Assembly (NCBI GenBank): GCA_017395105.1 | Contig: JAFPWD010000038.1 | Location: forward strand, 20,795 to 84,794 | Source: Clostridia bacterium | Lineage (GTDB): Bacteria; Bacillota; Clostridia; Christensenellales; CAG-138 | Direction of reading: 5' to 3' | DNA length: 64,000 nucleotides | The notes under the pieces: model-generated | What the model saw: the letters and a program-made list of their open reading frames with translations, nothing else | Databases searched by the model: none | What the model was told of the DNA's origin: nothing | Made by a program: the position numbers and the translations under genes | Part shown: positions 1 through 64,000 of the stretch, one piece after another | How the letters are laid out: each line of letters starts with the position of its first letter | How positions within the stretch are numbered: the first letter of the stretch is position 1

Positions 1-43
1 GTATTGGGGCATTTGACTGCGCAAGCGCATCAACTCTTTAGGC

Positions 44-736
44 TCAAAGCTTTCCATTAAGGCATTCGTTCAGCTTGATAAGCGCCCTTTTTTCTATCCT
101 TGAAACATACGATCTCGATATATTCATCATTTTACCCACCTCGCGCTGAGTAAGCGGGATGCCGTTTTCAAGCCCGTACCTAAGGCGTATTATTCTGCGT
201 TCCTGCGCTGTCAGCATGGTATCCACCGCGCTTCTGACGTTTCTTCCGGTCGAATCCGAAATTATCCCTTCGATTATAGGTTCGCTTTCAGCGGGCAGGA
301 TATCCGAGAGCGTTATCTCGTTGCCGTCCCTGTCCGTGCCTATCGGTTCTTCAAGCGGGATATCCGAAAGATGCTTTTTTTCGCTTCTTATAAACATCAG
401 TATCTCATTTTCAATGCATCTTGAAGCATAGCCTGCAAGCGTTCTGCATTTTTCCGCATCAAAAGTGTTTACCGCCTTTATAAGACCTATGGAGCCTATT
501 GATATCAGATCATCGGTGCTTCTTCCTGCAGCGGTGTACTTTTTTGCTATATGGGCAACAAGGCGCAGATTCCGCTCTATCAGCTCGCTTCGCGCTTCCT
601 CATCGCCATCTGAAAGCCTTCCGAGAAGCGCTCTCTCTTCTTCGGGAGAAAGCGGCGGAGGAAAACAGTTTTTCTTAAGCACCGCACCTATGAATACAAA
701 TACACTGTCGATCAATTGGGATATAAAGCTTAACAT
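44..736 (-). CDS. sigK: Sporulation sigma factor SigK (pro-sigma-K), uninterrupted
   Basis: The 230-aa ORF has an N-terminal pro-sequence followed by 'KKNCFPPPLS', matching the B. subtilis pro-SigK 'KNNAFPQPLS'. Region 2 is 'NLRLVAHIAKKY...DLISIGSIGLIKAV...CIENEILM' and region 4.2 is 'ISRSYVSRIEKRAL'. The ATG follows an AAGGG RBS. Confidence 0.85.
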   Translation of the reverse strand: MLSFISQLIDSVFVFIGAVLKKNCFPPPLSPEEERALLGRLSDGDEEARSELIERNLRLVAHIAKKYTAAGRSTDDLISIGSIGLIKAVNTFDAEKCRTLAGYASRCIENEILMFIRSEKKHLSDIPLEEPIGTDRDGNEITLSDILPAESEPIIEGIISDSTGRNVRSAVDTMLTAQERRIIRLRYGLENGIPLTQREVGKMMNISRSYVSRIEKRALIKLNECLNGKL

Positions 737-885
737 CGTTATGCCCTTTCATTATAATTCCGTATTTTTTCTGTCAGACGGCTTGCAAGCACTCCGCGTG
801 CGATATCGGAGCAATAAAATTTATGTTCAATTGCGTCGTAAAATGTCCTATTTGGTCTTAAAAAGTATTCTGAGCGTTAAAAACG

Positions 886-947
886 TTGAAATTTCAAAGA
901 AATTTAAAGATATTTTCGAATTTAAATATTGAAATTTCATGTATAAT
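886..947 (+). promoter_or_regulatory. Two exact copies of the palindrome-containing 11-mer TTGAAATTTCA (886-896, 929-939); the second abuts a TATAAT -10 (942-947) upstream of the Spo0A-like gene
   Basis: Direct reading shows TGAAATTTCA is its own reverse complement. The copies are 43 bp apart, and TATAAT lies 45 nt upstream of the ATG at 993. Confidence 0.35.
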
Positions 948-992
948 GATGTAGAATTCAATTAACTTGTATGCTGTTCAAGGAGAAATGCA

Positions 993-1877
993 ATGATGAA
1001 CTATCAAAAAACCGACTCTCCGCTTTATACAAGGCCGAGTGCGCTCATTATCTTTGATAAACGCAAAGACACCGACACCGGCATGGAGCAGCTCTGTGAG
1101 TGCGAGCGTATTTCGGCCTCCTTACGCAAGCACTTTTCAAAGGCGCCGATAGTTTCAACGGCCGAGGAGATCTGGGAGGAGCTGTTCAGGGAGATACCGG
1201 CGATTATTCTGATTGATCTCAGTATGTCAAGCATCGATTCACTCGGTCTTATACGCAGCTTAAAGTCGAGCAAATTCTGTCTCGATATCAGGTATTTCAT
1301 TCTTTGCAGCAGGATAAACGATTCCGTCAAAAGCTTATGCTCTCAAAATGCCATCGACGGAGCGTTTTCATACGATGAAAGCCCAGATACAATTGCCGAG
1401 CAGGTCTTTGCCAAGTATACGCAGATGCATCCAACCTCCTCCGATCGCAGATTGCGCACTATTTCTCAAATGATAAATGACCATTCGTTCCTGAGCGACC
1501 ATAGAACGGTTTGGGAGCTCGGCTCGAGGATAACCGATGCCCTGCTCGTGCCTCTTGGCTTCGACGTTTCCCACAAGGGAACGAAATATCTTGAATTCGT
1601 TATCTGCCTGAGGGTATTTGGAGCCGAGAAGGATATGAGCAAGCTCTACGTACTTACCGCAGAAAGCTACAGTACCACTCCCGGCGCTGTCGAAAAATCG
1701 ATCAGGTATTCCATAGAACATGCCTGGAGCGGCTCGAGCCCTTATATGCAGTATCGTATGTTCGGCAACACGGTCGACCCGGAAAGGGGAAAGCCTACTG
1801 CTTCGGAATTCGTTGAAACGATAGTCCGGCATACCGTTGAGCGCTTATCCGGCGTGATCGATTACAAGAATTTTTGA
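993..1877 (+). CDS. Spo0A-C-terminal-domain transcription regulator paralogue with a degenerate receiver domain
   Basis: The C-terminus 'GTKYLEFVICL...STTPGAVEKSIRYSIEHAWSG...MFGNTVDPERGKPTASEFVETI' parallels B. subtilis Spo0A 'IKGYLYLREAI...[20 protein letters not shown]...KPTNSEFIAMV'. The N-terminal REC-like region keeps 'LIDLSM' Asp but lacks the conserved Lys and one acidic-pocket Asp. An AAGGAGA RBS is present. Confidence 0.75.
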   Translation: MMNYQKTDSPLYTRPSALIIFDKRKDTDTGMEQLCECERISASLRKHFSKAPIVSTAEEIWEELFREIPAIILIDLSMSSIDSLGLIRSLKSSKFCLDIRYFILCSRINDSVKSLCSQNAIDGAFSYDESPDTIAEQVFAKYTQMHPTSSDRRLRTISQMINDHSFLSDHRTVWELGSRITDALLVPLGFDVSHKGTKYLEFVICLRVFGAEKDMSKLYVLTAESYSTTPGAVEKSIRYSIEHAWSGSSPYMQYRMFGNTVDPERGKPTASEFVETIVRHTVERLSGVIDYKNF

Positions 1878-1903
1878 TTAGGAGTTCTTTGGCGAGGTAA
1901 AGC

Positions 1904-3232
1904 ATGTATATCATTGGCAGAGGCACGCTAATAACTCTGGGGTCGACTCCGCTTCTTGAAAACGGAGCCGTTGCCGTTGACGGCGGAACCATTGTCAACG
2001 TCGGCAAAACGGAACGAATGCTCGAAACCTACCCAAGCGCGGAGTTTATTGACGTGGACGGAGCTGTTATTGCTCCCGGCTTTATCGATATGCATGCGCA
2101 TTCAAGAAACGTCGTTTTCGGCTCGGCCGCGATCCCGCGCTTCCGTCCTGAAGAAAGATTCAGCATGCTTAGAAACTGCCTTTGGCAGCTCGAAAGCAGG
2201 GTGGATCACTCAATTGCATCCGCGCTCGCCTATGCCTTTGCGATAAGAGCCATCAAGAACGGAATAACAACGGTTTTTGAGCAGCATTCGGTGCCCGATC
2301 ATCCGAGCGGAAGCCTTTATTCCATCGCTTCTGTGTTCAGAGAATGCGGGCTTCGAGCCTGCATCGGCTATGACGTGAGTGAAAGATTTGGCTCAAGGAG
2401 AGCCTCGGCTTCCATAAGGGAGAATGCTGAGTTCATAGAGTTTTGCGCAAGCCTCAATATCGAAACAGTAAAACCTGCGTTCGGAATGAACTCTCCGCTT
2501 GAGCTTGGCAATTCAATGCTCGCTGCATGCATCGGAGCAAGCTCGTCGAAAGCGCGCATACATATTCATATTGGTGAAACGCCCGAGGAAAATCTTATAG
2601 CACTGCGCAGATTCGGCTGCTCGCCCATTCAAAAGCTTTTCCAAGTATCCGCCATCAGTGCAGGCTCTCTTTTTCTTTGCGGACCGTTTACCGATAAGGC
2701 AGATCTTGAACTGATAGTTGCAAACGACTGCGCGGCGGTCATCTCGCCCTCTATGGCTTCGCTTTTATCCTGCGCTTACTCATCCGAATTCGAGAAAATG
2801 GCGCTTGAAAGAAAGCTGTGCTTGGGCACGGATTCGCTTTGCGCAGGTATGCTTGAAGCGGCGCGGAATGCCGTTTTTCAGTTCGGCATAAGCGGAATGG
2901 AGAGTTCAAGCATTCTCCTTCCCGCAGTGAATATGCTGTTCTATGCAAATCCCGATGCGGCATCAAGGGTTTTCGGAAGAAGGCTCGGGGTTATTGAGCC
3001 TGGCGCTGCTGCCGATATAATAGCACTCCGCCCGTGCATTCAGCAGCAATTTGAAACCGAAGCCGAGCTGCTCGGATCTTTGATATGGTCGGGCGCAGTA
3101 TGTGAGCTTACCATGGTAAACGGCAGAATACTTATGCGCGGCGGCAAGCTGAGCGAGCTTGACGAAAAGCGAATAGCAAACGATTATTCCGCTGCGGCAT
3201 CAAAACTGCTGTCGGGTATGCTCCACGAATAA
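1904..3232 (+). CDS. Amidohydrolase-superfamily protein (chlorohydrolase/SsnA-like)
   Basis: 442 aa. The N-terminal beta-sandwich is followed by the 'APGFIDMHAHS' metal-binding HxH motif. It also has 'HIHIGE', and late 'GTDS' and 'GAAADII' motifs typical of the metal-dependent hydrolase family. Confidence 0.7.
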   Translation: MYIIGRGTLITLGSTPLLENGAVAVDGGTIVNVGKTERMLETYPSAEFIDVDGAVIAPGFIDMHAHSRNVVFGSAAIPRFRPEERFSMLRNCLWQLESRVDHSIASALAYAFAIRAIKNGITTVFEQHSVPDHPSGSLYSIASVFRECGLRACIGYDVSERFGSRRASASIRENAEFIEFCASLNIETVKPAFGMNSPLELGNSMLAACIGASSSKARIHIHIGETPEENLIALRRFGCSPIQKLFQVSAISAGSLFLCGPFTDKADLELIVANDCAAVISPSMASLLSCAYSSEFEKMALERKLCLGTDSLCAGMLEAARNAVFQFGISGMESSSILLPAVNMLFYANPDAASRVFGRRLGVIEPGAAADIIALRPCIQQQFETEAELLGSLIWSGAVCELTMVNGRILMRGGKLSELDEKRIANDYSAAASKLLSGMLHE

Positions 3233-3266
3233 CGAGAGGAAGTGATAATGTTTGGAGCGGTATTCA

Positions 3267-4676
3267 ATGAGCGAAGGCATCGACTTTGATATGCGGAATG
3301 CCTCATCCTTAAAGCGCTGCGCGGCATTCGTTTATTTCGTATGTTCAACAAGGGAGCAGGCGCAGGAGATGGGAGAGCGGCTCGTTGAATATTCCGCCTC
3401 GATAGGCTTTGATGCATGCGAGGTGTTTTTCGACAGATCGGGTGAGCCGCCTCACGTGCTTGTAAATCTGCTTGATATTTGCCGCGATTTGCCTCAGAGC
3501 GTTATAGTCGCCGAAAGCCGCAGCAGCTTCGCTTCTTCACAAGTCAACCCGCAAGCGATAATGCATTTTGCTTCATCTCACGGCATCAGGATCGTATTTA
3601 AAGCTAAAGATGATGGCGGTTCCGAAACTATTGGCAAATCAGCGACTCGTTATCTGAAATACATAAGCAACTATTACGGCCGTGGCATCTTAAACGACAA
3701 AGCTTCATCCGTTCCTTCCGTGCCCGAGTATCGCCTCGGATCCATCGGAAGGCTTCCTCTTGGGTACTGCGCCGTAAATTCAAAGGTGGAGATTTCGCCA
3801 AGATGCGCCGAAGCCGTTCAAGAAATATTCAAGCTGTTTTCTCAGGGTATCAGCGTTCGTGAGATCGAAAAGCGTGTGAAGGAAAGCTTTGCCGATATAA
3901 GGTGTCCAACAAGGAACCAAATCTATTTTATTATCGATAACAGTCGCTATATCGGATGCGATGACAACGGCGTTGCGCTCCCGCCCATCATTGAGAATCG
4001 GTTGTGGCTTGACGTTCGCGCCGAAGCTTGCAGAAGAGGTCTTGCACCAAAGGAGCATCTGTTTCTGCTCAAGAATCTTTTTTATAAGGATGTTGGAAGA
4101 ATGCATCCCTCCGCATACTGCCGCAGTATCCATGCGCCAGCTTACGTAATTGAAAGCGCAGGAAAGAGCATCTGCATTGATGCCGAAGAGATCGAAGCAC
4201 TGGTGCTCAAATGCGCAGAAAGAATGCTTGCCTCTGATCTTGATGCTGTAGCAGGCATGTGCAGGTCAGCCGCAAAGCAGGCGGCTCATTTCAAAAACGA
4301 GCTTTTAGGAACATTTGAAAAACGCACAGCGCTGATAGATTCTTTCACGGCGCCAATCAGCGATAGCATATCCATGAAAACGATGGTAAAAGGGCTTGAT
4401 CTGATGCGCATAGAGATGAGACTCTCCGAGCTGAACGAGGAATATGAGCGGTATTACCTTGAGCTTCTGTCCAAAACAGATGCTGAAATCGATGAGTTTT
4501 TCCATCGAATGCGGCAGCTTGGCTCGCTCTGCGCTGAGGAAAAAAGGTACTTTCTCAATATTCTGATCAAAGAGATCACCGTGTGCTCCGATGAGATCTG
4601 TATTTGCTGTTTTTCCACGAAGATAAAGCGAATCCATACTCAGCCGAAATTCAGAATGATCCTGAGCGGCCAATAA
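3267..4676 (+). CDS. Large serine recombinase homologue with degenerate catalytic and zinc-ribbon residues
   Basis: The resolvase-like N-terminus is 'AAFVYFVCSTREQ' (compare 'YVRVSTEEQ') and 'AESRSSFAS' (compare 'DPDRLSR'). A clear recombinase domain is present: 'LPLGY...EAVQEIFKLFSQGISVREIEKRV...IYFIIDNSRYIG...PPIIENRLWLDV'. There is a coiled-coil C-terminus. The start is placed at the ATG 9 nt after GGAG; the ORF track starts at TTG 3252. Confidence 0.65.
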   Translation: MSEGIDFDMRNASSLKRCAAFVYFVCSTREQAQEMGERLVEYSASIGFDACEVFFDRSGEPPHVLVNLLDICRDLPQSVIVAESRSSFASSQVNPQAIMHFASSHGIRIVFKAKDDGGSETIGKSATRYLKYISNYYGRGILNDKASSVPSVPEYRLGSIGRLPLGYCAVNSKVEISPRCAEAVQEIFKLFSQGISVREIEKRVKESFADIRCPTRNQIYFIIDNSRYIGCDDNGVALPPIIENRLWLDVRAEACRRGLAPKEHLFLLKNLFYKDVGRMHPSAYCRSIHAPAYVIESAGKSICIDAEEIEALVLKCAERMLASDLDAVAGMCRSAAKQAAHFKNELLGTFEKRTALIDSFTAPISDSISMKTMVKGLDLMRIEMRLSELNEEYERYYLELLSKTDAEIDEFFHRMRQLGSLCAEEKRYFLNILIKEITVCSDEICICCFSTKIKRIHTQPKFRMILSGQ

Positions 4677-4719
4677 TTCATGCGCAATGCTTATTTACAC
4701 CATTATATAGCTTTCTTTC

Positions 4720-4748
4720 TTGCTAAAAACGCACTGTTCATGTATAAT
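4720..4748 (+). promoter_or_regulatory. Sigma-A type promoter for miaB operon (-35 TTGCTA, 17 nt, -10 TATAAT)
   Basis: TTGCTA at 4720-4725 and TATAAT at 4743-4748, with a 17-nt spacer, 31 nt upstream of the miaB start. Confidence 0.5.
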
Positions 4749-4779
4749 ACTCATGTAAATTACCTTAAGGAACGGTACT

Positions 4780-6177
4780 ATGTGCAACACTATATCCAAT
4801 GAAAGCGAAAAAGGCTTTTTTTCCGATGCGATAAACGCCGTCAAAGCAAGAACGGCTAACCTCGCTCTAAAATACTTCATCGAAACTTACGGCTGCCAAA
4901 TGAACGAGCATGACTCCGAAAAGCTTGCCGGTATGCTCAGGGAATGCGGCTATACCAAGGCGGAGTCAAAAAAGGATGCGGATCTTATCCTTTTCAACAC
5001 CTGCTGCGTTCGTGAACATGCCGAAAAGCGCACCTTTGGAAACGTCGGCTTTGTTAAGGAACTTAAGGCGGAGAATCCGCGCCTGATACTTGGCGTTTGC
5101 GGCTGCATGATGCAGCAGAAGGAAGTTGCAAAGCGGCTCTTCGACCGGTTTCCGTTTGTGGATCTTGTTTTCGGAACACACGAGCTCAAGAATTTCCCCG
5201 ACATGCTCCTAAAGGCGCTTGAAGAGAAAAGGGTTTTCCAAATCAGCGAGTCCGACGGCGAGGTCATAGAGGGTCTTCCCGTTGAAAGGGTTGAGGGCTT
5301 CTCCACCTTTGTGAATATTATGTACGGATGCAACAATTTCTGCACCTATTGCATTGTGCCCTACGTTCGCGGCAGGGAGCGCTCAAGAAAAGCCGAGGAC
5401 ATTGTAAACGAAGTTCGCGAGGTCGCAGCTGCGGGCTATAAGGAGATCACCCTGCTCGGTCAGAACGTTAATTCCTACTCGAGCGACGGTTTGGATTTCC
5501 CCGCGCTTTTGAGGCTTGTTTGCCGCGAAGTTCCCGATCTCAAACGCCTTCGCTTCATGACTTCACATCCAAAGGATCTTTCCGATGGGCTTATTCAGGC
5601 TATGTCCGAGCTCGACAATCTTTGCAAGCATATCCATCTGCCCGTTCAGTCGGGAAGCGACCGCATCCTCAAGGCAATGAACAGAAAATACACCTCTGGT
5701 GCATATCTTGAGCTTGTGGATAAGCTTCGCTCCGCTGTTGCAAACGTTGAGATCACGACCGATATCATCGTCGGCTTTCCCGGCGAAACCGAGGCGGATT
5801 TCGAGGCGACCTGCGAGCTCGTTCGCAGGGTGGGGTACAGCAACGCTTACACCTTTGCCTATTCTCCGCGCGGCGGCACGATAGCGGCAAGGATGGAGAA
5901 TCAGATCCCCGAGGATGAAAAAAAGCGCAGGCTGAATACGCTGAATGCTGTGCTCTCCGAAACGATCCCATCGAATAACGATAAGTACATCGGCTTTGAG
6001 GGCGAGATACTCGTTGAAGGCGTGGATCACAGAGGCGATCCGCTCCTATTCGGCAAGCTTTCAAACTTTAAAATGGTATACGTTGAAGGCGATGAAAAGC
6101 TGATCGGCACCTTTGTTCCGGTGAAGGTGGACGGCTATCGCTTCAACTCCCTTTTCGGACATATTATCGATAGGTGA
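4780..6177 (+). CDS. miaB: tRNA-2-methylthio-N6-dimethylallyladenosine synthase (radical SAM methylthiotransferase)
   Basis: It has the 'YFIETYGCQMNEHDSE' UPF0004 domain, the radical SAM 'GCNNFCTYCIVPYVRG' motif and a C-terminal TRAM domain. It sits immediately upstream of mutS. Confidence 0.9.
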   Translation: MCNTISNESEKGFFSDAINAVKARTANLALKYFIETYGCQMNEHDSEKLAGMLRECGYTKAESKKDADLILFNTCCVREHAEKRTFGNVGFVKELKAENPRLILGVCGCMMQQKEVAKRLFDRFPFVDLVFGTHELKNFPDMLLKALEEKRVFQISESDGEVIEGLPVERVEGFSTFVNIMYGCNNFCTYCIVPYVRGRERSRKAEDIVNEVREVAAAGYKEITLLGQNVNSYSSDGLDFPALLRLVCREVPDLKRLRFMTSHPKDLSDGLIQAMSELDNLCKHIHLPVQSGSDRILKAMNRKYTSGAYLELVDKLRSAVANVEITTDIIVGFPGETEADFEATCELVRRVGYSNAYTFAYSPRGGTIAARMENQIPEDEKKRRLNTLNAVLSETIPSNNDKYIGFEGEILVEGVDHRGDPLLFGKLSNFKMVYVEGDEKLIGTFVPVKVDGYRFNSLFGHIIDR

Positions 6178-6181
6178 TTCT

Positions 6182-8824
6182 ATGGCTTCTTTAACCCCGA
6201 TGATGCGCCAATACCTCGAGCTGAAGGAAAAATACAGTGATTGTTTGCTGTTTTTCCGCCTCGGCGATTTTTATGAAATGTTCTTTGACGATGCTGTGTG
6301 CGCGTCAAAGGAGCTTGAGCTTACCCTAACGGGTCGCGACTGCGGCCTTCCCGAGCGCGCCCCGATGTGCGGCGTTCCGTATCATTCGGTAAATACCTAT
6401 ATCACGAGGCTCATTCAAAAGGGCTACAAGGTGGCTATCTGCGAGCAGATAACCGACCCCGCGCTCTCAAACGGACTTGTGGAGCGGGACGTTATCAGGG
6501 TCATCACGCCCGGAACCGTGATCGAGGAGCAGATGCTCGACGAAAGGCAAAACAACTATATTGCTGCTGTCTCCGTGCTCGAGAAGGCGGGCAAGAGCGA
6601 GTATTCGCTATCGTATTGCGACGTTTCGACCGGCGAATTCTACACGATGAGCATCGTGGGCTCCAACGCTTCAAACGAGCTTTTCAACGAGCTTTCGCGC
6701 ATCTCTCCACGGGAGCTGATAGTGGGCGAGGGCGTTTTTGCAAACGAGCTTCTTGCCAAGCGCATAAAGAGCAAATTCTACGTTGAACAGCAGGATAAGC
6801 GCGCCTTCGATATTCAAAGAGCGCAGCAGAGGCTGACTGCCCATTTCGGCGTTGCAACGCTCTCCGGCTTTGGCATCAAGGATAACTCCTTCGATGTTTC
6901 CTCTCCCGGCGCACTGCTTCGCTATCTCGAGGAAACGCAGAAAAACGCGCTTTCGCATATAAAGCGCATAGTTCGGCTCATCGGAAGCGAGTATATGTCG
7001 CTCGATGCTTCCACGCGCCTCAATCTTGAGCTGACCGACCCAATACGGTTTGACGGAAACAGAAAATTCACACTGCTGAGCGTTCTTGATAAAACCGAAA
7101 CCGCGATGGGCAGCAGGCTTCTGCGCCGCTGGATCGAGCAGCCGCTTCAAAATGAAACCGCCATCAACGAGCGCCTTGACTCGGTGGATGCCATTTTTAT
7201 GGCTGCAGCCGAGCGCGAGCTGCTTTGCAATACGCTTTCCAAGGTTTATGATATCGAGCGTCTTTCAAGCCGCATTGCATACGGCACGGTCACTCCAAGG
7301 GACTGCATCGCGCTTTCAAACACTCTCTCGGTCATCCCCGAGCTTCTTATGATAACGCTTAGCTTCAAGAAGCAGAGGACTGCATATATCGCCGATAACC
7401 TCGATTCGATGGACGATATTAACAAGCTTCTTCTTGCTGCCATATCTCCCGACGCCCCCGTTTCCGCAAAGGACGGCGGCGTTATAAGAGCGGGCTACAG
7501 CAGCGAGATTGATGAGCTTCGCGACTTCGCCGAGAACGGCGAAAAATGGATAAAGGGCTTTGAGGCCTCCGAAAAAGAGCGCACCGGCATCAAGACTCTC
7601 AAGGTCGGCTACAACCGAGTGTTCGGCTATTATATTGAGGTTTCAAAATCCTTCGTTGGCAGTGTGCCGCTCGATTATCAGCGCAAGCAAACGCTTGCAA
7701 ACGCGGAAAGATACGTCACCCCTCAGCTTAAGGAAACCGAAGAAAAGCTTCTCGGCGCTAAGGAGCGCTGCCTCTCGCTTGAGTACAAGCTGTTTACCGA
7801 GATACGCGAAAAGCTTCTTACCTGTCTTGACAGGCTCAAAAAGAATTCGGAGCTCATTGCGGAGCTCGATGCGCTCTGCTCGTTTGCTAAGGTCGCCTCA
7901 TCAAACAACTACTGCCGCCCGAAGATAAACACCGCAGGGAAGATCTCGATAAAGGACGGCAGGCATCCCGTTGTGGAGCTGAGCATGAAGGATTCCTTTA
8001 TCCCCAATTCTACCGAGATGAATATGAGTTCGGACAGGCTGATAATCCTGACCGGCCCGAATATGGCAGGAAAAAGCACCTATATGCGGCAGGTAGCTTT
8101 GATAACTCTGATGGCGCATATAGGCTCGTTCGTTCCCGCTAAAAGCGCGAATATTGCGATAACTGACCGCATCTTTACCCGAGTCGGCGCATCCGACAGC
8201 CTGTCTACCGGGCAGAGCACCTTCATGGTTGAGATGAGCGAGATGGCAAACATACTCAATAATGCCACGAAGCGAAGCCTGCTGATACTCGATGAGATAG
8301 GCAGGGGAACCAGCACCTTCGACGGACTCAGCATAGCGTGGGCCGTGCTCGAGCATATTTCGGATACCTATAAATGCGGCGCAAAGGCGCTGTTTGCAAC
8401 GCATTACCACGAGCTGACCGAGCTTGAAGGCAAGCTCGACGGCGTTAAAAACTACCGCATCTCCGTTAAAGAGATGGGGGATACGATTATCTTCTTAAGA
8501 AAGATAGTCCGAGGCGGCGCGGACAAGAGCTTCGGCATTCAGGTTGCCAAGCTTGCAGGACTTCCCGATCAGCTGATAGAGCGCGCGAAATGCATTCTCG
8601 CCGAGCTTGAGGAATCCGACGTTGCAAGGGCGGCATCGCGTGTCGCACCCGAAAAAACGGACGAACAGGTAAGCCTGCTTGCGCCTGTGAACGGTGCGGA
8701 AACGAGTGACAGCGAAGCTTCCATAGTTTATGACCTTTCCAGAATGGACGTTGAGCGCATGACTCCGCTTGAGGCGCTCGCAAAGCTATATGAGATCAGT
8801 ACAAGGGCAAAGATACTTCAATGA
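6182..8824 (+). CDS. mutS: DNA mismatch repair protein MutS
   Basis: 880 aa. It has 'TPMMRQYLELKEKY...FFRLGDFYEMFFDDA', Walker A 'GPNMAGKSTYMRQ', 'STFMVEMSE' and 'DEIGRGTSTFDG'. Confidence 0.97.
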   Translation: MASLTPMMRQYLELKEKYSDCLLFFRLGDFYEMFFDDAVCASKELELTLTGRDCGLPERAPMCGVPYHSVNTYITRLIQKGYKVAICEQITDPALSNGLVERDVIRVITPGTVIEEQMLDERQNNYIAAVSVLEKAGKSEYSLSYCDVSTGEFYTMSIVGSNASNELFNELSRISPRELIVGEGVFANELLAKRIKSKFYVEQQDKRAFDIQRAQQRLTAHFGVATLSGFGIKDNSFDVSSPGALLRYLEETQKNALSHIKRIVRLIGSEYMSLDASTRLNLELTDPIRFDGNRKFTLLSVLDKTETAMGSRLLRRWIEQPLQNETAINERLDSVDAIFMAAAERELLCNTLSKVYDIERLSSRIAYGTVTPRDCIALSNTLSVIPELLMITLSFKKQRTAYIADNLDSMDDINKLLLAAISPDAPVSAKDGGVIRAGYSSEIDELRDFAENGEKWIKGFEASEKERTGIKTLKVGYNRVFGYYIEVSKSFVGSVPLDYQRKQTLANAERYVTPQLKETEEKLLGAKERCLSLEYKLFTEIREKLLTCLDRLKKNSELIAELDALCSFAKVASSNNYCRPKINTAGKISIKDGRHPVVELSMKDSFIPNSTEMNMSSDRLIILTGPNMAGKSTYMRQVALITLMAHIGSFVPAKSANIAITDRIFTRVGASDSLSTGQSTFMVEMSEMANILNNATKRSLLILDEIGRGTSTFDGLSIAWAVLEHISDTYKCGAKALFATHYHELTELEGKLDGVKNYRISVKEMGDTIIFLRKIVRGGADKSFGIQVAKLAGLPDQLIERAKCILAELEESDVARAASRVAPEKTDEQVSLLAPVNGAETSDSEASIVYDLSRMDVERMTPLEALAKLYEISTRAKILQ

Positions 8825-10938
8825 AACCTATTATAATCCTTGAACCGAATATCGCAAATAAGATCGCAGCGGGCGAGGTCGTGGAGCGGCCTGCGAGCAT
8901 CGTTAAGGAACTGCTTGAAAACTCGATCGATGCGGGAGCAACTGCAATAACCGTCGAGATCCAAAATGGCGGAATAGACCATATCCGCATAACGGACAAC
9001 GGCTGCGGCATTCCCGAGGGCGACGTTAAGCTTGCTTTCATGCGCCATGCAACAAGCAAGCTCACAAGCATCGACGATCTTTCAACACTCTCAAGCTTCG
9101 GTTTTCGCGGCGAGGCTCTTGCTTCGATAGCCGCTGTTTCAAAGGTCACGCTGCGCACGCGCACGGAGAACGCCGAATACGGCACGAAGCTGTGCGTTGA
9201 GGGCGGCAAGTTATCCGATCCCGAGATCTGTGCCTGCCCGCGCGGAACCACGATAGAGGTTGACGAGCTTTTCTACAACGTTCCTGCAAGGCTCAAATTC
9301 GTTAAGAATGCCCGCACCGAGGGCGCGATGATAACCGATTATGTGTGCAGGATAATGCTTGCGAATCCAGAAATATCCATAAAGCTTATCAACGGCGGCA
9401 GAACGGTGCTCCACACATCCGGCGACGGCTCGCTTGCAAACGCGGTTTTATGCGTATACGGAGGCAGTCTGTTTTCATCCATGTATGAAGTGGATTACGA
9501 CGACGGCTATATCAGCATCAAAGGATTCACCGGCGGTGAAAGCACCGCTCGAGCCAATCGCATACAACAATCCGTTTTTGTGAACCACCGCTATATCAAA
9601 TCGCCTGTGATAAGCAATGCCGTTCAGCGCGCATATCTTACGAGGGTAATGAAGCATCGCTTCCCGTTTTTCGTGCTGAGCGTACTCATATCCTCCCGCG
9701 AGGTGGACGTTAACGTTCATCCGAATAAGCTGAGCGTTCGCTTCAGCGATGAGGATAGAGTTGCGCGCTCCGTTACCGATGCCGTCAATGCCGCGCTTCG
9801 CTCTCTGCCCGTTTCTTTAAGCGCTGCAGATATCACCACTCAGCCGTATCACGATCCGGAAGCTTCGGTTAAGTCCTTCGGCTACGATCCCGCTGCAAAT
9901 CAAGCCCACAGGATGCCGACTGTTCATGGTGCTTCCGTCAAGCTTGAGAACGAGGTTCGCGAGATCTTCTACGCGCACGATGCCGATGATGCGATGAAGC
10001 CGAATCAGACTCAGAAGACCGATGAGCTCATTGCCAAGAATTCACGGGAGCTGCAAGAGCACTTCGGTCTGTTTGAGAATAGCTGTGTTCAGGATTACAG
10101 CCTTCGCGACAGCGGCGCAAACGCCTTCCCGGATTTCGCTCCTGCCGCGCCCGCTAATACGCCTTTTGAGGCCTTTCCCGAATTCGGCGCAGGAGCCGTT
10201 ATTTCCCCCGAGCTATCACAGCATACCGAACTGAACACGGTTGCTTTTGAAGCAAATCCTCCTGCTGACGAGCATACCTTTGATGGAATACCCGTTTATA
10301 GGGTTCCTTCCAATGCGCCCAAGAAAAAACCCGATATAGCCGAGAGCACCGAGCAGATACGGCTTGATGCCGATACCTGCATCGTTATCGGCGCCGTGTT
10401 CGACACCTATATCGTGGTTCAGCAGGGCGATGCGATCTACTATATCGATCAACATGCCGCGCATGAGCGCATACTCTACGAAAAGCTGATCAGCGGCGAA
10501 TTGAAATTCGATTCGCAGTTCGTTTCGCCGCCGCTTACACTCGAGTTCGATCCCATAGCCTTCGACTGTTTGCTGCAAAACGAGGAGCGTTTCTCTGAAT
10601 TCGGCTATTCCATTGACTTTGGAGATAAGCTGAGCGTTTCACTGCGATCCGTTCCGAATGTCGTAGGCACTTCCCCAGAAAGATTCCTTCGAGATGCCGT
10701 GGATATGCTGCTTGAGAATCCCAAGGCGACCGAGACCGATCTTTTACGCTCAAGGCTTATTCAAATGTCTTGCAAGCGCGCGGTCAAGGCAGGAAACGAT
10801 CTTGAAGTGCGCCAACTCAAGGCAATAGTGGATGCTTATGCGAGCGGCGAGGTTCCGCTGACCTGTCCGCACGGAAGACCCGTTATCATAAGAGTTACTA
10901 AAACAGAGCTTCAAAAGATGTTTAAACGAATAGTTTGA
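8821..10938 (+). CDS. mutL: DNA mismatch repair endonuclease MutL
   Basis: It has the 'IANKIAAGEVVERPASIVKELLENSIDAGA' GHKL ATPase motif and the C-terminal 'DQHAAHERILYE' endonuclease motif. An ATGA overlap couples it to the mutS stop. Confidence 0.97.
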   Translation: MKPIIILEPNIANKIAAGEVVERPASIVKELLENSIDAGATAITVEIQNGGIDHIRITDNGCGIPEGDVKLAFMRHATSKLTSIDDLSTLSSFGFRGEALASIAAVSKVTLRTRTENAEYGTKLCVEGGKLSDPEICACPRGTTIEVDELFYNVPARLKFVKNARTEGAMITDYVCRIMLANPEISIKLINGGRTVLHTSGDGSLANAVLCVYGGSLFSSMYEVDYDDGYISIKGFTGGESTARANRIQQSVFVNHRYIKSPVISNAVQRAYLTRVMKHRFPFFVLSVLISSREVDVNVHPNKLSVRFSDEDRVARSVTDAVNAALRSLPVSLSAADITTQPYHDPEASVKSFGYDPAANQAHRMPTVHGASVKLENEVREIFYAHDADDAMKPNQTQKTDELIAKNSRELQEHFGLFENSCVQDYSLRDSGANAFPDFAPAAPANTPFEAFPEFGAGAVISPELSQHTELNTVAFEANPPADEHTFDGIPVYRVPSNAPKKKPDIAESTEQIRLDADTCIVIGAVFDTYIVVQQGDAIYYIDQHAAHERILYEKLISGELKFDSQFVSPPLTLEFDPIAFDCLLQNEERFSEFGYSIDFGDKLSVSLRSVPNVVGTSPERFLRDAVDMLLENPKATETDLLRSRLIQMSCKRAVKAGNDLEVRQLKAIVDAYASGEVPLTCPHGRPVIIRVTKTELQKMFKRIV

Positions 10939-11906
10939 TGCGTACAGCTACTAAGCAGAAAATCTATCTTATAGTCGGCCCAACCGCAAGCGGCAAAACT
11001 GCGGTTTCTATCGATATTGCCGAGCGCATGAATGCCGAGATCATCTCCGCGGATTCGATCCAGGTATATAAGCGGCTTGATATCGGCTCTGCAAAGCCGA
11101 GCCTTGAGGAGAGGCGGGGGATACCGCATCATCTCATGGATTTTATAGACATTGCGGACACTTCATACAATGTATCCGCATACCGCGAGAAGGCATTTGA
11201 GTGTATTCGCAATATCGCCGAAAGAGGCAAGAATCCCCTGATAGTCGGCGGCACGGGACTGTATGTGAATTCCTTGGTCTTTCCGCTGAATTTTTCCGAA
11301 GCAGAGCCCGATTTTGAAAGAAGAGAGGCGCTGCTTGCTCTTGAGCAGACGGAAAGGGGTGTGCTGCACGGCATGCTTCAAAAGATCGATCCCGAGACTG
11401 CGCAGAGGCTTCATATAAACGACACAAAACGAATTATACGCGCTATCGAGGTTTACGAGCAAACGGGTGCTCCGCTCAGTGCTCACGGCGGTGATTTTGC
11501 CAACAGGCGTGAAGCCGAGATCGAGTTTGAGCCCGTAATGGCTGCGATCACAATGGATCGCGCCGAGCTTTATTCGCGTATTGAAAAGCGTATAGACCTG
11601 ATGCTTGAGCAGGGGCTTGTTGATGAAGTCGATTCTATCATAAATGACGGCTTCGACAGCTCTCTGCCCGCGCTGCAGGGGCTTGGTTATAAGCAGCTCA
11701 TCATGTTCCGCCGCGGCGAGATATGCTTTGATGAAGCCGTTGAGCTTATAAAGCGCGATACAAGACGCTTTGCGAAGCGACAGATAAGCTGGTTCAAGCG
11801 TGATAAGCGCATCAGATGGTTTGATGCCGATAAATACGGCGATGCGCTTTCAAGTGCAGTATTTGATTATTTTAACGGTAAAGATATAGGCGAATTAGAG
11901 CCGTAA
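10938..11906 (+). CDS. miaA: tRNA dimethylallyltransferase
   Basis: It has the 'IVGPTASGKTAVSI' P-loop, 'SADSIQVYKRLDIGSAKP' and 'IVGGTGLY'. The ATG overlaps the mutL TGA (TGATG). Confidence 0.95.
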   Translation: MRTATKQKIYLIVGPTASGKTAVSIDIAERMNAEIISADSIQVYKRLDIGSAKPSLEERRGIPHHLMDFIDIADTSYNVSAYREKAFECIRNIAERGKNPLIVGGTGLYVNSLVFPLNFSEAEPDFERREALLALEQTERGVLHGMLQKIDPETAQRLHINDTKRIIRAIEVYEQTGAPLSAHGGDFANRREAEIEFEPVMAAITMDRAELYSRIEKRIDLMLEQGLVDEVDSIINDGFDSSLPALQGLGYKQLIMFRRGEICFDEAVELIKRDTRRFAKRQISWFKRDKRIRWFDADKYGDALSSAVFDYFNGKDIGELEP

Positions 11907-11926
11907 ACGGCTTGGAGTAAATCAAT

Positions 11927-13216
11927 ATGTACGATAAATTTTACAATCAACTTGGAATAACAAAAAACGCTTACGATATGGTTTCCGCTCTCGAAAAGGA
12001 GCTTGAGAGCGTTTTTGAGCGCATCGAGCGCATCGAAAGCCTGAATCAGGCCAAGGTGCTGGCTGCGTTTCAAAATAACAGAGTGGCCGCTCATCATTTT
12101 AACCCAACAACAGGATACGGCTATAACGACGTTGGCAGGGAATGCCTTGATAAAGTATTTGCCGATGCTTTCGGCACCGAGGCTGCGATAGTCAGCCCGC
12201 AGCTTGTTTCCGGCACTCATGCCATCTTCTGTGTGCTTGCGGGCATACTGCGCTCAGGTGAAACGCTGCTTGCCATATCCGGAAGACCGTATGATACGCT
12301 TCTTGAGGCCATTGGCATAGAGGGCGAGGCGGAGGGCTCGCTTCGCGATTTCAATATCAAATACGAGCAGGTCGATCTGCTTTCGAACGGGAAATTCGAT
12401 ATTGCTTCGATCGAGGCCTCAGTTGTCAAGCTCAGGCCGCGCCTTGTTCACGTTCAGCGTTCGCGCGGCTATGCATGGCGCGAAGCGATACTTCCCGAGG
12501 ATATGGAAACCGTTTTTGAGTCGATCAAAAGGCTCTCTCCCGAAACGGTGATCGTTGTTGATAACTGCTATGGCGAGTTCACCCTTCCCGATGAGCCCAC
12601 CGATCACGGTGCGGATATCATCGTTGGATCGCTAATAAAGAACCCCGGCGGCGGTCTCGCCCCAACGGGCGGCTATTTCGCAGGCAAACGCGAATTTGTG
12701 GACAGGATCGCAAACAGGCTCACCGTGCCGGGGATTGGCAGAGAAGCGGGCTCGTATTTCGGAAGCTATCTGCCGTTTTATCAGGGGCTATTCTTTGCGC
12801 CTCACGTAGTTGCGCAGAGCCTTAAAACAAGCGTTCTATTTTCTAAAATATTCGAGAAACACGGACTTTCAACAATGCCCTCGAGCGATTCCGTTCGCAG
12901 CGATATAGTTCAGTCGCTTCGTTTTTCAACGAAGGAACAGCTCATAGAATTCTGCCGGTGCATCCAATCCGTTTCTCCTGTGGACAGCTTTGCGCTTCCC
13001 GAGCCTTATGCGATGCCAGGCTATTCCGATGAAGTGATAATGGCAGCGGGCGCTTTCATTCAGGGCTCTTCCATCGAGCTTTCGGCGGATGCGCCGATAT
13101 GCGAACCCTATACGGGATACCTTCAGGGCGGTCTCACCTATTCCCACGGAAGAATTGCCGCCATGAAGGTGCTTGCTATGCTTGAACAGACCGATGGCAG
13201 GGGAGTGGTAAAATGA
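11927..13216 (+). CDS. PLP-dependent methionine-gamma-lyase-family protein (aluminium-resistance/YnbB-like)
   Basis: 429 aa. 'GYGYND.GRE', 'SGTHAI' and 'GSLIKNPGGGLAPTGGYFAGK' are characteristic of this family. Confidence 0.75.
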   Translation: MYDKFYNQLGITKNAYDMVSALEKELESVFERIERIESLNQAKVLAAFQNNRVAAHHFNPTTGYGYNDVGRECLDKVFADAFGTEAAIVSPQLVSGTHAIFCVLAGILRSGETLLAISGRPYDTLLEAIGIEGEAEGSLRDFNIKYEQVDLLSNGKFDIASIEASVVKLRPRLVHVQRSRGYAWREAILPEDMETVFESIKRLSPETVIVVDNCYGEFTLPDEPTDHGADIIVGSLIKNPGGGLAPTGGYFAGKREFVDRIANRLTVPGIGREAGSYFGSYLPFYQGLFFAPHVVAQSLKTSVLFSKIFEKHGLSTMPSSDSVRSDIVQSLRFSTKEQLIEFCRCIQSVSPVDSFALPEPYAMPGYSDEVIMAAGAFIQGSSIELSADAPICEPYTGYLQGGLTYSHGRIAAMKVLAMLEQTDGRGVVK

Positions 13217-13638
13217 AAAAATGTATTTTGTATGATAACCGAATATGCAGCGACTGCGGCGAATGCCTGATTTGCGATCTCGATCCCGATAAGCTGTGCG
13301 ATAACTGCGGCAAATGCATATCGTCAAGCGGCGATCAGGAGTTTTTGAGCATGCTCGTTCATGCTGCTGAAAATGATGACGATGCTTTTGACGATATCGT
13401 TCCTCTCAGCGATGAGGATATCGAGAAGCTCTCCGACGAGGAAAAACAGCTTCTGGCTTTTCTTGATGCACCCATCGATTTGAATGTTCCCGATCCCCTG
13501 GATATCGACCGCTCGCTGTATGAAAAGTGGGAAAGAATACTTGCCGAGGATGCCGCTCGCCCGCATACCGAGCGAGATGACATCAGCATTAAAAAAGCGC
13601 CCGCAAGCTATGCTATAAGAACAAGGAGAAGAAGGTAA
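13213..13638 (+). CDS. Hypothetical Cys-rich, highly acidic protein
   Basis: The 141-aa ORF has an ATGA start overlap with the upstream gene. The N-terminus carries 'CSDCGECLIC' and 'CDNCGKC', followed by a long D/E-rich region and a basic tail. No family was recognised. Confidence 0.55.
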   Translation: MKKCILYDNRICSDCGECLICDLDPDKLCDNCGKCISSSGDQEFLSMLVHAAENDDDAFDDIVPLSDEDIEKLSDEEKQLLAFLDAPIDLNVPDPLDIDRSLYEKWERILAEDAARPHTERDDISIKKAPASYAIRTRRRR

Positions 13639-13644
13639 TTTTTT

Positions 13645-13671
13645 GCCGTCAACGGGACACCCGCTGACGGC
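13645..13671. terminator. Convergent-gene hairpin (12-bp stem with 1 mismatch, 3-nt loop)
   Basis: GCCGTCAACGGG-ACA-CCCGCTGACGGC lies between the + gene ending at 13638 and the - gene ending at 13685. The U-tract is weak on both strands. Confidence 0.4.
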
Positions 13672-13684
13672 TCCTTTATAGGCT

Positions 13685-14857
13685 TTAGCTATTATCTCCA
13701 TTAGCCGGCTTTTCGTCCGAAACCGCATCCGCAGCGGGCGGAGCCGGCTCGCTAGCGACACTCGGCTCAAGCCTCGTGATAGCCGCCTTTTCGTCATCTC
13801 GAAGCTTTATTACCTCGGCCGCAGTGCGCCTTCTGTCCTGAGAAAGCGCGGCGTAGTGCTTGCGTGTGGTGTTCACATCCTTATGACCGAGCACGTCCGC
13901 AACAAGATAGATATCACCCGTTTCGCGGTAGAGCGAGGTTCCATAGGTGCTCCTCAGCTTATGCGGAGAGATTTTCTTCAGCGGTGCGGCGATCTTAGCA
14001 TATTTCTTAACGAGCTGTTCAACTGCGCGAACTGTTATCCGCTTTTTTTGAAGAGAAAGGAAGAATGCTTTTTCATGTCCGCACTCGGCCTCGATGCCTT
14101 CGCGCCTGAGAGCATATTCGATAAGAGCGCTTCTGACCTCGGCTCCGAAAACGAGTATATCCTGATTGCCGCCCTTGCGCACTATACGCACTTCATTTTG
14201 GTAAAAATCGATATCATCGGTATTTATTCCCACAAGCTCGCTGATTCGCATTCCCGTTCCAAGAAACAGCGTTACGATCGCTGCATCGCGCACCTTGGTT
14301 TGTTCGTGGAATCGCTTCTGGGAACTCGTCAGCCCTTCGCCACTGTCTACAAGATCGAGCAGCTTAACTATCTCATCAGGTTCAAGACGGATTATCTCGC
14401 GCTCGTGCAGCTTTGGAGCTTCAACGAGGGATGGGGGATTGCTTGATATTCTGCCTTTCTTGTATAGGTATTTATAGAACGCACGAACCGCCGAGAGCTT
14501 ACGCGCCTTGCCGCGTTCACCGTTTGATACGTACTCGCTTTCAAACTCTTCGTCCGAGCTTTCGCTCGGATAGAAGGAAACGTATTCAAGAAAACGCTCA
14601 ATGTGGTCGGAAGTAACCATGTCAAGAAGCTCGTAACCTATACGATCCATCGACGGCAGGCTTTCGCAAAGCTCGGTTCCCATCAAAAAGCGCATAAACA
14701 GGCGCAGGTCAAGCGCATAACCGTAGCGCGTAAGAGCGCCCGTGGTATGCTCAACGCCGCGGAAAAACTCGGCGCAGCACGGTGGGAGCTCGCGCAGAAC
14801 CTCACGCAGCTTTAAAACGTATTTTTGAGTTCGCTCCTTGGAATAGTCGTCGCTCAT
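13685..14857 (-). CDS. Tyrosine-type site-specific recombinase (XerC/XerD family)
   Basis: The C-terminal catalytic region is 'GTGMRISELVG...HKLRSTYGTSLY...LGHKDVNTTRKHYAAL' (R..HxxR..Y). The start is placed at the ATG preceded by GAGGTG; the ORF track starts at TTG 14869. Confidence 0.85.
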   Translation of the reverse strand: MSDDYSKERTQKYVLKLREVLRELPPCCAEFFRGVEHTTGALTRYGYALDLRLFMRFLMGTELCESLPSMDRIGYELLDMVTSDHIERFLEYVSFYPSESSDEEFESEYVSNGERGKARKLSAVRAFYKYLYKKGRISSNPPSLVEAPKLHEREIIRLEPDEIVKLLDLVDSGEGLTSSQKRFHEQTKVRDAAIVTLFLGTGMRISELVGINTDDIDFYQNEVRIVRKGGNQDILVFGAEVRSALIEYALRREGIEAECGHEKAFFLSLQKKRITVRAVEQLVKKYAKIAAPLKKISPHKLRSTYGTSLYRETGDIYLVADVLGHKDVNTTRKHYAALSQDRRRTAAEVIKLRDDEKAAITRLEPSVASEPAPPAADAVSDEKPANGDNS

Positions 14858-14913
14858 AACGCACCTCAATATTCTCGATCATGCACCTTGATAGGGCATG
14901 GTTAATTATAACA

Positions 14914-14949
14914 CAACTATTCGCAAAAGACAAGTTTTGCGAATAGTTG
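14914..14949. promoter_or_regulatory. Perfect 15-bp inverted repeat (CAACTATTCGCAAAA-N6-TTTTGCGAATAGTTG) overlapping a putative extended -10 promoter of the recombinase gene
   Basis: By direct reading on the minus strand, the repeat is followed immediately by TGTTATAAT. A TTGTCT -35-like hexamer lies in the spacer, 17 nt upstream of the -10. The repeat could alternatively be the rnhA terminator. Confidence 0.45.
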
Positions 14950-15047
14950 ATTGCAAAATAAACTGAAACAGAATAAATTCGGAAATTCGTTCGGTTTTAA
15001 ATGTTCTTTTATAATGGTGTTGAGCTTTTATTTCGATCACATCGGGT

Positions 15048-15536
15048 TTACCTTGACGACGATTCAGCATTCGCTTCGGTGCTCTGCGCTTCAAGCTGCT
15101 TTTTCAGCTCACTCGCGGCGCCTGTTGCCAGCTTATCGCAGCGATTATTGTATTCGTTATCCGAGTGTCCCTTGACCTTGTTCCAATTAACCTTATGTTT
15201 GCCCGTGAGCTCTAAAAGTTCCTGCCAGAGCTCCTGATTTTCAACGGGCTTTTTTGCGGAGGTTTTCCAGCCGTTTCTTATCCAGTTTCGGAGCCAGCCT
15301 TGGGCAAAGCCGTTAAAAACATAGCTGCTGTCGGTGTAAACCTCAACTTCACATGGCTGATTAAGGCATTTTAAAGCCTCGATGACCGCAGTTAGCTCCA
15401 TTCGATTGTTAGTGGTGTACTCGCAGGCGCCGCAGATTTCCTTTTCAACGCCTTTATACATAAGAATCGCGCCCCAACCGCCAACCCCGGGATTGCCCGA
15501 GCAAGCTCCGTCCGTATAAATCGATACTTCTTTCAT
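15048..15536 (-). CDS. rnhA: Ribonuclease HI
   Basis: It has 'IYTDGACSGNPGVGGWG', 'TNNRMELTAVIEAL', 'VYTDSSYV' and 'WNKVKGHSDNEYNNRCDKLA' (DEDD catalytic residues). Confidence 0.93.
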   Translation of the reverse strand: MKEVSIYTDGACSGNPGVGGWGAILMYKGVEKEICGACEYTTNNRMELTAVIEALKCLNQPCEVEVYTDSSYVFNGFAQGWLRNWIRNGWKTSAKKPVENQELWQELLELTGKHKVNWNKVKGHSDNEYNNRCDKLATGAASELKKQLEAQSTEANAESSSR

Positions 15537-15606
15537 TATTATGATATATTATATTGTTTGTAAGTAAAATTTTATCCTTCGGTGAATTCATTATGACAAA
15601 AAGCGA

Positions 15607-16395
15607 TCAGTCATCAAATTCTTCGCTGTCTGAAATACCTTCAAAAGAATCAGCAAATGGAACGAATCTCGCTTCCCCGTCCTCTCCATCGAAGAACCAG
15701 TCGCCGTAAACTCCGCAGGAAGCGGCTCCGAGTTCAATATGAAGCATGGCGATTCCGCAGTCAACGTCACCAAAGCCGAAGTTGCGCTTGGTGTTTATGA
15801 TGCGAATATAGTCGCGTTCGATCTCAAGTTCCCACGGCTGCTTATTCAGCGCCGAAGGTGCAAGCCTTGCCGAGCTGACCGCCTCACGCTGCCAGGCGGG
15901 CAGCATTCTAAATTCGCTCTCGCTCAGTCCGGTTAGCTTCTGCACACTCTTTTTCTCGGCGGGCGTGGGCTGCTCCGCCACTTTACCGGCAGCGATAACG
16001 CAGAGCAGACTTTCATCCTCATCGAGGCTAAAGGCATTCTTTAGACTTCGTTTTTTATAAGTGCCTCCGAGCCAACATGTGCCAAGCCCCCTTGAAACGC
16101 ACTCAAGAACGAAGGCTTCGCCTATATAGCCGCCCATAAACTTGTTATCGTCGCGAACGATTACGGCAGCAAAGCAGTTCGTGCCCTCAACGCCGCCAAG
16201 AAACGATAGCAGTCGGGATCTGCCGAGGACGCCGCTTTTTGACTTGAACTCGATCCGCGCATCGCCGTTGTTGAGCGTTGCAGCAAAATCCTTTAGATTA
16301 TAAAACAGCTCCTTGGATACCTTTCCGTCGTATTGGCGCACAGAAGCCCTTTTTTTCGCAGCCTCATGCCATTTAATCATCATGTTGTATTCCAT
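15607..16395 (-). CDS. Nitroreductase-family protein
   Basis: 262 aa. 'RASVRQYDG', 'GLGTCWLGG' and 'SALNKQPW' are typical of the nitroreductase fold. No specific subfamily was resolved. Confidence 0.6.
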   Translation of the reverse strand: MEYNMMIKWHEAAKKRASVRQYDGKVSKELFYNLKDFAATLNNGDARIEFKSKSGVLGRSRLLSFLGGVEGTNCFAAVIVRDDNKFMGGYIGEAFVLECVSRGLGTCWLGGTYKKRSLKNAFSLDEDESLLCVIAAGKVAEQPTPAEKKSVQKLTGLSESEFRMLPAWQREAVSSARLAPSALNKQPWELEIERDYIRIINTKRNFGFGDVDCGIAMLHIELGAASCGVYGDWFFDGEDGEARFVPFADSFEGISDSEEFDD

Positions 16396-16410
16396 GTTTA
16401 CACCACCTTA

Positions 16411-19248
16411 TTATTTATTCAATATTTGTGCAAGATACTTGCCCGTATAGCTCTTTTCACACTTGGCAAGCTCCTCGGGAGTGCCGCAGGCGACTATCTC
16501 GCCGCCGCGAACGCCGCCGTCCGGTCCGAGATCGATTATGTAGTCCGCAGTTTTGATAACGTCCAGATTGTGCTCGATAACCACGACCGTGCTGCCTGAG
16601 GAGCAGAGCCGCTGTAATATCGCAAGCAGCCTTTCAACGTCCGCAGAGTGCAGACCGGTGGTCGGCTCATCGAGGATGTAGATGGTTCTGCCCGTGTCGC
16701 GCCGGGCAAGCTCGGTTGCAAGCTTCACCCTCTGCGCCTCGCCGCCTGAGAGCGTTGTGGACGACTGCCCAAGCTTGATGTAGCCAAGTCCAACGTCATA
16801 GAGCGCCTGCAGCTTCTTTGCGATCTTTGGTATCGCGCCGAAGAACTCAAGTGCCTGCTCCACGGTCATATCGAGCACGTCGGATATGGTCTTGCCGCGA
16901 TAACGCACCTCGAGGGTTTCGCGGTTATAGCGCTTGCCCTTGCATACTTCGCAGGGAACGTATACATCAGGCAAAAAGTGCATCTCGATTTTGATTATAC
17001 CGTCGCCGCGGCAGGATTCGCAGCGCCCGCCCTTGACGTTGAAGCTGAATCTGCCGGCACTGTAGCCGCGCATTTTCGCATCGGGAGTTATGGCGAAAAC
17101 CTCGCGAATAAGGTCGAACACTCCGGTATAGGTCGCAGGATTGCTCCTCGGCGTTCTGCCTATCGGCGATTGGTCGATATCGATGACCTTGTCGAGAAAG
17201 CCTTCACCCTCCATACGGTCAAAATCGCCCGAATGCGTTCGAGCTCTGTTGAGCTTTCTGAGAAGCGTGTTTTTGATTATTCCGTTCACAAGGCTCGATT
17301 TACCGGAGCCCGAAACTCCCGTAACGCACGTGAACACGCCAAGAGGGATCGAAATGTCGATATTGCGAAGATTATGCTCGCGGCAGCCGTAAGCCTTCAA
17401 AAAATGACCGTCCTTGGCGGTTCTTCGTTCCTTCGGTATCTCGATCATGCGTGCTCCGCTCAAGAACTGACCCGTGATCGATTCGGGAACAGCGATTATT
17501 TCATCAACGGTGCCCTGAGCCACGACCTCTCCGCCGTGTACACCGGGACCAGGGCCGATATCCACGATATAGTCTGCGCTGAGCATGGTCTCCTCATCGT
17601 GCTCGACCACAATCAGGGTGTTGCCGAGATCGCGCAAGCCTTTAAGGGTCGCTATCAGCTTTGCGTTATCATGCTGATGCAGGCCGATGCTCGGTTCATC
17701 GAGAATGTAAAGAACGCCCACAAGTCCCGATCCGATCTGAGTAGCAAGACGGATGCGTTGGGATTCTCCGCCGGAAAGCGATGAAGCGGAGCGAGCAAGA
17801 GTGAGATAATCAAGCCCAACGTCGGCGAGAAATTGAAGCCTTGCCATAAGCTCCTTGAAGATCCTTGAAGCGATGATCCGTTCGGATTCCGAAAGCTCTA
17901 TATTGTTCAGATAAGAAAGCACATCCAGTATAGGAAGCTCTGAAACGTCCGCGATCGACTTATCATTGATCGTAACGGCAAGCACCTCGGGCTTGAGCCT
18001 TTTGCCACCGCAAACCGGGCAGGGCGTGTGGTGCATATACTCCCTGTAAGCCTCCTTCATCGAATCGGACTGCGTTTCATGATATCTGCGCTCCATCGTC
18101 GGAATAACGCCGGCAAACGCAGCCATAAACACTCCGTTTCCGAAGTCGCGCTCATACTCGATTTTGAACTTTCTATCGCCCGTACCATACAGGATTATAT
18201 TTTTTGCTTCCTCGGAAAGCTCCTGCCAAGGGGTATCTATCGAAAAGCCGTATTCCTTTGCAACCGCCTTAAAATACATCAGCGCAAGGCTGTTTTCACT
18301 CGGTGCATTAACTGAACCCCATCCCATTGCCGAAACCGCGCCGTCACGAAGCGACTTTGTAGGATCGGCAATGACGAGCGCGGGATCGATCTGCTCCTGA
18401 AAGCCAAGACCCGTGCAGGCAGGACATGCGCCGTAGGGATTATTGAAGGAAAACATACGCGGGCTGAGCTCCTCGATGCTGATGCCGCAGTCCGGGCAGG
18501 CATAGTTCTGAGAAAACAGCAGCTCTTCCCCGCCGATCACGTCTACCTTTGCAAGCCCTGCTCCGAGCGAGAACGCCGTTTCAAGCGAATCCGTCAGGCG
18601 CATGTCCACGCCTTCCTTCAAAACTATCCTGTCAACTATAACATCAATATTGTGTTTCTTATTTTTTTCAAGCGGCGGAACTTCGTTTATATCATAGGTT
18701 TGCCCGTCCACCTTTACGCGCACGTAACCGTCCTTGCGGATCTGCTCGAGAAGCTTTACGTGCTCGCCCTTGTTTCCGCGAACAACGGGTGCGATTATTT
18801 GAAGTTTCGAGCCCTCTCCAAGCTTTTGAATGCTGTCCACGACCTGATCTATGCTCTGTCGCTTTATCACCTTGCCGCATTTTGGGCAATGCGGAACGCC
18901 GATACGCGCAAACAAAAGGCGCAGATAGTCGTTTATCTCGGTGACCGTACCCACTGTGGAACGGGGATTGTTTGAAGTGCTCTTCTGGTCGATGGATACG
19001 GCGGGAGAAAGGCCGTCGATATAGTCCACATCCGGCTTATCCATCTGACCGAGGAACTGTCGCGCATACGATGAGAGCGACTCAACGTAGCGCCTCTGAC
19101 CCTCGGCGAATATGGTTTCAAACGCAAGCGAGGATTTGCCGGAGCCCGAAAGCCCGGTAAAAACTATCAGCTTGTCCCTCGGTATTGAAAGCGTTATGTT
19201 CTTAAGGTTGTTTTCTCTTGCACCCTTTATTGTAATGTACTCTTTCAT
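16411..19248 (-). CDS. uvrA: Excinuclease ABC subunit A
   Basis: 945 aa. It has '[10 protein letters not shown]...[15 protein letters not shown]', zinc-finger cysteines, a second '[11 protein letters not shown]' P-loop and two 'LSGGE.QR' signatures. Confidence 0.98.
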
Positions 19249-19266
19249 GAGTAAGGTAATCCCCTT

Positions 19267-21294
19267 TTATTTTCGTGTTCTTCCCCTTGCTTTTCTGCGG
19301 CTTCCGGGCATGCCCGGCTTGATAGAGGAGGGCTTTTTCCTCTCACCTTCGCCCCTGAGCCTGTAAAGCTCATCGCGCAGCTTGGCAGCTGTCTCAAACT
19401 CAAGCTCCATAGCCGCCTTCTGCATCTGCTCGGTTATGAGAGCGATCTTTTGTTCAAGCTCTTCGTCGCTCATTCCCGATGCGGCATCCCTTGCTTCGGT
19501 CGATATCTCAATTATATCGTAAACCGCCTTCTTAACGCTTTGGGGCACAATGCCGTGCTCCTCATTGAAAGCAAGCTGCTTGATTCTTCGGCGGTTGGTC
19601 TCATCAATGGTGCGCTGCATGGAATCGGTGATAGTATCGGCATACATGATAACGTAGCCGTCCACGTTTCGTGCGGCTCTGCCGACGGTCTGTATCAGCG
19701 AAGTGGTCGAGCGCAGGAACCCTTCTTTATCCGCATCGAGTATTGCCACGAGCCCGACCTCGGGAAGATCGAGGCCCTCGCGAAGAAGGTTTATGCCAAT
19801 GAGCACGTCGAACTCTCCGAGGCGAAGATCGCGGATTATCTCCATTCGCTCGATCGTCTGAATATCCGAATGCATATAGCGAACGCGAATGCCTATGGAA
19901 TCCAGATGCTCTGTCAGCATCTCAGCCATGCGCTTGGTCAGGGTCGTTGCAAGAACTCGATAGCCTTTTTCGACGTTTTTATTTATCTCGGAGATGAGAT
20001 CGTCTATCTGACCCTTCACGGGACGAACGAAGATCTCGGGATCGACCAGGCCGGTTGGCCTGATTATCTGTTCGGCGATATTGCTTGCCCTTGAAAGCTC
20101 GTACTCTGCGGGCGTTGCGCTGACACAGACGAGTTGCTTGAGCCTTTGCACAAATTCATCGAATTTCAACGGGCGGTTGTCGAACGCGCTCGGGATGCGG
20201 AAGCCGTATTCCACAAGTTCGGTCTTTCGCGCCTTGTCGCCGTTATACATGGCGCGAATCTGAGGTATCGTTGCATGGCTTTCGTCGATTATCGTAAGAA
20301 AATCATCTCCGAAGAAATCCAAAAGCGTATACGGCGGCTGTCCGGGCGCTCTGCCATCGAAGTATCGCGAATAATTCTCGATACCCGAGCAATAGCCGAT
20401 CTCGCGGATCATCTCCATATCGTATCGAGTGCGCTGCTCGAGCCGCTGCGCTTCAACAAGCTTATACTGCGCTTTGAGCTCCTCGACTCGCTCGAGCATA
20501 TCCTCCTCGATCTGCGCAAGCGCGGAAGCAATCTTATCCTTGCCCGCAGAATAATGCGTTGCGGGAAAGATAACGGCGTGGGAAAGAGAATTGATCGGCA
20601 CACCCGTAACCGCGTTTATATCGGAAATCGCCTCGATCTCATCGCCGAAGAACTCGATCCTGATAGCTCTATCGGCAAAATTCATCGGGAACACCTCGAT
20701 AATATCGCCGCGAACCCTGAAATTGCCTCGAGCAAACTCTATATCGTTGCGCTGATACTGTATTTCAACAAGTCTTCTGATAAGCGCATCCCTGTCCATC
20801 TCTGCTCCGCGGCGGATAGAGATGCTCATGCGCAAATATTCTTCGGGATCGCCGAGAGCATAGATGCAGGAAACCGAAGCAACTATGACCACATCCCTTC
20901 GTTCGTTCAGCGAGCAGGTCGCGCTGTGCCTGAGCCTGTCTATCTCCTGATTGATATCGGCGGTCTTTTCGATATAAGTATCGGATGAGGCAATATAGGC
21001 CTCGGGCTGATAGTAGTCGTAATACGAAACAAAATACTCAACGGCGTTATTCGGAAAAAACTCGCGAAACTCGGAGCAGAGCTGTGCTGCAAGCGTTTTA
21101 TTATGCGCAATAACAAGTGTTGGCTTCTGAACGCGCTCTATGAGCTTTGCCATGGTGAAGGTTTTTCCCGAGCCTGTAACGCCGAGAAGCACCTGCACCT
21201 CGTCCCCTTCAAGCACGCCCGATGCAAGCGTTTCGATAGCCTGCGGCTGATCGCCATGCGGCTCAAATGGTGAAACGACCTTGAACTTGCCCAT
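19267..21294 (-). CDS. uvrB: Excinuclease ABC subunit B
   Basis: It has 'GDQPQAI', '[12 protein letters not shown]', helicase motifs, and the C-terminal UVR domain '[15 protein letters not shown]'. Confidence 0.98.
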
Positions 21295-21500
21295 TGCGCA
21301 TAAACCTCCAATTTATTATCAGCTCTATTATACCACAAACTTGTTTTATATTCACGATTTATGTTTATGTATATAAATTTTCTTTCGATATATTGCCCGT
21401 TTACCCCTTTATTTGCGCTCCAAAATCTAATATAATAGAAGCGGCGAAATATGCATGAGCCTTTTGGCTCTTACATCTACACATAAGGAGGATACCTGAA

Positions 21501-23228
21501 TTGAAAAAGCTTTTGCTCGGAAATGAAGCGATCGCAAGAGGTGCCTATGAAGCCGGCGTCCGCGTTTCAAGCGCATATCCCGGAACCCCCAGCACCGAGA
21601 TCAACGAAAACGTTGCCACCTATCCCGAAATCTATTCGGAATGGGCTCCCAACGAGAAGGTTGCTGTTGAAGTCGCCCTCGGCGCAGCCGTAAGCGGCGC
21701 TCGCAGCCTTGCCTGCATGAAGCACGTCGGTCTCAACGTTGCGGCCGATCCGTTCTTCACCGCAACCTATACCGGTGTCAACGCCGGCATGGTCGTCGTT
21801 GTTGCGGACGACCCCGGCATGCACTCCTCTCAGAACGAGCAGGACACCCGCATGCTCGCCCGCGCATCCCATGCACCCGTGCTCGATCCCTCCAGCAGCC
21901 AGGAATGCAAGGACTTCCTCAAGCTCGCATACGAGATCAGCGAAAAGTACGACACTCCCGTTATCCTCCGCGTTACCACGAGGATCGCACATGCGCGTAC
22001 CCTCGTTGAGCTCGAGGATCGCATTGAGCTTCCCCTTCGTGAGTATACCCGCGATATCAAAAAATACGTTTCCATGCCGGCTAATATGATCGGCCGCCAT
22101 CTCTACGTTGAAGAGCGTGAAAAGAGGCTTGCCGAGGATGCGAACACCCTATCCATCAACAAGATCGAATGGGCGGATCGCAAGATTGGCGTTATTACCT
22201 CGGGCGCTGCGTATAACTACGTAAAAGAAGCCATGCCCAACGCCTCCGTGCTTAAGCTCGGTCTTGCCTACCCCATGCCCAAGAAGCTCATTGAGGAGTT
22301 TGCAAAGGGTGTTGAGAAGCTCTACGTCATCGAGGATATGGAGCCCTTCTACGAGGACACCATCAAGGCTTGGGGCATCGAGTGCAGCGGCAAGGAGCTC
22401 ACCGGCGTTCAGGGCGAACTCTTTGCTCGTAAGATCGCCGCTAAATTCGAGGGTGCCGAGGAAGCCGGTCCCATGAATACTCAGGGCATTCCCGCCCGTC
22501 CTCCCGTGCTCTGCCCCGGCTGTCCGCATCGCGGTCTTTACCATGTTCTCGGCAAACTCAAGCTCACCGTATGTTCCGACATCGGCTGCTACACCCTCGG
22601 CGCATTGCCTCCGCTCAGCGGCGTTGACACCTGCGTTTGCATGGGCGCATCGATCGGCATGGCGCACGGTATGGAGAAGGCTCGCGGCCACGCTCAGGCG
22701 AAAAAGACCGTTGCCGTGCTTGGCGACTCCACCTTCTGCCACAGCGGTCTGACCGGCCTTCTGAATATGGCGTATAACCGCTCCGTCGGCACTGTCATCG
22801 TTGCGGACAACTCCATCACCGGCATGACCGGCCATCAGAACAACCCCGCCAACGGTTATGATATCCACGGCGAGCCAACCACCGCTCTTGATATCGTAAA
22901 GCTCTGCGAAGCGATGGGCATTCAGCACGTTCGCGTGGTCGATCCCTTCGATCTTAAGGAGCTTGAAAAGGTCGTTCGCGAGGAGACCGAGCGTGAGGAG
23001 CTTTCCGTTATCATCTCCCGCCGCCCCTGCGCGCTTATCGTTAAGCAGCCCGGCGTTTCGTTCGTCTGCGACAGCGAGAAGTGCCGCAACTGCGGTATGT
23101 GCATGAGGATCGGATGCCCCGCCATCCGCAAGACCGAGACCGGCGTTGCCGTCGATCCGACCCAGTGTGTCGGCTGCGGCCTCTGCGCTCAGCTCTGCCA
23201 CTTTGGCGCTCTCAACCCCGAAGCATAA
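21501..23228 (+). CDS. iorA: Indolepyruvate:ferredoxin oxidoreductase alpha subunit
   Basis: 575 aa. It has the 'LLGNEAIARGAYEAGV..SSAYPGTPSTEI' TPP-enzyme motifs and C-terminal 4Fe-4S motifs 'CRNCGMCMRIGCP' and 'CVGCGLCAQLC'. The TTG start follows AAGGAGGA. Confidence 0.88.
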   Translation: MKKLLLGNEAIARGAYEAGVRVSSAYPGTPSTEINENVATYPEIYSEWAPNEKVAVEVALGAAVSGARSLACMKHVGLNVAADPFFTATYTGVNAGMVVVVADDPGMHSSQNEQDTRMLARASHAPVLDPSSSQECKDFLKLAYEISEKYDTPVILRVTTRIAHARTLVELEDRIELPLREYTRDIKKYVSMPANMIGRHLYVEEREKRLAEDANTLSINKIEWADRKIGVITSGAAYNYVKEAMPNASVLKLGLAYPMPKKLIEEFAKGVEKLYVIEDMEPFYEDTIKAWGIECSGKELTGVQGELFARKIAAKFEGAEEAGPMNTQGIPARPPVLCPGCPHRGLYHVLGKLKLTVCSDIGCYTLGALPPLSGVDTCVCMGASIGMAHGMEKARGHAQAKKTVAVLGDSTFCHSGLTGLLNMAYNRSVGTVIVADNSITGMTGHQNNPANGYDIHGEPTTALDIVKLCEAMGIQHVRVVDPFDLKELEKVVREETEREELSVIISRRPCALIVKQPGVSFVCDSEKCRNCGMCMRIGCPAIRKTETGVAVDPTQCVGCGLCAQLCHFGALNPEA

Positions 23229-23241
23229 GGAGGAAAAACGC

Positions 23242-23814
23242 ATGTTTAACATAGTTATCGTCGGTGTAGGCGGTCAGGGCACCCTGCTTGCAAGCAAGAT
23301 CCTCGGCCAGCTCGCAATGAATAACGGCTACGATGTTCGCGTAAGCGAGGTTCACGGTATGAGCCAGCGCGGCGGCAGCGTGGTCACCTACGTTCGCATG
23401 AGCAACGATACCCCCCTGTATTCCTCCATCGTTGAGCAGGAGCAGGCCGATATCGTTCTTGCTTTCGAGAATCTCGAAGCACTTCGAGCGCTTCCCTATC
23501 TCAAGGCGGACGGAACCATGGTCGTGAATACCCAGCAGATACTTCCCATGCCCGTTATCACCGGCGCAACGAAGTATCCCGAGGATTGCCTCGATCGCGT
23601 TGAATCGGCTGCAAAGACTATCAAGATCAATGCTGTTGATATCGCGCATGAGTGCGGCACCTACCGCGCTGCAAACGTCGTTCTTATGGGCGTTTGCGCG
23701 AAGATGCTCCCGTTCAGCGCCGAGGAATGGCATAAGGCCATCGAGCAGTGCGTTAAGCCCAAGTTCCTCGATGTCAACATCAACGCATTCGATCGCGGCT
23801 ACAACTTCAAATAA
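23242..23814 (+). CDS. iorB: Indolepyruvate:ferredoxin oxidoreductase beta subunit
   Basis: It begins 'MFNIVIVGVGGQGTLLASKILG' and contains 'EVHGMSQRGGSV'. The ATG follows AAGGAGGA. The longer ORF-track start at 23146 overlaps iorA and is rejected. Confidence 0.88.
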   Translation: MFNIVIVGVGGQGTLLASKILGQLAMNNGYDVRVSEVHGMSQRGGSVVTYVRMSNDTPLYSSIVEQEQADIVLAFENLEALRALPYLKADGTMVVNTQQILPMPVITGATKYPEDCLDRVESAAKTIKINAVDIAHECGTYRAANVVLMGVCAKMLPFSAEEWHKAIEQCVKPKFLDVNINAFDRGYNFK

Positions 23815-23820
23815 TTGACG

Positions 23821-24999
23821 ATGTACGATTTCAAAACCCATATCGACAGAACCGCAACAGGTTCTATCAAAACCGACATAGCACCCGAGTCCGTAAAGGA
23901 CTCGGGTCTTGTGCCGTTGTCCGTTGCGGATATGGAGCTGCCGGTTGCTACCGAGATAGTCGAGGCAATAAAGCAGGCAGCCGATAAAGGCATATTCGGC
24001 TATACTTACGCCGACAAAGAATACATAGATGCCGTGCGTTCATGGATGAAAACGCGTCACGCTTTTGATACCGAGGGCTTTAAGCTGATCACCACTAACG
24101 GAGTCGTTCCCGCACTCAGATTCGCTGTGGAAGCCTTCTGCGACAAGGGCGATGGCGTGGTTATTCAGCCACCGGTCTATATGATGTTTAAAAACGCCAT
24201 AGAAACAGCCGAAAGGCGCGTTGTCGAGAATCCGCTTATATTTGAAAACGGCCGCTATACGATGGACTATGAGGATCTTGACAGAAAGACCGCACCCTCC
24301 GACGTTAAGCTTCTGCTGCTTTGCAGCCCGCATAACCCTGTTGGCAGAGTATGGTCGAAGGATGAGCTTATAAGGCTCGGTGAGATCTGCAAACAGAACG
24401 GCGTTATAGTCGTTGCCGACGAGATTCACAACGATCTTCTTTTAAACGGCGCCGATCATACCGTGTTTGCGACACTTCCCGAAATGGATGACATCTCCAT
24501 CACCTGCACCGCAACGAGCAAGACCTTTAACCTTGCAGGACTTTCATGCTCCAATATCTTCATCAAAAATGAGACGATCGCCGAAGGCTTCAAAAAGGCT
24601 GCAGACCGCGCCGGCGCGGGGCTGGTTCCGTATTTTGCACGCTCAGCTACCATAGCTGCCTATACTCAATGCGCCGCTTGGGTGGATGAGCTGAATTCCC
24701 ATATTGCCGCAAATTTCGAGCTTATGTATGCCTTCATTGAGAAGGAGCTTCCGATGCTCAAGGTCATCCGCGCAGAGGGAACCTATCTTGCGTGGATCGA
24801 TATGCGCGCGCTTGAGCTTGATGACAAGCCACTTGAAGAGCTCGTGCTTGCGCACGGCCTTGCTCTCGACGAAGGCTATCTTTTCGGAAGCGGCGGCAGC
24901 GGCTTTGAAAGATGGAATCTCGCTCTGCCTGCCGACATCCTCGAAAAAGCGCTTATTCAGCTTAAAAACGCAGTTCATAAAGCGCTTTCAACACGCTGA
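23821..24999 (+). CDS. PLP-dependent aminotransferase class I/II, PatB/MalY-type C-S lyase family
   Basis: It has 'LLLCSPHNPVGRVW', 'VVADEIHNDL' and 'ATSKTFNLAGL' (PLP-lysine motif). Confidence 0.8.
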   Translation: MYDFKTHIDRTATGSIKTDIAPESVKDSGLVPLSVADMELPVATEIVEAIKQAADKGIFGYTYADKEYIDAVRSWMKTRHAFDTEGFKLITTNGVVPALRFAVEAFCDKGDGVVIQPPVYMMFKNAIETAERRVVENPLIFENGRYTMDYEDLDRKTAPSDVKLLLLCSPHNPVGRVWSKDELIRLGEICKQNGVIVVADEIHNDLLLNGADHTVFATLPEMDDISITCTATSKTFNLAGLSCSNIFIKNETIAEGFKKAADRAGAGLVPYFARSATIAAYTQCAAWVDELNSHIAANFELMYAFIEKELPMLKVIRAEGTYLAWIDMRALELDDKPLEELVLAHGLALDEGYLFGSGGSGFERWNLALPADILEKALIQLKNAVHKALSTR

Positions 25000-25015
25000 A
25001 ACCAAACAACTATTG

Positions 25016-27358
25016 ATGCTTAATTTAAAATCACTGAACAAAGAGCAGTATGAAGCTGCAACTACCATAGACGGGCCCTTGCTGGTGCTTGCCGGAGCAG
25101 GCAGCGGCAAGACCCGTGTTTTGACTTACCGAATTGCAAACCTCGTTTTGAACCACGGCATTCCCGCTTGGGCAATACTTGCCGTTACCTTCACAAACAA
25201 GGCGGCAAAGGAGATGAAGGAGCGAGTTGACAAACTGCTCGATACTCCTTCATCCGATATGTGGGTCACCACGTTCCATTCTTTCTGCGTTAAAATACTC
25301 AGAAGCGATATCGATAAGCTCGGGTTCGATCGGGGCTTTACCATATACGACGATCAGGACCAAAGCTCCATCATCGCCGATATCATGAAGCAGCAGAATA
25401 TCGACGAAAAGAAGCTCCCAAAGGCGCGCTTCCGCGCTATGATAAGCGAAGCAAAGAACTCCTCCGAGCGACCGGAAACCTATATTATGGAGGCTGCGGG
25501 TCAGAACGCGGATACCTTCGTTGATGTTTACCGCGCTTATCAAAAGCGCCTTTTGGAATGCAGCGCACTCGACTTCGACGATCTGCTTCTCTATGCCGTT
25601 CGTCTGTTCAAGGAACAGCCCGAGGTGCTTACAAAATACAGAAAGCGTTTTCGTTACGTGCTTGTTGACGAGTATCAGGACACGAACTATCCGCAGTATC
25701 AAATCGTTAAGCTTCTTTGCGCTGAGCATCGCAATATCTGCGTGGTTGGCGACGATGATCAGAGCATCTACGGCTGGCGCGGAGCGGATATTCGCAATAT
25801 CCTTGACTTTGAAAAGGATTTCGAGGGAGCTAAGGTCGTGCGGCTGGAGCAGAACTACCGCTCCACAAAGGCGATACTCGACTGTGCAAACAAGGTGATC
25901 GCGAACAACACCGGCAGAAAGAGCAAGAGGCTTTGGACGGATAAGCCCGGCGGCGAAAGGGTCGAGCTTGTAATGGTGGATGACGAGCGCGATGAAGCTT
26001 ACGCGATAGCCAAAACGATTTCAAGGCTTCACAGCTATGAAAAGCGCAGCTACAACGATTTCGCGGTGCTTTACCGCACCCATGCGCAGAGTCGCGTTAT
26101 AGAATCGGTATTGACCACAGGCTACGGGATCCCGATAAGCATAATCGGCGGCATGCGCTTCTACTCCTATCAGGAGATAAAGGATCTGCTCGCATATCTC
26201 AAGCTCATTTCAAATCCGAATGACGACGTGGCGTTTAAGCGCATAATAAACGTACCCAAGCGCGGCATCGGATCTGCAACGGTCTCCTCCATTGAAACCG
26301 CGGCGCAGGCCAAGGACATCTCTATGTTCATGGCCTGCATAACGCCCGATGCACTCAATGAAAAGCTTGTTAAAAAAGTTGCGCCCTTCATAGACCTTAT
26401 GAAGGAGCTGTTTGCAAAAAGATACAGCATGGGGCTTGCGGAGCTTGCCGAAAGCATAATCACAGCGACCGATTTTGATTCTTACCTTCTGGAGCTCGGA
26501 AGCGATAAATACGACACGCGCTCCGAAAACGTTCAGGAGCTTCTCGGCGCGATGCTCGAGCACGAGCAGCAGCTTCCCGAAGGCACGGATGCGCTTCAAA
26601 GCTTCCTTGAAACCGCTGCGCTCAACTCAGAGGCGGATAATATCGATGAGAGCGACGGCACGGTGAAGCTTATGACACTGCACTGCGCAAAGGGGCTCGA
26701 GTTTCCGATAGTATTCCTTCCCGGCATGGAGGATGGCATCTTCCCTTCCTCGCGTTCGAAGGAGGAAAAGAGCCGATTCGAGGAGGAGCGCAGGCTCTGC
26801 TACGTCGGCGTTACCCGCGCTGAACAGAAGCTCATTCTTCTTGCCGCCCATTCGCGCATGCTTTACGGCAGACAGCAGGTGAACGATCCCTCCGTTTTCC
26901 TCGAGGAGATGGAGCTTATCGATCCTAACTCAACCCCTATGAAGCGGAATTCCTTCATGAGTGCAGTCGGCACTCGCTCCGCTTATCAGAGCGGCTCGAT
27001 GCAGTCAGGCTCTGGCGGGTTCGGCAGTGGCACAAGAATGAACCATACTGGCACAAACGTTGGAAAGGACGTTGTTGAGCAGATAAGAAAGCTGAACGGG
27101 CTTTCCGGGAACAGTTTCTCCAAGAAGCCCGCATCGAGCGGCGCATCCTACTCTGTGTCCCCCGCTGCCGCCGAAAGCAAGAAACGATCATCAACGGTTT
27201 TCAAGAAGGATATGCGTGTTATACATCCTCAGTTTGGGCAAGGAACCGTTATAGAAGTTTCGGGCGAAGGGAGCGCAATAGTCAGCATAAAATTCGACAA
27301 CGGCTCGCTGCGCCGACTTGCCGCCGCATACGCGCCTTTGACCGTTATCAAGGAGTAA
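25016..27358 (+). CDS. pcrA: ATP-dependent DNA helicase PcrA (UvrD family)
   Basis: The start is chosen at 'MLNLKSLNKEQYEAATTIDGPLLVLAGAGSGKTRVL'. It has 'VDEYQDTN', 'QNYRST' and 'LMTLHCAKGLEFP', plus a C-terminal Tudor-like tail. It lies directly upstream of ligA, as in Bacillus. Confidence 0.95.
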   Translation: MLNLKSLNKEQYEAATTIDGPLLVLAGAGSGKTRVLTYRIANLVLNHGIPAWAILAVTFTNKAAKEMKERVDKLLDTPSSDMWVTTFHSFCVKILRSDIDKLGFDRGFTIYDDQDQSSIIADIMKQQNIDEKKLPKARFRAMISEAKNSSERPETYIMEAAGQNADTFVDVYRAYQKRLLECSALDFDDLLLYAVRLFKEQPEVLTKYRKRFRYVLVDEYQDTNYPQYQIVKLLCAEHRNICVVGDDDQSIYGWRGADIRNILDFEKDFEGAKVVRLEQNYRSTKAILDCANKVIANNTGRKSKRLWTDKPGGERVELVMVDDERDEAYAIAKTISRLHSYEKRSYNDFAVLYRTHAQSRVIESVLTTGYGIPISIIGGMRFYSYQEIKDLLAYLKLISNPNDDVAFKRIINVPKRGIGSATVSSIETAAQAKDISMFMACITPDALNEKLVKKVAPFIDLMKELFAKRYSMGLAELAESIITATDFDSYLLELGSDKYDTRSENVQELLGAMLEHEQQLPEGTDALQSFLETAALNSEADNIDESDGTVKLMTLHCAKGLEFPIVFLPGMEDGIFPSSRSKEEKSRFEEERRLCYVGVTRAEQKLILLAAHSRMLYGRQQVNDPSVFLEEMELIDPNSTPMKRNSFMSAVGTRSAYQSGSMQSGSGGFGSGTRMNHTGTNVGKDVVEQIRKLNGLSGNSFSKKPASSGASYSVSPAAAESKKRSSTVFKKDMRVIHPQFGQGTVIEVSGEGSAIVSIKFDNGSLRRLAAAYAPLTVIKE

Positions 27359-29317
<1,959 letters not shown>

Positions 29318-29318
29318 A

Positions 29319-30287
29319 ATGAGAGTAGGAAAGCTTACAAACGAACAGCTGGACAGGCTTATACTCAGCAAGCTGAAGCATACTCGCAATGAGGTCGTGC
29401 TTTCTCCCGGGATCGGCGTGGACTGCACCGCCGTAGATATGGGCAGCCGTCTGAGCGTGCTTTCAAGCGACCCGATAACGGCCGCGAAATCACGAATAGG
29501 CAGCCTCACTGTGAACGTTTGCTGCAACGATGCAGCCGCTTCCGGCGCAGAGCCCATAGGACTTATGGTGACTCTGCTTCTTCCACCGAGCATTACCGAA
29601 GATGAGGTCGATGCTTTGAGCGACGAGCTCATGGCCGCCGCTGAAAGGGCGAACGTGGACGTGATAGGCGGACATACCGAGATAACCGATTCCGTTACGA
29701 GAATTGTAACGAGCACTACGGTTATCGCCAGAGAAGGAAAAAACGGCATAATCTCACCGCGCGGTATGCGCGAGGGTGATGCTCTTATAATGACAAAACA
29801 TGCCGGCCTTGAGGGTGCCAACATCCTTGCTGATTATATCGAAAACGTTTCAGCTATTCTAACGAGCGAGGAGGCTGCGCTTGCACATTCCTTTGCGGAG
29901 CAAACGAGCGTTGTAAAAGAAGGGCTCTTTGCCGCCGACAATGGCGCAACTGCAATGCACGATGCCACCGAGGGCGGCGTGCTCGGCGCATGCTGGGAGC
30001 TTTCAGAAGCAAGCGGCGTTGGGCTCGAGCTGTTTCGTGATAGTATCGTCGTTCATCCCGTAACGAAAAAGCTCTGCTCAGCGGTCGGTATAGATCCGCT
30101 TCGGCTTATTTCAAGCGGCTGTATGCTCATTACCTGCCCAAACGGCGAGAACATGCTTAAGGGCTTGCATAGTCTCGGTATCGATGCCACCATCATCGGA
30201 AGAGCGCATGGCGATGGCGTTCGCTTCTCTACGGGCGAATCGATACTGCCGCCTGATGCGGATGAGATCTATAAGGTAGTTAAATAG
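29319..30287 (+). CDS. AIR-synthase-related protein (PurM/HypE/ThiL superfamily)
   Basis: 'DCTAVD', 'NDAAASGAEPIGL' and 'DVIGGHTEIT' are typical of the PurM-like N- and C-domains. The start is set at the ATG right after the ligA stop. Confidence 0.7.
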   Translation: MRVGKLTNEQLDRLILSKLKHTRNEVVLSPGIGVDCTAVDMGSRLSVLSSDPITAAKSRIGSLTVNVCCNDAAASGAEPIGLMVTLLLPPSITEDEVDALSDELMAAAERANVDVIGGHTEITDSVTRIVTSTTVIAREGKNGIISPRGMREGDALIMTKHAGLEGANILADYIENVSAILTSEEAALAHSFAEQTSVVKEGLFAADNGATAMHDATEGGVLGACWELSEASGVGLELFRDSIVVHPVTKKLCSAVGIDPLRLISSGCMLITCPNGENMLKGLHSLGIDATIIGRAHGDGVRFSTGESILPPDADEIYKVVK

Positions 30288-30310
30288 AATCGAGTCAATA
30301 ATAAACTGAA

Positions 30311-30347
30311 AAACACGCCTTCGAGCTCAGCCCTCGAAGGCGTGTTT
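30311..30347. terminator. Bidirectional hairpin terminator (15-bp perfect stem), 3' arm inside the end of yraN
   Basis: AAACACGCCTTCGAG-CTCAGCC-CTCGAAGGCGTGTTT lies between convergent genes. Confidence 0.6.
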
Positions 30348-30731
30348 ATAATGCGTTATGCCGGACAGCGGCAGCTTTTTGCTCAGATCGACTTCGATGA
30401 TATCATATCTGAAAACAGTTCTTTGAATATTATTTTTGGAAATATATGCCTTGGCAGCATAGATAAGGTTTTTGCGTTTTTCCTGTGTTACGCTTTTGTG
30501 CGGCGGAATGCCGCTCACATCCTTTCGAGACTTAACCTCGATAAAGGCGAGCACCTCACCTTTTTGAGCGATAATATCTATCTCCTTCTTATGAAAAAGC
30601 CAGTTGCGCTCGATTATCCTGTAGCCGTGAAGCCACAGATAAAGCGCAGCGCGCCGCTCCCCCTTTGCCCCGCTTTTCTGGCTTTTACTGCCGCTTCTCA
30701 ATGCAAGATTCGTTTTCTTTTCCGTTTTCAT
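30327..30731 (-). CDS. yraN: YraN-family (UPF0102) predicted endonuclease
   Basis: It has 'GERRAALYLWLHGYRIIERNW....EIDIIAQKGEVLAFIEVKSR'. The start is uncertain: ATG at 30731 versus TTG at 30758. Confidence 0.8.
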   Translation of the reverse strand: MKTEKKTNLALRSGSKSQKSGAKGERRAALYLWLHGYRIIERNWLFHKKEIDIIAQKGEVLAFIEVKSRKDVSGIPPHKSVTQEKRKNLIYAAKAYISKNNIQRTVFRYDIIEVDLSKKLPLSGITHYKHAFEG

Positions 30732-30747
30732 AGCAGATATCCGAAAT

Positions 30748-31410
30748 TCAGTCAACAAAGTTCTTGATGAAGCTGCGCCTGTGTATCTCGCACGGTCCGA
30801 ACTGCTTCAGCGCGTCGATATGCTGCTTCGTGCCGTAGCCCACGTTCCGTTCAAAGCCATACGCAGGATATTTCTGCGCCATCTCGATCATGTAGCGATC
30901 GCGTTCTACCTTGGCAACGATGCTTGCGGCGGCTATCGAGTAGCAAAGTGCATCCCCATGGATGAGCGGATGCTGCTCGGCAGTTATATCAAGCCCCTTC
31001 ACGGCATCGACGAATACCGTGCCGCATGGGATGCCTTTTTTGATCATCGCTTCAAATGCGAGCTTAAACGCGCGCTTCGTTGCCTGAAGAATGTTTATCT
31101 CGTCTATTATCTTTTCATCCACGAAAGCAACACCGTATGCAAGCGCAGATTCCGTTATCCTGCCGTGGAGCAGCTCGAGCTTCTTTTTGCTGAGCTTCTT
31201 AGAGTCGTTCACGCCATCGATAAGGCAGCTCGGAGGCATCATAACGCAGGCGGCAACAACAGGACCTGCGAGCGGGCCTCTGCCGACCTCGTCCATTCCC
31301 GCAACGGCTATGCCCTTCTCCCAAAACGGGCGCTCATTTTCGCTCATAAGAAGCAGGCGCTCGGCTTCTGGGATCTTTATTCGCTTTTTAGATGCTGTTT
31401 CGTTTGACAC
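30748..31410 (-). CDS. rnhB: Ribonuclease HII
   Basis: It has 'GMDEVGRGPLAGPVVAA', 'DSKKLS' and 'ASIVAKVERDR'. The position after ylqF is conserved. Confidence 0.95.
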   Translation of the reverse strand: MSNETASKKRIKIPEAERLLLMSENERPFWEKGIAVAGMDEVGRGPLAGPVVAACVMMPPSCLIDGVNDSKKLSKKKLELLHGRITESALAYGVAFVDEKIIDEINILQATKRAFKLAFEAMIKKGIPCGTVFVDAVKGLDITAEQHPLIHGDALCYSIAAASIVAKVERDRYMIEMAQKYPAYGFERNVGYGTKQHIDALKQFGPCEIHRRSFIKNFVD

Positions 31411-31413
31411 TGC

Positions 31414-32319
31414 TTATTCCTCGGTGTTGGCATTTGATGCATCCAACGTATCTACGGAAGAGGTAAAATCATCGCAGGGCTTTTCAAGAGAAACATTGGC
31501 GATTTTTCCTCCCCTGTATTCATCGAGCACTATCCTTGCTGCGCGTTCGGTGTCCAGGTGCCCACCGGATAGCACAAAGCCGCGGCTTCTGCAAACGCCT
31601 TCAAGAAGCTCATAAGGTATTTCCGCATCCTTATCCAGCTTCTTGTATCGATTTAGCAGCTCGTTTGGGCAAAGCTGCATCAAATCATACAGAAGAAGCG
31701 AAGCTATCTCCTCAATATCGAGCACGTCATCTCTGATCGAGCCGATGTAGGCAAGGTGCTTTGCGAGCATTTCATTCTCAAGCTTACCCCAAAGAAGACC
31801 CGGAGTATCGAGAAGCTCGAGATAGTCCGAAACCTTGACCCACTGCTTGCTGCGGGTAACTCCGGGGCGGTCGCCGACCTGCGCTCTTGCTGCGCCGGCA
31901 ATGCGGTTGATGAGAGTGGATTTTCCAACGTTCGGAACGCCTATGACCATTGCTCGAAGAACCTTGCGGATGCCCTTTTCCCTGTATCTGTCGATGATGG
32001 GCTTTCCCGCGCCTTCGATTATGGAAACGGCGGTTTTTTTAGATCCCTGCGAGGTCGAAACGAGCTCCGCAGCGGTGATGCCCTGCGACTTGAGATGCGC
32101 GATCCAGGCTTTGTTCGTTTCGCGCGCGGAAAGATCGCTCTTATTCATGAATACGACGCGGATCTTATTTTTGAAAAGGCTTTCAAAATCGGGATTGCGG
32201 CAAGCCATCGGGCAGCGCGCGTCCACCACCTCGATTACTATATCAACAAGCTTTATGTTTTCTTCAAGCATTCTCCGAGCCTTTGTCATGTGGCCGGGAT
32301 ACCAGTTTATGGTTTGCAT
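31414..32319 (-). CDS. rbgA: Ribosome biogenesis GTPase A (YlqF/RbgA)
   Basis: It has 'INWYPGHMTKA', the circularly permuted GTPase motifs 'NKSDL' and 'GVPNVGKSTLIN', and 'DTPG'. The ATG follows GGAGGG. Confidence 0.93.
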   Translation of the reverse strand: MQTINWYPGHMTKARRMLEENIKLVDIVIEVVDARCPMACRNPDFESLFKNKIRVVFMNKSDLSARETNKAWIAHLKSQGITAAELVSTSQGSKKTAVSIIEGAGKPIIDRYREKGIRKVLRAMVIGVPNVGKSTLINRIAGAARAQVGDRPGVTRSKQWVKVSDYLELLDTPGLLWGKLENEMLAKHLAYIGSIRDDVLDIEEIASLLLYDLMQLCPNELLNRYKKLDKDAEIPYELLEGVCRSRGFVLSGGHLDTERAARIVLDEYRGGKIANVSLEKPCDDFTSSVDTLDASNANTEE

Positions 32320-32353
32320 ATCGCCCTCCGAATTAAGGATCAATGATAGAATT

Positions 32354-32385
32354 TAGAAAACGCCTCCCGATTAGGGTCGGGAGGC
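32354..32385 (-). terminator. Intrinsic terminator after rplS
   Basis: The minus strand reads GCCTCCCGA-CCCTAA-TCGGGAGGC followed by GTTTTCT. Confidence 0.7.
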
Positions 32386-32409
32386 GATGGAGCTAAGCTC
32401 CTTAAGCTC

Positions 32410-32763
32410 TTATTTGGTTACGATGCGCTCCTTGATCTTAGCGGCCTTACCGGTCCTCTCACGGAGGTAGTAGAGCTTGGCGCGGCGAACAACGCCGTGA
32501 CGTACAACTTCGATCCTGCCGATACGGGGGCTGTGATAAGGGAAGGTCCTCTCAACGCCGATGCCGTAGCTGATGCGGCGAACGGTGAAGCTCTTGCGAA
32601 TGCCGCCGCCCTGCATCTTGATAACGATGCCCTCGAAGTTCTGGAGCCTCTCGCGGTTGCCTTCAACGACCTTGACGAATACGCGAACGGTATCGCCGAT
32701 CTCGAGCTTGGGGAGGTCTGTTCTGAGCTGCTCTTTTTCGAGCTCTCTGATGATGTCTGACAT
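32410..32763 (-). CDS. rplS: 50S ribosomal protein L19
   Basis: It begins '[44 protein letters not shown]'. The longer ORF-track N-terminus is rejected. Confidence 0.95.
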
Positions 32764-32925
32764 AGTTTTAACTCCTTTTATACAGATGTTCTTAACCGAC
32801 CTGCGGCCATTGGACCATCCAAATGCCATAGAATTATAGCACAACTCAAGCAGAATTGCAAGCAAAAAAGCTTGATGGTGCAATTATTTTCGATATATTA
32901 ACCGAAAAAACGGATAAGGAAGATA

Positions 32926-33666
32926 TCATTTTTCAAGTTCAAAGCCCGAATCACGCAAAAATGCGGCATCCTTTTCGGAAAGCGGGGCTTTTTTCAGGAT
33001 ATCCGGCCTGTTCTCGGCGGTCGTAAGCAGTGCCTGATGATGCCGCCATTTTTCTATCTCGGCATGGTTGCCGTTTAAAAGCACCTCGGGAACGTGCATG
33101 CCGCGAAAGCTTGCTGGGCGGGTGTACTGCGGATACTCGAGCAGGCCGCTTCCAGAAAAGCTTTCTTCCTCTGCCGATTCGCCCGAGCCGAGCACTCCGG
33201 GGATGAAGCGCGAAAGGCAGTCTATAAGAACCATCGCGGGCAGTTCACCGCCGGTGAGCACATAATCGCCGATTGAGATCTCATCGTCCATAAGTGACAT
33301 AACGCGCTCATCTATGCCTTCATAGTGACCTGCGAGTATCAATAGGCGCTTCTCGAGAGCAAGCTCTCTGGCCAATTCGGTGGAAAGGCACTTGCCGCGT
33401 GGACCCATATAGATGCAGCGCGGTTTAGCCTCGCTTTGGGCACTCACAGCTTCAACGCAATCGAATATCGGCTGAGCAAGCATCACCATCCCCGCACCGC
33501 CGCCGTATGGATAATCGTCGGTATTATGATGCTTGTTTTGCGAATAATCGCGGATATTGTGGGTAAAAAATTCAAGTATCCCCTTCTCCTCCGCCCTGCC
33601 AAGAATGCTCGAATGAATTGTCTCTGCGAACATTTCAGGAAAGATAGTCAGAATATCAATCCTCAA
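32926..33666 (-). CDS. trmD: tRNA (guanine37-N1)-methyltransferase
   Basis: It has 'RIDILTIFPEMF', 'DDYPYGGGAGMVM' and 'GHYEGIDERV'. A TTG start follows GGAGGTG and overlaps the rimM stop. The start is uncertain by about 30 nt. Confidence 0.92.
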   Translation of the reverse strand: MRIDILTIFPEMFAETIHSSILGRAEEKGILEFFTHNIRDYSQNKHHNTDDYPYGGGAGMVMLAQPIFDCVEAVSAQSEAKPRCIYMGPRGKCLSTELARELALEKRLLILAGHYEGIDERVMSLMDDEISIGDYVLTGGELPAMVLIDCLSRFIPGVLGSGESAEEESFSGSGLLEYPQYTRPASFRGMHVPEVLLNGNHAEIEKWRHHQALLTTAENRPDILKKAPLSEKDAAFLRDSGFELEK

Positions 33667-34177
33667 AAAGACCCACCTCCGAAAGCACCTCGGCATTAAA
33701 AACTATCAGCTTATTTTCGATATCGACATTGTCGAGCAGCTTTTTCAGTGCCGGAACGGAAAGCCTTCCTCTGCCGCGAACAACGTAAACGTCGTTTGCA
33801 TTGGTTTCGTACACGTCCTCAACAACGCCAAGCTCGTTTCCGTCGCTTGAAAAGACACGGCAGCCGATGATATCACGCACAAAATAAGTTCCCTCGGGAA
33901 GCTTCACGGCATGGGCTCTATCCACGCAAAGATATTTGTTTCTGAGGCTCTCAGCGATCTCAACGGTATCAATACCATCGATTTTTGCGATGGCGCTGTT
34001 TTCGGCGGCAGCCTTGGCTGAAACCACTTTTATAGGCTTATAGCTTCCTTCAGACACTTCTATATATGCATCCTTGAGCTTTTTGAAGCGCGATGGGTCG
34101 TCCGTCAGCGGAAGAAGCTTAACTTCTCCGTGAACGCCGTGTGGACGGAGTATAAGTCCAATGCGAAAATAATCCAT
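33656..34177 (-). CDS. rimM: 16S rRNA processing protein RimM
   Basis: It begins 'MDYFRIGLILRPHGVHGEVKL' and has a PRC-barrel C-terminus. It is in the conserved position. Confidence 0.92.
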   Translation of the reverse strand: MDYFRIGLILRPHGVHGEVKLLPLTDDPSRFKKLKDAYIEVSEGSYKPIKVVSAKAAAENSAIAKIDGIDTVEIAESLRNKYLCVDRAHAVKLPEGTYFVRDIIGCRVFSSDGNELGVVEDVYETNANDVYVVRGRGRLSVPALKKLLDNVDIENKLIVFNAEVLSEVGLFED

Positions 34178-34215
34178 AGCTTTAACCTGAAATATCCAAA
34201 TTAGCATAGAATTTG

Positions 34216-34257
34216 AAAAAAGCGTGGTCGAAGCATTGCTTCTGCCTGCGCTTTTTC
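34216..34257 (-). terminator. Hairpin plus T-tract between the KH-protein gene and rimM (internal attenuator/terminator candidate)
   Basis: The minus strand reads AAAAAGCG...GAAGC-AAT-GCTTC...CGCTTTTTT. Confidence 0.4.
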
Positions 34258-34267
34258 AAAATTGCTG

Positions 34268-34594
34268 TTACATTATATCGACACGATACTTGATGTCTCC
34301 CTTGACGGTCGCGGCGCGAACAACAGTGCGGATCGCCTTTGCGATCCTGCCCTGCTTGCCGATGACCTTGCCGGTATCGTCCTTGGAAACGGTGAGCGCG
34401 ATGGTGACAACGTTTGCATCCTCAGCTTTTTCGCCTTCATCACTCGCCAGCTCGGCGTTCTCAACGATATCTTCGGCGGAAGCATTGGACTTGAGCTCCA
34501 CCTTTACCGCTTCGGGTTCATCAACGAGGCTCTTGGCTATGTATTCAACAAGCTCCATTACCTCGGAAGTGGTGATGATCTTCTTTTCTTCCAT
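34268..34594 (-). CDS. KH-domain RNA-binding protein (YlqC family) with an acidic insertion
   Basis: It has 'GKVIGKQGRIAKAIRTVV' (the GxxG KH motif). Its ATG overlaps the rpsP TGA (ATGA). Confidence 0.85.
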   Translation of the reverse strand: MEEKKIITTSEVMELVEYIAKSLVDEPEAVKVELKSNASAEDIVENAELASDEGEKAEDANVVTIALTVSKDDTGKVIGKQGRIAKAIRTVVRAATVKGDIKYRVDIM

Positions 34595-34836
34595 CAGTCG
34601 ATAACGCCGTTCTTCTTGAACAGTCCGCGAACGGTTTCGGTGGGCTGAGCGCCGTTCTTGATCCACTGCCTGGCCTTCTCCGCATTCACAACAACCTCAG
34701 CGGGATCGGTGAGGGGGTTGTAGTAACCGATCTCCTCAACGAAAGCACCGTCACGGGGTGCGCGGGAGTCCGCAACAACGATACGATAGAAGGGAGCCTT
34801 CTTTGCGCCCATTCTGCGAAGCCTGATCTTAAGCAT
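34594..34836 (-). CDS. rpsP: 30S ribosomal protein S16
   Basis: It begins '[30 protein letters not shown]'. Confidence 0.97.
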
Positions 34837-34905
34837 GATAGTTCCTCCTAAGAAAAATTGAATTTGATTATAGGTTTATTCCAAACGGCAGAGCCGAAAT
34901 TGGCT

Positions 34906-36264
34906 TTATTGCTGCGGCAGTCCCTGCTTGCCGAAGAGCCCGCGCAAAAGACCCTTGCGCTTCTTGCCCTTGCCGCCGGTGAACTGCTTCATAAGCTGAC
35001 GGGACTGCTCAAATTGCTTTAACAGCCTGTTGACGTCCTGAACGCTGGTGCCGCTTCCGGCCGCGATGCGCTTTTTGCGGCTCGCATTCAGAAGCTCGGG
35101 CTTTCTGCGCTCCTTGGGAGTCATGGAAGTGATGATCGCCTCCATCCTTCCCGTTGCCTTTTTATCGATCTCAACGTCCTTAAGCTTGGACGCATCAACG
35201 CCCGGCATCATGCCGAGTATCTCCTCCATAGAGCCCATTTTTTTCATTTGCTGAAACTGCTCGAGGAAGTCGTCGAGTGTGAAATCGTCGTTCTTGATCT
35301 TATTTGCAAGCTCAAGCGCCTGCTTCTCATCGAATGCCTGCTCAGCCTTTTCAATGAGGGTCAGCACGTCGCCCATGCCGAGTATCCTCGAAGCCATGCG
35401 GTCGGGATAGAAGGGCTCGATATCGGACAGCTTCTCGCCGATGCCGGAGAACTTAATTGGCTTGCCCGTTACCTCGCGAACCGAGAGAGCCGCGCCGCCG
35501 CGCGTGTCGCCATCGAGCTTGGTGATGATAACACCGGTAAGACCGAGCTTTTCGTTGAAGGATTTTGCAACGTTTACCGCATCCTGTCCCGTCATAGCAT
35601 CAACAACGAGTAATGTTTCGGCGGGGTTGGCATACTCTTTGATTGCAGCGATCTCGTCCATCATAGTTTCATCGATATGCAGACGACCTGCGGTATCGAT
35701 GATAACGAGATCCATCAAGCGGCTTTCGGCAAATTCGATCGCTTCTTTAACAGTCTTGACCGGATCCTGAGTGCCGCGCTCGAAAACGGGAACGTTTACC
35801 TTTTCACCAACGACCTGAAGCTGAGTGATAGCTGCGGGACGGTAGATATCGCAGGCAACGAGAAGCGGCTTCTTCTGCTGAGTTTTGGCAAGATAAGCCG
35901 CGAGCTTGCCCGCCATGGTGGTTTTACCCGCACCCTGAAGACCCGCAAGCAGAAAAATCGAGGGCTTTTTGGGGCCAAAATCGAGCTTGGAAACGGTTCC
36001 GCCCATGAGCGAAGTGAGCTCTTCGTTTACGATCTTGATTATCTGCTGCGAAGGCGTGAGGCTCTCGAGCACCTCGGCACCTATGGCGCGCTCGGAAACG
36101 GTGCTTATGAACGACTTAACTACAGTGAAGTTTACGTCCGCCTCAAGCAAAGCGAGCTTGACCTCGCGCATCGCTTCCTTAACTTCCTTTTCGGAAAGCT
36201 TGCCGCGATTGCCGAGTTTCTTGAAAATATTTTGAAGCTTTGAAGAAAGACCCTCAAATGCCAT
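34906..36264 (-). CDS. ffh: Signal recognition particle protein Ffh
   Basis: It has 'LAGLQGAGKTTMAGKLA', 'DTAGRL', 'TKLDGDTRGGAALS' and a Met-rich M domain. Confidence 0.97.
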   Translation of the reverse strand: MAFEGLSSKLQNIFKKLGNRGKLSEKEVKEAMREVKLALLEADVNFTVVKSFISTVSERAIGAEVLESLTPSQQIIKIVNEELTSLMGGTVSKLDFGPKKPSIFLLAGLQGAGKTTMAGKLAAYLAKTQQKKPLLVACDIYRPAAITQLQVVGEKVNVPVFERGTQDPVKTVKEAIEFAESRLMDLVIIDTAGRLHIDETMMDEIAAIKEYANPAETLLVVDAMTGQDAVNVAKSFNEKLGLTGVIITKLDGDTRGGAALSVREVTGKPIKFSGIGEKLSDIEPFYPDRMASRILGMGDVLTLIEKAEQAFDEKQALELANKIKNDDFTLDDFLEQFQQMKKMGSMEEILGMMPGVDASKLKDVEIDKKATGRMEAIITSMTPKERRKPELLNASRKKRIAAGSGTSVQDVNRLLKQFEQSRQLMKQFTGGKGKKRKGLLRGLFGKQGLPQQ

Positions 36265-36619
36265 CGTTACCCTCCGTTATATCCGAAAGCTCGGAAAGTA
36301 GAGAAAACAGTTTTTTGTATTTCGGATCCGACCCCGAATCAGGCACCGCTCCGAAGAGCTCACGCTTTATTGAAACCACAAGCTTTTGTATTCGCCTGTC
36401 CTTTTCAACGAGGTGAAGCTTCGCTTCCATCTCAACAAGCGTTTTTTCGCCGCGAGAGATCGCATCGCGAACACCCTGGCGAGAAATGCCGCGCTGCTCG
36501 GCGATCTCACTGAGGGAAAGATCCTCCTCGCAGCTCAATCGCAGCGCCTCAAGCTGAGTATCGGTCAGAAACGAGCCATAGTAATCAAGAAGAAGGCTGA
36601 GATCCAAACGGTCGAGCAT
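36254..36619 (-). CDS. ylxM: YlxM/UPF0122 putative helix-turn-helix protein upstream of ffh
   Basis: It has 'LLLDYYGSFLTDTQLEALRLSCEEDLSLSEIAEQRGISRQGVRD'. The ATG follows AAGGAGGT. Confidence 0.88.
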   Translation of the reverse strand: MLDRLDLSLLLDYYGSFLTDTQLEALRLSCEEDLSLSEIAEQRGISRQGVRDAISRGEKTLVEMEAKLHLVEKDRRIQKLVVSIKRELFGAVPDSGSDPKYKKLFSLLSELSDITEGNDGI

Positions 36620-36733
36620 GATTACCTCCTTGATCGCTGTAAAGGTTTTAAGCTTTACAGTCAACTATTATACCCTTTTTTTGTGAAATGTCAACCAGAA
36701 ATCGATCAAAATTAAACATATATTATGAAATGC

Positions 36734-37255
36734 TCAATTCTGCGCCGAATCGCCGAACAAGCCTTTGAGCCTGTCCAATAATTGATGATAGTTTGGCGGA
36801 TAGGCATTCACGCCGCGGGCATGGATATTGTCCCCATCCTCAAGCTCTATATCGAGCCAAAAACCTCCGCCATCGCAAACGTTGTCATCGGTTTCGTCAA
36901 ATCCGTTCCAAGAGGCGACTCCAAGTCTTCCAAGCTCTGCGGAAAGCTCTGTATACAGCTCCATGTTCCCTCCCCTGCGCTTTGCAAGACAGTTTTTTCG
37001 CGAATGCTCGGCATTGCTCTCGTCCCACCAATTACCAAAATAATTGGATATCCGAATACCCTTTTCGGTTTTTATCAGCTCGTATTCGTTCTCCTCTGCT
37101 GTGCAGCCATATTCGTGCAGCAGAAGCTTTGTGAACTTAAGCATCCCGCTGTCAGCACGTTTGCTTACTATTTTCTTTATAATGGCAGCAGCGATGAGTG
37201 CCGCAAACAGTACAGATGCGGCACAAATAGCGATGATCCAAGCGTAATCAGGCAT
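36734..37255 (-). CDS. Hypothetical N-terminally membrane-anchored protein
   Basis: A single TM segment 'AWIIAICAASVLFAALIAAAII' is followed by a soluble domain of about 140 aa. The ATG follows AAGGTGG. No family was recognised. Confidence 0.5.
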   Translation of the reverse strand: MPDYAWIIAICAASVLFAALIAAAIIKKIVSKRADSGMLKFTKLLLHEYGCTAEENEYELIKTEKGIRISNYFGNWWDESNAEHSRKNCLAKRRGGNMELYTELSAELGRLGVASWNGFDETDDNVCDGGGFWLDIELEDGDNIHARGVNAYPPNYHQLLDRLKGLFGDSAQN

Positions 37256-37267
37256 GTGATCCACCTT

Positions 37268-37304
37268 TCAAAAAGCATTGGGCCGCAGCAAGAATGCCCG
37301 GCCC
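37268..37304 (-). terminator. Intrinsic terminator after the tryptophanase-family gene
   Basis: The minus strand reads GGGCCG-N13-CGGCCC followed by AATGCTTTTT. Confidence 0.55.
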
Positions 37305-37331
37305 TGCGAGGAAACCAAATATTGGATGATT

Positions 37332-38777
37332 TTACAGCGATTCGCCGAAATCCGCACGGAATTTCTCGGCAAGTCTCTCGGGCCAATCGGAATTGGAGTC
37401 GAGCGCATCGTAGAAATTATGCGGCCCCTCGGTCTCAAAGTGCAGTCCGCCGATGAGCTCACGGTTATCGTAGAGCCAGCAGATGCGGTCGATAAGGTAG
37501 TTCATCTGGGAAACGGTGTATACCCTGCGAGGCACGGCAAGGCGAACGAGCTCCATTGCGCCGTAGGGCTCAACGTTCGGGTCTTCCCAAGGCTCATCGA
37601 TGCCGCCGCGCTCCATTCCGCGCGCACCGGATGCGATGTAGACAGCCGCGGCAAGTGCGCCTGCGGGATAATCCTTCCTTGCAACATGAGGAACGAATTT
37701 TGAAGCATCGAGATGACAGCCGAGACCGCCCGGAGGGGTGACCACGGGAATGCCCGCATCCTCAAGCTCGTTTGCGAGATACTCGATGAACTGCGGCCCC
37801 TGGGCAATGATATTTTCATCCATGGTGTCGTCCAGACCGACCCTTATCGCCTCCATTTCCTTAACACTCATGCCGCCGAAGGTCGGGAAGCCCTCGAACG
37901 AGGAAACGAAGGTTTTGATGTATTCAAATTCTTTTTTATCGTTGAGGATGATCGCACCGCCCCTGCCGAAGCCGAGCTTTCTGGCGGAGAAATAGATGAT
38001 GTCCATAGCATCGGACATGGTGCGAACGATCTCGCGTATGCTCTTATCCTGATAAGCGTTTTCGCGGATCTTGATGAAATGAAGATTATCCTGAAGCAGG
38101 CTCGCATCGAGTATGGAGAGAACCTTGTACTTTTTGCAGAGCTCGGAAACGGCGAGCATATTGTCGAGCGAGATTGGCTGACCGCCGATGAGATTGGTTC
38201 CTGCCTCTATGCGAACGAAGGCAACGTTATCGCCCTGCTCCTTAAGAACCTTTTCGAGCTTTTCAAGATCGAAGTCGCCCTTGAATGGGTCGCTGCTCTG
38301 CCTCTCAAGGCCTTCTTCGCGCAGGCAAATGACGAAATCGCCGCCACAGTATTTGATCTTGCCAACGGAGGTGCCGAACTGGAAGTTCATCGGAACGATG
38401 CTGCCGGGCTTGGGCTGAACGTATGCAAGCGCAAGCATGTGCTCGCATGCCCTGCCCTGATGGACTGGAAGGAAATAATCCTTATTGAAGATATCCTTTA
38501 TCTTCTCGGCAAGCCTGAAGTACGTTTTGCTTCCTGCATACGCATCATCGCCGATCATCATGGCACCAAGCTGCTCATTGGTCATGGCGTTCACGCCGCT
38601 GTCGGTGAGCATATCGAGGTATACGTCCGCAGAATCGATGCGGTAGGAATTAAACCCTGCGCGGCGAATGGCCTTCACCCTGTCTTCAACGGGAAGGATC
38701 TCGGTCTTCTGAACTATGCAGACCTTGTGCATCTCGAGTGGAAGCGCGTTTCTTCTGTAATATCCGACCTTATCCAT
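37332..38777 (-). CDS. Beta-eliminating lyase family protein (tryptophanase / tyrosine phenol-lyase-like)
   Basis: 481 aa. 'YLDMLTDSGVNAMTNEQLGAMMIGDDAYAGSKTYF...PVHQGRACEH' parallels TnaA 'DLLTDSGTGA...GDEAYSGS...THQGRGAE'. The PLP-Lys region is 'FSARKLG'. Confidence 0.8.
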   Translation of the reverse strand: MDKVGYYRRNALPLEMHKVCIVQKTEILPVEDRVKAIRRAGFNSYRIDSADVYLDMLTDSGVNAMTNEQLGAMMIGDDAYAGSKTYFRLAEKIKDIFNKDYFLPVHQGRACEHMLALAYVQPKPGSIVPMNFQFGTSVGKIKYCGGDFVICLREEGLERQSSDPFKGDFDLEKLEKVLKEQGDNVAFVRIEAGTNLIGGQPISLDNMLAVSELCKKYKVLSILDASLLQDNLHFIKIRENAYQDKSIREIVRTMSDAMDIIYFSARKLGFGRGGAIILNDKKEFEYIKTFVSSFEGFPTFGGMSVKEMEAIRVGLDDTMDENIIAQGPQFIEYLANELEDAGIPVVTPPGGLGCHLDASKFVPHVARKDYPAGALAAAVYIASGARGMERGGIDEPWEDPNVEPYGAMELVRLAVPRRVYTVSQMNYLIDRICWLYDNRELIGGLHFETEGPHNFYDALDSNSDWPERLAEKFRADFGESL

Positions 38778-38976
38778 TTTATAAGCTCCTTTCGGATCAA
38801 ATAGTAGTTATGAAGCATATAGATGATGCAAAGATCATTTCTCCACGCATCTCGATACATATTATACGAGATGCTCTGCAAAGTCAATCGTTTTAACGAA
38901 GTTATTTACTACGGTTAATAAATTTGCCACATTTTAGTTAATAATTACGCCGAATAGTTTTATAAGCCCTTTTCTA

Positions 38977-39006
38977 CAATAAAATCGCCCCGCGATACGC
39001 GGAGCG
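38977..39006 (-). terminator. Intrinsic terminator after the M42 peptidase gene
   Basis: The minus strand reads CGCTCCGCG-TAT-CGCGGGGCG followed by ATTTTATTG. Confidence 0.6.
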
Positions 39007-39023
39007 AAAATGCAAAGACTTTG

Positions 39024-40040
39024 TTATTCGGTGATATAAGCTCTGATAAGCTCGATGGTGTTTTTAACACCGTCGATATGCGAGCGCTCATAGCCGTGCG
39101 ACGCGTACACGCCCGCGCCGATAAGTCCGTGGCGCAGATCGTATCCCGCATCGAGCGCGGCATCGGCATCCGAACCATAGAACGGATAGACATCGAGTGC
39201 GTAATCGAGCTCATGCTTTTTGGCAAGAGAAACCAGCCTGTCGGTGAGCTCGTAGTTGTATGGGCCGTGGGAATCCTTAACGCAGATTGAAACCTGATGC
39301 TCCTTGCACTCAAGGCCGTCGCCCACACAGCCCATGTCTACGCTGATGATCTCCTCCGCATCCTCCGGGATACCGCTTGAACAGCCGTGACCGACCTCCT
39401 CAAAAACGGTGAGATAGATATAGACTTTGCGCGAAAGCTTAATTTCTCCTTCGGTGATTCGTCGTGCAACATCGAGGAGAATGGCGGCGCTGAGCTTATC
39501 ATCGAGGAAGCGGCTCTTGATATAGCCTGAGGCGGTGACGGTCGTTCTCGGATCGAAGCACACGTAGTCGCCCGTCGCGATGCCGAGCGCCTTTGTGTCA
39601 TCAGCCGAGAATACCTTCTCATCGAGAACGAGCTCCATGCTGTCCCAATCGCGCTTCTGCTCGCTGTACTTGCCGTTGACGTGTACGGAGGGGTCGTTCA
39701 TCTGAAAGCAGCCCTCGTAAACCTTGCCGTCGCGGGTGTAAACGCGAGCATTCTCGGTCTCGGCATTGTTTGCATTCATGCCGCCGATTCGAGTGAGCTT
39801 CAGTCTGCCGTTGCTCTTGATACCGGCAACCATGCAGCCGAGCGTGTCGATATGTGCCGAGAAAACAGCGGGCGTGCCCTCTCCGCCAAGGCAGCATAAA
39901 ACGCAGCCCTTTCGGGTCATTTCAGGTTTATACCCGAGTTTTTCAAGCTCGCCCATCAGGTATTCGGCAGCCTTTTTGGTGAAGCCGCTGGGGCTGTCTA
40001 TAGCCATAAGCTTTTTAAGTTGATCGATAATGAAGTCCAT
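39024..40040 (-). CDS. M42-family metallopeptidase (FrvX/YsdC-like aminopeptidase)
   Basis: It has 'AIDSPSGF', 'SAHIDTLG', 'RFLDDK', 'FEEVGHG' and 'GSDA' metal-ligand motifs. The ATG follows GGAGGA. Confidence 0.8.
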   Translation of the reverse strand: MDFIIDQLKKLMAIDSPSGFTKKAAEYLMGELEKLGYKPEMTRKGCVLCCLGGEGTPAVFSAHIDTLGCMVAGIKSNGRLKLTRIGGMNANNAETENARVYTRDGKVYEGCFQMNDPSVHVNGKYSEQKRDWDSMELVLDEKVFSADDTKALGIATGDYVCFDPRTTVTASGYIKSRFLDDKLSAAILLDVARRITEGEIKLSRKVYIYLTVFEEVGHGCSSGIPEDAEEIISVDMGCVGDGLECKEHQVSICVKDSHGPYNYELTDRLVSLAKKHELDYALDVYPFYGSDADAALDAGYDLRHGLIGAGVYASHGYERSHIDGVKNTIELIRAYITE

Positions 40041-40075
40041 GTTTTCCTCCGTTTTGCTGAATTGATATGGTGCGA

Positions 40076-41863
40076 TCATTTAATCAGATAGAAGCTGTTC
40101 TGCGCATCATGCAGCTTCTTATACTCGCCGCCAAGCGCGATAAGCTCATCGTGCGAGCCCATCTCCACTATGCCGCGCTCATCTATCACGGCAATCTTAT
40201 CGGCGTTTCTGACCGTGGAAAGCCTGTGCGCGATAACGAGCGTGGTCCTGCCCTTGCTGAGTCGCTCAAATGCGGCGGTTATGCGCGCTTCGGTTGCGGA
40301 GTCGAGCGCACTGGTAGCCTCATCAAGAATCAGTATGGGCGGGTTTTTCAGAAATATCCTCGCTATCGAAACGCGCTGCTTCTGTCCGCCCGAAAGCGTT
40401 ATGCCGCGCTCGCCAACGACAGTGTCGTATCCGTCGGGCATCCTCATGATATCATCGTGGATCTCGGCAGCGATGGCGGCTCGGACTATCTCCTCATCGG
40501 TGGCATCGATCCTGCCGTAGCGGATATTGTCCTTGATGCTGGCGGCAAACAGGAATACGTCCTGCTGAACTATGCCGATATTCCGGCGAAGCGATGCAAG
40601 AGTAACACTCTTGATGTCATTCCCGTCCACAGTGATGCTTCCGTCAACAGTTTCATAGAAACGTGGAAGCAGATGGCAGAGCGTTGTCTTACCGCCGCCA
40701 GAGGGGCCGACCAAAGCAACGGTCTCCCCTGACTTTATATGCAGGCTGATGGTTTCAAGCACGTTGCGCGGGGTCTCGTCGTCGGTTTGATAGGCGAACG
40801 TGACGTTATTGAAGTCGATCTCACCCTTAACCTCCTTTAGCTCGATTGCGTTCGGCGCATCCTCTATTTCAGGCTCGGTATCAAGAAGCTCGGTGAATCT
40901 CTTGAAGCCCGCCATGCCCATGGCGTATTGCTCGGAGAAGGCGGCAAGCTTTCGGATGGGGTTGGTGAAGGATGAAACGTACAGCAGGAAAACTATCAGT
41001 GTGGTCTGATCCATCCTGCCGCGCATGATGAGAAAGCCGCTGACGGTCAGCACCAGAACGCCCATGATGGAGGTGAAAAACTCCATGCCCGCATGGAAAA
41101 GACCCATGGTTTTATAATAGCGGCGCTTGGATTTGATAAAGATGCTGTTGCCCTTTTCAAACTTTTCTATCTCGTAGTTTTCGTTCGTGAATGCCTTTGC
41201 AACGCGCGCGCCGCTTATAGAGGACTCGATATCCGCATTGATTATCGCAACGCCCTCCTTGACCTTGCGCGATGTGCGGCTCATGCGGGTTCTAAGCTTC
41301 ATAACAAAAAGCATGAGTATAGGCACGGTGAGAATAAGAACGAGCGCAAGCCGCCATTCGATGAACAGCATCGCAACGAAGGCACCAAGGAAGGTGACTA
41401 TTGAAATGAACACATCCTCGGGGCCGTGGTGTGCAAGCTCCGTAACGTCGAATAGGTCGTTTGTGCAGCGGGAAAGAAGCTTGCCCGTCCTCGATTTATC
41501 ATAGAAGCTGAAGCCGAGCTTTTGAAGATGGGAAAATACATCCCTTCGCATATCGGCTTCAATATTAACGCCGAGCGTATGCCCAAGATAAGTAACGATG
41601 AAGGTCGCAAGTGTGCGCAGCAGATACATTCCGAAGCATATTGCCATAAGTATAAAGAACGGAGCATACTTCGGCGCATCCGGGGTCAGATAGTCGTAAA
41701 GTGCTTTTCTTGAAATGAGCGGGTACGAGATATCAACCGCGGAAATGAACAACGCACAGGCCATATCGGTCATGAAAAGACCCATGTGGGGCTTGTAGTA
41801 TGAAGCAAAACGCGACAGTGCGCCTTTTTTGTTCTTCTTAGGAGCATTTTCCATGTTCATCAC
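40076..41863 (-). CDS. ABC transporter, fused permease/ATPase (MsbA/multidrug-exporter type)
   Basis: There are six predicted N-terminal TM segments. It has Walker A 'GPSGGGKTT', signature 'LSGGQKQR' and Walker B 'ILILDEATSALD'. Confidence 0.9.
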   Translation of the reverse strand: MMNMENAPKKNKKGALSRFASYYKPHMGLFMTDMACALFISAVDISYPLISRKALYDYLTPDAPKYAPFFILMAICFGMYLLRTLATFIVTYLGHTLGVNIEADMRRDVFSHLQKLGFSFYDKSRTGKLLSRCTNDLFDVTELAHHGPEDVFISIVTFLGAFVAMLFIEWRLALVLILTVPILMLFVMKLRTRMSRTSRKVKEGVAIINADIESSISGARVAKAFTNENYEIEKFEKGNSIFIKSKRRYYKTMGLFHAGMEFFTSIMGVLVLTVSGFLIMRGRMDQTTLIVFLLYVSSFTNPIRKLAAFSEQYAMGMAGFKRFTELLDTEPEIEDAPNAIELKEVKGEIDFNNVTFAYQTDDETPRNVLETISLHIKSGETVALVGPSGGGKTTLCHLLPRFYETVDGSITVDGNDIKSVTLASLRRNIGIVQQDVFLFAASIKDNIRYGRIDATDEEIVRAAIAAEIHDDIMRMPDGYDTVVGERGITLSGGQKQRVSIARIFLKNPPILILDEATSALDSATEARITAAFERLSKGRTTLVIAHRLSTVRNADKIAVIDERGIVEMGSHDELIALGGEYKKLHDAQNSFYLIK

Positions 41864-42078
41864 CTGCCTTCTTCCCCGTACTTATTCTCATCGACCGGGT
41901 AAAGCGAGTTTAGCTCGTCCTGCGAATGCATACGCTTAACGATGCCGAGCAGCACAAACGCAGCGGCAAACATCAGTATGGGTATCAGCACATTGATCTT
42001 TAAAACCCAGATAAGGCAAAGCAGGATAAATGCTCCGGCGGTAAGACCGACGGCAATATAGCTGAGAATTCTTTTCAT
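41860..42078 (-). CDS. Small hypothetical two-TM membrane protein, translationally coupled to the ABC exporter
   Basis: It begins 'MKRILSYIAVGLTAGAFILLCLIWVL...IPILMFAAAFVLLGIV'. Its stop overlaps the ABC start by 4 nt. The start is uncertain; the ORF track begins at TTG 42144. Confidence 0.4.
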   Translation of the reverse strand: MKRILSYIAVGLTAGAFILLCLIWVLKINVLIPILMFAAAFVLLGIVKRMHSQDELNSLYPVDENKYGEEGR

Positions 42079-42191
42079 ATACAGAGGCGTTTCTCCAATC
42101 GGATTCTTTGCTTTGATTTTAGCACAGTTTTCCGTTCTTTTCAACGCAAAGAAAATATTATATTCTCATTTCGTTTGAAAACAGCTGTCAA

Positions 42192-42222
42192 GCAGAAAGA
42201 AAGACCTGCGCAAAAGCGCAGG
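42192..42222 (-). terminator. Intrinsic terminator after gap
   Basis: The minus strand reads CCTGCGC-TTTT-GCGCAGG followed by TCTTTCTTTCT. Confidence 0.7.
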
Positions 42223-42247
42223 CCAAAGGATTATCGATTGTATGCTA

Positions 42248-43276
42248 TCAGCCAAGCTCGGAGAAGAACTTGATGGTGCGAACCATCTGGCTGGTGTAGC
42301 TGTTCTCGTTGTCGTACCAGGAAACGACCTGAACCTGAGTATCGCCGTTCGGCAGGGGCAGAACCATGGTCTGAGTTGCATCGAACAGGGAGCCGAAGGT
42401 CATGCCGATAACGTCGGAGGAAACGATCTCATCGGTGGTGTAGCCGAAGGACTCGTTTGCCTGAGCCTTCATTGCCTCGTTGATCTGATCAACGGTAACG
42501 CTGCCCTTAACGACCGCATTGAGCATGGTGGTGGAGCCGGTGGGCGTGGGAACGCGCTGGGCTGCGCCGATGAGCTTGCCGGAAAGCTCGGGGATCACGA
42601 GACCGATAGCCTTCGCAGCGCCGGTGGAATTGGGAACGATGTTCACAGCGCAGGCACGGCTGCGGCGGAGATCGCCCTTCTTCTGGGGACCGTCGAGGGG
42701 CATCTGATCGCCGGTGTAAGCATGGATGGTGCACATGATGCCGCTCTGGATGGGAGCGAGATCGTTGAGCGCCTTCGCCATGGGAGCAAGGCAGTTGGTG
42801 GTGCAGCTCGCGGCAGAGATGATGTTGTCCTCCTTCTTGAGGGTGTTGTGGTTTACGTTGTAAACGATGGTGGGCAGATCGTTGCCAGCGGGAGCGGAGA
42901 TAACGACCTTGCGGGCGCCGGCATCAATATGAGCCTTTGCCTTTTCCTTGCTGGTGTAGAAGCCGGTGCACTCAAGAACCACGTCTACGCCGAGCTTGCC
43001 CCAGGGCAGATCAGCAGCGTTGGGCATCTTGTAGATAACAATCTTCTGGCCGTCTACTACGATATAGTTATCCTCGCCCTCGCCCTCGTGGAAGTCCACG
43101 GTGTGACCCTGAGCTACCCAGTTGCCCTGGGTGGAGTCATACTTGAGAAGATGAGCAAGCATCTTTGCGGAGGTGAGGTCGTTTATGGCGACAACGTCAT
43201 AACCTTCTGCGGCAAACATCTGGCGGAAAGCCAGACGGCCGATACGACCGAAACCGTTGATTGCAACCTTTACCAT
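42248..43276 (-). CDS. gap: Type I glyceraldehyde-3-phosphate dehydrogenase
   Basis: It begins '[14 protein letters not shown]' and has the active site 'SCTTNCLAP' and 'WYDNE'. The ATG follows GGAGGA. The antisense 354-aa ORF is rejected. Confidence 0.97.
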
Positions 43277-43396
43277 GTGTTTTTCCTCCAAATATTATCT
43301 TGGTGATTGGCGGACGGGCATACCCGTCCCTGTATTTATTATAACGCGATTTCAGAAAAAATCAACCGCTAATTTTGGATATTTTTCCTATAATGA

Positions 43397-44326
43397 TTAA
43401 AAATTCAACTCTTCCGCAACGATATACAGCGGACGGTTCTTGAGCTCGTCGTACATTCTGTTCATATAAGCACCCTGAATGCCGAGGAAAACGAAACCGA
43501 TGCCCATAAGCAGCGCAAGCCCGAAGAACATCCAGAGCAGCCCGGACACCTTCACGGAGCATATTGCAAGGATGATGAACACAAGGAATGCAAGCAGGCT
43601 CAGCGCCGAAACGCCCGCTCCGAAATAGCCGCAGAGCGTGAGCGGACGATCGGAGAAGCCGATGATGCCGTCCATGGCAAGCTTAATCATCTTCTTGAGC
43701 GTATACTTGGTTTTGCCGGCATAGCGCTCATTGCGCACGAACTCTATCGGAACGGCTTCAAAGCCCATCCAAGCGCTCATGCCGCGCAAAAAGCGGTTAT
43801 GCTCACGCATCTTGAGGAACACGTCCGCAACACGGCGATCGATAAGGCGGAAATCGCCGGTGTCAAGAGGGATCTCGGCGGCACTCATTGCCTTTAGCAC
43901 CCTGTAGTAGCAAGAAGCGGTAAATTTTTTAAGGAATGTCTCGCCCTGGCGCTTTACGCGCTTACCGTAGGCGATATCGGCACCGTTTTCCCATGCCCTG
44001 ACCATATCCTCGATGACCTCTGGCGGGTCCTGAAGGTCGACGTCGATTATTATAAGCGCATCGCCCTGTGCGGCATCCATGCCGCAGGTAACGGCGAGTT
44101 GATGGCCGAAGTTGCGGCTGAAGGAGCGCACCTTGACCTGAGGGTTGTCCTTCGCGATTTTGCGAAGTATTTTCATCGACTTATCGCGGCTGCCGTCGTT
44201 TACGTAGATGATCTCGTAATCGTATCCGATGCCGCGCATCACCTCGTCCATGCGCTTGAATGAGGTTTCAAGAACCTCCTCCTCGTTGTAGACGGGAACG
44301 ATGAGTGAAAGCATTGCGTTTTGCAT
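43397..44326 (-). CDS. GT2 glycosyltransferase, polyprenyl-phosphate sugar transferase type (GtrB/DPM1-like)
   Basis: It has 'LSLIVPVYNEEE', 'YVNDGSRD', 'DVDLQDPPE' and two C-terminal TM helices. Confidence 0.8.
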   Translation of the reverse strand: MQNAMLSLIVPVYNEEEVLETSFKRMDEVMRGIGYDYEIIYVNDGSRDKSMKILRKIAKDNPQVKVRSFSRNFGHQLAVTCGMDAAQGDALIIIDVDLQDPPEVIEDMVRAWENGADIAYGKRVKRQGETFLKKFTASCYYRVLKAMSAAEIPLDTGDFRLIDRRVADVFLKMREHNRFLRGMSAWMGFEAVPIEFVRNERYAGKTKYTLKKMIKLAMDGIIGFSDRPLTLCGYFGAGVSALSLLAFLVFIILAICSVKVSGLLWMFFGLALLMGIGFVFLGIQGAYMNRMYDELKNRPLYIVAEELNF

Positions 44327-44635
44327 ACTGTCTCCATTCTGCCGCCGAAGCGCATAGTCTTGTTTGAAGCTGCGGCAGCGATTATTCGTTTCTGTTTCTC
44401 GTTCACTGCTTGCGATCGTTCAAACAGAAACAACCTTTTTAAGTATATCATAATAAAGCTTTATTTGCAACCGCACATACGTATACAAACGCAGAGCGCA
44501 TTCCATATTTTATGACAAAAATTCCGTTCGTATTGACAAAGCACACGATCGGGTGATATTCTAATCGTTGGGAGAGCATCCCAAATACTGATTCGCCGCC
44601 GATACCTATTGGCGCAAGCGCGGCACGAAGATCAA

Positions 44636-45091
44636 ATGCGAGCATTCTTTTATACAATACTGCAATGTACATGGGGTCTTATCCAGACCCTCGTGGGGCT
44701 TGTTGTGTTTTTATTCAATATTCGCAGGCGGCATTTCTGCTACCACGGCGCGATCGTGACCGTATGGAGCTCTCTTTCGAGCGTTTCTCTTGGGCTGTTT
44801 CTATTCGTTTCGGGTGCTGAAAAACAGGTTCGCCGCGGGAAGGATAAGCTGAATGACGTTCCCGACAGCGAAACAGTAGTTCACGAATACGGTCACACAA
44901 TCCAATCGCTTATATTCGGCCCTGCGTACCTTTTGGTCGTTGGTCTCCCCTCCCTCATTTGGGCGAATCTTCCGTATTTTGTTAAAAAGCGCAGGCTCGG
45001 AACTCCGTATTCGGCATTTTGGACCGAAAAAAGCGCAAATATCCTTGGCGAACGCGCAACCGGCGAACGATCCTTTGGCGATAAGCTGTGA
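44636..45091 (+). CDS. Hypothetical small membrane protein with an HExxH motif
   Basis: It has several hydrophobic helices and 'VVHEYGHTIQS' between TM segments. The start is taken at the first ATG; the ORF track begins at TTG 44609. Confidence 0.5.
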   Translation: MRAFFYTILQCTWGLIQTLVGLVVFLFNIRRRHFCYHGAIVTVWSSLSSVSLGLFLFVSGAEKQVRRGKDKLNDVPDSETVVHEYGHTIQSLIFGPAYLLVVGLPSLIWANLPYFVKKRRLGTPYSAFWTEKSANILGERATGERSFGDKL

Positions 45092-45188
45092 GTCCAAACG
45101 ATATATTAGTTGTTTGCTATTGCTTTTTCGCCGCAAATGTTGTAAAACAGAATAAGTTATTATGCCAATAGGCAAATTGGAGGTTAAA

Positions 45189-45770
45189 ATGGATTTTATC
45201 GTTGAAGTATCCGCACGCCACGTGCATCTGACTCAAGAGCATGTTGAGATCCTTTTCGGCAAGGGTCACGAGCTCACCTTCGACCGTCCCCTTTCCCAGC
45301 CCGGCCAGTTTCTGAGCAAGGAAAAGGTCACCATCAAGAACGGCGATAGAAAGATCGAGCGCGTTTCCATTCTCGGACCCGTCCGCAAGGCTTCGCAGGT
45401 CGAGGTAAGCAAGACCGACAGCGTTGCGCTTCGCGCAGAGGGCTTCATTCGTGAGAGCGGCGATCTTGCAGGTACCGCCCCCATCGAGATCGAAGGACCC
45501 GAGGGAAGCGTTCAGCTTGAGGAAGGCCTCATCATCGCAAAGCGCCATATCCACATGACTCCCGAAGCCGCAGAAGAAGCCGGTCTCAAAGATAAGGACG
45601 TAGTCAGCGTTGCGGTCAACACCGAGGACAGAAAGACCATCTTCGGCGACGTTGTGGTTCGCGTTTCCCCGAGCTTCGCGCTCGCCATGCATATCGACAC
45701 CGACGAAGCAAATGGCGCAAACGTTCCGAGAAACGGATGTCAGGGTCATATCGTTTCCGTTGAGTTCTAA
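45189..45770 (+). CDS. pduL: Phosphate propanoyltransferase / phosphotransacylase PduL
   Basis: It has the duplicated PduL motifs 'VSARHVHLTQEHVEILFG' and 'IIAKRHIHMTPEAAEEAGL', plus 'AMHIDTDEANGA'. The ATG follows GGAGGT. Confidence 0.9.
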   Translation: MDFIVEVSARHVHLTQEHVEILFGKGHELTFDRPLSQPGQFLSKEKVTIKNGDRKIERVSILGPVRKASQVEVSKTDSVALRAEGFIRESGDLAGTAPIEIEGPEGSVQLEEGLIIAKRHIHMTPEAAEEAGLKDKDVVSVAVNTEDRKTIFGDVVVRVSPSFALAMHIDTDEANGANVPRNGCQGHIVSVEF

Positions 45771-45783
45771 TGATTGATGTCAC

Positions 45784-45817
45784 AAAGGACGGGCAATACC
45801 CGTCCTTTTTCGTTTTC
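45784..45817 (+). terminator. Intrinsic terminator after pduL (also downstream of the convergent HprK-like gene)
   Basis: AAAGGACGGG-CAAT-ACCCGTCCTTT is followed by TTCGTTTTC. Confidence 0.75.
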
Positions 45818-45873
45818 AATTCGTAATTCCAAAAGCTTTCTCCGAATGCCGAAGCCGGGCTATATGCTCATGA

Positions 45874-46632
45874 TTACTCCACAATGGAATCACGGGCGAA
45901 TTCGGCCGCATCGATCTGCATATTGCAGGCAAGCGCATAAACGGGCACGGTAAGAACCAGCTCCTGCAATAGGCCGAGCGCAACGGAAGCGAGTCTCGGA
46001 TCGGTCGGGATGTAGATGTTGGTTGAAAGGCTGATCAGCGCATCTAAAGGGGAAAGCCGAGCTATGGAATTGGTTTCACTTCGGCTGAGCACACAAATGG
46101 CTCCTATCGGCGACTCAATGTTGTTTCCGAGATGTTCTTTTCCGTTCCAAATGCTTCCGCATGCAGAAGCGCCGTTTTTATCGATGCGTATGAGCGGCTG
46201 ATCGCCGCTTATGATCCGCACTTCATTACCATAGGCCTTGCGCCAAAGCCGCGCATGCGTGCTCTTGCCCGTGCCGCTCGGAGCGGAAAACAGATATGCT
46301 TTCTTTCGGTAAGTGAGCGAGGCAGCATGAAGCGTTAAAACGTTTTTCGTCAGAAGCCAATCGGAAATATCCTGATGAATAAGAAAGAAACCCGACGGAT
46401 TCCCGTTCCCGAACGGATGCCCGTTTATCAGGTTTCTTTCGATGGTAACAGTATGCTCTATTTGATCTGGTGCGCTATTTGCGAGATACTTTTTAAAGTA
46501 TTTGCGGTTCAGGGTCGATCCATAGGAACGTACAGCAATAATATGACCGGCAAGGCAAATTGTCAGTTGATCGTACTTTCCACTATTATTCTTGGTCGGC
46601 TTCGATCCGCTCACGAAAAAACCTATCAGCAA
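45874..46632 (-). CDS. HPr-kinase-related P-loop protein (RiPP-cluster associated)
   Basis: 252 aa. It has 'LHAASLTYRKKAYLFSAPSGTGKSTHARLW' (a Walker A in an HprK C-domain-like context). The TTG start overlaps the precursor-peptide stop by 7 nt. It is the last gene of the operon. Confidence 0.7.
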   Translation of the reverse strand: MLIGFFVSGSKPTKNNSGKYDQLTICLAGHIIAVRSYGSTLNRKYFKKYLANSAPDQIEHTVTIERNLINGHPFGNGNPSGFFLIHQDISDWLLTKNVLTLHAASLTYRKKAYLFSAPSGTGKSTHARLWRKAYGNEVRIISGDQPLIRIDKNGASACGSIWNGKEHLGNNIESPIGAICVLSRSETNSIARLSPLDALISLSTNIYIPTDPRLASVALGLLQELVLTVPVYALACNMQIDAAEFARDSIVE

Positions 46633-46889
46633 ACAGAGGGAGTCGGAGTATCGTAAGCTCCGAACAGGATCTGCCCCAAACCAAACTGAATGTTATTGTC
46701 ATAGTTACACGAGCTATCGGTCCTGCATACATCCTGAGTGGGGCAGCCTATTCCCTGCGTGGGGCAACCCAAACCCTGCGTGGAGCATATAGGAGCACCG
46801 CTTAAGGATGATGAGTTAGTGAACAGCACAGAATCTACTGCGATGTTTATGAGCTTTTGCTCTGCGCGTACATAACGCTTTTTTTCCAT
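46626..46889 (-). CDS. Candidate RiPP precursor peptide (87 aa) with Cys-led heptad repeats
   Basis: A strong AGGAGGT RBS lies 9 nt upstream of the ATG. The leader-like N-terminus is followed by 'ICSTQGLG CPTQGIG CPTQDV CRTDSS CNYDNN ... TPTPSVC'. It sits between the rSAM/SPASM gene and the HprK-like gene. Confidence 0.75.
   Translation of the reverse strand: MEKKRYVRAEQKLINIAVDSVLFTNSSSLSGAPICSTQGLGCPTQGIGCPTQDVCRTDSSCNYDNNIQFGLGQILFGAYDTPTPSVC
46728..46787 (-). repeat. Three tandem ~21-nt coding repeats (TGC [TC]CC AC[GT] CAG G..) encoding C-[SP]-T-Q-[GD]-x-(G)
   Basis: By direct reading, the units are 46767-46787, 46746-46766 and 46728-46745. The shared cores are CCCTGCGTGG[GA]GCA, and CCTGAGTGGGGCA on the + strand. 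Confidence 0.85.
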
Positions 46890-46926
46890 AGTTGTTTTAC
46901 CTCCTGAAACATGAGATTAATCGATA

Positions 46927-48273
46927 TTATAGCACTTTATTCTCTAAAGTCAATAGTTTTTTTACGATCATCAAATATGCATTCCTTCTGCAATCTCTAA
47001 GCATGGAGGGGCAGAAAGCACCTTGAGTGCATTCGGGCAGATAAACGCATTGCAGGCATTCGGGGCATTTTTTCTCTCTAAGGTTATCTTCAATGAACCT
47101 GCGCCGCGGCTCCGACTCATTTTCATAGTCGAACAGACTGCCGATTTTTGCTTCATCCACAAGGTGCTCGCAGCAAAAGAGATCTCCGTTCGGGGTGATG
47201 ACAGAAGAACCGTTCGGAGTATCGACCATGCAGCGGTGAGTGCGCAGTCTGCCGGCGAATTCTCCGGCAAGCATGCCGAGTGCCTTAAGCTTTTCCTGAA
47301 GTTCTATCAAACGGGAATACAGGCGGTCGTTCGCTTCATCGGATATCCGGGAACCGGGGCTCGCAAACATATCGAAGGGATAGATCGAGATACGCTTATT
47401 GCCTTTGAATACCTCTGCAAGCTCATCGGTAAGCAAAAAGAGCTCATCAACATTGTTTTCATCGGCATTCAGTCTGAAATTGACAGCAGCGCCAAAATCG
47501 GTAAGCGCCTTTGCCGCATCAAGCGCGGCGGTATAATGATCGCGATCACGATCAACGTAAGCCTTGCGCTTATGGTATTCGCATTTTCTGCCGTCAAGAG
47601 TTATCTGAGCAGAATTTACGTGCCATTGCTTGACCGCCTTTTCGGCAAGCTCGCGAGTCATAAGCGATGCGTTTGTAACTATATCAGAAACGAACCCAAC
47701 GCCGTTATCATTCAGGCCGGCAATTATCCTGTCGATCACGCGCTCGGCAACAAGAGGCTCACCGCCAAACCAGCGAATGGAGATTGCTCCTTCTGTTTTT
47801 GTTTTAAGAATGTACTTAACGGTGGCATCCGCCGTTGCATCGTCCATGGTTTTATACTCGATGCCGTTTTCAAAGCAATAAAAGCAGCGGGCATTGCAGG
47901 CCGTTGTTGGAAGAATAACAAAGGAGCCGTGCTTTTTCGTGTCCTTAGGCGAAAGCAAATGCAAAATCTTTATTGCCGAAGAGAAAAGAGCAGCCTCATT
48001 TGCATCGGAACGCACTATAAAGCGCGATCCGATGAGCTCATCGATCGTGCCGTTATCGCCGGTGTAAACAAACTCATGGGGTTCCGAAAAGAGCTGCATC
48101 AGTTCCTCGGCATCGATAAGCTGTCGGGTGAAGGTGTTGAAAACGCGGGAAGCGGAACCGAGCCTGACGGGTAGCGCAAATAAAGACGGACGGCAAAGCG
48201 TGCCTAAAGGGGGCAGCTTGCCGTCTCCTATTGCTGACATCACGTTCCGATCGGGATGTAAAAGTGTTTTCAT
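46927..48273 (-). CDS. Radical SAM / SPASM-domain peptide-modifying maturase
   Basis: It has 'ILPTTACNARCFYCFENG' (CxxxCxxC) and 'WFGGEPL'. The C-terminal auxiliary-cluster cysteines are 'HRCMVDTPNGSSVITPNGDLFCCEH' and 'KKCPECLQCVYLPECTQGAFCP'. An ATGA overlap couples it to the upstream PqqD-like gene. Confidence 0.88.
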   Translation of the reverse strand: MKTLLHPDRNVMSAIGDGKLPPLGTLCRPSLFALPVRLGSASRVFNTFTRQLIDAEELMQLFSEPHEFVYTGDNGTIDELIGSRFIVRSDANEAALFSSAIKILHLLSPKDTKKHGSFVILPTTACNARCFYCFENGIEYKTMDDATADATVKYILKTKTEGAISIRWFGGEPLVAERVIDRIIAGLNDNGVGFVSDIVTNASLMTRELAEKAVKQWHVNSAQITLDGRKCEYHKRKAYVDRDRDHYTAALDAAKALTDFGAAVNFRLNADENNVDELFLLTDELAEVFKGNKRISIYPFDMFASPGSRISDEANDRLYSRLIELQEKLKALGMLAGEFAGRLRTHRCMVDTPNGSSVITPNGDLFCCEHLVDEAKIGSLFDYENESEPRRRFIEDNLREKKCPECLQCVYLPECTQGAFCPSMLRDCRRNAYLMIVKKLLTLENKVL

Positions 48274-48536
48274 TCTTCAAACGCGCCTGCTTTACGAAGA
48301 TTATCGATGACCATTGCGATATCCTCACGCATTTCGGCTTCATCGCCATCGAATTCTTCCTGAAGCTTCCTGAGGATCCCCTCCTCGTCGGTATCCTCGC
48401 TAAGGCAGTCGATGATAAATTTTGCTGTGGGATTGGAGCGAAGCATTCCGCGGAAAGCATTAGCCTCATCCGGCGCAAAAACAATTACGCTGTCTCCGTC
48501 TATCTCTACAACGGGCAGATCGTTTTTCAGTTTCAT
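48270..48536 (-). CDS. PqqD-family RiPP recognition element (RRE) protein
   Basis: 88 aa. '...VIVFAPDEANAFRGMLRSNPTAKFIIDCLSEDTDEEGILRKLQEEFDGDEAEMREDIAMVIDNLRKAGAFEE' has typical PqqD length and pattern. An AGGAGAG RBS is present. Confidence 0.75.
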   Translation of the reverse strand: MKLKNDLPVVEIDGDSVIVFAPDEANAFRGMLRSNPTAKFIIDCLSEDTDEEGILRKLQEEFDGDEAEMREDIAMVIDNLRKAGAFEE

Positions 48537-48591
48537 TTATCAACTCTCCTATCCGGCTCAAGGCGTAACGCGAGCCACGAAATTATTGTAA

Positions 48592-48620
48592 ATATTAACA
48601 CACTCCCCCGTGCTTGTCAA
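48592..48620 (-). promoter_or_regulatory. Near-consensus sigma-A promoter for the RiPP operon (-35 TTGACA, 17 nt, TGt-TAATAT)
   Basis: On the minus strand, TTGACA is at 48620-48615 and TAATAT at 48597-48592, with TG at -15/-14. It lies about 55 nt upstream of the PqqD-like ATG. Confidence 0.6.
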
Positions 48621-48630
48621 TCTTTTTTTG

Positions 48631-48659
48631 TTGCAAGCACCTTTTTGTTATGCTATAAT
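48631..48659 (+). promoter_or_regulatory. Near-consensus sigma-A promoter for the GT2 operon (-35 TTGCAA, 17 nt, -10 TATAAT)
   Basis: TTGCAA is at 48631-48636 and TATAAT at 48654-48659, 60 nt upstream of the ATG at 48720. It is only 10 bp from the divergent -35. Confidence 0.6.
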
Positions 48660-48719
48660 ATGCCCGTATTATACTGAATTTGCCGCGGGCTTACCTCCTA
48701 CGGCACGGAACACAGAAGC

Positions 48720-49775
48720 ATGAATGATACAAAACCGTATTTCTCGGTCATCCTTCCCGTATACAACGGCGCTCAGACCTTGAGCAGGGCTATCGTGAGT
48801 ATTCTTGCGCAAACTTTTTCAGATTACGAATTGCTTGTTATAGAAAACGCATCCGAGGACAACAGCCTTGATATAGCAAAAGCATACGAAAAAAGCTTCG
48901 ATAAGGTTCGTGTTTTTCACTCTCGGCAGAAGGGCGTTTCCAAGGCGAGAAACATAGGTCTTGATAATGCTTCCGGCGAATACGCTGTTTTCCTCGATGC
49001 GGATGATTTTTATATGCCGAATGCGCTCAAGACCATGCGTGCCGCGATCGAGGATGAAGACCCCGATATTCTTATAGCCGCGTTCACCAACTATGCAAGC
49101 AACGAAAGCGAAAGAAGAGTTCGCGCAAACGGGCGCGACCTGTTTCTGGCGATGCTCGACCCCCTGAGATACTATTCTCGCATAGTGGACGGAAACGAGG
49201 TTAACGAGTTTTTGCTCAGGCATCAGTGCGCCAAGGCTTACAGGCGCAAAATGCTGCTCGATTCGCAGGTTCGTTTCAACGAGGCTTGCTCGATGTACGT
49301 TGACCTTATCTTCAACGAAGCGGCATATTCCTCATGCACAAATGCTGTGTTGATCTTCAAAAAGCTTTATCAGTACAACCACGTTTCCGGCTCCATTGTC
49401 AATCGCACAGGCCCCGCTTTTATCAAGGATGCCGTAGCTGCGTTCGGGGTGCTCGTTTCTCAGCTCGATTCGCTCGACGGCGAGCGCAGTGATGCCGTAA
49501 TCTTTTATGCATTCATGGTTATAATGCAAATGCTGAAGGTTCAGGCAAATGCTCCTATAGAAGCGAGCAATTCTATGCTCGAAGCTTTTTTAAGCTCGGT
49601 TGATGCGCAAAGAGTTATATGCTCCGTCACCGATCGTGAGCTTCATCCGAACCCCGCTGTAAACGATCAGCTTCGATGCATACTCAATATGCTTACCAAT
49701 AATGATATTCCAGGCGTGCTGACTCTTTTGAGCAATGCAGGCAAATCCCGCGCAAGGAGCAAAAAGAATGAATGA
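48720..49775 (+). CDS. GT2-family glycosyltransferase (soluble, 351 aa)
   Basis: It has 'FSVILPVYNGAQTL', 'IENASEDNS', 'ARNIGL' and 'FLDADDF' (DxD). Confidence 0.85.
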   Translation: MNDTKPYFSVILPVYNGAQTLSRAIVSILAQTFSDYELLVIENASEDNSLDIAKAYEKSFDKVRVFHSRQKGVSKARNIGLDNASGEYAVFLDADDFYMPNALKTMRAAIEDEDPDILIAAFTNYASNESERRVRANGRDLFLAMLDPLRYYSRIVDGNEVNEFLLRHQCAKAYRRKMLLDSQVRFNEACSMYVDLIFNEAAYSSCTNAVLIFKKLYQYNHVSGSIVNRTGPAFIKDAVAAFGVLVSQLDSLDGERSDAVIFYAFMVIMQMLKVQANAPIEASNSMLEAFLSSVDAQRVICSVTDRELHPNPAVNDQLRCILNMLTNNDIPGVLTLLSNAGKSRARSKKNE

Positions 49776-51312
49776 GCCTAAAATCAGCGTAATATCGCCC
49801 GTGCATAATTCCGAGGAGTATCTGAAGCGCTGCGTGGATTCTATACTCAGCCAAACGCTTAGCGATATTGAAGTAATCTTCATAGACGATGCGTCCGAGG
49901 ACGGTTCCTACGATATACTTAAAAGCTATGCCGACTCCGCCCCCCGTGTTTTGATAATAAAGCTTGATAAAAACATAGGCGCGGGCGGCGCGCGCAATCT
50001 TGGCATCGAAGCGGCGCGCGGAAAATACCTTTCATTCGTAGATTCGGACGATACGATCGCGCCCGATTTTCTTGAGCTGCTGTATGCTAAAGCCGAGGAG
50101 ACCTCAGCCGATATTATTAAAGGCTCCTGTTTCGAGGTGTTTTCAAACGATCTCGATTCAGAATTCAGCTTGCAGAATATGCGGCGCCAAAACAGTTTTA
50201 TCAAAAAAGCGATGGAATCCGGCAAGAACACCTGCGTATTCTTCTACAATAGGCATTTTTCTGCCATCTATCGTCATGCTTTTATCGATAAACATAGTAT
50301 TCGCTACGGAAATACCATCGTTGGAGCGGACAGCATATTTCTATTAAAGACCGCAGTGCTTTCCGAATCCTTTGTATTTGAGCCCTCGGCGCGATACAAC
50401 TATTATCATAGAGCGGCATCTCAATCGCTCATCATATCTCAAGAACGCTATGAGAGCAGCAGTGCATCGCTGAAGGAACAGTTTGATTTTCTTGGAAACG
50501 CCGCCATAAAGCCCGAATCTATTTTGAGAGTTGCAAATCGCAGGCTAAGATTCGGACTTAGAATTCATTCTTATCTTCTCTTCTACAAGTATCACGGTAT
50601 CGATGCCGAGGCATACGCGCAAAAGCTGTACGAGATGGCAAGCGGCTTCAAATATGCTGATAAGCTCGGCGCCAAGGATTATGCAATATGCGTTTTTTTG
50701 AGCTCGAACGGCTCCGAGAACCTCTCTATGCTGGGCATGTCAAGCTCATTCGATGATGAACTATACGTTCAACTCGCCAATTTCGAGCGCCTTGCAAAGC
50801 ATATTGTCGATGCTTCCGCTCAGCAGGATCGGGCAATCGATTATCTTACAACAGTCATCATCCACATGCGAAAAAAGCTTGTATTTCGCGCACGCGGCGA
50901 GGTGCGCAAATTCGATCAACGGCTCATCAGCGAGATAATCGATGCGCTTTCGTGCCTGAACACTCCTGAATTGCTCCCCCGCCTTCCCTTCGATGTTATA
51001 GCCATTGTTGAATATAAAGCGGATCTGCCTCCGCTCATTCACATTAGTTCCAAGATCAATTCCTTCACTGACATTGTTTCTCTCCTGAGCAAAACGGTGG
51101 ATCTGCTTTCCGAGCATCCCAATGCAGCTTCGGAGTACTATGATTTTGCGATCAAAATTTACAAGAAGCTTTTGCTTGCTTCCAACTCTTCTATTATAAA
51201 AAGAGACAAGCAGTTTATCACGGCTATGGCCAAGTTAGCTCTTGCCGCCGATTCGCTGAACTGCTCCTTAAGCAGAAAGAAACTAACGGAGGTCTGTCGT
51301 AATGCATCCTAA
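49768..51312 (+). CDS. GT2-family glycosyltransferase with a ~280-aa C-terminal non-GT domain (paralogue A)
   Basis: It has 'ISVISPVHNSEEYL', 'IDDASEDGS', 'ARNLGI' and 'YLSFVDSDDTIAPDFLELLY'. The ATG follows AAGGAG and overlaps the previous gene by 8 nt. Confidence 0.85.
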   Translation: MNEPKISVISPVHNSEEYLKRCVDSILSQTLSDIEVIFIDDASEDGSYDILKSYADSAPRVLIIKLDKNIGAGGARNLGIEAARGKYLSFVDSDDTIAPDFLELLYAKAEETSADIIKGSCFEVFSNDLDSEFSLQNMRRQNSFIKKAMESGKNTCVFFYNRHFSAIYRHAFIDKHSIRYGNTIVGADSIFLLKTAVLSESFVFEPSARYNYYHRAASQSLIISQERYESSSASLKEQFDFLGNAAIKPESILRVANRRLRFGLRIHSYLLFYKYHGIDAEAYAQKLYEMASGFKYADKLGAKDYAICVFLSSNGSENLSMLGMSSSFDDELYVQLANFERLAKHIVDASAQQDRAIDYLTTVIIHMRKKLVFRARGEVRKFDQRLISEIIDALSCLNTPELLPRLPFDVIAIVEYKADLPPLIHISSKINSFTDIVSLLSKTVDLLSEHPNAASEYYDFAIKIYKKLLLASNSSIIKRDKQFITAMAKLALAADSLNCSLSRKKLTEVCRNAS

Positions 51313-52825
51313 AATTTCGATAATAATACCCGTGTACAACTCGCAAAAATATATTTGCGCCTGTATCGACTCGATACTTGCACAATCGTTCACCGATTTT
51401 GAGCTTATCCTTATTGACGATTGCAGCACGGACGGTTCTGCGCGGATCATCGATGAATACCGCGCACAGGATGACAGGATCCATATCATCCACCTTGAAA
51501 ATAATTCAGGGCAGGGCTATGCGCGAAACGTCGGCATCGACAGCGCAATGGGGGAGTATCTTTCCTTCATTGATTCGGATGATATCATTGCTCCAGATTT
51601 CTTTGAGCTTCTTTATAAAAGAGCTGTTGAAAGCGGCGCCGAGATCGTAAAGGGACTCGGCTGTGTCGTTCATAAGGACAGCTCCATAAAAGATACGGAC
51701 AAGCACGCCTTCAAGGAGGTCAATCATGCTATACGGCAGTATCTTATCGGTAAGAGCCCCCGCCCTTTCTGTTTCTACGCAGAGCACTGGAGCGCGATAT
51801 ATAAGCGCGATTTTCTGAATGAGCACGGTATACGCTACGGCTTATCCAGAGTGGGGCAGGACACAACCTTTCTTTTGAAGGTATGCGCATATTTCAGGAG
51901 TATCGAGATCGTTGATGATGCTGTTTACTACTATATCCAGCGCAGCGGCTCAGTTATTCACTCATACGATTCAAAGCGTTTCCGTGCGCGGCTTCACTCA
52001 CTTGAGGAACAGATAGACTTTGCCAATACCGTGGAAGCCGCTGCAGCGCTTTTCCTTTCCCATATCCAAAATAGTATTAACAATTTGCTTGCGCATCATG
52101 CATATCTGAGCGTTCGCATTCCCGAAGCTGAGTCGGCAGCCTTGCTTGAGCGCCTGTATGCTGCCTTGCTCAAATACCGCTATATGCACGAAACGTCGTA
52201 TCGGGACTATTCATTGCGTGCTTTTATGGAGTCAAACGGTCATGTAAATATAAGCTTGAAAGGGTTCATCGTCGGCAATGAGGATAATACCGAATGGCAG
52301 CTCATATCGTTTAACAGATTTATTGACTACATAAACGCCGATGAAGCTTTTTTTGATCAGGGCTTGGAATATTTGGGAGCATCTATACCGTTTATGTTCC
52401 TCATGGCATTCGCAAATCATCCCAACGCCGCTCCCGAAATGTATATGGAGTTTGCCTCCAAACTGTGCAGCATCCTGATGCGTTTCAAGCAACCGGACGC
52501 CTTATGCCGCAAAATGCCGATGTGCGATTATCTTGTCAGATACGGAGCCGATATCTTTCCCCACGGCTGCAGAAAGTATGCCGATGCGTATCTCAATTAT
52601 TTCTATAGTATCACCGATCAGTTATCGAGGATAAACGCATTGCTCAGGGAGCATCCGGGTGCCGCAAAGTGTTTCCATATCGGAAAGCTGCTCACGGCAC
52701 ATGGGTTCAGAATTCTGAAAATGCTGCGATCCGCCGACAAAAAAGCAGTTGATCCGCTCCTGACCGCGTTTGCTTCAGAGGTGGCGAAATTTGACGCACT
52801 GAACAACGCAATAGAAACGAGATAA
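51302..52825 (+). CDS. GT2-family glycosyltransferase with a ~280-aa C-terminal non-GT domain (paralogue B)
   Basis: It has 'ISIIIPVYNSQKY', 'IDDCSTDGS', 'ARNVGI' and 'YLSFIDSDDIIAPDFFELLY'. The C-terminal 'NHPNAAPEMYMEFASKL' matches 'EHPNAASEYYDFAIKI' in paralogue A. It overlaps the previous gene by 11 nt. Confidence 0.85.
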   Translation: MHPKISIIIPVYNSQKYICACIDSILAQSFTDFELILIDDCSTDGSARIIDEYRAQDDRIHIIHLENNSGQGYARNVGIDSAMGEYLSFIDSDDIIAPDFFELLYKRAVESGAEIVKGLGCVVHKDSSIKDTDKHAFKEVNHAIRQYLIGKSPRPFCFYAEHWSAIYKRDFLNEHGIRYGLSRVGQDTTFLLKVCAYFRSIEIVDDAVYYYIQRSGSVIHSYDSKRFRARLHSLEEQIDFANTVEAAAALFLSHIQNSINNLLAHHAYLSVRIPEAESAALLERLYAALLKYRYMHETSYRDYSLRAFMESNGHVNISLKGFIVGNEDNTEWQLISFNRFIDYINADEAFFDQGLEYLGASIPFMFLMAFANHPNAAPEMYMEFASKLCSILMRFKQPDALCRKMPMCDYLVRYGADIFPHGCRKYADAYLNYFYSITDQLSRINALLREHPGAAKCFHIGKLLTAHGFRILKMLRSADKKAVDPLLTAFASEVAKFDALNNAIETR

Positions 52826-52902
52826 TCATAGGCGATATTGGCCGGAGTAAAGGCGGCAGGCGCTCGATCGCACCGCCGCAAAAAACAGCTTAATTCAAGT
52901 CG

Positions 52903-52932
52903 AAAGCCGCCTCGGAGCACCGAAGCGGCTTT
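52903..52932. terminator. Hairpin between the convergent GT2 operon and rplT
   Basis: AAAGCCGC-C-TCGG-AGCA-CCGA-A-GCGGCTTT. The U-tracts are limited to the stem ends. Confidence 0.5.
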
Positions 52933-52946
52933 AAATATCTGCTTAT

Positions 52947-53306
52947 TTAGGCCTTGAGAGCGTTATTTGCAACGTTCACAAGCTCATTGAATGCGTTCAT
53001 ATCGGTGATAGCGAGATCCGCGAGGACCTTGCGGTTCATATCGACGCCCGCGAGCTTGAGGCCGTGGATGAGGTTGGAGTAATTGGTGCCGCAGAGCCTT
53101 GCACCCGCATTGATACGGGCGATCCAAAGGCGGCGATACTCCCTCTTCTTGAGCTTACGGCCAACATAGGCGTAAGCCATGGACTTCATGACCTGCTGGC
53201 TTGCAGCGCGGTAGAGCTTGCTCTTTGCTCCATAGTAGCCCTTAGCGAGCTTAAAAACCTTGCGACGCTTCTTAACGGCGTTGACTGCTCTTTTGATCCT
53301 TGCCAT
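52947..53306 (-). CDS. rplT: 50S ribosomal protein L20
   Basis: It begins 'MARIKRAVNAVKKRRKV.KLAKGYYGAKS' and has 'RRLWIARINA'. Confidence 0.97.
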   Translation of the reverse strand: MARIKRAVNAVKKRRKVFKLAKGYYGAKSKLYRAASQQVMKSMAYAYVGRKLKKREYRRLWIARINAGARLCGTNYSNLIHGLKLAGVDMNRKVLADLAITDMNAFNELVNVANNALKA

Positions 53307-53321
53307 TTTTCCTTGTCCTCC

Positions 53322-53522
53322 TTATCTCTTGTAGGGGATCAGCTTGCTGATCTTGGACTGTTCTTCCTCAGCAATGTAAGCCGTCTTGCGAAGGTTACGG
53401 GTACGCTTGGTGGTTTTCTTGGTAAGGATGTGGCTCTTGTAAGCCCTGCCCCTCTTGATCTTGCCGCTCTTAGTGAAGCTGAAACGCTTTGCGGCGCCCC
53501 TGTGGGTCTTGATTTTCGGCAT
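53322..53522 (-). CDS. rpmI: 50S ribosomal protein L35
   Basis: It begins '[32 protein letters not shown]'. Confidence 0.97.
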
Positions 53523-53544
53523 GGGTATTCCTCCTAAATAGATA

Positions 53545-54081
53545 TCAGTTCTTCGGTGCGGGTTTGGGGCTCAGTATCATGGTCATATTCTTGCCCTCCT
53601 GCTTTGCGGAGCGCTCCATGACCGCATAATCCTGAACCATTTCATAGAAAGCGTTCATAACGTCGAGGCCAACGTCGCCATGAGTGATCTGGCGACCGCG
53701 GAAACGGATCGAAGCCTTGACCTTATTGCCGCTTTTCAGGAACTTGATGCACGCCTTGGCTTTGACCTCCATATCGTGCGTATCGATCGTGGAGGAAAGG
53801 CGGATCTCCTTGGTTTCAATGGTTGCCTGGTTCTTTCTTTGCTCTTTCTCGCGCTTCATCTGCTCGAAGCGAGCCTTGCCGTAGTCCATGATTTTGCAAA
53901 CGGGCGGGTTCGCGTTCGGCGCGATGCGAACGAGATCGAGATCCTTTTCCTCGGCGATGCGCAGCGCATGGTCGATCTTAACGATGCCAAGCTGTTCGCC
54001 GTCGCTTCCAATGAGTCTTATCTCCTTATCGGGGATCTCTTCATTGATCAATAATTCCTGAGTTGCTATGATATCCACCAC
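53545..54081 (-). CDS. infC: Translation initiation factor IF-3
   Basis: It has 'LINEEI...[14 protein letters not shown]', '[21 protein letters not shown]' and '[13 protein letters not shown]'. The 5' end is uncertain: the annotated GTG sits inside an AAGGTGGTG RBS-like run, so a downstream ATA/ATC start is plausible. Confidence 0.93.
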
Positions 54082-54097
54082 CTTGTTGAAAATTTTT

Positions 54098-54130
54098 CAA
54101 AAAAGAAAACGCGCCGCATTCCGCGCCGCG
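54098..54130 (-). terminator. Terminator/attenuator hairpin immediately upstream of infC (possible L20-leader attenuator, or terminator of the upstream exonuclease gene)
   Basis: The minus strand reads CGCGGCGC-GGAAT-GCGGCGCG (8 bp, 1 mismatch) followed by TTTTCTTTTTTG. It ends about 17 nt before the infC RBS. Confidence 0.5.
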
Positions 54131-54288
54131 CACAAACAAGCTGAGCTTTTTTGCCAAACTACTGCGCCTGCATAAATACCTGCGGCGAGTGAGAAGCGGG
54201 CGGCTTCTTCTTGAACATTTGTATTATATTCATGCTCAAGCGGTTTGTCAAGCGTTTTTTGAGCAAAATCGCGATATATTTGAGCGAT

Positions 54289-54846
54289 TTAAATTATTGC
54301 ACAGTCATAAACCGAGATCGGATGCGCGAGAAGGCGCATTACGGTAAGCTCGTCGAGCGCATCGACCACGGCGTTATGCGTTTCAAAATAGTTCGTTTCG
54401 CCCGAAAGCATACGCAGTATCGGCTCAACGCCGAAGCCGCGCTTGAGCCTGCCCGTTTTATAGCAGTCCGCGCAGTCGGGGATGCTTTTATTGAACTGCC
54501 TGTATGCTGCAACCGCCATTATGTCGTGCCAAACATAGGCAGACAGCTCCGGAAGAAGCCCAAAATCGAAGCGGGCGTTATAGGCAAAAATGCGCTTTAC
54601 ACCGTTTGCCTTAAGATATCCGTCAAGCGCAGATTCGAGCTCGTGCCGCATCAGCATTTCGTATTTTTCAACGATGAATAGGCTGCCTTCATAGATGCCG
54701 CCGCGCTCGAATTCGGGCGTTATTATGAAGTATTTGGCATCGAGGGGGCGCATCTCTGCATCCGAAATGACCACCCCGATGCTCATAAGCGCGTTGTCCC
54801 AATTCGTTTCTGTATCTATTACGGCAAATCTTTCGCTCTTTTCCAT
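54289..54846 (-). CDS. DEDDh-type 3'-5' exonuclease domain protein (DnaQ-like)
   Basis: It has ExoI 'AVIDTETN', ExoII 'FAYNARFDFG' and ExoIII 'THNAVVDALD'. The start is taken at the ATG after the GGTGGGGGAG run. Confidence 0.75.
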   Translation of the reverse strand: MEKSERFAVIDTETNWDNALMSIGVVISDAEMRPLDAKYFIITPEFERGGIYEGSLFIVEKYEMLMRHELESALDGYLKANGVKRIFAYNARFDFGLLPELSAYVWHDIMAVAAYRQFNKSIPDCADCYKTGRLKRGFGVEPILRMLSGETNYFETHNAVVDALDELTVMRLLAHPISVYDCAII

Positions 54847-54868
54847 CCGCTCCCCCACCGCTACGACT

Positions 54869-55687
54869 TTAAAAGATATTCGGCATGAACTTATTCATAA
54901 TCACGATGCATGCGATCAAAAGCGCCATTGCTATGAACGCAATCAGATCGATGGTTTTGAAGGAATAAACACGCATCTTGGTGCGGCCTTCGCCGCCGTG
55001 GTAGCAGCGGCTCTCCATCGCCATTGCAAGCTCGTCCGCTCTGCGGAAGGAGTTCACAAAGAGAGGAATAAGTATGGGTATCATCGCCTTGGCGCGCTTG
55101 ATTATGTTTCCGCTTTCAAAATCCGCACCCCTCGCGAGCTGCGCTTTCATTATCTTATCCGCTTCTTCAACGAGCGTTGGGATGAATCGGAGCGCAATGG
55201 TCATCATCATTGCAAGCTCATGCGCGGGGAATTTTATTACCTTGAGCGGCGAAAGCAGCTTCTCAAGCCCATCCGTAAGCGCGATGGGCGTTGTGGTTAG
55301 CGTAAGAAGGCTTGTTCCCGCAACGAGCGTTGCAAGACGAAGCACTATGAAAACGGCGTTTATAAGGCCGTCCTTATAAATTTTGAATATCCACCATTCA
55401 ACGAGCAGATCGCCTGTTTTAATGAGGAAAAGGTTCATTAAAAACATCAGCGGCAAAAGCAGCTTCATCGGTTTGAGCGCCTTAACGAGATACGAAAGGC
55501 GAACGCGAGAAAGCAGAGTTACTCCAACGGTGAAGATTATGATCACCGGGAAAACCTCTATCCTTTTAACAAGGAATACCGCCACGATATACGCGATCAT
55601 CAGCAATATCTTCGTGCGAGGATCGAGCCTGTGCAGAACGGAATCTCCGGGAACGTACTGACCGAGAGTGATATCCTTAAGCATCAT
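54869..55687 (-). CDS. ecfT: Energy-coupling factor transporter transmembrane subunit
   Basis: It is a 272-aa polytopic protein with 'DPRTKIL' and the 'ALRFIP....ARGAD' coupling-helix motifs. It follows two EcfA ATPases. Confidence 0.9.
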   Translation of the reverse strand: MMLKDITLGQYVPGDSVLHRLDPRTKILLMIAYIVAVFLVKRIEVFPVIIIFTVGVTLLSRVRLSYLVKALKPMKLLLPLMFLMNLFLIKTGDLLVEWWIFKIYKDGLINAVFIVLRLATLVAGTSLLTLTTTPIALTDGLEKLLSPLKVIKFPAHELAMMMTIALRFIPTLVEEADKIMKAQLARGADFESGNIIKRAKAMIPILIPLFVNSFRRADELAMAMESRCYHGGEGRTKMRVYSFKTIDLIAFIAMALLIACIVIMNKFMPNIF

Positions 55688-56528
55688 TCATCCTCCCCTT
55701 CAGCCACGATACAAAACGCTCGTTTGTATAGATATCCTCGGGCACTTCAAAGCCGCGCTCGCGAAGCTCCTGCGCAAGGCGGGCGGTTTGCGGCGCATCG
55801 AGACCGAGCGATATAAGCTCCTTGGTTCTTGAAAATATCTCGTCGGGAGTACCGAGCGCATAGAGCCTGCCGTCGTTCATAACGGCTATGCGCTCCGCCG
55901 AGCGCGCAACGTCCTCCATCGAGTGGCTGACCATGATAACGGTGCAGTTGAGCTCATCGCGAAGCGAATTTATGGTTGCAAGTATCTCGCGCCTGCCCGA
56001 AGGGTCGAGACCCGCCATAGGCTCGTCGAGCACAAGGTATTTGGGGCGCATCGCAATTATGCCCGCAAGCGCGGCTCTGCGCTTTTCGCCGCCCGAAAGC
56101 TCAAACGGAGATTTTTCCGCAAAAAGCTCCGGATCGAGACCGACCATGCGCATGGCTTCAATTGAGCGCTGCTTCGCTTCCTCCGCATCAAGCCCCATGT
56201 TCTTTGGGCCAAATGAAACGTCATCGAGCACGGTGCTGTCGAAGAGCTGATAATCGGGATATTGGAAAACCATTCCCACAAGCGCTCTGCCCTTTGCGCG
56301 CTGCTTTTTGTCGCTCATATCGAAGCCGTCCACCGTTACACTGCCGCCCGTGGGCTGCATAAGCCCGTTGAGGTGCTGAATGAATGTGGATTTGCCGCTG
56401 CCGGTGTGCCCGATTATGCCGAAGAACTCGCCGTCGTTTATGGTCAATGTAATATCTTCAACGGCAACGAACTCGTTATCGGTATTGGGCATATAAGTAT
56501 GCGTCAGTTTTTCAACAATGATCGGCAT
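55677..56528 (-). CDS. ecfA2: Energy-coupling factor transporter ATPase (EcfA2)
   Basis: It has Walker A 'GHTGSGKST', 'LSGGEKRR' and 'LVLDEPMAGLD'. Confidence 0.92.
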   Translation of the reverse strand: MPIIVEKLTHTYMPNTDNEFVAVEDITLTINDGEFFGIIGHTGSGKSTFIQHLNGLMQPTGGSVTVDGFDMSDKKQRAKGRALVGMVFQYPDYQLFDSTVLDDVSFGPKNMGLDAEEAKQRSIEAMRMVGLDPELFAEKSPFELSGGEKRRAALAGIIAMRPKYLVLDEPMAGLDPSGRREILATINSLRDELNCTVIMVSHSMEDVARSAERIAVMNDGRLYALGTPDEIFSRTKELISLGLDAPQTARLAQELRERGFEVPEDIYTNERFVSWLKGRMNDA

Positions 56529-57334
56529 ATTACCTCCGCCATCTCCGAAACGGAGAGCGCATCGTTTTCGGGAATAAGTCCTTCGGCTTGGAGCATATCG
56601 CGAAGCTCCACCATCACGGGAACGTCAAGCCGAAGAGCCCTCAGCTCGTTTCCGCGCTTGAAAATCTCCTCCGGAGTGCCGGTCATGGCGACCTTTCCTC
56701 CGTTCATAACGATAACTCGATCGGCGGCGATGACCTCCTCCATATACTGCGTTATCATTACGACCGTCTTGCCCTTTTCTTTATTCAGGCGGGAAGCGAT
56801 CTCGATAACGGCCTTTCTGCCGAGAGGATCGAGCATCGCAGTCGCCTCGTCGAAAACGAGTACGTCGGGGTCGATTGCGAGCACGCCCGCTATAGCAATG
56901 CGCTGCTTTTGACCGCCTGAGAGCATGTGCGGCGCATGCTTGGCATAGTCGAGCATGCCGACAGCATCGAGAGCGTTGTGTACGCGTTCGATTATCTCAG
57001 TCGTTGGAACGCCGAGGTTCTCCGGGCCGAAGCCAACGTCCTCCTCCACGACAGTGGTGACGATCTGGTTGTCGGGATTTTGAAAAACTATGCCGACTTT
57101 TTTTCTGATATCGAGCGTTTTTTCTTCATCCGAAGTGGCCATCCCGAAAACGCTCACGCTGCCCTCATCGGGCAATAAGAGCGCATTGAGCATCTTGGCA
57201 AGGGTGGATTTGCCGCTGCCGTTGTGACCGACTATCGCAACAAACTCCCCGTCCCCTATCTCAAGGCTTACGCCGTCAAGCGCCTTTTTCAGAGCGCCGT
57301 CATAGCTGTATTCAATGTTTTCTATCGTAATCAT
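56504..57334 (-). CDS. ecfA1: Energy-coupling factor transporter ATPase (EcfA1)
   Basis: It begins 'MITIENIEYSY' and has 'GHNGSGKST', 'LSGGQKQR' and 'LVFDEATAMLD'. The longer ORF-track N-terminus is rejected. Confidence 0.92.
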   Translation of the reverse strand: MITIENIEYSYDGALKKALDGVSLEIGDGEFVAIVGHNGSGKSTLAKMLNALLLPDEGSVSVFGMATSDEEKTLDIRKKVGIVFQNPDNQIVTTVVEEDVGFGPENLGVPTTEIIERVHNALDAVGMLDYAKHAPHMLSGGQKQRIAIAGVLAIDPDVLVFDEATAMLDPLGRKAVIEIASRLNKEKGKTVVMITQYMEEVIAADRVIVMNGGKVAMTGTPEEIFKRGNELRALRLDVPVMVELRDMLQAEGLIPENDALSVSEMAEVICRSLLKN

Positions 57335-57434
57335 TTCTTTTACCCTGCTCTTTGCTTTTTCGCAATGTTTTATTATACATTTTTGTTCGAAAAAGGGCAA
57401 ATATATTAGTTTGGGCGAATATGCTCGCAAACGA

Positions 57435-58301
57435 TCAGTCAAACGAAGCGCGAACGAACTCGATAAAAGCCTTGCATGCCGGCGACACCGGCGCGTTTCT
57501 TCGAGCAGCGATCCCTATTTTCCTTATGCATTCCCTTTCAAGCTCAAGTGTGTTGAAGCTGCCGGATATCGCTTCAAGAATAAGCTCGGGCAATATCGTA
57601 ATGCCGAGCCCCTGCTTCACCATAGCCGCCGCCGCGTAGTCGTCGCTGACCGCAAAGCGAACCTTGGGCTTTATGCCCGTGGATTTGAAGTATCTTCCGA
57701 TATCGTAGTTGCTTCCCTCTCCGGGAACGATAAAATCCATTTTTTCGATGCACTCCGCCGTTAGCTTATCGGATGCAAGAATCGGATGCTCGTCAGGAAC
57801 GAGCGCAAGCAGCCTATCCTCCATAAGCGGGATGAAGTCGGTCTCCTTCAAGGAAGCATCGCTGATAAAGCCGCAGTCCACTTCATCGTTTGCAAGCCAT
57901 TCCTCTATCACCCTATATGTATCCACTCGAACGTCCAATTCGATATTCGGATATGCGGCGTTGAACTCGCGAATTATCGCGGGAAGGCGGCATATAGCGA
58001 TGCTTGAAAAAGCGCCGATGCGCACCTTGCCGGACTTGAGCCCCTTTATTTCCGATGCCGCCTGAAGCGCAATATCCGAGTGCGCTACGGCATCGCGTAT
58101 AAAGGGCAGCATGCGCTCGCCGTCCTGCGTGAGAGAAACCCCCGATTTGCTCCTGGTAAAAAGCGCGAAGCCAAACTCCTTTTCGAGCCCCGAAATAATA
58201 TGGCTGAGAGCGGATTGGGTATAGCCGCTCTGATCCGCTGCGGCGGTAAAGCTGCCAAGCTTGACGGTTTTAAGAAAGAGACGGCAGTATTCAATATTCA
58301 T
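57435..58301 (-). CDS. LysR-family transcriptional regulator
   Basis: The N-terminal wHTH is 'FLKTVKLGSFTAAADQSGYTQSALSHIISGLEKEFGFALFTR', followed by a substrate-binding domain. Confidence 0.9.
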   Translation of the reverse strand: MNIEYCRLFLKTVKLGSFTAAADQSGYTQSALSHIISGLEKEFGFALFTRSKSGVSLTQDGERMLPFIRDAVAHSDIALQAASEIKGLKSGKVRIGAFSSIAICRLPAIIREFNAAYPNIELDVRVDTYRVIEEWLANDEVDCGFISDASLKETDFIPLMEDRLLALVPDEHPILASDKLTAECIEKMDFIVPGEGSNYDIGRYFKSTGIKPKVRFAVSDDYAAAAMVKQGLGITILPELILEAISGSFNTLELERECIRKIGIAARRNAPVSPACKAFIEFVRASFD

Positions 58302-58414
58302 TGTTATTGCCTCATTTTTGTTCGTTTTCTCACTTCACGGATGCTTACGTCTTGCTTCACCTGATTTTCGGTTTTTCCGACCGAGAAAAAGAGATGGAAA
58401 CGGCAATCGTTATC

Positions 58415-58431
58415 CATGAAAGATTTTCATG
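58415..58431. promoter_or_regulatory. Candidate LysR box: perfect palindrome CATGAAA-GAT-TTTCATG in the divergent intergenic region
   Basis: By direct reading, it contains an ATGAAAGATTTTCAT dyad of the LysR T-N11-A type, between the lysR gene and the divergent transporter gene. Confidence 0.4.
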
Positions 58432-58560
58432 TTAAGTATAACAAACATTTGCTTTTTTTGCAACTGCTTTTGCTGTATAGTTCAGTAGTTAGTCTTTCGC
58501 GGTTTTGCGCCAAAAACGCAAAACGGAAAAATCTCGACCGTCAAGGAAGGATAGAAGGTT

Positions 58561-59757
58561 ATGAAAGCAAAGCTGAAAAAGAATTCGGAGGGCGCTTCCC
58601 CCGCTCCCGTTTCGAAGCTTAAATTCTGGCTGTCTCCACTTATTTTCCTCGCAGTTTTCATCGGGCTGATGCTGCTGTTTGCAATTCCCATGGGGCTTTC
58701 AAATGCGCTTAGCACCATTATGAACACGGCGTTTGCGCTTCTTATCGACACGTGTTTCTATATAATGGCCATTGCCGTTATCATGGGCGCAGTGGCGGCG
58801 CTTTTGACCGAGTTCGGCGTTGTTGCGCTTCTCAACCAGCTTCTGAACCCTCTTATGAAGCCGCTGTACGGTCTTCCCGGCGCAGCTGCGCTCGGCATAG
58901 TTACCACCTATCTTTCGGACAACCCTGCTATACTCTCGCTTGCCGAGGATTCGGGTTTTAGGAAGTACTTTAAAAAATATCAGTTCTACGCGCTGACCAA
59001 CCTCGGCACTGCGTTCGGCATGGGAGTTATCGTGTCCACCTTCATGCTTGGCTTGAACGTTACCGGAGGAAGCCTCGTTGCCGCCGTACTCGTCGGCAAT
59101 CTCGGCGCGGTCATCGGCAGCATCGTAAGCACAAGGCTCATGCTGATGCAGACTAAGAAGATCTTCGGCACCGAGGAATACGAGGATGCTACGCCCGTTA
59201 TCGCCGGAAACGGTGCGGGCGTGGAGACCAAGAAGGCAAGCATCGGAATGCGCGTTCTTAACGCTGCGCTGAGCGGCGGCAAGAGCGGCGTTGACATCGG
59301 CCTTGCGATAGTTCCCGGCGTTGTGGTCGTTTGCACCGTGGTCATGCTTCTCACCAAGGGTCCCTCCCCCGACGGCACCTACACAGGCGCTGCGTTTGAG
59401 GGCATTAAGCTTCTTCCCCTTGCTGCCGAAAAGATTAACTTCCTGCTCCAGCCACTCTTCGGCTTCGCTTCGAGCGAATCCATCGCAGTTCCGATCACAG
59501 CTCTCGGCTCCGCAGGCGCTGCAACCGGAATAGTTAAGGAGCTTTCTGCGGCGGGTCTTGTGAATGCGCATGACATAGCCGTTTTCACCTCCATGTGCAT
59601 GTGCTGGAGCGGCTATCTTTCGACCCACGCTTCGATGATGCAGGCGCTTCGCCGTCCCGAGCTAACGGGTAAGGCAATAATCAGCCACACCATCGGCGGT
59701 CTTGCTGCGGGCATTGCCGCAAACTGGATATTCAGGCTCGTAAGCCTGCTGTTCTGA
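58561..59757 (+). CDS. Polytopic membrane protein, probably nucleoside-recognition (Gate) domain / YjiH-SpmA-like transporter family
   Basis: 398 aa, with about 10 hydrophobic segments. 'LLNQLLNPLMKPLYGLPGAAALGIVTTYLSDNPA' resembles Gate-domain proteins. An AGGAAGG RBS region is present. The antisense 309-aa ORF is rejected. Confidence 0.55.
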   Translation: MKAKLKKNSEGASPAPVSKLKFWLSPLIFLAVFIGLMLLFAIPMGLSNALSTIMNTAFALLIDTCFYIMAIAVIMGAVAALLTEFGVVALLNQLLNPLMKPLYGLPGAAALGIVTTYLSDNPAILSLAEDSGFRKYFKKYQFYALTNLGTAFGMGVIVSTFMLGLNVTGGSLVAAVLVGNLGAVIGSIVSTRLMLMQTKKIFGTEEYEDATPVIAGNGAGVETKKASIGMRVLNAALSGGKSGVDIGLAIVPGVVVVCTVVMLLTKGPSPDGTYTGAAFEGIKLLPLAAEKINFLLQPLFGFASSESIAVPITALGSAGAATGIVKELSAAGLVNAHDIAVFTSMCMCWSGYLSTHASMMQALRRPELTGKAIISHTIGGLAAGIAANWIFRLVSLLF

Positions 59758-59843
59758 TTCGATCTTTGCAGACATTTTTTCCTTATTCTGCTTGTAAATC
59801 CCGCACTGTTTTTTCGTTCAAGCGTAATATACTAAAAAATCGC

Positions 59844-59872
59844 TTGACATTTTGCCGCGCAAGTGTTACAAT
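59844..59872 (+). promoter_or_regulatory. Consensus-like sigma-A promoter for tRNA-Pro (-35 TTGACA, 17 nt, TGt-TACAAT)
   Basis: TTGACA is at 59844-59849 and TACAAT at 59867-59872, 21 nt upstream of the tRNA 5' end. Confidence 0.65.
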
Positions 59873-59893
59873 ACACATCGTTCCTCGGAACGA

Positions 59894-59970
59894 CTGGGTG
59901 TGGCGCAGTTTGGTAGCGTGCTTGAATGGGGTTCAAGAGGCCGGAAGTTCGAATCTTCTCACCCAGACCA
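59894..59970 (+). tRNA. tRNA-Pro (anticodon GGG), CCA encoded
   Basis: Hand-folded cloverleaf. The acceptor stem is CTGGGTG/CACCCAG and the D stem is GCGC/GCGT. The anticodon stem is CTTGA/TCAAG with loop AT-GGG-GT. The T arm is GGAAG-TTCGAAT-CTTCT, with discriminator A plus CCA. Confidence 0.9.
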
Positions 59971-59977
59971 AATAAAA

Positions 59978-60010
59978 ACAGATGGGCATGTCCCGTCTGT
60001 TTTTATTTGT
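59978..60010 (+). terminator. Intrinsic terminator after tRNA-Pro
   Basis: ACAGATGGG-CATG-TCCCGTCTGT is followed by TTTTTATTTG. Confidence 0.8.
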
Positions 60011-60174
60011 TTTAATGAACTACCCCCGGCTCTTGAACCCTAAGAGGGGGGCGAGTGCAGAGCGAGCAGCGATTTTGACCATCCTGTGAATAGTCATAAG
60101 TGGTGCGCCGTGCAGCTCGGGGCGAGCAAAATTAGCGACAGTCACATTCTTCTTAGTTCTTTTAGGTTTATTTA

Positions 60175-60200
60175 AGAGCCGCTGCGATCGCAGCGGCTCT
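60175..60200 (-). terminator. Perfect 26-nt palindromic hairpin downstream of htrA
   Basis: AGAGCCGCTGCG-AT-CGCAGCGGCTCT. The T-tract on the minus strand is weak (TTAAATAAA). Confidence 0.5.
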
Positions 60201-60230
60201 CGGTCATTCATAATTCGGTTTTATGCGCTC

Positions 60231-61652
60231 TCAGCGAACCTTTATTCCGTATTTCGCTCCGCCGTAAGCGCCGTCGAGTACAGTGCTTCCTATCGCGTTC
60301 AGATCGCCGACGGTCAGAGTGCAGGTATGATACTCGCCGTCGCGCCAATAGGTTATCTCAACGGTGTCGCCATAAGACTTGGTGCGGATATACGCGCCGA
60401 GCGCCTCATTATCCTCGATCTTAACGTCGTCCGCCCGAGTGATGATATCATCCGCATACAGTCCTGCCTCATGCGCAGGGCCGCCCTCGGTAATAGTGTA
60501 AACAAGGCCGCCGATCGGTATGCCGTACTTCTCTGCGGTTTCGGGAGTTACGAACACGGTGGAGAGCCCGATGCCCGGGCGCACGATGCTTCCTTGCGCG
60601 ATAAGATCGTGTGCGGTCTGAATAGCAGTGTTTATCGGAAGAGCGAAGCCGAGACCCTCTGCGTTTATCGGCTCGCCGTCCTCATCATAGCTTGCCACAA
60701 CGGTTTTGGCGGAGTTCACGCCCACCACAAGTCCGTTCATGTCGAACAGAGGGCCGCCGCTGTTGCCGGGGTTGATCGCCGCATCTATCTGGATATAGTC
60801 GTTGCGAACGCCGTCTATCGTGACGCTTCTGTCAACGGCGCCGACCATGCCGAACGTGGCGGTGAAGCTGAGCTCCTCGCCCGTGGGATGGCCGATAGCA
60901 AGCACAAAGTCGCCTGTGCGTACACGGTCGGAATCGCCCATGGTCAGGGTCTCGAGCACGGCCTCCTCGGGAACCTTCAAAACCGCTATATCGGTTTTAA
61001 CGTCGCTTCCGACGATGGCGGCATCGTAAACGGTGCCGTTATAGGCGGTGATCCTGACGTTTGCCGCGCCGTCAACGACGTGTGCATTGGTGATGATATA
61101 GCCTTCGTCGGTGAAAAAGAAGCCAGAGCCTGTTCCGATATGAGTTGAGCTCCTCGGCGCACCCGAATAGCTGTTTACAATAACAACGCCTGAAACGTTC
61201 TTGGCAAAGAGCTCGTTAAGCCCCGCGCCGAAGTTCATATCGGGGGTATCCGCCTCCGGTGCGGGAGTGGGAAGCTGAAAGTTCGGATCCGGGCTGACCA
61301 TCGGAGTTTTCGAGTGCTCGGGCACCTCTGAGCTATCCGCACTTTGATCCGGCCGCGGCGTTTCTATGACCGAGGTGCGCTTGGTTTCACCTATCGCCGA
61401 AGCAATTGATTTGATGTCGATGAACCTTGCAAGAAAAACAAGACTCGCCAAAAACGCACCCAGCGCGGTGAAAACAAAGGCGGTCAAAACGAGCACGCCT
61501 GCCGTGGGAACCTTTTTATGGATGATGGTGGTCTGCGTTTGAAGAGACCCTCCCTCCTCGCGCCAAACGACGGTTCGCTCTCGCTCGCCGTTATCGTTCT
61601 CCGTCCGTATCGGTTCGGTAAAGAATTCAATTCTCGGATCTTTTTCTTCCAT
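60231..61652 (-). CDS. htrA: Membrane-anchored S1C serine protease with PDZ domain (HtrA/DegP family)
   Basis: It has an N-terminal TM segment and the catalytic triad contexts 'ITNAHVV', 'DIAVLKV' and 'NPGNSGGPLF', plus a C-terminal PDZ domain. Confidence 0.9.
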   Translation of the reverse strand: MEEKDPRIEFFTEPIRTENDNGERERTVVWREEGGSLQTQTTIIHKKVPTAGVLVLTAFVFTALGAFLASLVFLARFIDIKSIASAIGETKRTSVIETPRPDQSADSSEVPEHSKTPMVSPDPNFQLPTPAPEADTPDMNFGAGLNELFAKNVSGVVIVNSYSGAPRSSTHIGTGSGFFFTDEGYIITNAHVVDGAANVRITAYNGTVYDAAIVGSDVKTDIAVLKVPEEAVLETLTMGDSDRVRTGDFVLAIGHPTGEELSFTATFGMVGAVDRSVTIDGVRNDYIQIDAAINPGNSGGPLFDMNGLVVGVNSAKTVVASYDEDGEPINAEGLGFALPINTAIQTAHDLIAQGSIVRPGIGLSTVFVTPETAEKYGIPIGGLVYTITEGGPAHEAGLYADDIITRADDVKIEDNEALGAYIRTKSYGDTVEITYWRDGEYHTCTLTVGDLNAIGSTVLDGAYGGAKYGIKVR

Positions 61653-61722
61653 ATTTCCTCCGTTTACTCGCCGAACGCATGAATTTTGCTTCGGCTCTGT
61701 TTGTTCTGATTTTTAATCCGAC

Positions 61723-63174
61723 TCACGCTTTTTTCGGAGCCGCCGTTCTTTTAAGAGTAAAGGTAAAGCTTGTTATCCCGTTTTCGGATGAAACGCTTAT
61801 ATCCTCACCATGCTGATCGAGGATGAGCTTGACTATCGAAAGCCCGAGCCCCGTGCCCGAGGTTCCGGTATAGGTATGCGCCTTTTCGGCCTTATAGAAT
61901 CGGTCGAACAGCCTTGGAATATCCTCATCCGAGAGCGTGCTGCCGCTGTTTCGAACGGTTATATGCGCCTTTTGCTTATCTGAAACAACCGAAACGCCTA
62001 TCAAGCCCGAGCCCTCGGGGGTGAACTTTATCGCGTTGTCGATAAGGTTATGGAGTACCTGATCGATCCGGTCCCTATCGGCGGATACAAAAAGCGGAGC
62101 GGAGGGCAGTCGGATATCGACTCCTATCCCCTTGCTCTCTATCCTGCTTTCAAAGGTCAGAAGCGAGCCCGTTACCAGCTCGCACACGTCAAACGCGGTG
62201 GGAGCTATCTTATACTGCCCCGATTCTATCCTCGCCATGTCCAGCAGATCGTTCACTATGCCGGACATCCTGCGATTTTCATCAAGCACGACGTTGAGAT
62301 ATTTATTATGCTCTTCGGGCGGGATCACGCCCTCCTCCATCGCTTCGATGAAGCCGCGCATGCTCGTTAGCGGCGAACGCAGTTCGTGGGAAACGTTTGC
62401 AACGAATTCGCGCCTCGCGCGGTCGAGACCCGACACCTTATCCGCCATATCATTGAAGCTTTTGCCGAGTATGCCCAGCTCATCGCTTTGCACCACGCGA
62501 ACTCGAGCCTCAAGATCGCCGTGGGATATCGCGTTCACAACGTCGGTCATGTGCGAAACCGGCTTCGTTATTCTTTTTGTTATTATATAAGTTATGGCGG
62601 CGGTAATCAATACCGCGCCGAGCGCAGAGAGAAAAATATCGAAATACAGCTCGGAAAGCGCCGAGTAATCATCGCTCATATCGTAGCTCAGCATTATCGT
62701 TCCGTATTCACCGTTTTCGGAAACGAGGGGCTTTTTTATCGTCAGCGTTCTTATGCCGACGTAATCGGCCAAAAGATCTGTATAATATGCCTCGAGCTTG
62801 TCTGCGCCATCGGTTTTTTCCGTCAGCTCGGAGATATCGAGTTCAACGCAAACGCGCCATTTTGCGCCTGTTTGGTAATCGTAAAAGCTGCGTATGCCGA
62901 GTGAGGCATCGAAAAAATCGATTTGAAGCAAAGCATCAAACTGCCTAACTATCGCAAGTATCTTCTCCTTTGCGACATCGCGCTTGTTGCTGTCCAGATA
63001 CTCGTCGGAGACTATAAGAGCTATCTCATCGACCTCCCTTGAAAGGCTCCTTTTTGCGGTGCTGATATAGTGATTGCGAATTATCGTTCCCGAAGCAAGG
63101 CCGAGCAGGAGTATTACCGCAACGGCGGAGGACAGATATGCTCCCAACATTCTTGAAAAGAGCGTTTTAAACAT
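61723..63174 (-). CDS. Sensor histidine kinase (TM-extracytoplasmic-TM-HAMP-HisKA-HATPase)
   Basis: It has the H-box 'FVANVSHELRSPLTSM', the N-box 'LHNLIDNAIKFT' and the G-box 'GTGLGLSIV'. Confidence 0.9.
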   Translation of the reverse strand: MFKTLFSRMLGAYLSSAVAVILLLGLASGTIIRNHYISTAKRSLSREVDEIALIVSDEYLDSNKRDVAKEKILAIVRQFDALLQIDFFDASLGIRSFYDYQTGAKWRVCVELDISELTEKTDGADKLEAYYTDLLADYVGIRTLTIKKPLVSENGEYGTIMLSYDMSDDYSALSELYFDIFLSALGAVLITAAITYIITKRITKPVSHMTDVVNAISHGDLEARVRVVQSDELGILGKSFNDMADKVSGLDRARREFVANVSHELRSPLTSMRGFIEAMEEGVIPPEEHNKYLNVVLDENRRMSGIVNDLLDMARIESGQYKIAPTAFDVCELVTGSLLTFESRIESKGIGVDIRLPSAPLFVSADRDRIDQVLHNLIDNAIKFTPEGSGLIGVSVVSDKQKAHITVRNSGSTLSDEDIPRLFDRFYKAEKAHTYTGTSGTGLGLSIVKLILDQHGEDISVSSENGITSFTFTLKRTAAPKKA

Positions 63175-63256
63175 TTCCTTGCCGCCTCTCTGCTTTACTT
63201 TTACAGTGCCGGCACCTTCAGCTCTTTACGCAGATTCGGCGGCACAGTGATCCAGC

Positions 63257-63940
63257 TTATTTTTCGATAAACTTATATCCAACGCCCCAAATGGTCGTGA
63301 TCTCCCATTTGTCGCTATCCCCGAGGCGCGAACGGATGCGCTTGATATGCACGTTTATCGTGCGGCTGTCCGATGCGCCGTCGAAGCCCCAAACCGCGCT
63401 CATTATCTGATTGCGCGTCAGCACCTGACCCTTATGCGCGATAAGGTATCTTAAAAGCTCAAACTCCTTATGGGGCATATCGCAAAGCCTGCCTCCGCAG
63501 GAAACGGTGTAGTTGTCCGTATCCATAGTTATATCGCCTGCGGTCAGGATATGTCCATCCTCCGAAGGTGCGCCGCCTGAGCGCCTGAAAACAGCGCGTA
63601 TCCTCGCAACGAGCTCCTTAGAGTCGAAGGGCTTTACGATATAGTCGTCCGCTCCGATATCCAACCCTTGTATTTTGTCGGATATTTCGCCCTTTGCAGT
63701 CAGCATTATAACGGGAACATTGCTTATCGCGCGGAGCTTTTCGAGTATCTCCCAGCCGTCAAGACCCGGGAGCATAACGTCGAGCAGGATAAGATCGGGC
63801 TTGAACTCTTCAAACGCCGAAATAGCGTTCGCCCCGTTCTTACAGGTAGAAACATCGTAGCCCTTGCTCTTTAGATAGAGCGAAAGGATCTGGCATATTT
63901 TTTCATCGTCGTCCACAACGAGTATGCGTTCGTTATCCAT
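63257..63940 (-). CDS. OmpR-family response regulator
   Basis: It has the receiver 'ILVVDDDE...DLILLDVMLPGLDG...MLTAKG...KPF' and the winged helix 'TINVHIKRIRSRL...ITTIWGVGYKF'. Confidence 0.93.
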   Translation of the reverse strand: MDNERILVVDDDEKICQILSLYLKSKGYDVSTCKNGANAISAFEEFKPDLILLDVMLPGLDGWEILEKLRAISNVPVIMLTAKGEISDKIQGLDIGADDYIVKPFDSKELVARIRAVFRRSGGAPSEDGHILTAGDITMDTDNYTVSCGGRLCDMPHKEFELLRYLIAHKGQVLTRNQIMSAVWGFDGASDSRTINVHIKRIRSRLGDSDKWEITTIWGVGYKFIEK

Positions 63941-64000
63941 AGATCGTATTCCGTTTCTTTTTCAGATTTGAGAACCTTGCCAAGCGCGGTTTTCAAAGCG

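Follow-up and report, generated by a model that had tools for sequence, protein, structure and literature searches.

A conserved precursor gene of rumen Clostridia

The 87-aa open reading frame (ORF) at positions 46626–46889 (minus strand) of the window (i.e., the whole 64,000-nt stretch of clostridial DNA that was analyzed) is, as judged from comparative sequence analysis, a real and conserved RiPP-type precursor gene, which belongs to an undescribed cassette of rumen Clostridia. From the genes present, their conservation and synteny, the assignments of fold and family, and two natural variants, we consider it moderately probable that this self-contained cassette yields a RiPP with thioether crosslinks, which would probably also be phosphorylated and/or glycosylated. 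The hallmark of the family is a conserved leader combined with Cys as the very last residue, accompanied by three glycosyltransferases and by a radical SAM (rSAM) and a kinase-like enzyme, and not the C-x-T-Q/D repeat that the earlier note on this DNA had placed in the foreground.

The translation of the ORF is identical to the sequence given in the earlier note, and the strong ribosome-binding site mentioned there was found as a Shine-Dalgarno sequence (AGGAGG, 46905–46900), located 10 nt upstream of the ATG codon at 46889. The leader comprises residues 1–26 (46812–46889) and the core residues 27–87, with the codon of Cys87 at 46629–46631 and the stop codon at 46626–46628 (all on the minus strand). 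Cysteines are present at positions 35, 42, 49, 55, 61, and 87, the first five of them within the CSTQ, CPTQ, CPTQ, CRTD, and CNYD contexts. In GenBank, the product (MBQ4429366.1, from a Clostridia MAG) is annotated as a "hypothetical protein".

The comparison of leader codons 1–26 revealed 10 synonymous and one non-synonymous differences between the window and locus L001, and nine and one, respectively, between the window and locus L099, a pattern pointing to purifying selection on the leader. Moreover, in all related loci that cover both flanks, the gene is placed between those of the rSAM and the ScmC-like enzyme, and the conservation next to homologous rSAM genes, on which the earlier proposal had been made to depend, was thus confirmed. 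Because the leader codon changes are mostly synonymous and the position of the gene is fixed, the ORF represents a genuine gene and not a fortuitous one.

The searches with the 87-aa peptide and nine peptides of the wider family gave no meaningful match in NCBIfam and Pfam, and the peptide matched neither the SCIFF, PapB, Clo7bot, and CefB models of NCBIfam at their cut-offs nor any Pfam model, in agreement with its earlier description as a type not recognized by eye. Within the literature on ScmC/SynChlorMet, HPr kinases and rSAM RiPPs, rumen thioether RiPPs, and glycosylated rSAM RiPPs, this precursor family was not found described, and only analogies were retrieved (PMC6993621, PMC12710340).

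Organization and boundaries of the cassette

The precursor gene is a part of a compact cassette of seven genes (45874–52825), encoding a PqqD-like protein, an rSAM/SPASM enzyme, the peptide, an ScmC/HprK-like enzyme, and three divergently transcribed, soluble glycosyltransferases of family 2 (GT2). The region 46927–48536, previously treated as a single maturase gene, contains two genes overlapping by 4 nt, i.e., that of the PqqD-like protein (48270–48536) and that of the rSAM/SPASM enzyme (46927–48273), and the peptide gene lies downstream, not upstream, of the latter. Besides the separate PqqD gene, the earlier description lacked the ScmC/HprK-like enzyme encoded directly downstream, the three co-inherited GT2 genes, and the peptide's own promoter.

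This near-consensus, sigma-70-type promoter (46926–46953, minus strand; TTGACT, 16-nt spacer, and TG-extended TATAAT) is placed within the final codons of the rSAM gene, matches at 11 of 12 positions, which made it the best hit of the promoter scan in the region, and would drive the peptide gene. It is conserved in L099 and in locus L097, which has no rSAM gene. The same scan indicated promoter-like sites in both directions (48620–48592, minus strand; 48631–48659, plus strand) within the divergent intergenic region 48537–48719, while a terminator scan found a palindromic, terminator-like hairpin (45784–45808) between the ScmC-like gene and a convergent PduL-like gene, which marks the operon end.

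The seven genes form an island bounded by housekeeping genes, i.e., the PduL-like gene (45162–45770, plus strand; PF06130 PTAC) on one side and rplT/infC on the other, and the outer flanks vary between related loci. A 210-aa minus-strand ORF (45117–45749) was rejected as a cassette gene, the true gene at this place being the PduL-like one. An M42 peptidase and an MsbA-like exporter (39024–41863) were also rejected, as they show no synteny in other loci. The cassette contains no protease or exporter gene, which counts against the proposed RiPP, and the nearest ABC transporter gene (40076–41863) is not syntenic in relatives.

Leader and terminal cysteine

About 15 distinct homologous peptides were identified (recorded as P0001–P0004 and P0125–P0138), all originating from ruminant-gut Clostridia and sharing a strongly conserved 26-aa leader with the consensus M-x-KK-x-Y-x-R-A...L-x-N-x-A...LFT-x-S. 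The scan of JGI metagenomes with the leader profile gave only one locus, a 97% variant, and the family is essentially confined to ruminant assemblies of ENA, Logan, and NCBI. The scan of GTDB species with the rSAM profile gave one close relative (63% identity) and 79 distant loci (28–44%). A larger set of loci combining rSAM, ScmC, and PqqD genes occurs in rumen Clostridia and Bacteroidales, and their precursors carry an MKKxYxKPxxE-type leader without an NCBIfam match.

The leader motif Y6-x-x-A9 is the counterpart of Y-x-K-P in this wider family. Motifs of the Y-x-x-P type are known recognition sequences of PqqD-type RiPP recognition elements (RREs), and the window's motif appears to fit their general class W/Y/L-x-x-P/L/I (PMC12710340). 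A PqqD-family element and a leader motif are conserved together, as would be expected for a generic RRE-dependent RiPP.

At the other end of the peptide, a terminal Cys is present in all 15 rSAM-linked peptides, compared with 5 of the 38 wider-family ones (Fisher p = 2.5e-9). The earlier note had correctly listed Cys87, but only in passing, although it is a conserved feature of the family.

As the leader and the last residue alone are invariant, the peptide could serve as a scaffold, on which a small molecule or cofactor is built from the C-terminal Cys, as in the mycofactocin or 3-thiaglutamate-type pathways, with the variable core acting as a spacer. The parallel of PqqD, rSAM/SPASM, and GT2 with MftB, MftC, and MftF (70 bits for the second GT2, GT2b, against the MftF model) would be consistent with such a role, as would the lack of protease, exporter, and immunity genes in the cassette. 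However, a neutral spacer is a poor fit to internal cysteines that are kept within lineages while their neighbors vary, and to the duplication of Cys units. GT2b scores far under the 280 bits required for MftF, the best 25 NCBIfam matches of the rSAM enzyme do not include MftC, and no peptidase that would free a C-terminal fragment is present. We therefore regard the scaffold role as very improbable.

A variable, Cys-containing core

Between the leader and the terminal Cys, the core (30–69 aa) is hypervariable. The Cys-unit region of the window's peptide (residues 35–66; 46692–46787, minus strand) consists of the units CSTQGLG, CPTQGIG, CPTQDV, CRTDSS, and CNYDNN. The 21-nt tandem repeat reported earlier for units 1–3 was recovered with Tandem Repeats Finder (46733–46787, period 21, 2.6 copies, 82% matches), and an independent expansion (30 nt, three copies) was found in L001. 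The C-x-[TY]-[QD] regularity is partly trivial, because units 1–3 are a recent 21-nt duplication.

The check for this periodicity in orthologous peptides showed that it is not conserved, being already broken in close variants (CRPD in P0141, and CRTQ/CDYD in L093 and P0143). The number of internal cysteines ranges from 0 to 7 across about 15 family members and their spacing is not conserved either, the gaps of the window's peptide (7, 7, 6, 6, and 26) differing from those of every relative. The C-x-T-Q/D unit, by this comparison, is specific to the window's lineage, and since the fast evolution of the core is partly due to Cys units being duplicated in tandem, the repeat is the form taken by a variable core in a single lineage and not a family signature. 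In close variants, residues around the cysteines change, but the cysteines never do, which is consistent with selection on the Cys residues of the core.

Of 13 distinct subfamily cores in the tabulation, four have an odd total of cysteines (1, 3, 3, and 5); when the close variant P0128 is taken as an entry of its own, the figure is 5 of 16 sequences. With such odd totals, the engagement of all cysteines in disulfides is unlikely. Only a mild excess of Asp/Asn was observed at positions +1 and +3 relative to Cys (shuffle p about 0.06), and with such a weak enrichment an acceptor residue for thioether formation cannot be named.

The radical SAM enzyme and the PqqD-like protein

The earlier pairing of a RiPP-type precursor with an rSAM/SPASM enzyme is well founded. 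The 448-aa enzyme (46927–48273, minus strand; Pfam Radical_SAM) contains an invariant CX3CX2C motif (C126/C130/C133) and seven invariant SPASM cysteines (348, 368, 406, 409, 415, 421, and 428), and has the thioether synthase CteB as its closest solved relative in both sequence and fold. In the comparison of the rSAM profile with solved structures CteB (5WGG) was the best match (E 9e-13), in Foldseek it was the top match of the AF2 model (pLDDT 91) over about 465 columns, and the N-terminal ~110 residues align to that part of CteB, likewise N-terminal, which contains its RRE. Amongst NCBIfam models, the TIGR04463, Clo7bot, CefB, geopeptide, and PapB maturases scored best, all far below cut-offs: 124, 110, and 100 bits for the CefA/CefB, Clo7bot, and TIGR04463 systems (cut-offs 525, 600, and 600, respectively) and 85 bits for PapB (cut-off 340), with 42.7 bits for the SCIFF maturase TIGR03974 (cut-off 425). 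The best of these matches are maturases of Cys-rich peptides and of ranthipeptides, in favor of the thioether reading. The low scores, as well as the presence of anSME, TigE, and SuiB, relatives with non-thioether reactions, among the top Foldseek matches, count against the thioether reading.

The 88-aa PqqD-like protein (48270–48536, minus strand; PF05402, E 2.4e-11, 44 bits vs. a cut-off of 23) is a discrete RiPP recognition element. Its gene is conserved 5' of the rSAM gene in all subfamily loci and is retained in the rSAM-less L097. We suggest that the PqqD-like protein would bind the 26-residue leader, as would probably also the N-terminal domain of the rSAM enzyme, and that this CteB-like enzyme may convert thiols of the core cysteines, including the family-invariant Cys87, into intramolecular thioethers. 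In the window's peptide this would give up to five small rings from CSTQ/CPTQ/CPTQ/CRTD/CNYD and one link from Cys87.

The ScmC/HprK-like enzyme

The gene directly downstream of the precursor (45874–46614, minus strand; GTG start) encodes a P-loop enzyme with predicted HprK/PEPCK fold, of 246 aa according to the GenBank call. Its Walker A motif reads SAPSGTGKST, and residues H96, S113, G116, K117, T119, and D138 are invariant across 35 relatives. The NCBIfam HprK-related kinase B model was matched with E 4e-4, and the HprK_rel_A/B models were matched by 14–16 of the 35 relatives, all far below cut-offs; TIGR04249 (ScmC) was weakly matched by 30 of the 35 family members, though not by the window's own protein at E<=0.01, and PF27840 (ScmC) is precomputed on homologues. 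The family profile also matches PEPCK (1II2) and HprK/P (1KO7) around the LH..SG.GK..DD motifs, and the presence of the LH motif, Walker A, and the catalytic Asp is as expected for the HprK/P-PEPCK fold; the assignment was made by motifs and profile, the single-sequence AF2 model being unusable (pLDDT 31). With the catalytic His, the P-loop Lys, and the Asp of HprK retained, the enzyme is a putative kinase.

Three co-inherited glycosyltransferases

On the plus strand, the cassette encodes GT2a (48720–49775; 351 aa, soluble, with a DAD motif; Pfam Glycos_transf_2, E 1e-35), GT2b (49735–51312; 525 aa), composed of an N-terminal GT-A domain and a ~270-aa C-terminal domain of unknown fold, and GT2c (51302–52825; 507 aa), which has the same architecture as GT2b (the last two also assigned with Pfam). 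Neither GT2a nor GT2b has a transmembrane (TM) segment. The C-terminal domain of GT2b gave no match in PDB and Pfam, and the idea of an RRE in this domain of GT2b/c was rejected, since hhalign against the PqqD profile gave a probability of 0.2%. Another GT2 gene, PgfS-like, is localized close by (43397–44326).

In all subfamily loci, a GT2a orthologue is encoded divergently beside PqqD, also in L097 without its rSAM gene (71% identity) and in L094 (53%), and GT2c orthologues were found in subfamily loci with E 1e-82 to 1e-195. In total, GT2 orthologues adjoin PqqD in 10 of 10 subfamily lineages vs. 3 of 79 wider-family loci (p = 5.6e-11).

The window's GT2 enzymes most resemble glycan-elongating ones. 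The best PDB matches of GT2c were GalT1/dGT1 (5HEA), TarS/TarP, and chondroitin synthase, whereas SunS (7MSN) was matched only with E about 1e-4, within the generic GT-A core, and the SunS model TIGR04195 gave 21–24 bits (cut-off 350). This resemblance, together with the lack of a detectable RRE and the weak SunS match, counts against the action of these enzymes on the peptide.

It could also be argued that the GT2 genes are cell-envelope polysaccharide genes neighboring the system by chance, and that PqqD, rSAM, peptide, and ScmC-like enzyme alone would produce a plain thioether peptide. Their divergent transcription, the best matches to wall teichoic acid or polysaccharide enzymes (TarS, TarP, chondroitin synthase, and SpsA), the lack of a detectable RRE, and the proximity of the PgfS-like gene would all fit this explanation. 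Nevertheless, the orthologues accompany the cassette in all 10 lineages, down to 47% rSAM identity and with differing outer flanks, are nearly absent from the 79 wider-family loci, are included in the seven-gene island between the PduL-like gene and rplT/infC, and encode soluble enzymes without TM segments; chance neighborhood appears improbable to us. Preferring the view that the GT2 genes belong to the cassette, we suggest that the HprK/PEPCK-fold enzyme and the three soluble GT2 enzymes would put phosphate and/or sugars on the peptide after the crosslinking step.

Natural variants and the role of the terminal residue

Two natural variants link the rSAM enzyme with the cysteines of the peptide. 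In L099, the terminal Cys is the sole Cys of the peptide, and the 3' end of the rSAM gene is retained with all SPASM cysteines. In L097/L098, the peptide is Cys-free and ends in Ser, and the rSAM gene has been lost, while PqqD, the promoter remnant, ScmC, and GT2a are kept; this variant represents a single lineage known from 3-kb contigs, and an rSAM gene elsewhere in the genome is possible.

These variants also bear on a different assignment of the terminal Cys, according to which it is not crosslinked but serves as the acceptor of groups transferred by the ScmC-like and GT2 enzymes (phosphate and/or an S-/O-linked sugar, from which the GT2 domains would build an oligosaccharide), while the rSAM enzyme links only the internal cysteines. 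In glycocin F, S-GlcNAc is indeed attached to the C-terminal Cys. Terminal Cys and GT2 genes co-occur, and do so only in this subfamily; the rSAM-less variant, which retains GT2a, PqqD, and the ScmC-like enzyme, ends in Ser, a nucleophile that may also be phosphorylated or glycosylated; and the closest solved GT2 is an enzyme elongating protein-linked glycans (5HEA). Furthermore, in lasso peptides the C-terminal Ser is a target of HprK-family kinases, and the phosphate introduced there subsequently receives a hexose (PMC6993621). Yet this assignment leaves unexplained why the rSAM gene is retained in L099, whose peptide has no thiol besides that of the terminal Cys, and the similarity to the SunS family is negligible (21–24 bits vs. 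350). A terminal Ser was seen once, and Ser constitutes about 8% of core residues. ScmC-like genes are widespread in the wider family, without terminal Cys or GT2 and with peptides ending in any residue, so that the function of this enzyme is not bound to the last residue. On balance, the acceptor role of the terminal Cys seems rather unlikely, and the crosslinking of all core cysteines, Cys87 included, remains the preferred reading.

Comparison with known systems

The closest likeness was found to the ranthipeptides (CteB/thermocellin, PapB/freyrasin, and Tte1186) and to the TIGR04463, Clo7bot, and CefA/CefB systems, which share an rSAM/SPASM enzyme with an N-terminal RRE-like domain (CteB being the best match) and a leader preceding a core rich in Cys and in Asp/Asn/Thr, with repeated Cys units as in freyrasin. 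In contrast to them, the window's enzyme scores below all NCBIfam cut-offs and its peptide matches no model, and the family has an invariant C-terminal Cys, a 30–69-aa core, a discrete PqqD protein, an ScmC-like enzyme, and three co-inherited GT2 enzymes.

The combination of PqqD, rSAM/SPASM, and an HprK-like P-loop protein is also known from two uncharacterized NCBIfam/TIGRFAM systems, SynChlorMet (ScmC/D/E/F) and GeoRSP (geopeptide rSAM, PqqD, and HprK-related kinases A/B). The cassette differs from both in having one rSAM instead of two, an identifiable precursor, GT2 genes, and a rumen clostridial host; SynChlorMet combines ScmC and ScmD with two rSAM proteins (ScmE and ScmF), whereas here a single rSAM was found, scoring 42 bits against ScmE (cut-off 400).

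As in the glycocins (sublancin and glycocin F), a ribosomal peptide is encoded together with GT2-family enzymes, but the cassette has no double-Gly leader, C39 peptidase-domain ABC exporter, thioredoxin genes, or SunS-family S-glycosyltransferase (21 bits vs. 350), and contains an rSAM gene. Mycofactocin (MftA-F) likewise combines a PqqD-type chaperone, an rSAM/SPASM enzyme, a GT2, and a peptide with an invariant C-terminal residue, while the cassette has no MftD/MftE equivalents and a variable, Cys-rich core, its model scores lie under the cut-offs (MftF 70 vs. 280 bits; MftC outside the best 25 NCBIfam matches), and the peptide ends in Cys and not in Val-Tyr as MftA. In the lasso peptides paeninodin (PadeK) and pseudomycoidin (PsmK/PsmN), an HprK-family kinase is encoded in a RiPP cluster and the side chain of the last residue is modified and then receives a sugar (PMC6993621); the window's family also combines an invariant last residue (Cys, or Ser in one variant) with an HprK-like enzyme and glycosyltransferases, but has neither lasso cyclase nor B protease, ends in Cys and not Ser, has GT2 enzymes not of the PsmN type, and its phosphorylation is putative.

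More tentatively, the cassette may found a RiPP class of its own, with a fixed C-terminal Cys and rSAM thioethers, to which an HprK-like kinase and three to five soluble GT2 domains would add a phospho- and/or oligosaccharide decoration, possibly attached to the last residue. Such a "glyco-ranthipeptide", which would be without a described counterpart, is possible, though doubtful.

Biological significance

If the proposed pathway holds, this rumen-specific cassette would join crosslinking by an rSAM enzyme with an HprK-type phosphotransferase and with glycosylation by GT2 enzymes in several steps, a combination that is unreported, and the precursor family would be defined by an unusual rule, i.e., a conserved leader plus Cys as the very last residue. 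The two natural "knock-outs" (a terminal-Cys-only peptide with the rSAM enzyme and a Cys-free peptide without it) make this reading testable, and the compact seven-gene unit is well suited to heterologous expression. The wider set of rSAM, ScmC, and PqqD loci would, in turn, provide the first concrete substrate context for uncharacterized ScmC/HprK-related protein families.

Gene organization of the cassette

The ORF at 46626-46889 (minus strand) was confirmed as genuine. Its translation is the 87-aa peptide quoted in the earlier note; in GenBank it is labeled 'hypothetical protein' (MBQ4429366.1, Clostridia MAG). A Shine-Dalgarno-type AGGAGG was read from the sequence at 46905-46900 (-), 10 nt 5' of its ATG. 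The single maturase that had been placed at 46927-48536 was resolved into two minus-strand genes with a 4-nt overlap, i.e., an 88-aa PqqD-family protein (48270-48536; PF05402, E 2.4e-11) and a 448-aa radical SAM (rSAM)/SPASM enzyme (46927-48273). The order on this strand is PqqD-like gene, rSAM/SPASM gene, promoter, peptide gene, a 246-aa ScmC-like gene (45874-46614, minus, starting 11 nt beyond the peptide gene), and a palindromic terminator-like hairpin (45784-45808). Divergently from the PqqD gene, across a 183-bp intergenic region, three GT2 glycosyltransferase genes are located on the plus strand: GT2a (48720-49775), GT2b (49735-51312), and GT2c (51302-52825). The rSAM partner reported earlier was retained; several other partner genes had been overlooked. 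The cassette is flanked by housekeeping genes, with a PduL-like gene at one end and rplT/infC at the other, so the seven genes form an island of ~7 kb, whose GC content (46-49%) is slightly below that of the surroundings.

The promoter (46953-46926, minus) is a near-consensus extended -10 element, TTGACT-16-TG-TATAAT, lying within the final rSAM codons, directly 5' of the peptide gene. The element is conserved between lineages (L099, 160-190; L097, ~850-880), and it survives in a remnant of the rSAM 3' end where the rSAM gene was deleted.

At 39024-41863 (minus), 4 kb past the cassette, an M42 aminopeptidase gene and a gene for an MsbA-like ABC exporter are translationally coupled. This pair could supply a leader peptidase and an exporter, but it shows no synteny in the related loci.

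Precursor peptides and their cysteines

The use of word-indexed, profile, and exhaustive searches indicated about 15 distinct relatives of the peptide, all of them from ruminant-gut assemblies. They share the leader M-x-KK-x-Y-x-R-A-x-x-x-L-x-N-x-A-x-x-x-x-LFT-x-S, in which M1, K3, K4, Y6, R8, A9, L13, N15, A17, L22, F23, T24, and S26 are invariant, and its codon changes between lineages are largely synonymous (e.g., 10 synonymous versus 1 non-synonymous). Beyond residue 26, hardly any alignment is possible: the cores comprise 30-69 residues, with abundant D, G, C, S, and Y, and 0-7 internal Cys of unconserved spacing. The terminal Cys is found in all 15 rSAM-linked peptides versus 5 of the 38 candidate precursors of the wider family of more distant rSAM loci (Fisher p = 2.5e-9). 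In locus L100 (1-409), two precursor genes of one lineage are arranged in tandem, each with a core ending in ...GNPC.

The window peptide has Cys at residues 35, 42, 49, 55, 61, and 87, the first five in the contexts CSTQ, CPTQ, CPTQ, CRTD, and CNYD, and Tandem Repeats Finder detected a 21-nt repeat in its gene (46733-46787; 2.6 copies, 82% matches). The C-x-[TY]-[QD] unit, on which the earlier note laid stress, turned out to be confined to the window's lineage and is broken even in close variants there (CRPD, CRTQ, CDYD), in which the Cys themselves are never altered. Selection on the internal Cys speaks against a lesser alternative, in which the peptide would be a mycofactocin-like scaffold. 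The peptide of locus L001 carries its own distinct repeat (CPSNC-GYS-G, 30 nt x3), which shows that expansion of Cys-unit repeats is recurrent without conservation of the unit. Asp/Asn are slightly enriched at +1 and +3 relative to Cys (shuffle p about 0.06). A 100-aa form of the window peptide from a public assembly (P0002) is identical as far as the third Cys unit and then runs out of frame, probably as a result of an assembly error or pseudogenization.

Natural variants with few or no cysteines

The peptide of locus L099 (P0003) has the terminal Cys only, without internal Cys, and directly upstream of it lies an rSAM 3' end (69% identity to that of the window) with all five distal SPASM Cys kept. 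In L097/L098, the peptides (P0130-P0132) contain no Cys and terminate in ...GGQDS; these loci lack the rSAM gene, the peptide gene follows PqqD after 165 bp, and the promoter-bearing rSAM 3' remnant, the ScmC-like gene, and GT2a (71% identity) are still present. Judging from the sequences of these variants, the rSAM enzyme appears linked to Cys, most simply to the terminal one, while PqqD, the ScmC-like gene, and GT2a can persist without it. In the main rival explanation, the ScmC-like and GT2 enzymes would use the terminal Cys (or Ser) as their acceptor, and this residue would not be an rSAM donor; this accounts for the terminal Ser of the rSAM-less variant, but leaves unexplained the retention of the rSAM where the terminal Cys is the sole thiol.

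Predicted enzymes

The CX3CX2C motif of the rSAM enzyme (C126/130/133) and seven SPASM-type Cys are invariant among 60 relatives. Its top NCBIfam matches, each far under the cut-off, were TIGR04463 and the Clo7bot, CefB, geopeptide, and PapB maturases, i.e., families acting on Cys-rich and ranthipeptide-type peptides. CteB was both the best PDB match of the close-group profile (5WGG, E 9e-13) and the nearest structure to an AF2 model built from the 60 sequences (pLDDT 91; about 465 columns, including the N-terminal domain), followed by anSME, TigE, SkfB, and SuiB.

The ScmC-like protein has the Walker A motif SAPSGTGKST, and H96, S113, G116, K117, T119, and D138 are invariant in a 35-member alignment. 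It aligns with PEPCK and HprK/P at the LH...SGxGK...DD motifs; 30 of the 35 members weakly matched TIGR04249 (ScmC), 14-16 matched HprK-related kinases A/B, and homologs have a precomputed PF27840 (ScmC) assignment. The GT2 enzymes are soluble proteins with DAD/DSD motifs, in which no TM segments were found. Their closest resemblance is to GalT1/dGT1 (5HEA), TarS/TarP, and chondroitin synthase, with a marginal SunS match; the C-terminal domains of GT2b and GT2c (~270 aa) had no match in PDB or Pfam, and no similarity to PqqD was found.

Synteny and the wider family

The ORF adjoins homologous rSAM genes in related loci. The order PqqD, rSAM, peptide, ScmC-like is constant in all subfamily loci with enough sequence (the window, L001, L007/L013, L009, L011, L093, L094, L095, L096, and L097, the last lacking rSAM). 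GT2 orthologs (E 1e-82 to 1e-195) lie divergently beside PqqD in all of them, while the outer flanks vary; any GT2 gene within 8 kb was found in only three of the 79 wider-family loci (p = 5.6e-11). These statistics oppose another lesser possibility, that the GT2 genes are unrelated neighbors.

In two lineages (L007, 10608-17338; L097, 2265-3194), a tyrosine-recombinase integrase gene abuts the cassette directly 3' of its ScmC-like gene, and in L007 it is followed by genes for a relaxase, a Toprim protein, and a HepT/MNT toxin pair. Thus, mobile elements adjoin the cassette. In L009 (1364-3754, minus), a second, different cassette (PqqD, 86 aa; rSAM, ~400 aa; ScmC-like, 282 aa) is located within a few kb of the main cassette, and L101 (3104-4503, minus) holds its partial copy, i.e., the 86-aa PqqD and a truncated upstream gene. 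In a single lineage, L011, a Methyltransf_24 gene (6799-7452, minus) adjoins PqqD and a UDP-glucose/GDP-mannose dehydrogenase gene (10405-11328, plus) immediately follows the ScmC-like gene, both of which would fit sugar-related tailoring.

The 79 wider-family loci (L014-L092), which a GTDB scan detected in rumen/gut Clostridia and Bacteroidales, constitute a large and apparently undescribed set. All carry an rSAM/SPASM gene (28-44% identity to the window's), and 49 also a ScmC-like and/or PqqD gene. Short precursors (1-3 per locus, in 31 loci) have Cys-containing cores and a leader like MKKxYxKPxxExxExxxxDIIxTS, and did not match NCBIfam models. The window leader is a variant of it, Y-V-R-A replacing Y-x-K-P; Y/W/L-x-x-P/L/I is a recognized binding motif for PqqD-type RREs (PMC12710340). 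Two 765-aa rSAM relatives (P0015, P0016) carry a fused Sulfotransfer_2 (PF03567) domain, which suggests that sulfated peptides may exist somewhere in the wider family.

Proposed pathway

From the earlier interpretation, the precursor and the rSAM stood, while the repeat unit as a signature did not. Absence from known families was borne out, as every curated model tested fell below its cut-off. The best-supported reading of these sequence data is that of a new RiPP family, in which PqqD, and probably the rSAM's own N-terminal domain, would bind the leader; the CteB-like rSAM would then form thioether cross-links from Cys thiols, including the invariant terminal Cys; and finally the HprK-like (ScmC-like) and GT2 enzymes may attach phosphate and/or sugars. 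For such decoration, lasso peptides offer a precedent: HprK-family kinases phosphorylate their C-terminal Ser, and a hexose then joins that phosphate (PMC6993621). No joint description of a fixed C-terminal Cys, a ScmC/HprK-like enzyme, and three GT2 enzymes was found in the literature. The closest systems in their working are those of ranthipeptides and Cys-rich rSAM peptides, beyond which this putative family would be distinguished by its fixed C-terminal Cys, the ScmC/HprK-like enzyme, and three co-inherited GT2 enzymes.

What the first reader, a model, noticed from the sequence alone, without database searches (positions are those of the whole stretch)
45874..48536. Compact four-gene RiPP-like operon (RRE - rSAM/SPASM - precursor - HprK-like) lacking protease, exporter or immunity genes
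Observed: four minus-strand genes are tightly packed. There is an ATGA overlap between the PqqD-like and rSAM genes, a 37-nt gap to the precursor, and a 7-nt overlap into the HprK-like gene. The operon has its own near-consensus promoter and shares a terminator hairpin at 45784-45808. It is inserted between housekeeping pduL and a GT2 block. No peptidase, ABC/MFS exporter or immunity gene is present. Established knowledge, from memory: comparative genomics (Haft and Basu 2011; the TIGRFAMs 'HprK-related kinase A/B' families) has noted PqqD + rSAM/SPASM + HprK-like cassettes. To my knowledge their chemistry and function remain uncharacterised. Inference: the product may act intracellularly, as a cofactor or signal, rather than as a secreted bacteriocin.
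Basis: partly seen in the sequence, partly recalled or inferred. Interest (0 to 1): 0.85.

Follow-up and report, generated by a model that had tools for sequence, protein, structure and literature searches.

The report
Kinase, radical-SAM and glycosyltransferase peptide cluster
The four genes are real and belong to a rare seven-gene cluster in gut/rumen Clostridia that probably makes a phosphorylated, sulfur-crosslinked and sugar-decorated ribosomal peptide, a so far undescribed offshoot of the 'linear polyphosphorylated peptide' family reported in 2026.

Summary
Four packed minus-strand genes (45874-48536) encode a PqqD-type RRE, a radical SAM/SPASM enzyme, an 87-aa precursor and an HprK/PEPCK-fold P-loop protein (Pfam ScmC family).

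The unit is larger than reported. Three divergently transcribed GT2 genes (48720-52825) accompany the cassette in 7 of 7 independent relatives whose outer flanks all differ. A search starting from the GT2 also leads back to the cassette.

The kinase-RRE pair and the leader peptide tie the system to LPP clusters (Popov et al. 2026). I find these in at least 591 loci, mostly gut and rumen Clostridia, as kinase-RRE-signal peptidase-ABC-nucleotidyltransferase. The window's clade lacks the last three genes and instead has the rSAM and the GT2s.

Core cysteines occur in family precursors only where an rSAM is present (6/6 against 0/16). Eight distinct precursors of the window's clade end in Cys, and Ser26 at the leader-core junction is invariant.

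Most likely pathway, inferred and not shown: the RRE binds the leader, the kinase phosphorylates Ser26, the rSAM makes Cys thioethers, and TarS/RmlT-like GT2s add sugars. The fate of the product (secreted or intracellular) is open.

Verdict: new variant of a known kind, interest 0.6.

The parts
48270..48536 (-). Discrete RiPP recognition element (PqqD family, lasso-B1-like), 88 aa
   Evidence: Pfam PqqD E 2.4e-11. Best NCBIfam hit is lasso_PqqD_Strm, 6e-8. A family profile's best PDB matches are the lasso B1 proteins TbiB1 (1e-6) and TfuB1 (1e-4). The stop overlaps the rSAM start (ATGA).
46927..48273 (-). Radical SAM/SPASM peptide maturase, 448 aa
   Evidence: CNARCFYC at residues 126-133 plus a C-terminal Cys cluster. 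Pfam Radical_SAM, and SPASM weakly. Best NCBIfam hits are TIGR04463, Clo7bot, CefB, geopeptide and PapB maturases, all below cut-off. No RRE homology in the N-terminal 116 aa.
46626..46889 (-). Precursor peptide, 87 aa: leader of about residues 1-24, invariant Ser26, core with 6 Cys (CSTQG/CPTQG repeats), hydrophobic FGLGQILFGAY motif, PT-rich tail, C-terminal Cys
   Evidence: Strong AGGAGG ribosome-binding site. Alignments A1 and A6. Further relatives. Leader homologous to LPP-like leaders by hhalign, prob 87.8%, E 3.4e-6.
45874..46632 (-). HprK/PEPCK-fold P-loop phosphotransferase (Pfam ScmC family); start is either TTG 46632 or GTG 46614
   Evidence: AlphaFold2 model pLDDT 91. Foldseek: ATP-PEPCK 3e-8, HprK/P 3.6e-5. 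PF27840 on 99%-identical P0121. Invariant H102, the S119-T125 Walker A motif and D144.
48592..48620 (-). Promoter-like site for the RRE-rSAM operon (TTGACA-17-TAATAT with TG)
   Evidence: A promoter-like site of at least 9/12 pointing toward the RRE gene is present in all 7 relatives.
46926..46953 (-). Internal promoter-like site for the precursor gene (TTGACT-16-TATAAT with TG), inside the 3' end of the rSAM gene
   Evidence: 11 of 12 matches. Conserved at the same position (36-41 nt before the ATG) in L093, L095, L001 and L003.
48631..48659 (+). Divergent promoter-like site for the GT2 operon (TTGCAA-17-TATAAT with TG), back to back with the cassette promoter
   Evidence: The back-to-back arrangement recurs in relatives.
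48720..49775 (+). GT2 glycosyltransferase 1, 351 aa
   Evidence: Pfam Glycos_transf_2 E 1e-35. Orthologous GT2 next to the cassette in every relative.
49735..51312 (+). GT2 glycosyltransferase 2, 525 aa: GT-A domain plus an all-helical C-terminal domain; soluble
   Evidence: Pfam E 1e-39. AlphaFold2 pLDDT 92.5. Foldseek top hits are RmlT, TarS, TarP and CgT. No TM segment. The full-length homolog P0245 (41%) lies next to the same cassette.
51302..52825 (+). GT2 glycosyltransferase 3, 507 aa, paralog of GT2-2
   Evidence: Pfam E 2e-38. 32-33% identical to GT2-2 over the full length.
45784..45808 (.). Palindromic GC-rich hairpin between the convergent pduL and kinase genes
   Evidence: Scored as a terminator on the plus strand only. 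The stem also forms in the minus transcript, but a poor U-tract follows it.

Best explanation
The finding is one arm of a seven-gene RiPP biosynthetic cluster at 45874-52825. The cluster comprises an RRE, an rSAM/SPASM maturase, a precursor and an HprK-like kinase on the minus strand. Three soluble GT2 glycosyltransferases are transcribed divergently from back-to-back promoters.

The precursor also has a strong promoter of its own.

Proposed pathway:
1. The lasso-B1-type RRE binds the conserved leader (Y6, R8, A9, L13, N15, F23).
2. The HprK-like kinase phosphorylates a Ser at the leader-core junction, as LppK and the paeninodin kinases do. The candidate is the invariant Ser26, two residues after the conserved F23-T24.
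3. The rSAM/SPASM enzyme, translationally coupled to the RRE, converts core cysteines into thioether cross-links. This probably includes the conserved C-terminal Cys.
4. The TarS/RmlT-like GT2s add a short glycan to the peptide. Possible acceptors are the phosphate, Ser/Thr of the PT-rich tail, or the terminal Cys.

The clade has lost the signal-peptidase-like leader peptidase, the ABC exporter and the nucleotidyltransferase that sister clusters carry. The product is therefore either kept with its leader inside the cell or handled by unlinked genes.

Shown here: gene content, folds, conservation of the seven-gene unit, leader homology, and the Cys-rSAM correlation. Inferred: every chemical step and its site.
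For: The unit is conserved. RRE-rSAM-precursor-kinase plus a divergent block of 2-3 GT2 genes occurs in the window/L093, L001, L003, L005, L091, L092 and L095. The rSAMs are 47-63% identical and the outer flanks differ in each.
- GT2s next to the cassette score 196-522 bits on a window-derived GT2 HMM, against 110 bits or less for other GT2s. Only 3 of 80 LPP-like loci have such a GT2 at E<1e-5.
- Reverse test: the GT2-2 homolog P0245 leads to the same layout.

The kinase assignment rests on fold and family. Invariant His, Walker A and Asp are retained.

Link to LPP clusters:
- In 85 loci the ScmC-family protein is followed by PqqD, a 148-aa archaeal-type signal peptidase (TIGR02228, 8e-7), an ABC exporter and NTP_transf_5.
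- This is the lppK-B-S-D-N gene set and order of PMC13381572, where LppK polyphosphorylates core Ser3.
- The leaders are homologous by hhalign: prob 87.8%, E 3.4e-6.

The RRE profile is closest to lasso B1 proteins.

rSAM role:
- The nearest NCBIfam models are all Cys-peptide maturases.
- In LPP-like precursors, core Cys is present in 6 of 6 from loci with an rSAM and 0 of 16 from loci without.
- All window-clade cores with a known rSAM have at least 3 Cys.
- One relative (P0392) has the C-terminal Cys as its only Cys.
- The rSAM has no RRE of its own, and its start overlaps the RRE stop.

The GT2s keep the DxD motif. They are soluble and resemble wall-teichoic-acid glycosyltransferases, which decorate a phosphate-rich polymer in the cytoplasm.

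The divergent promoters and the precursor promoter are conserved.
Against: - No chemistry was observed.
The link runs through gene architecture and the clostridial relatives.
- An ordinary HMM of clostridial LPP-like leaders does not hit the window's peptide (E>1). Only the profile-profile comparison does.
- The leader has YxRA where the lasso/LPP RRE motif has YxxP.
- By fold and sequence the GT2s look like cell-wall polymer glycosyltransferases, not known peptide glycosyltransferases. SunS and ThuS are absent from the hits.
- LPP and lasso clusters are known to sit inside polysaccharide loci without proven functional linkage.
- One database relative of the precursor (P0396) has no Cys and no terminal Cys. 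Its completeness and context are unknown.
- Without a peptidase or exporter the end product is undefined.
Confidence: 0.5

Rival explanations
1. Only the four-gene cassette is the biosynthetic unit, making a phosphorylated and/or thioether-bridged peptide. The GT2 block is a cell-wall or capsule glycopolymer locus that merely travels with it, as LPP and paeninodin clusters sit inside capsule loci in Bacilli.
For: - GT2-2 is structurally closest to RmlT, TarS and TarP, which glycosylate teichoic acid, and by sequence to chondroitin/heparosan synthases.
- Popov et al. note that LPP clusters are embedded in polysaccharide loci and that their boundaries are hard to define.
- L005 has UDP-glucose dehydrogenase and BacA nearby.
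- The window has a GtrB-like GT2 1.5 kb from the cassette, beyond pduL.
Against: - 7 of 7 independent loci keep exactly this GT2 family directly and divergently next to the RRE gene, while everything beyond changes.
- Back-to-back promoters are conserved.
- No flippase, polymerase, initiating transferase or other polysaccharide-export gene accompanies the GT2s in the window island.
- In L007 GT2 genes are interleaved with the RRE gene inside the cluster.
Confidence: 0.2
2. It is a mycofactocin-like pathway. The long peptide is mainly a scaffold. The rSAM/SPASM enzyme, with its RRE, modifies the invariant C-terminal Cys. A small C-terminal fragment is released by an unlinked peptidase, then glycosylated by the GT2s (as MftF, a GT2, does for mycofactocin; from memory) and used inside the cell as a cofactor or signal.
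For: - There is no exporter or immunity gene.
- The C-terminal Cys is conserved in 8 distinct precursors, and it is the only Cys in P0392.
- Discrete RRE + rSAM/SPASM + GT2 is the mycofactocin gene logic (established knowledge, from memory).
- L005 adds a methyltransferase next to the GT2s.
Against: - There is no MftD- or MftE-like gene and no linked peptidase.
- No mycofactocin maturase model is among the 25 best of 58 NCBIfam hits, and the nearest models are multi-Cys peptide maturases.
- Cores are Cys-rich with repeated CPTQG/CPSNC motifs, which a mere spacer would not need.
- Sister clusters with homologous leaders carry exporters and a signal-peptidase-type leader peptidase, which points to an extracytoplasmic product for the family.
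- This scheme gives the kinase no role.
Confidence: 0.12
3. The kinase activates Ser/Thr by phosphorylation for elimination to dehydro-amino acids, which core Cys then attack (lanthionine-like rings, as in class III/IV lanthipeptides). The rSAM does something else.
For: Cores contain both Ser/Thr and Cys (CSTQG and CPTQG in the window, CPSNC in L095). Kinase-initiated dehydration is established chemistry in lanthipeptides (from memory).
Against: - No lyase or cyclase domain is present in the island.
- Characterised HprK-like RiPP kinases leave a stable phosphate or polyphosphate on one Ser.
- LPP-like precursors served by the same kinase family have no Cys at all when no rSAM is present.
Confidence: 0.05
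4. It is a decaying remnant of an LPP-type cluster that lost its peptidase, exporter and nucleotidyltransferase and no longer makes a product.
For: Three of the five core LPP genes are absent.
Against: - All four ORFs are intact.
- The same reduced gene set is kept in at least 7 lineages with 47-63% identical rSAMs.
- Catalytic motifs, promoters and ribosome-binding sites are conserved.
Confidence: 0.03

Closest known systems
Linear polyphosphorylated peptide (LPP) clusters, lppA-K-B-S-D-N (Popov et al., Nat Commun 2026, PMC13381572)
   Same: - A discrete lasso-type RRE is paired with an HprK-like kinase.
- The precursor has a conserved N-terminal leader starting M(E)KK.Y and a variable C-terminus. 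The leader is homologous by profile comparison to the clostridial LPP-like leaders.
- A conserved Ser lies just after the leader.
- The cluster is associated with glycosyltransferase-rich loci.
   Different: - No archaeal-type signal peptidase (LppS), no MsbA-like exporter (LppD) and no NTP_transf_5 (LppN).
- It has an rSAM/SPASM maturase, a Cys-rich core with a C-terminal Cys, and a dedicated GT2 block.
- The gene order is B-rSAM-A-K rather than A-K-B-S-D-N.
- The leader has YxRA instead of YxxP.
Phosphorylated lasso peptides of the paeninodin/pseudomycoidin type (HPr-kinase-like PadeK/ThcoK/PsmK with B1 RRE; as reviewed in PMC7533575 and PMC13381572)
   Same: An HprK-like kinase acts on a Ser of an RRE-bound precursor. 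The RRE is closest to lasso B1 proteins. Glycosylation following phosphorylation is known for pseudomycoidin.
   Different: No lasso cyclase (Asn-synthetase-like C) and no B2 peptidase, so there is no lariat. The glycosylation candidates here are GT2s, not a nucleotidyltransferase.
Sactipeptide/ranthipeptide-type rSAM/SPASM maturases (NCBIfam TIGR04463, Clo7bot TIGR04334, CefB, PapB)
   Same: An rSAM core plus a SPASM Cys cluster, with a Cys-rich precursor encoded next door. Presence of the rSAM correlates perfectly with Cys in the core across the family.
   Different: - Scores are 85-124 bits against cut-offs of 340-600, so it is not a member of any named family.
- The RRE is discrete and not detectable in the enzyme's N-terminus.
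- It is combined with a kinase and GT2s.
SynChlorMet cassette (ScmC/ScmD/ScmE/ScmF) and the HPr-rel-A and GRASP-with-SPASM systems of TIGRFAMs/NCBIfam
   Same: The same domain vocabulary: an HprK-related P-loop protein, a PqqD-family protein and an rSAM/SPASM enzyme. The fourth protein falls in Pfam PF27840 'ScmC'.
   Different: All equivalog scores are far below cut-off: ScmC 13.9/125, ScmD 15/100, ScmE 42/400, HprK_rel_A 16/200, HprK_rel_B 19.5/200. There is one rSAM here, not two (the two-rSAM composition of SCM is from memory). The taxa differ (from memory).
Glycocins (GT2 S/O-glycosyltransferases such as SunS and GccA; glycocin F carries S-GlcNAc on its C-terminal Cys; from memory)
   Same: GT2 enzymes sit next to a Cys-containing ribosomal peptide whose last residue is Cys.
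   Different: The GT2s are not SunS/ThuS-like by sequence or fold. There is no C39-peptidase ABC transporter or thiol-disulfide isomerase. An rSAM and a kinase are present.
Mycofactocin (MftA-F; from memory)
   Same: A discrete RRE, an rSAM/SPASM enzyme, an invariant C-terminal residue of the precursor, a GT2 and no exporter.
   Different: There is no MftD or MftE. The C-terminus is Cys rather than Gly-Val-Tyr. The core is long and Cys-rich. A kinase is present. The rSAM is not near MftC.

Membership tests
LPP (linear polyphosphorylated peptide) BGC, PMC13381572 | HprK-like kinase encoded with a discrete RRE | tested here: met
   PEPCK/HprK fold. Same Pfam ScmC family, E 1e-30 to 1e-44, as the kinases of clostridial K-B-S-D-N clusters. 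RRE: Pfam PqqD. Direct comparison with Paenibacillus LppK was not possible.
LPP (linear polyphosphorylated peptide) BGC, PMC13381572 | Archaeal-type signal peptidase I (LppS) as leader peptidase | tested here: not met
   An HMM of the 148-aa SpI-like proteins finds nothing in the 64-kb window. The same HMM finds it in 50 of the 80 genome loci scanned.
LPP (linear polyphosphorylated peptide) BGC, PMC13381572 | MsbA-like exporter LppD and NTP_transf_5 LppN | tested here: not met
   No NTase hit in the window. The only nearby ABC exporter (40076-41863) has a median 26% identity to cluster-type exporters, against 46% among themselves.
LPP (linear polyphosphorylated peptide) BGC, PMC13381572 | Leader with the YxxP...FET..S motif | tested here: inconclusive
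   hhalign against clostridial LPP-like leaders gives prob 87.8%, E 3.4e-6 over 27 columns. A plain HMM search gives E>1. The window leader has Y6-V-R-A9 and F23-T24-N25-S26.
LPP (linear polyphosphorylated peptide) BGC, PMC13381572 | (Poly)phosphorylation of a core Ser | not testable with these tools
   Needs mass spectrometry of co-expressed precursor, RRE and kinase.
Sactipeptide/ranthipeptide rSAM-SPASM RiPPs | rSAM CxxxCxxC motif plus a SPASM auxiliary-cluster domain | tested here: met
   C126/C130/C133. C-terminal Cys at 348, 367, 368, 406, 409, 415, 421 and 428. Pfam Radical_SAM, and SPASM below cut-off at 15.2 bits.
Sactipeptide/ranthipeptide rSAM-SPASM RiPPs | Membership of a named maturase family (score above the curated cut-off) | tested here: not met
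   The best hit is TIGR04463, 124 bits against a cut-off of 525. PapB scores 85 against 340.
Sactipeptide/ranthipeptide rSAM-SPASM RiPPs | Cys-to-carbon thioether links in the product | not testable with these tools
   Supported only indirectly by the Cys-rSAM co-occurrence, 6/6 against 0/16.
SynChlorMet cassette (TIGR04248-04251) | ScmC, ScmD and ScmE equivalog scores above cut-off | tested here: not met
   13.9/125, 15/100 and 42.4/400 bits.
HPr-rel-A system / GRASP-with-SPASM system | HprK-related kinase A or B and PqqD_rel_X above cut-off | tested here: not met
   16/200, 19.5/200 and 16.1/35 bits. No ATP-grasp gene in the island.
Lasso peptide BGC | Asn-synthetase-like macrolactam cyclase and B2 transglutaminase-like peptidase | tested here: not met
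   All seven island genes are accounted for by other domains, or have no domain hit in the case of the precursor.
Glycocin BGC | SunS/GccA-type peptide glycosyltransferase | tested here: not met
   No SunS or ThuS among the PDB sequence hits or the top 50 fold hits.
Mycofactocin system | MftC-type maturase, MftD/MftE, and the C-terminal GVY of MftA | tested here: not met
   No mycofactocin maturase model is among the 25 best of 58 NCBIfam hits, so it scores below 36 bits. No such genes are in the island. The precursor ends in Cys.
   41.6 bits against a cut-off of 349.

The most novel reading that the evidence does not exclude
The peptide is a ribosomally made primer for a phosphate-linked glycan. 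The HprK-like kinase puts one or several phosphates on Ser26. The teichoic-acid-type (RmlT/TarS-like) and chondroitin-synthase-like GT2s then build an oligo- or polysaccharide on that phosphate, or on the terminal Cys. The rSAM staples the Cys-rich core. The result would be a bacterial 'proteophosphoglycan' RiPP that stays cell-associated, which would explain the missing peptidase and exporter.
Probability: 0.15. Interest if true: 0.85.

Novelty: new variant of a known kind. Interest (0 to 1): 0.6.

Why it matters
If the pathway is as proposed, one ribosomal peptide would carry three modification chemistries: Ser phosphorylation, radical thioether formation and glycosylation. In the literature searched, these were not found combined in one RiPP.

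It would also show that the kinase-RRE module of lasso and LPP peptides is a portable unit that has been recombined with radical SAM enzymes.

The survey extends LPP-type clusters, described in Bacilli and other Bacillota, to at least 591 loci that lie mainly in gut and rumen Clostridia. There the biological role of these peptides (biofilm, capsule or competition) is equally unknown.

The clade's loss of peptidase and exporter gives a natural test of whether such peptides must leave the cell to act.

Tried and rejected
- **GT2s as SunS/ThuS-type peptide S-glycosyltransferases.** Rejected. The PDB sequence search and the fold search return chondroitin synthase, GalT1/CgT, RmlT, TarS and TarP instead.
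- **A hidden RRE in the rSAM N-terminus.** None found: hhalign prob 0.25%.
- **The ABC exporter plus M42 peptidase at 39024-41863 as the missing exporter and peptidase.** Rejected. The ABC is only 26% identical to cluster-type exporters. The pair recurs only in the near-identical strain L093/L094, not in L001, L003, L005 or L095 within the flanks fetched.
- **Sequence searches of the kinase against PDB.** The single-sequence search gave nothing. The profile search gave only marginal P-loop hits at E 0.16 or worse. Only the fold search was informative.
- **Single-sequence PDB search of the RRE.** Nothing useful. The profile search worked.
- **A plain HMM of clostridial LPP-like leaders.** It does not reach the window's peptide.
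- **A regex for the published LPP motif.** It found only the window's own clade.
- **Rfam scan of 44500-53500.** No RNA family.
- **Search for an operator.** No convincing direct or inverted repeat in the divergent promoter region.
- **tRNA or integrase at the island borders.** None in the window.
- **Literature.** The search on ScmC/SynChlorMet was swamped by unrelated acronyms. No paper in the library links HprK-like proteins with radical SAM RiPPs.
- **P0244 (GT2 homolog).** Its contig ends before the position where a cassette would lie, so it is uninformative.

Full report
**1. What is in the sequence**

They are an 88-aa PqqD-family protein (48270-48536), a 448-aa radical SAM/SPASM protein (46927-48273), an 87-aa ORF (46626-46889) and a 252-aa P-loop protein (45874-46632).

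- Pfam confirms PqqD (E 2.4e-11) and Radical_SAM (E 8.6e-11).
- The rSAM has CNARCFYC at residues 126-133 and a C-terminal Cys cluster typical of SPASM domains.
- The ATGA overlap and the 37-nt gap are exact.
- The 7-nt overlap into the fourth gene assumes a TTG start. Gene callers start the 99%-identical protein at the GTG six codons downstream. The first 17 residues are disordered in the structure model. The start therefore stays open.
- The promoter at 48620-48592 is present.
- A stronger site, TTGACT-16-TATAAT with an extended -10 TG, lies at 46953-46926, just before the precursor gene. It recurs at the same position in four relatives.
- The hairpin at 45784-45808 qualifies as a terminator for pduL on the plus strand. 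On the minus transcript the stem forms but the U-tract is poor.

**2. The fourth protein**

Sequence models give only weak hints: HprK_rel_B 4e-4 and ScmC 0.026, both far below cut-off. PDB sequence searches give nothing useful.

An AlphaFold2 model built on 49 homologs is confident (pLDDT 91.3, pTM 0.87). It matches ATP-dependent PEP carboxykinases (E 3e-8) and HprK/P (E 3.6e-5). This is the PEPCK/HprK P-loop phosphotransferase fold.

The family is Pfam PF27840 'ScmC'. It has 1466 database homologs at E 1e-3 or better, and the few that carry a source name are called 'hypothetical protein'. It keeps an invariant His, the Walker A motif SGTGKST and an Asp. I read these as the HprK/P catalytic constellation; that reading is inference from memory of HprK/P.

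**3. The small ORF is a real precursor**

Relatives of the rSAM at 47-63% identity carry a small ORF in the same position. An exhaustive search of 1.84 billion representatives with the peptide found only a handful more.

All share a leader, M-x-K-K-x-Y-x-R-A-x-x-x-L-x-N ... F-[T/S]-x-S. Residues K3, K4, Y6, R8, A9, L13, N15, F23 and S26 are invariant in alignment A6. A hypervariable core of about 30-70 residues follows.

Eight distinct complete precursors end in Cys: window, L001, L003, L005, L092, L095/P0393, P0392 and P0397. In P0392 this is the only Cys. One entry, P0396, lacks Cys altogether. Its completeness could not be checked.

The closer relatives also share a hydrophobic motif (FGLGQILFGAY in the window) and a Pro/Thr-rich tail.

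**4. The unit is seven genes**

In every relative with enough contig, a block of two or three GT2 genes sits directly and divergently upstream of the RRE gene. Some of these genes carry two GT2 domains. The relatives are L001, L003, L005, L091, L092, L095 and the near-identical L093/L094.

The genes beyond the unit differ in each:

| Locus | Outer flanks |
|---|---|
| L001 | Na/H antiporter; integrase |
| L003 | EamA; a second ScmC-rSAM pair |
| L005 | methyltransferase; UDP-glucose dehydrogenase; BacA |
| L095 | M15 peptidase; dockerin proteins |
| window | pduL; rplT-infC |

Further evidence for the linkage:
- These GT2s score 196-522 bits on an HMM made from the window's GT2s, against 110 bits or less for other GT2s.
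- Only 3 of 80 unrelated ScmC loci have such a GT2 at E<1e-5.
- Starting from the other side, the 41%-identical full-length homolog of GT2-2 (P0245) lies next to the same cassette.
- The intergenic region holds back-to-back divergent promoter-like sites in the window and its relatives.
- The island has lower G+C (0.46-0.49) than its surroundings.

So the GT2 block is not a neighbour into which the cassette was inserted. It is the other arm of the cluster.

**5. What the GT2s look like**

All three have GT-A domains with the DxD motif and no membrane segment.

The GT2-2 model is confident (pLDDT 92.5). It shows a GT-A domain followed by an all-helical domain. Its nearest structures are RmlT, TarS and TarP, which are cytoplasmic glycosyltransferases that decorate wall teichoic acid, and the streptococcal CgT/GalT1. 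By sequence the nearest are chondroitin and heparosan synthases. Known peptide glycosyltransferases such as SunS do not appear.

**6. The wider family and the link to LPPs**

A scan of one genome per species with the ScmC alignment found at least 591 loci. Most are in rumen and gut Clostridia: Ruminococcus, Oscillospiraceae, Lachnospiraceae, Christensenella and Solobacterium.

Clustering the neighbours in 85 loci shows a dominant arrangement:
1. ScmC-family kinase
2. PqqD
3. a 148-aa protein matching archaeal-type signal peptidase I (TIGR02228, E 8e-7; SipW 1.5e-3)
4. an ABC exporter
5. NTP_transf_5

This is the gene set and order of the lpp clusters described by Popov et al. in 2026. There the HprK-like LppK places up to four phosphates on Ser3 of the core. 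The SpI-like LppS removes the leader after Thr-1. LppB is a lasso-type RRE (PMC13381572).

Small ORFs upstream of the clostridial kinases have the leader MEKYE..EMEV..FE.EDVI.TS. Many carry the YxxP motif that lasso-type RREs bind. A profile-profile comparison aligns this leader with the window clade's over 27 columns (prob 87.8%, E 3.4e-6). A plain HMM search does not reach it.

The RRE profile's best solved relatives are the lasso B1 proteins TbiB1 and TfuB1.

**7. Role of the rSAM**

A minority of these loci also carry an rSAM that is 29-37% identical to the window's in those with full-length hits (L007, L011, L018, L037, L040, L052, L058, L065). Some relatives have lost the kinase (L008, L009).

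Among precursors with the clostridial leader, Cys occurs in the core in 6 of 6 from loci with an rSAM and 0 of 16 from loci without. Eleven of the 16 have at least 2.5 kb of flank on both sides. This amounts to about p = 1e-5 if the precursors are treated as independent.

All window-clade cores with a known rSAM have at least 3 Cys. The nearest NCBIfam models are all Cys-peptide maturases: TIGR04463, Clo7bot, CefB, geopeptide and PapB. The anaerobic sulfatase maturase scores 42 bits against a cut-off of 349.

The enzyme has no detectable RRE of its own and is translationally coupled to the discrete RRE. I therefore take thioether formation on Cys as its most likely function.

**8. What is missing**

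The window has no SpI-like peptidase and no NTP_transf_5. The ABC exporter 4 kb away (40076-41863, with an M42 peptidase) is only 26% identical to the cluster-type exporters, which share 46% among themselves. It is conserved only in the near-identical strain.

Sister clusters have a peptidase and an exporter; this clade has replaced them with GT2s. Whether the missing functions are encoded elsewhere in the genome cannot be seen from 64 kb.

**9. Mechanism, with status of each step**

Shown:
- gene content, folds and conservation of the seven-gene unit
- leader homology
- the Cys-rSAM correlation
- promoter conservation

Inferred:
- The RRE binds the leader.
- The kinase phosphorylates the junction Ser. 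The candidate is Ser26, two residues after the conserved F23-T24. In LppA the acceptor is three residues after the F-E-T cleavage site.
- The rSAM cross-links Cys, including the terminal one.
- The GT2s glycosylate the peptide, in place of the nucleotidyltransferase of LPP and lasso systems.

Rivals are listed separately. The main one is that the GT2 block serves a cell-wall polymer and only travels with the cassette.

**10. Comparison with what is known, and novelty**

The cluster works like a hybrid of an LPP/paeninodin-type kinase-RRE module and a ranthipeptide/sactipeptide-type maturase. It is not a member of either as defined. Three of five LPP core genes are absent, and the rSAM is below every curated cut-off.

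The searchable literature holds no report that joins an HprK-like kinase with a radical SAM RiPP maturase. The LPP paper does not mention radical SAM enzymes.

The source is an uncultured 'Clostridia bacterium' MAG. There the rSAM is annotated only as a 4Fe-4S binding protein and the precursor as hypothetical.

I rate it a new variant of a known kind, with interest 0.6. It is a real, conserved and testable cluster with an unusual combination of chemistries and an unexplained lack of processing and export. It remains one more uncharacterised RiPP architecture until a product is seen.

Noticed in passing
window 46926-46953 (-); L001, L003, L093, L095 at the equivalent position: A near-consensus extended -10 promoter for the precursor gene lies inside the 3' end of the rSAM coding sequence, with the TATAAT overlapping the rSAM stop codon. 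It is conserved 36-41 nt before the precursor ATG in four relatives. This suggests the precursor is transcribed in excess of the enzymes.
   Followed up: partly
window 48537-48719 and the equivalent intergenic regions of L001, L003, L005, L091, L092, L095: Back-to-back divergent promoter-like sites, with -35 boxes about 10 bp apart in the window, drive the RRE operon and the GT2 operon. Sites of at least 9/12 in both directions occur in all seven relatives. No operator-like repeat was found.
   Followed up: partly
L011-L090 (genome-contig scan): LPP-type clusters (kinase-RRE-SpI-like peptidase-ABC-NTP_transf_5) with short acidic precursors (leader MEKYE..EMEV..FE.EDVI.TS) are very common in rumen and gut Clostridia: at least 591 loci among species representatives. 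A few hits are in MAGs labelled Muribaculaceae, Bacteroidales, Planctomycetales, Atopobiaceae or actinobacterium. These could reflect transfer or mis-binning.
   Followed up: partly
L007 6001-8298; L008 6001-13632: More distant relatives point to sulfation. In L007 the rSAM is fused to a Sulfotransfer_2 domain, and GT2 genes are interleaved with the RRE gene. In L008 the rSAM, a GT4, a 48-aa Cys-rich precursor and the RRE sit next to CysD/CysNC (PAPS synthesis) and a TauE-type transporter, with no kinase.
   Followed up: no
L003 1-1754: A second, paralogous ScmC-family gene (28% identical) with its own radical SAM gene lies 4 kb from the cassette in the same contig, beyond the GT2 block and an EamA transporter.
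   Followed up: no
window 43397-45091: A GtrB/ArnC-like GT2 with C-terminal membrane segments (43397-44326, minus) and a 160-aa hydrophobic ORF with no family (44609-45091, plus) lie between gap (GAPDH) and pduL, 1-2.5 kb from the cassette. They are conserved in the near-identical strain only.
   Followed up: no
L093 1126-5378 versus window 52826-52946: A 98%-identical strain carries four extra genes (DUF4367, an ECF-type sigma factor, a PT-repeat protein and a 378-aa ORF) between the last GT2 gene and rplT. The window has only about 120 nt there, so the island border is variable within the species.
   Followed up: no
P0390 and P0396: P0390 is a frameshifted copy of the window's precursor (identical to residue 50, then out of frame), probably an assembly error. 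P0396 has the same leader but a Gly-rich core without any Cys and without the terminal Cys. It is either truncated or a true exception to the C-terminal Cys rule.
   Followed up: no
window 39024-41863 (-): An ABC half-transporter (ABC_membrane + ABC_tran) overlaps by 4 nt with a downstream M42 aminopeptidase gene, which is an unusual pairing. By identity it is unrelated to the cluster-type exporters.
   Followed up: partly

Follow-up and report, generated by a model that had tools for sequence, protein, structure and literature searches.

The window, a 64,000-nucleotide stretch of a Clostridia contig, encodes on its minus strand a P-loop protein (45874..46614, 246 aa from the favoured GTG at 46614) that is very probably an ScmC/LppK-family enzyme of RiPP maturation. 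Judging from sequence, this protein probably acts as a precursor Ser kinase that would use ATP and transfer phosphoryl groups to the peptide encoded directly before it. The Ser at the leader–core junction (S26 in FT-NSS) is a tentative candidate for the acceptor and the likeliest target among the Ser/Thr patches of the precursor. The gene belongs to a compact four-gene operon, and the kinase reading predicts, for Ser26-28 of the precursor, a +80 Da series that phosphatase would remove.

Few ribosomal natural products are phosphorylated. To our knowledge, peptide kinases of the HprK fold have been described only for lasso peptides (2016) and Linear Polyphosphorylated Peptides (LPPs, 2026). The present analysis groups a very large, unannotated family (about 19 000 clusters) with the LPP kinases in one family. 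Within it, the clade of the window protein pairs the kinase with a radical-SAM cross-linking enzyme and has no LPP peptidase, exporter or NTP transferase. On this evidence, the gut microbiome may commonly produce peptides that are both phosphorylated and cross-linked.

Putative kinase gene and start codon

The gene was confirmed as real. On re-reading of the sequence, the Walker A motif SAPSGTGKST described in the initial annotation was found in a minus-strand ORF of 252 codons (45874-46632, 252 aa when read from the TTG at 46632), which contains LFSAPSGTGKSTHARLW. The same TTG and a GTG at 46614 (codon 7) are, as had been stated, the sole start candidates; the conserved core, from about residue 20, is preceded by no other ATG, GTG or TTG. 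At the junction of the precursor and ScmC genes (46612..46632, minus strand) the sequence runs TTG(46632)-CTG-ATA..., with the TGA stop of the precursor at 46626-46628 and the GTG at 46614-46612. The TTG shares 7 nt with the TGC-TGA end of the precursor gene, and the 11-nt spacer between TGA and GTG, TAGGTTTTTTC, contains AGG as its sole SD-like element.

The TTG overlapping the precursor stop, taken earlier as a possible start, is probably not the real one, since the N-termini of homologues coincide with the position of the GTG and not with that of the TTG, and since residues 1-16 have pLDDT values <50 in the AF2 model. The ScmC gene starts with GTG in five related loci, and in four of the five, the window included, this codon follows the precursor stop by 11-25 nt and lacks a strong SD; a GTG after the TGA is also found in L001, L130, L131 and L132. 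The GTG at 46614, 11 nt past the precursor stop, is thus the likelier start, and we infer that translation of the kinase is coupled with that of the precursor.

Operon and related loci

The gene order of the clade is PqqD, rSAM/SPASM, Cys-terminated precursor, ScmC. In the window, a PqqD-type RiPP recognition element (48270..48536, minus strand, 88 aa, Pfam E 2.4e-11) overlaps with its stop the start of the rSAM gene (ATGA). The latter encodes a radical SAM/SPASM peptide maturase (46927..48273, minus strand, 448 aa), for which no named NCBIfam family reached its cut-off (top model TIGR04463, 124 bits versus 525). The precursor peptide follows (46626..46889, minus strand, 87 aa), with a strong AGGAGG RBS ahead of its start. 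Directly upstream of it, inside the 3' end of the rSAM gene, a putative near-consensus sigma-70-type promoter was found by pattern match only (46926..46953, minus strand; TTGACT-16 nt-TATAAT with TG extension, 11/12 matches). The complete order is retained in L001 and L130, and at least rSAM-precursor-ScmC on the short contigs of L131 and L132.

The window operon itself encodes neither a peptidase nor an exporter or NTP transferase. An ABC exporter is encoded at 40076-41863, 4 kb from the operon. On other contigs of the same genome, C4 carries an S26-like peptidase (29% identity to LppS, E 2e-7) beside a second PqqD, and C52 carries an NTP_transf_5 gene. The absence of HPr and PTS genes from the vicinity, as originally described, was borne out; encoded nearby are PduL, GT2 proteins, GAPDH and an ABC transporter. 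Three GT2 glycosyltransferase genes in divergent orientation (48720..52825, plus strand) may be linked to the operon, their adjacency being seen in the window and two related loci. Against NCBIfam their products matched generic GT2 models only; matches to SunS-type S-glycosyltransferase stayed weak, with E values of 1e-4 to 7e-7 and scores far short of the cut-off, and no claim of peptide glycosylation is therefore made.

Precursor peptide

The precursor consists of a leader, MEKKRYVRAEQKLINIAVDSVLFT, a leader–core junction reading T24-N-S26-S-S, and a core with Cys repeats that ends in an invariant Cys; this terminal Cys is common to all five precursors of the clade. The conserved leader follows the pattern MEKKxYVRAE..LINI....LFT and, with its conserved T and S, recurs in 22 other loci. 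The peptide is indeed Ser/Thr-rich around its Cys units, as first noted. The TDSS and DTPTPS patches are weakened as targets by their lack of conservation across the five related precursors, among which only the junction Ser S26 is conserved. Comparison of the precursor peptides with Pfam and NCBIfam gave no family. An 81-aa ORF ahead of the ScmC gene in L150 was considered as a further precursor and rejected, as it encodes a hydrophobic membrane protein.

Protein family

Homology searches returned 1,466 homologues of the window protein at E<=1e-3, the closest being P0001 (246 aa, 99% identity, E 3e-159), and a profile search found 19,133 representative clusters at 50% identity. Pfam PF27840 (named ScmC) is precomputed for P0001 and for every one of the 120 homologues listed, and on these sequence matches the family of the window gene is ScmC (PF27840). 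A Pfam scan of the window protein itself gave no match with a model set that lacked PF27840. Among 40 family members, NCBIfam matches were to ScmC (37/40), HprK_rel_A (31/40) and hpr-ser (7/40). The window protein scored far under the cut-offs of all curated NCBIfam models (19.5 bits versus 200; 13.9 versus 125); as the latter score (E 0.026) was obtained with TIGR04249, the ScmC equivalog model, it is not a TIGR04249 equivalog. The top TIGR04249 score among the 40 relatives had an E of 1.9e-9. Members come mostly from gut and rumen Clostridia, and the clade of the window protein forms a separate, long-branch group in a FastTree tree. Literature searches for 'ScmC', 'SynChlorMet' and PF27840 returned nothing.

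In about 60 of 84 loci, a PqqD gene is found no more than 7 kb from ScmC. Natural fusions join family members to PqqD (L032, P0131), to rSAM enzymes (in both orders), to NTP_transf_5 and to a GT8.

The relation to the LPP kinases was seen by HHalign, in which the A1 family profile matched the K genes of six Paenibacillaceae LPP loci with 99.7% probability (E 1e-26) over 216 columns spanning window residues 20-241; by BLASTP, the window protein matched the K gene of L165 with an E of 1e-10. The link to LppK of P. alginolyticus, encoded between lppA (WP_029196377.1) and lppB (WP_029196375.1), runs via these Paenibacillaceae K genes, from clusters whose LppS is <=54% identical to the published LppS. 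LppK polyphosphorylates Ser3 of the precursor core with 1-4 phosphates, lppK deletion abolishes phosphorylation, and the phosphates persist on the LPP product (Popov et al., Nat Commun 2026, PMC13381572). The 'HprK kinase' class of that work comprises proteins matching TIGR04249, TIGR04352 and TIGR04355 (PMC13381572). Full-length homology to the LPP K genes, together with the activity of LppK, supports the reading of the window protein as a peptide Ser kinase; this reading, already proposed in the initial annotation, is also backed by the fusions to PqqD, rSAM enzymes, NTP_transf_5 and a GT8.

Fold and catalytic residues

The protein is divided into an N-terminal beta/alpha subdomain (residues ~20-95) and a P-loop domain of the PEPCK/HprK fold (~95-252), with key residues His102, Ser119-Thr125 (SGTGKST) and Asp144. 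Neither alignment, A1 (40 sequences) or A3 (50 sequences), shows any variation at F115, A117, the SGTGKST P-loop, D144 and P146; for His102 and W130 this holds in A1, with conservation of at least 90% in A3. The clade carries Gly143 at the first Asp of the NDDKP motif (which reads ISGDQP); in the family, Asp is 90% conserved there.

The full-length AF2 model (pLDDT 90.7) gave only PEPCK structures among its best 50 PDB matches in Foldseek, and the C-domain was therefore modelled alone. That model (pLDDT 94.2) retrieved PEPCK and HprK/P structures interleaved, with Lactobacillus casei HprK/P 1kkl_B at rank 4 (E 4e-5, TMq 0.52, TMt 0.50) and 3tqf, 1kkm, 2qmh, 1jb1 and 1knx as further matches of HprK/P type. 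By modelling, the C-terminal domain is thus shown to have the PEP-carboxykinase/HPr-kinase P-loop fold. In sequence searches of the PDB, the single sequence had no match, and the top match of the profile, ATP-PEPCK, was not significant (E 0.14). HHalign against 27 HprK/P sequences gave a match at 78.6% probability, but over just 30 columns around His102 and the P-loop. The description 'HprK C-domain-like' accordingly stands at superfamily level (fold, TM of about 0.5, motifs) and fails for the HprK/P family, with those 30 columns and no match to PF07475.

Alternative functions

The first alternative is a scaffold, either non-catalytic or ATP-gated, which would hold the complex of PqqD and leader together with the rSAM/SPASM maturase and transfer no phosphate to the peptide; an ATP-dependent scaffold for the maturase was also suggested originally. 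The natural fusions to PqqD and, in both orders, to rSAM would suit such a role, as would Gly143 in place of the conserved Asp and the lack, in the clade, of an NTP transferase that could use a phosphate handle. However, a very large family shows strict conservation of His102, Asp144 and the entire P-loop, the homologous LppK is catalytically required for phosphorylation, and an rSAM gene is absent from most loci of the family (present in 14/84). We regard a scaffold as improbable.

Next in order, and again unlikely, is a small-molecule kinase or phosphotransferase, PEPCK-like and acting on a sugar or acid, the product of which would serve as donor for glycosyl- or nucleotidyltransferases to attach to the peptide. 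The structural matches of the full-length model point in this direction, as do the HHalign probability for PEPCK (92.9%, against 78.6% for HprK/P), the GT8 and NTP_transf_5 fusions and the GT2 genes syntenic in three loci of the clade. Yet the most constant partner, fusions included, is the peptide-binding PqqD, LppK acts directly on a peptide Ser, and at 252 aa (versus ~525 aa for PEPCK) the protein is without the large N-terminal substrate domain of PEPCK.

Less likely still is a transient phosphorylation of Ser/Thr leading to elimination (dehydroalanine or dehydrobutyrine), or a PPi-dependent kinase/phosphorylase that regulates maturation. HprK/P is itself bifunctional, and Ser, Thr and Cys abound in the core; but the Ser/Thr patches vary within the clade, phosphates stay on the product in LPP, and neither the operon nor the related loci contain a lyase or cyclase that would make 'activation for elimination', another proposal of the initial annotation, attractive.

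A true HPr kinase/phosphorylase of carbon catabolite control, with which the protein has in common the His, the P-loop, the acidic motif and the C-domain fold, is effectively refuted by the family membership tests (no PF07475 or TIGR00679 match, only 30 aligned columns, no HprK N-terminal domain). Against it also stand the length of the protein (252 aa versus 290-340 aa for HprK of the class) and the position of the gene within a RiPP operon. The 1.9 Mb MAG likewise gave no match to the HprK C-domain (PF07475) or to HPr (PF00381), the absence of HPr being weak evidence as the assembly is only 68% complete.

Proposed maturation

For the preferred reading, a precursor Ser kinase, the following route is proposed, the order of its steps being inferred. 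PqqD would bind the conserved leader of the 87-aa precursor and offer the leader–core junction to the kinase, which with ATP would place one or several phosphates on a Ser shortly after the conserved Thr (T24|N-S26-S-S), in parallel to LppK on Ser3 of LppA. Separately, the rSAM/SPASM enzyme would cross-link the Cys-rich core. Removal of the leader would require a peptidase from elsewhere in the genome, in which an LppS-like S26 peptidase is encoded on another contig.

It is conceivable, if doubtful, that the LppK-like kinase, the rSAM/SPASM enzyme and the GT2s cooperate, so that the core is cross-linked, the junction Ser (poly)phosphorylated, and the phosphate or a nearby Ser/Thr glycosylated. 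In that case a hybrid, cross-linked phospho(glyco)peptide would result, a kind of RiPP so far undescribed, and the GT2 genes would stand in for the NTP transferase of LPP clusters.

Comparison with known systems

With HprK/P and ATP-dependent PEPCK, the window protein shares the C-domain fold and the arrangement His ... GxSGxGK(S/T) ... acidic pair; it differs from them in lacking a family-level sequence match and in N-terminal region, presumed substrate and genomic context. The SynChlorMet cassette of ScmC (TIGR04249; PF27840), which is bioinformatically defined and has no function assigned, has the same make-up of precursor, ScmC, PqqD-like protein and rSAM/SPASM, but with two rSAM genes (ScmE, ScmF) where the window operon has one.

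The lasso-peptide kinases PadeK (paeninodin) and PsmK (pseudomycoidin) are P-loop enzymes of the HprK superfamily and phosphorylate a precursor Ser, sometimes repeatedly; PsmK works with the nucleotidyltransferase PsmN, and lasso kinases often have an NTP transferase of PF14907 type as partner (PMC8498205). A search of 401 genomes of the phylum with HprK_rel_A found no true member over the cut-off, and its matches, which were lasso-cluster kinases, served as comparison set. The similarity of these K genes to the window family covers only ~35 residues around the P-loop, with 34-50 bits versus 74-83 bits for LppK-type proteins. Lasso kinases target a C-terminal Ser, whereas the precursors of the window clade end in Cys and C-termini are variable in the wider Clostridia family; a lasso-style C-terminal Ser kinase was rejected on these grounds. 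The operon contains no Asn-synthase-like or transglutaminase-like gene that would correspond to a lasso cyclase or B2 protease.

In the six Paenibacillaceae LPP loci, the precursor gene (YxxP...FET..S) is followed by K, PqqD, LppS homologue, ABC and NTP_transf_5, in this order, and the gene order of the wider Clostridia family matches lppA-K-B-S-D-N. The window operon differs from LPP clusters in its added rSAM/SPASM maturase, in its Cys-rich, Cys-terminated core and in having no SpI-like peptidase, MsbA-like exporter or NTP transferase in cis. Its acidic motif is GD in the clade versus DE in LppK-type proteins, its PqqD had no significant similarity to LppB (BLASTP) or to PDB entries, and the hosts are gut or rumen Clostridia versus Bacilli. 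In both systems, however, a discrete PqqD-type RRE works beside the kinase, and an N-terminal leader ending Phe-(x)-Thr is closely followed by a conserved Ser. The window leader agrees in part with the LPP motif YxxPxVLxHQxIxFETxxS: it has Y6, F23-T24 and S26, but with Ala for the Pro of YxxP, a Tyr-to-Thr spacing of 18 versus 15 in LppA, and the conserved Ser at +2 versus +3; leaders of related Clostridia read KYExPEMEVIxFExEDVITTS.

Operon organization and translation start

Four closely spaced genes lie on the minus strand: a PqqD gene (48270-48536, 88 aa), whose stop overlaps the start of the next gene, for a radical SAM/SPASM protein (46927-48273, 448 aa), a precursor with Cys repeats (46626-46889, 87 aa) and the ScmC/LppK-family ORF (45874-46632), which contains LFSAPSGTGKSTHARLW. 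Homologues of the ORF numbered 1,466 at E ≤ 1e-3, and a profile of 40 of them retrieved, at the same threshold, 19,133 representative clusters, 2,993 of these at E ≤ 1e-30; on sequence grounds a chance reading frame is excluded and the gene is taken as real. A GC-rich 10-bp hairpin is present at 45784-45808, between the convergent pduL-like gene (45162-45770, plus strand) and the ScmC gene; because its T-run is on the plus strand only, it is a clear terminator for pduL, and its role as one for the RiPP operon is doubtful.

The precursor–ScmC junction was read base by base as ...GTT TGC TGA TAGGTTTTTTC GTG AGC GGA. A TTG at 46632 overlaps the Cys-stop of the precursor by 7 nt, a GTG at 46614 forms codon 7, and no further ATG, GTG or TTG precedes the conserved core of the ORF; the initial annotation had thus described the ORF, its motif and its start candidates accurately. 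The database protein P0001 (99% identical) has 246 aa, relatives at 56–86% identity start at the Val7 position, and residues 1–16 were modelled by AF2 with pLDDT below 50. The gene is called from GTG in four related loci (L001, L130, L131 and L132), located 25, 12 and 12 nt after the precursor TGC-TGA in the first three; in L132 there is a 14-nt overlap at the called GTG, and a second in-frame GTG lies 13 nt past the stop. No strong Shine–Dalgarno sequence was found at the ScmC-gene starts of these loci or the window, where the GTG has AGG alone, 7 nt upstream, and the precursor start has AGGAGG. Ribosomes that had just completed the precursor would translate the enzyme at a low level. This reading agrees with the coupled translation proposed earlier, which would run through the GTG following the precursor stop and probably not through the TTG overlap.

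A near-consensus promoter pattern (TTGACT-16 nt-TATAAT with a TG extension, 11/12 matches) was located at 46926-46953 on the minus strand, within the 3' end of the radical SAM gene and directly upstream of the precursor AGGAGG ribosome-binding site. A strong transcript covering only the precursor and ScmC gene may thus exist, beside the operon promoter at approximately 48592-48620; we infer that within the operon these two genes make up a sub-unit.

Family assignment, conserved residues and fold

The window protein gave no match in the local Pfam copy, and its NCBIfam matches (HprK_rel_B, E 4e-4; HprK_rel_A, E 5e-3; ScmC, E 0.026) were all far below cut-offs. The newer Pfam family PF27840, named ScmC in the contig look-up, was shown for all 120 homologues listed; among 40 family members, ScmC was matched by 37, HprK_rel_A by 31, HprK_rel_B by 21 and hpr-ser by 7. 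Invariant positions in the 40-sequence alignment were Y49, His102, F115, A117, SGTGKST (119–125), W130, D144, P146, G164 and P175. In a 50-sequence C-domain alignment, outside which Y49 falls, F115, A117, the P-loop, D144 and P146 were still invariant and His126 became so, with His102 and W130 only ≥90% conserved. The family NDDKP motif was placed on HprK LVADD by a low-confidence alignment extension. Its first Asp is replaced by Gly (ISGDQP) in the window protein and in homologues P0002 and P0003, the invariant second Asp being retained; the first-Asp place reads DE in LppK-type proteins and GD in a Bacillota relative (locus L150), so the position tolerates change.

The full-length AF2 model (pLDDT 90.7) matched ATP- and GTP-dependent PEP carboxykinases (E 1e-8, TM approx. 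0.5). When residues 95–252 were modelled alone (pLDDT 94.2), PEPCK and HprK/P structures were interleaved among the matches, with Lactobacillus casei HprK/P 1kkl_B at rank 4 (E 4e-5, TMq 0.52, TMt 0.50) and 3tqf, 1kkm, 2qmh, 1jb1, 1knx and 1ko7 also present. Profile comparison with 27 Clostridia HprK/P sequences covered 30 columns (78.6%, E 1.7e-5), and that with six ATP-PEPCK sequences 36 columns (92.9%, E 3.7e-7). Both profile and structure thus detect similarity to the HprK fold, and the HprK-like description in the initial annotation stands at that level. Membership of the HprK/P family itself was rejected; the protein belongs to the same superfamily only, which we take to be SCOP 'PEP carboxykinase-like'.

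Relationship to LPP and lasso-cluster kinases

Linear Polyphosphorylated Peptides (LPPs) were described by Popov et al. (Nat Commun 2026; PMC13381572), with core genes for precursor (lppA), 'HprK kinase' (lppK), RRE (lppB), SpI-like peptidase (lppS), MsbA-like exporter (lppD) and NTP transferase (lppN). Expression of the cluster in B. subtilis placed 1–4 phosphates on the precursor, and phosphorylation was abolished by lppK deletion; the phosphosite is core Ser3 (S3A, S3T and S3Y were unmodified), and the leader, of consensus YxxPxVLxHQxIxFETxxS, is cleaved after Thr-1 (PMC13381572). The 'HprK kinase' class was assigned there by RODEO through TIGR04249 (67), TIGR04352 (65) and TIGR04355 (11), and the locus of the characterised LppK carries two kinases in the paper's table, one of TIGR04249 type; a few Clostridia SpI clusters were left unanalysed, and radical SAM is not mentioned (PMC13381572).

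With the published LppS as query, LPP clusters were found in 29/201 Paenibacillaceae genomes, and six were fetched for comparison of the kinase (K) genes. All six encode published-type precursors, e.g. MQKPAYHAPKVLKHQPIRFETSQS in L165, and the complete loci L165, L169 and L170 run precursor, K (261–290 aa), PqqD, LppS homologue (up to 54% identity to published LppS, in L165), ABC and NTP_transf_5. LPP-type precursors with an FET..S leader and Cys-containing cores, e.g. AFSNCTPCTVDGKDYYLCPV, were seen at L167 9384-9744 and L168 10140-10325 (both minus strand); no radical-SAM gene was detected by model within the 15 kb fetched at either.

The six K genes matched the family HMM at 1e-16 to 1e-24 (56–83 bits; 74–83 bits in five), and the window-family profile aligned with them at 99.7%, E 1e-26, over 216 columns (window residues 20–241). 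For lasso peptides, HprK-like kinases are on record from 2016 (PMC8498205); those from lasso clusters confirmed by Asn-synthase-like cyclase and transglutaminase-like B2 genes reached only 34–50 bits, and their alignment to the window protein spans only 35 residues. These comparisons place the window protein in the LppK/ScmC family as a full-length but divergent member, an assignment made via the Paenibacillaceae K genes. By the same comparisons, lasso kinases are more distant, and HprK/P more distant again.

The wider family

At least 595 family matches exist, most of them in Clostridia MAGs from rumen and gut; 80 loci, one set from 80 species genomes, were fetched and annotated with HMMs built from examples. 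The usual order is short peptide, ScmC, PqqD, a protein of approximately 146 aa, ABC exporter and NTP_transf_5, the fourth being S24/S26 signal-peptidase-like (Pfam Peptidase_S24, E 3e-6; NCBIfam archaeal signal peptidase I, E 1e-9). A PqqD gene was located no more than 7 kb from ScmC in approximately 60/84 loci, and judged by gene content the ScmC–PqqD kind is widespread; a radical-SAM gene is present in only 14/84. Peptides of 22 loci have in common the leader KYExPEMEVIxFExEDVITTS, with conserved Tyr (22/27), Asp (24/27), Thr (21/27) and Ser (22/27), and highly variable, often acidic C-terminal parts in which Cys is present where radical-SAM genes adjoin. The window leader MEKKRYVRAEQKLINIAVDSVLFTNS fits the wider-family leader model at E 2e-16.

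A composite locus was observed in a complete 2.9 Mb Bacillota genome (L150, G237:C1:1152000-1171000). Its first part is a lasso cluster (NTP_transf_5, Asn-synthase-like cyclase, HprK-like K, PqqD, transglutaminase-like B2), followed directly by PqqD, radical SAM, an 81-aa membrane protein, a ScmC-family protein (33% identity to the window C-domain) and ABC, and at the end by a third PqqD with a ScmC-like pair partner.

The radical SAM-associated clade

In the ScmC-protein tree, the window and L001, L130, L131 and L132 (66, 47, 48 and 48% identity to the window) occupy a separate long branch; radical-SAM association occurs on several unrelated branches. The full order PqqD, radical SAM/SPASM, precursor (77–82 aa) and ScmC is kept in L001 and L130. 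The short contigs L131 and L132 (4.5 and 2.8 kb) retain at least radical SAM–precursor–ScmC, and L131 also has a PqqD close by, on the opposite strand. Neither a peptidase nor an exporter nor an NTP transferase is seen adjoining the operon in the window, L001, L130 or these short contigs.

The five precursors have in common the leader M(E)KKxYVRAEAxLINIAxExTLFT(A/N)S, with Y6, A9, L13, F23 and S26 invariant, and all five end in Cys (window 46626-46631), which could be a cross-link partner for the radical SAM enzyme. An Asp/Glu lies 7–8 residues ahead of this Cys in four and 12 in L001. The Ser/Thr patches emphasized earlier (TDSS, DTPTPS) are unconserved across the five; if there is a conserved acceptor, the alignment places it at the Ser directly after the conserved Thr, and the window has three Ser at this junction (T24-N-S-S-S).

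Predicted function

The protein very probably belongs to the ScmC/LppK family as an enzyme dedicated to RiPP maturation. It is predicted, with reasonable though lesser assurance, to phosphorylate the precursor with ATP, guided by the PqqD–leader complex; S26 (or S26–28) is proposed tentatively as the acceptor. The earlier suggestion of a peptide kinase was a good one, and publications on LPPs have since accounted for most of what this enzyme class does.

Fusions occur with PqqD (L032, residues 254–323, PqqD E 1.8e-12; P0131), with NTP_transf_5 (P0217), with radical SAM (P0202, P0212 and P0252; reverse order in P0221) and with GT8 (GT8-ScmC, P0230), and in them the ScmC protein is physically joined to its partners. 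A scaffold role, gated by ATP, for the RRE–radical SAM complex would also draw on such ties; set beside the loss of phosphorylation on lppK deletion, it is unlikely. Two or three divergent GT2 genes stand beside the operon in the window (48720-52825, plus strand), L001 (1-3905) and L130 (1058-3588), loci whose ScmC proteins are just 47–66% identical. The GT2 proteins gave generic GT2 matches only against NCBIfam; their adjacency and the GT8 fusion could point to glycosylation of the peptide. A small-molecule kinase supplying glycosyl or nucleotidyl transfer could be read from these same neighbours and, given the phosphates carried by the LPP precursor itself, is less likely still. Phosphorylation as a passing step towards elimination, or action as a phosphorylase, ranks a little lower again, as improbable. 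A true HprK/P is scarcely credible. Neither HPr nor canonical HprK was found in the 1.9 Mb, 68%-complete MAG assembly, HprK being present in 51/61 genomes of the class; since the assembly is incomplete, this is weak evidence.

The leader would be removed by a peptidase from outside the operon. Elsewhere in the same assembly, contig C4 (33143-34950) carries a second partial module with an 87-aa peptide gene, a PqqD 52% identical to that of the window and an S26-like peptidase (176 aa, 29% identical to published LppS, E 2e-7), which could remove the window precursor's leader in trans; the module adjoins a 1,334-aa repeat protein. The sole NTP_transf_5 (PF14907, 408 aa) found in the assembly is isolated on contig C52 (4039-5265), with no RiPP genes around it.

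Comparison with known systems

The protein family is already catalogued (Pfam ScmC and NCBIfam ScmC relatives), and its biochemical role was shown for Bacilli LPP clusters in 2026 (PMC13381572). What is undescribed is a clade with a Cys-terminated precursor in which an LppK-type kinase and RRE are joined by a radical SAM/SPASM maturase; this radical SAM-coupled clade is an easily testable candidate system. As in LPP biosynthesis, the window's family matches the three models of the 'HprK kinase' class (TIGR04249, TIGR04352 and TIGR04355), its Clostridia loci share the LPP gene order, and the clade Ser after the conserved Thr occupies a position analogous to LppA Thr-1/Ser3. Unlike LPP clusters, the clade operons lie beside GT2 genes and have no LPP-type peptidase, exporter or NTP transferase.
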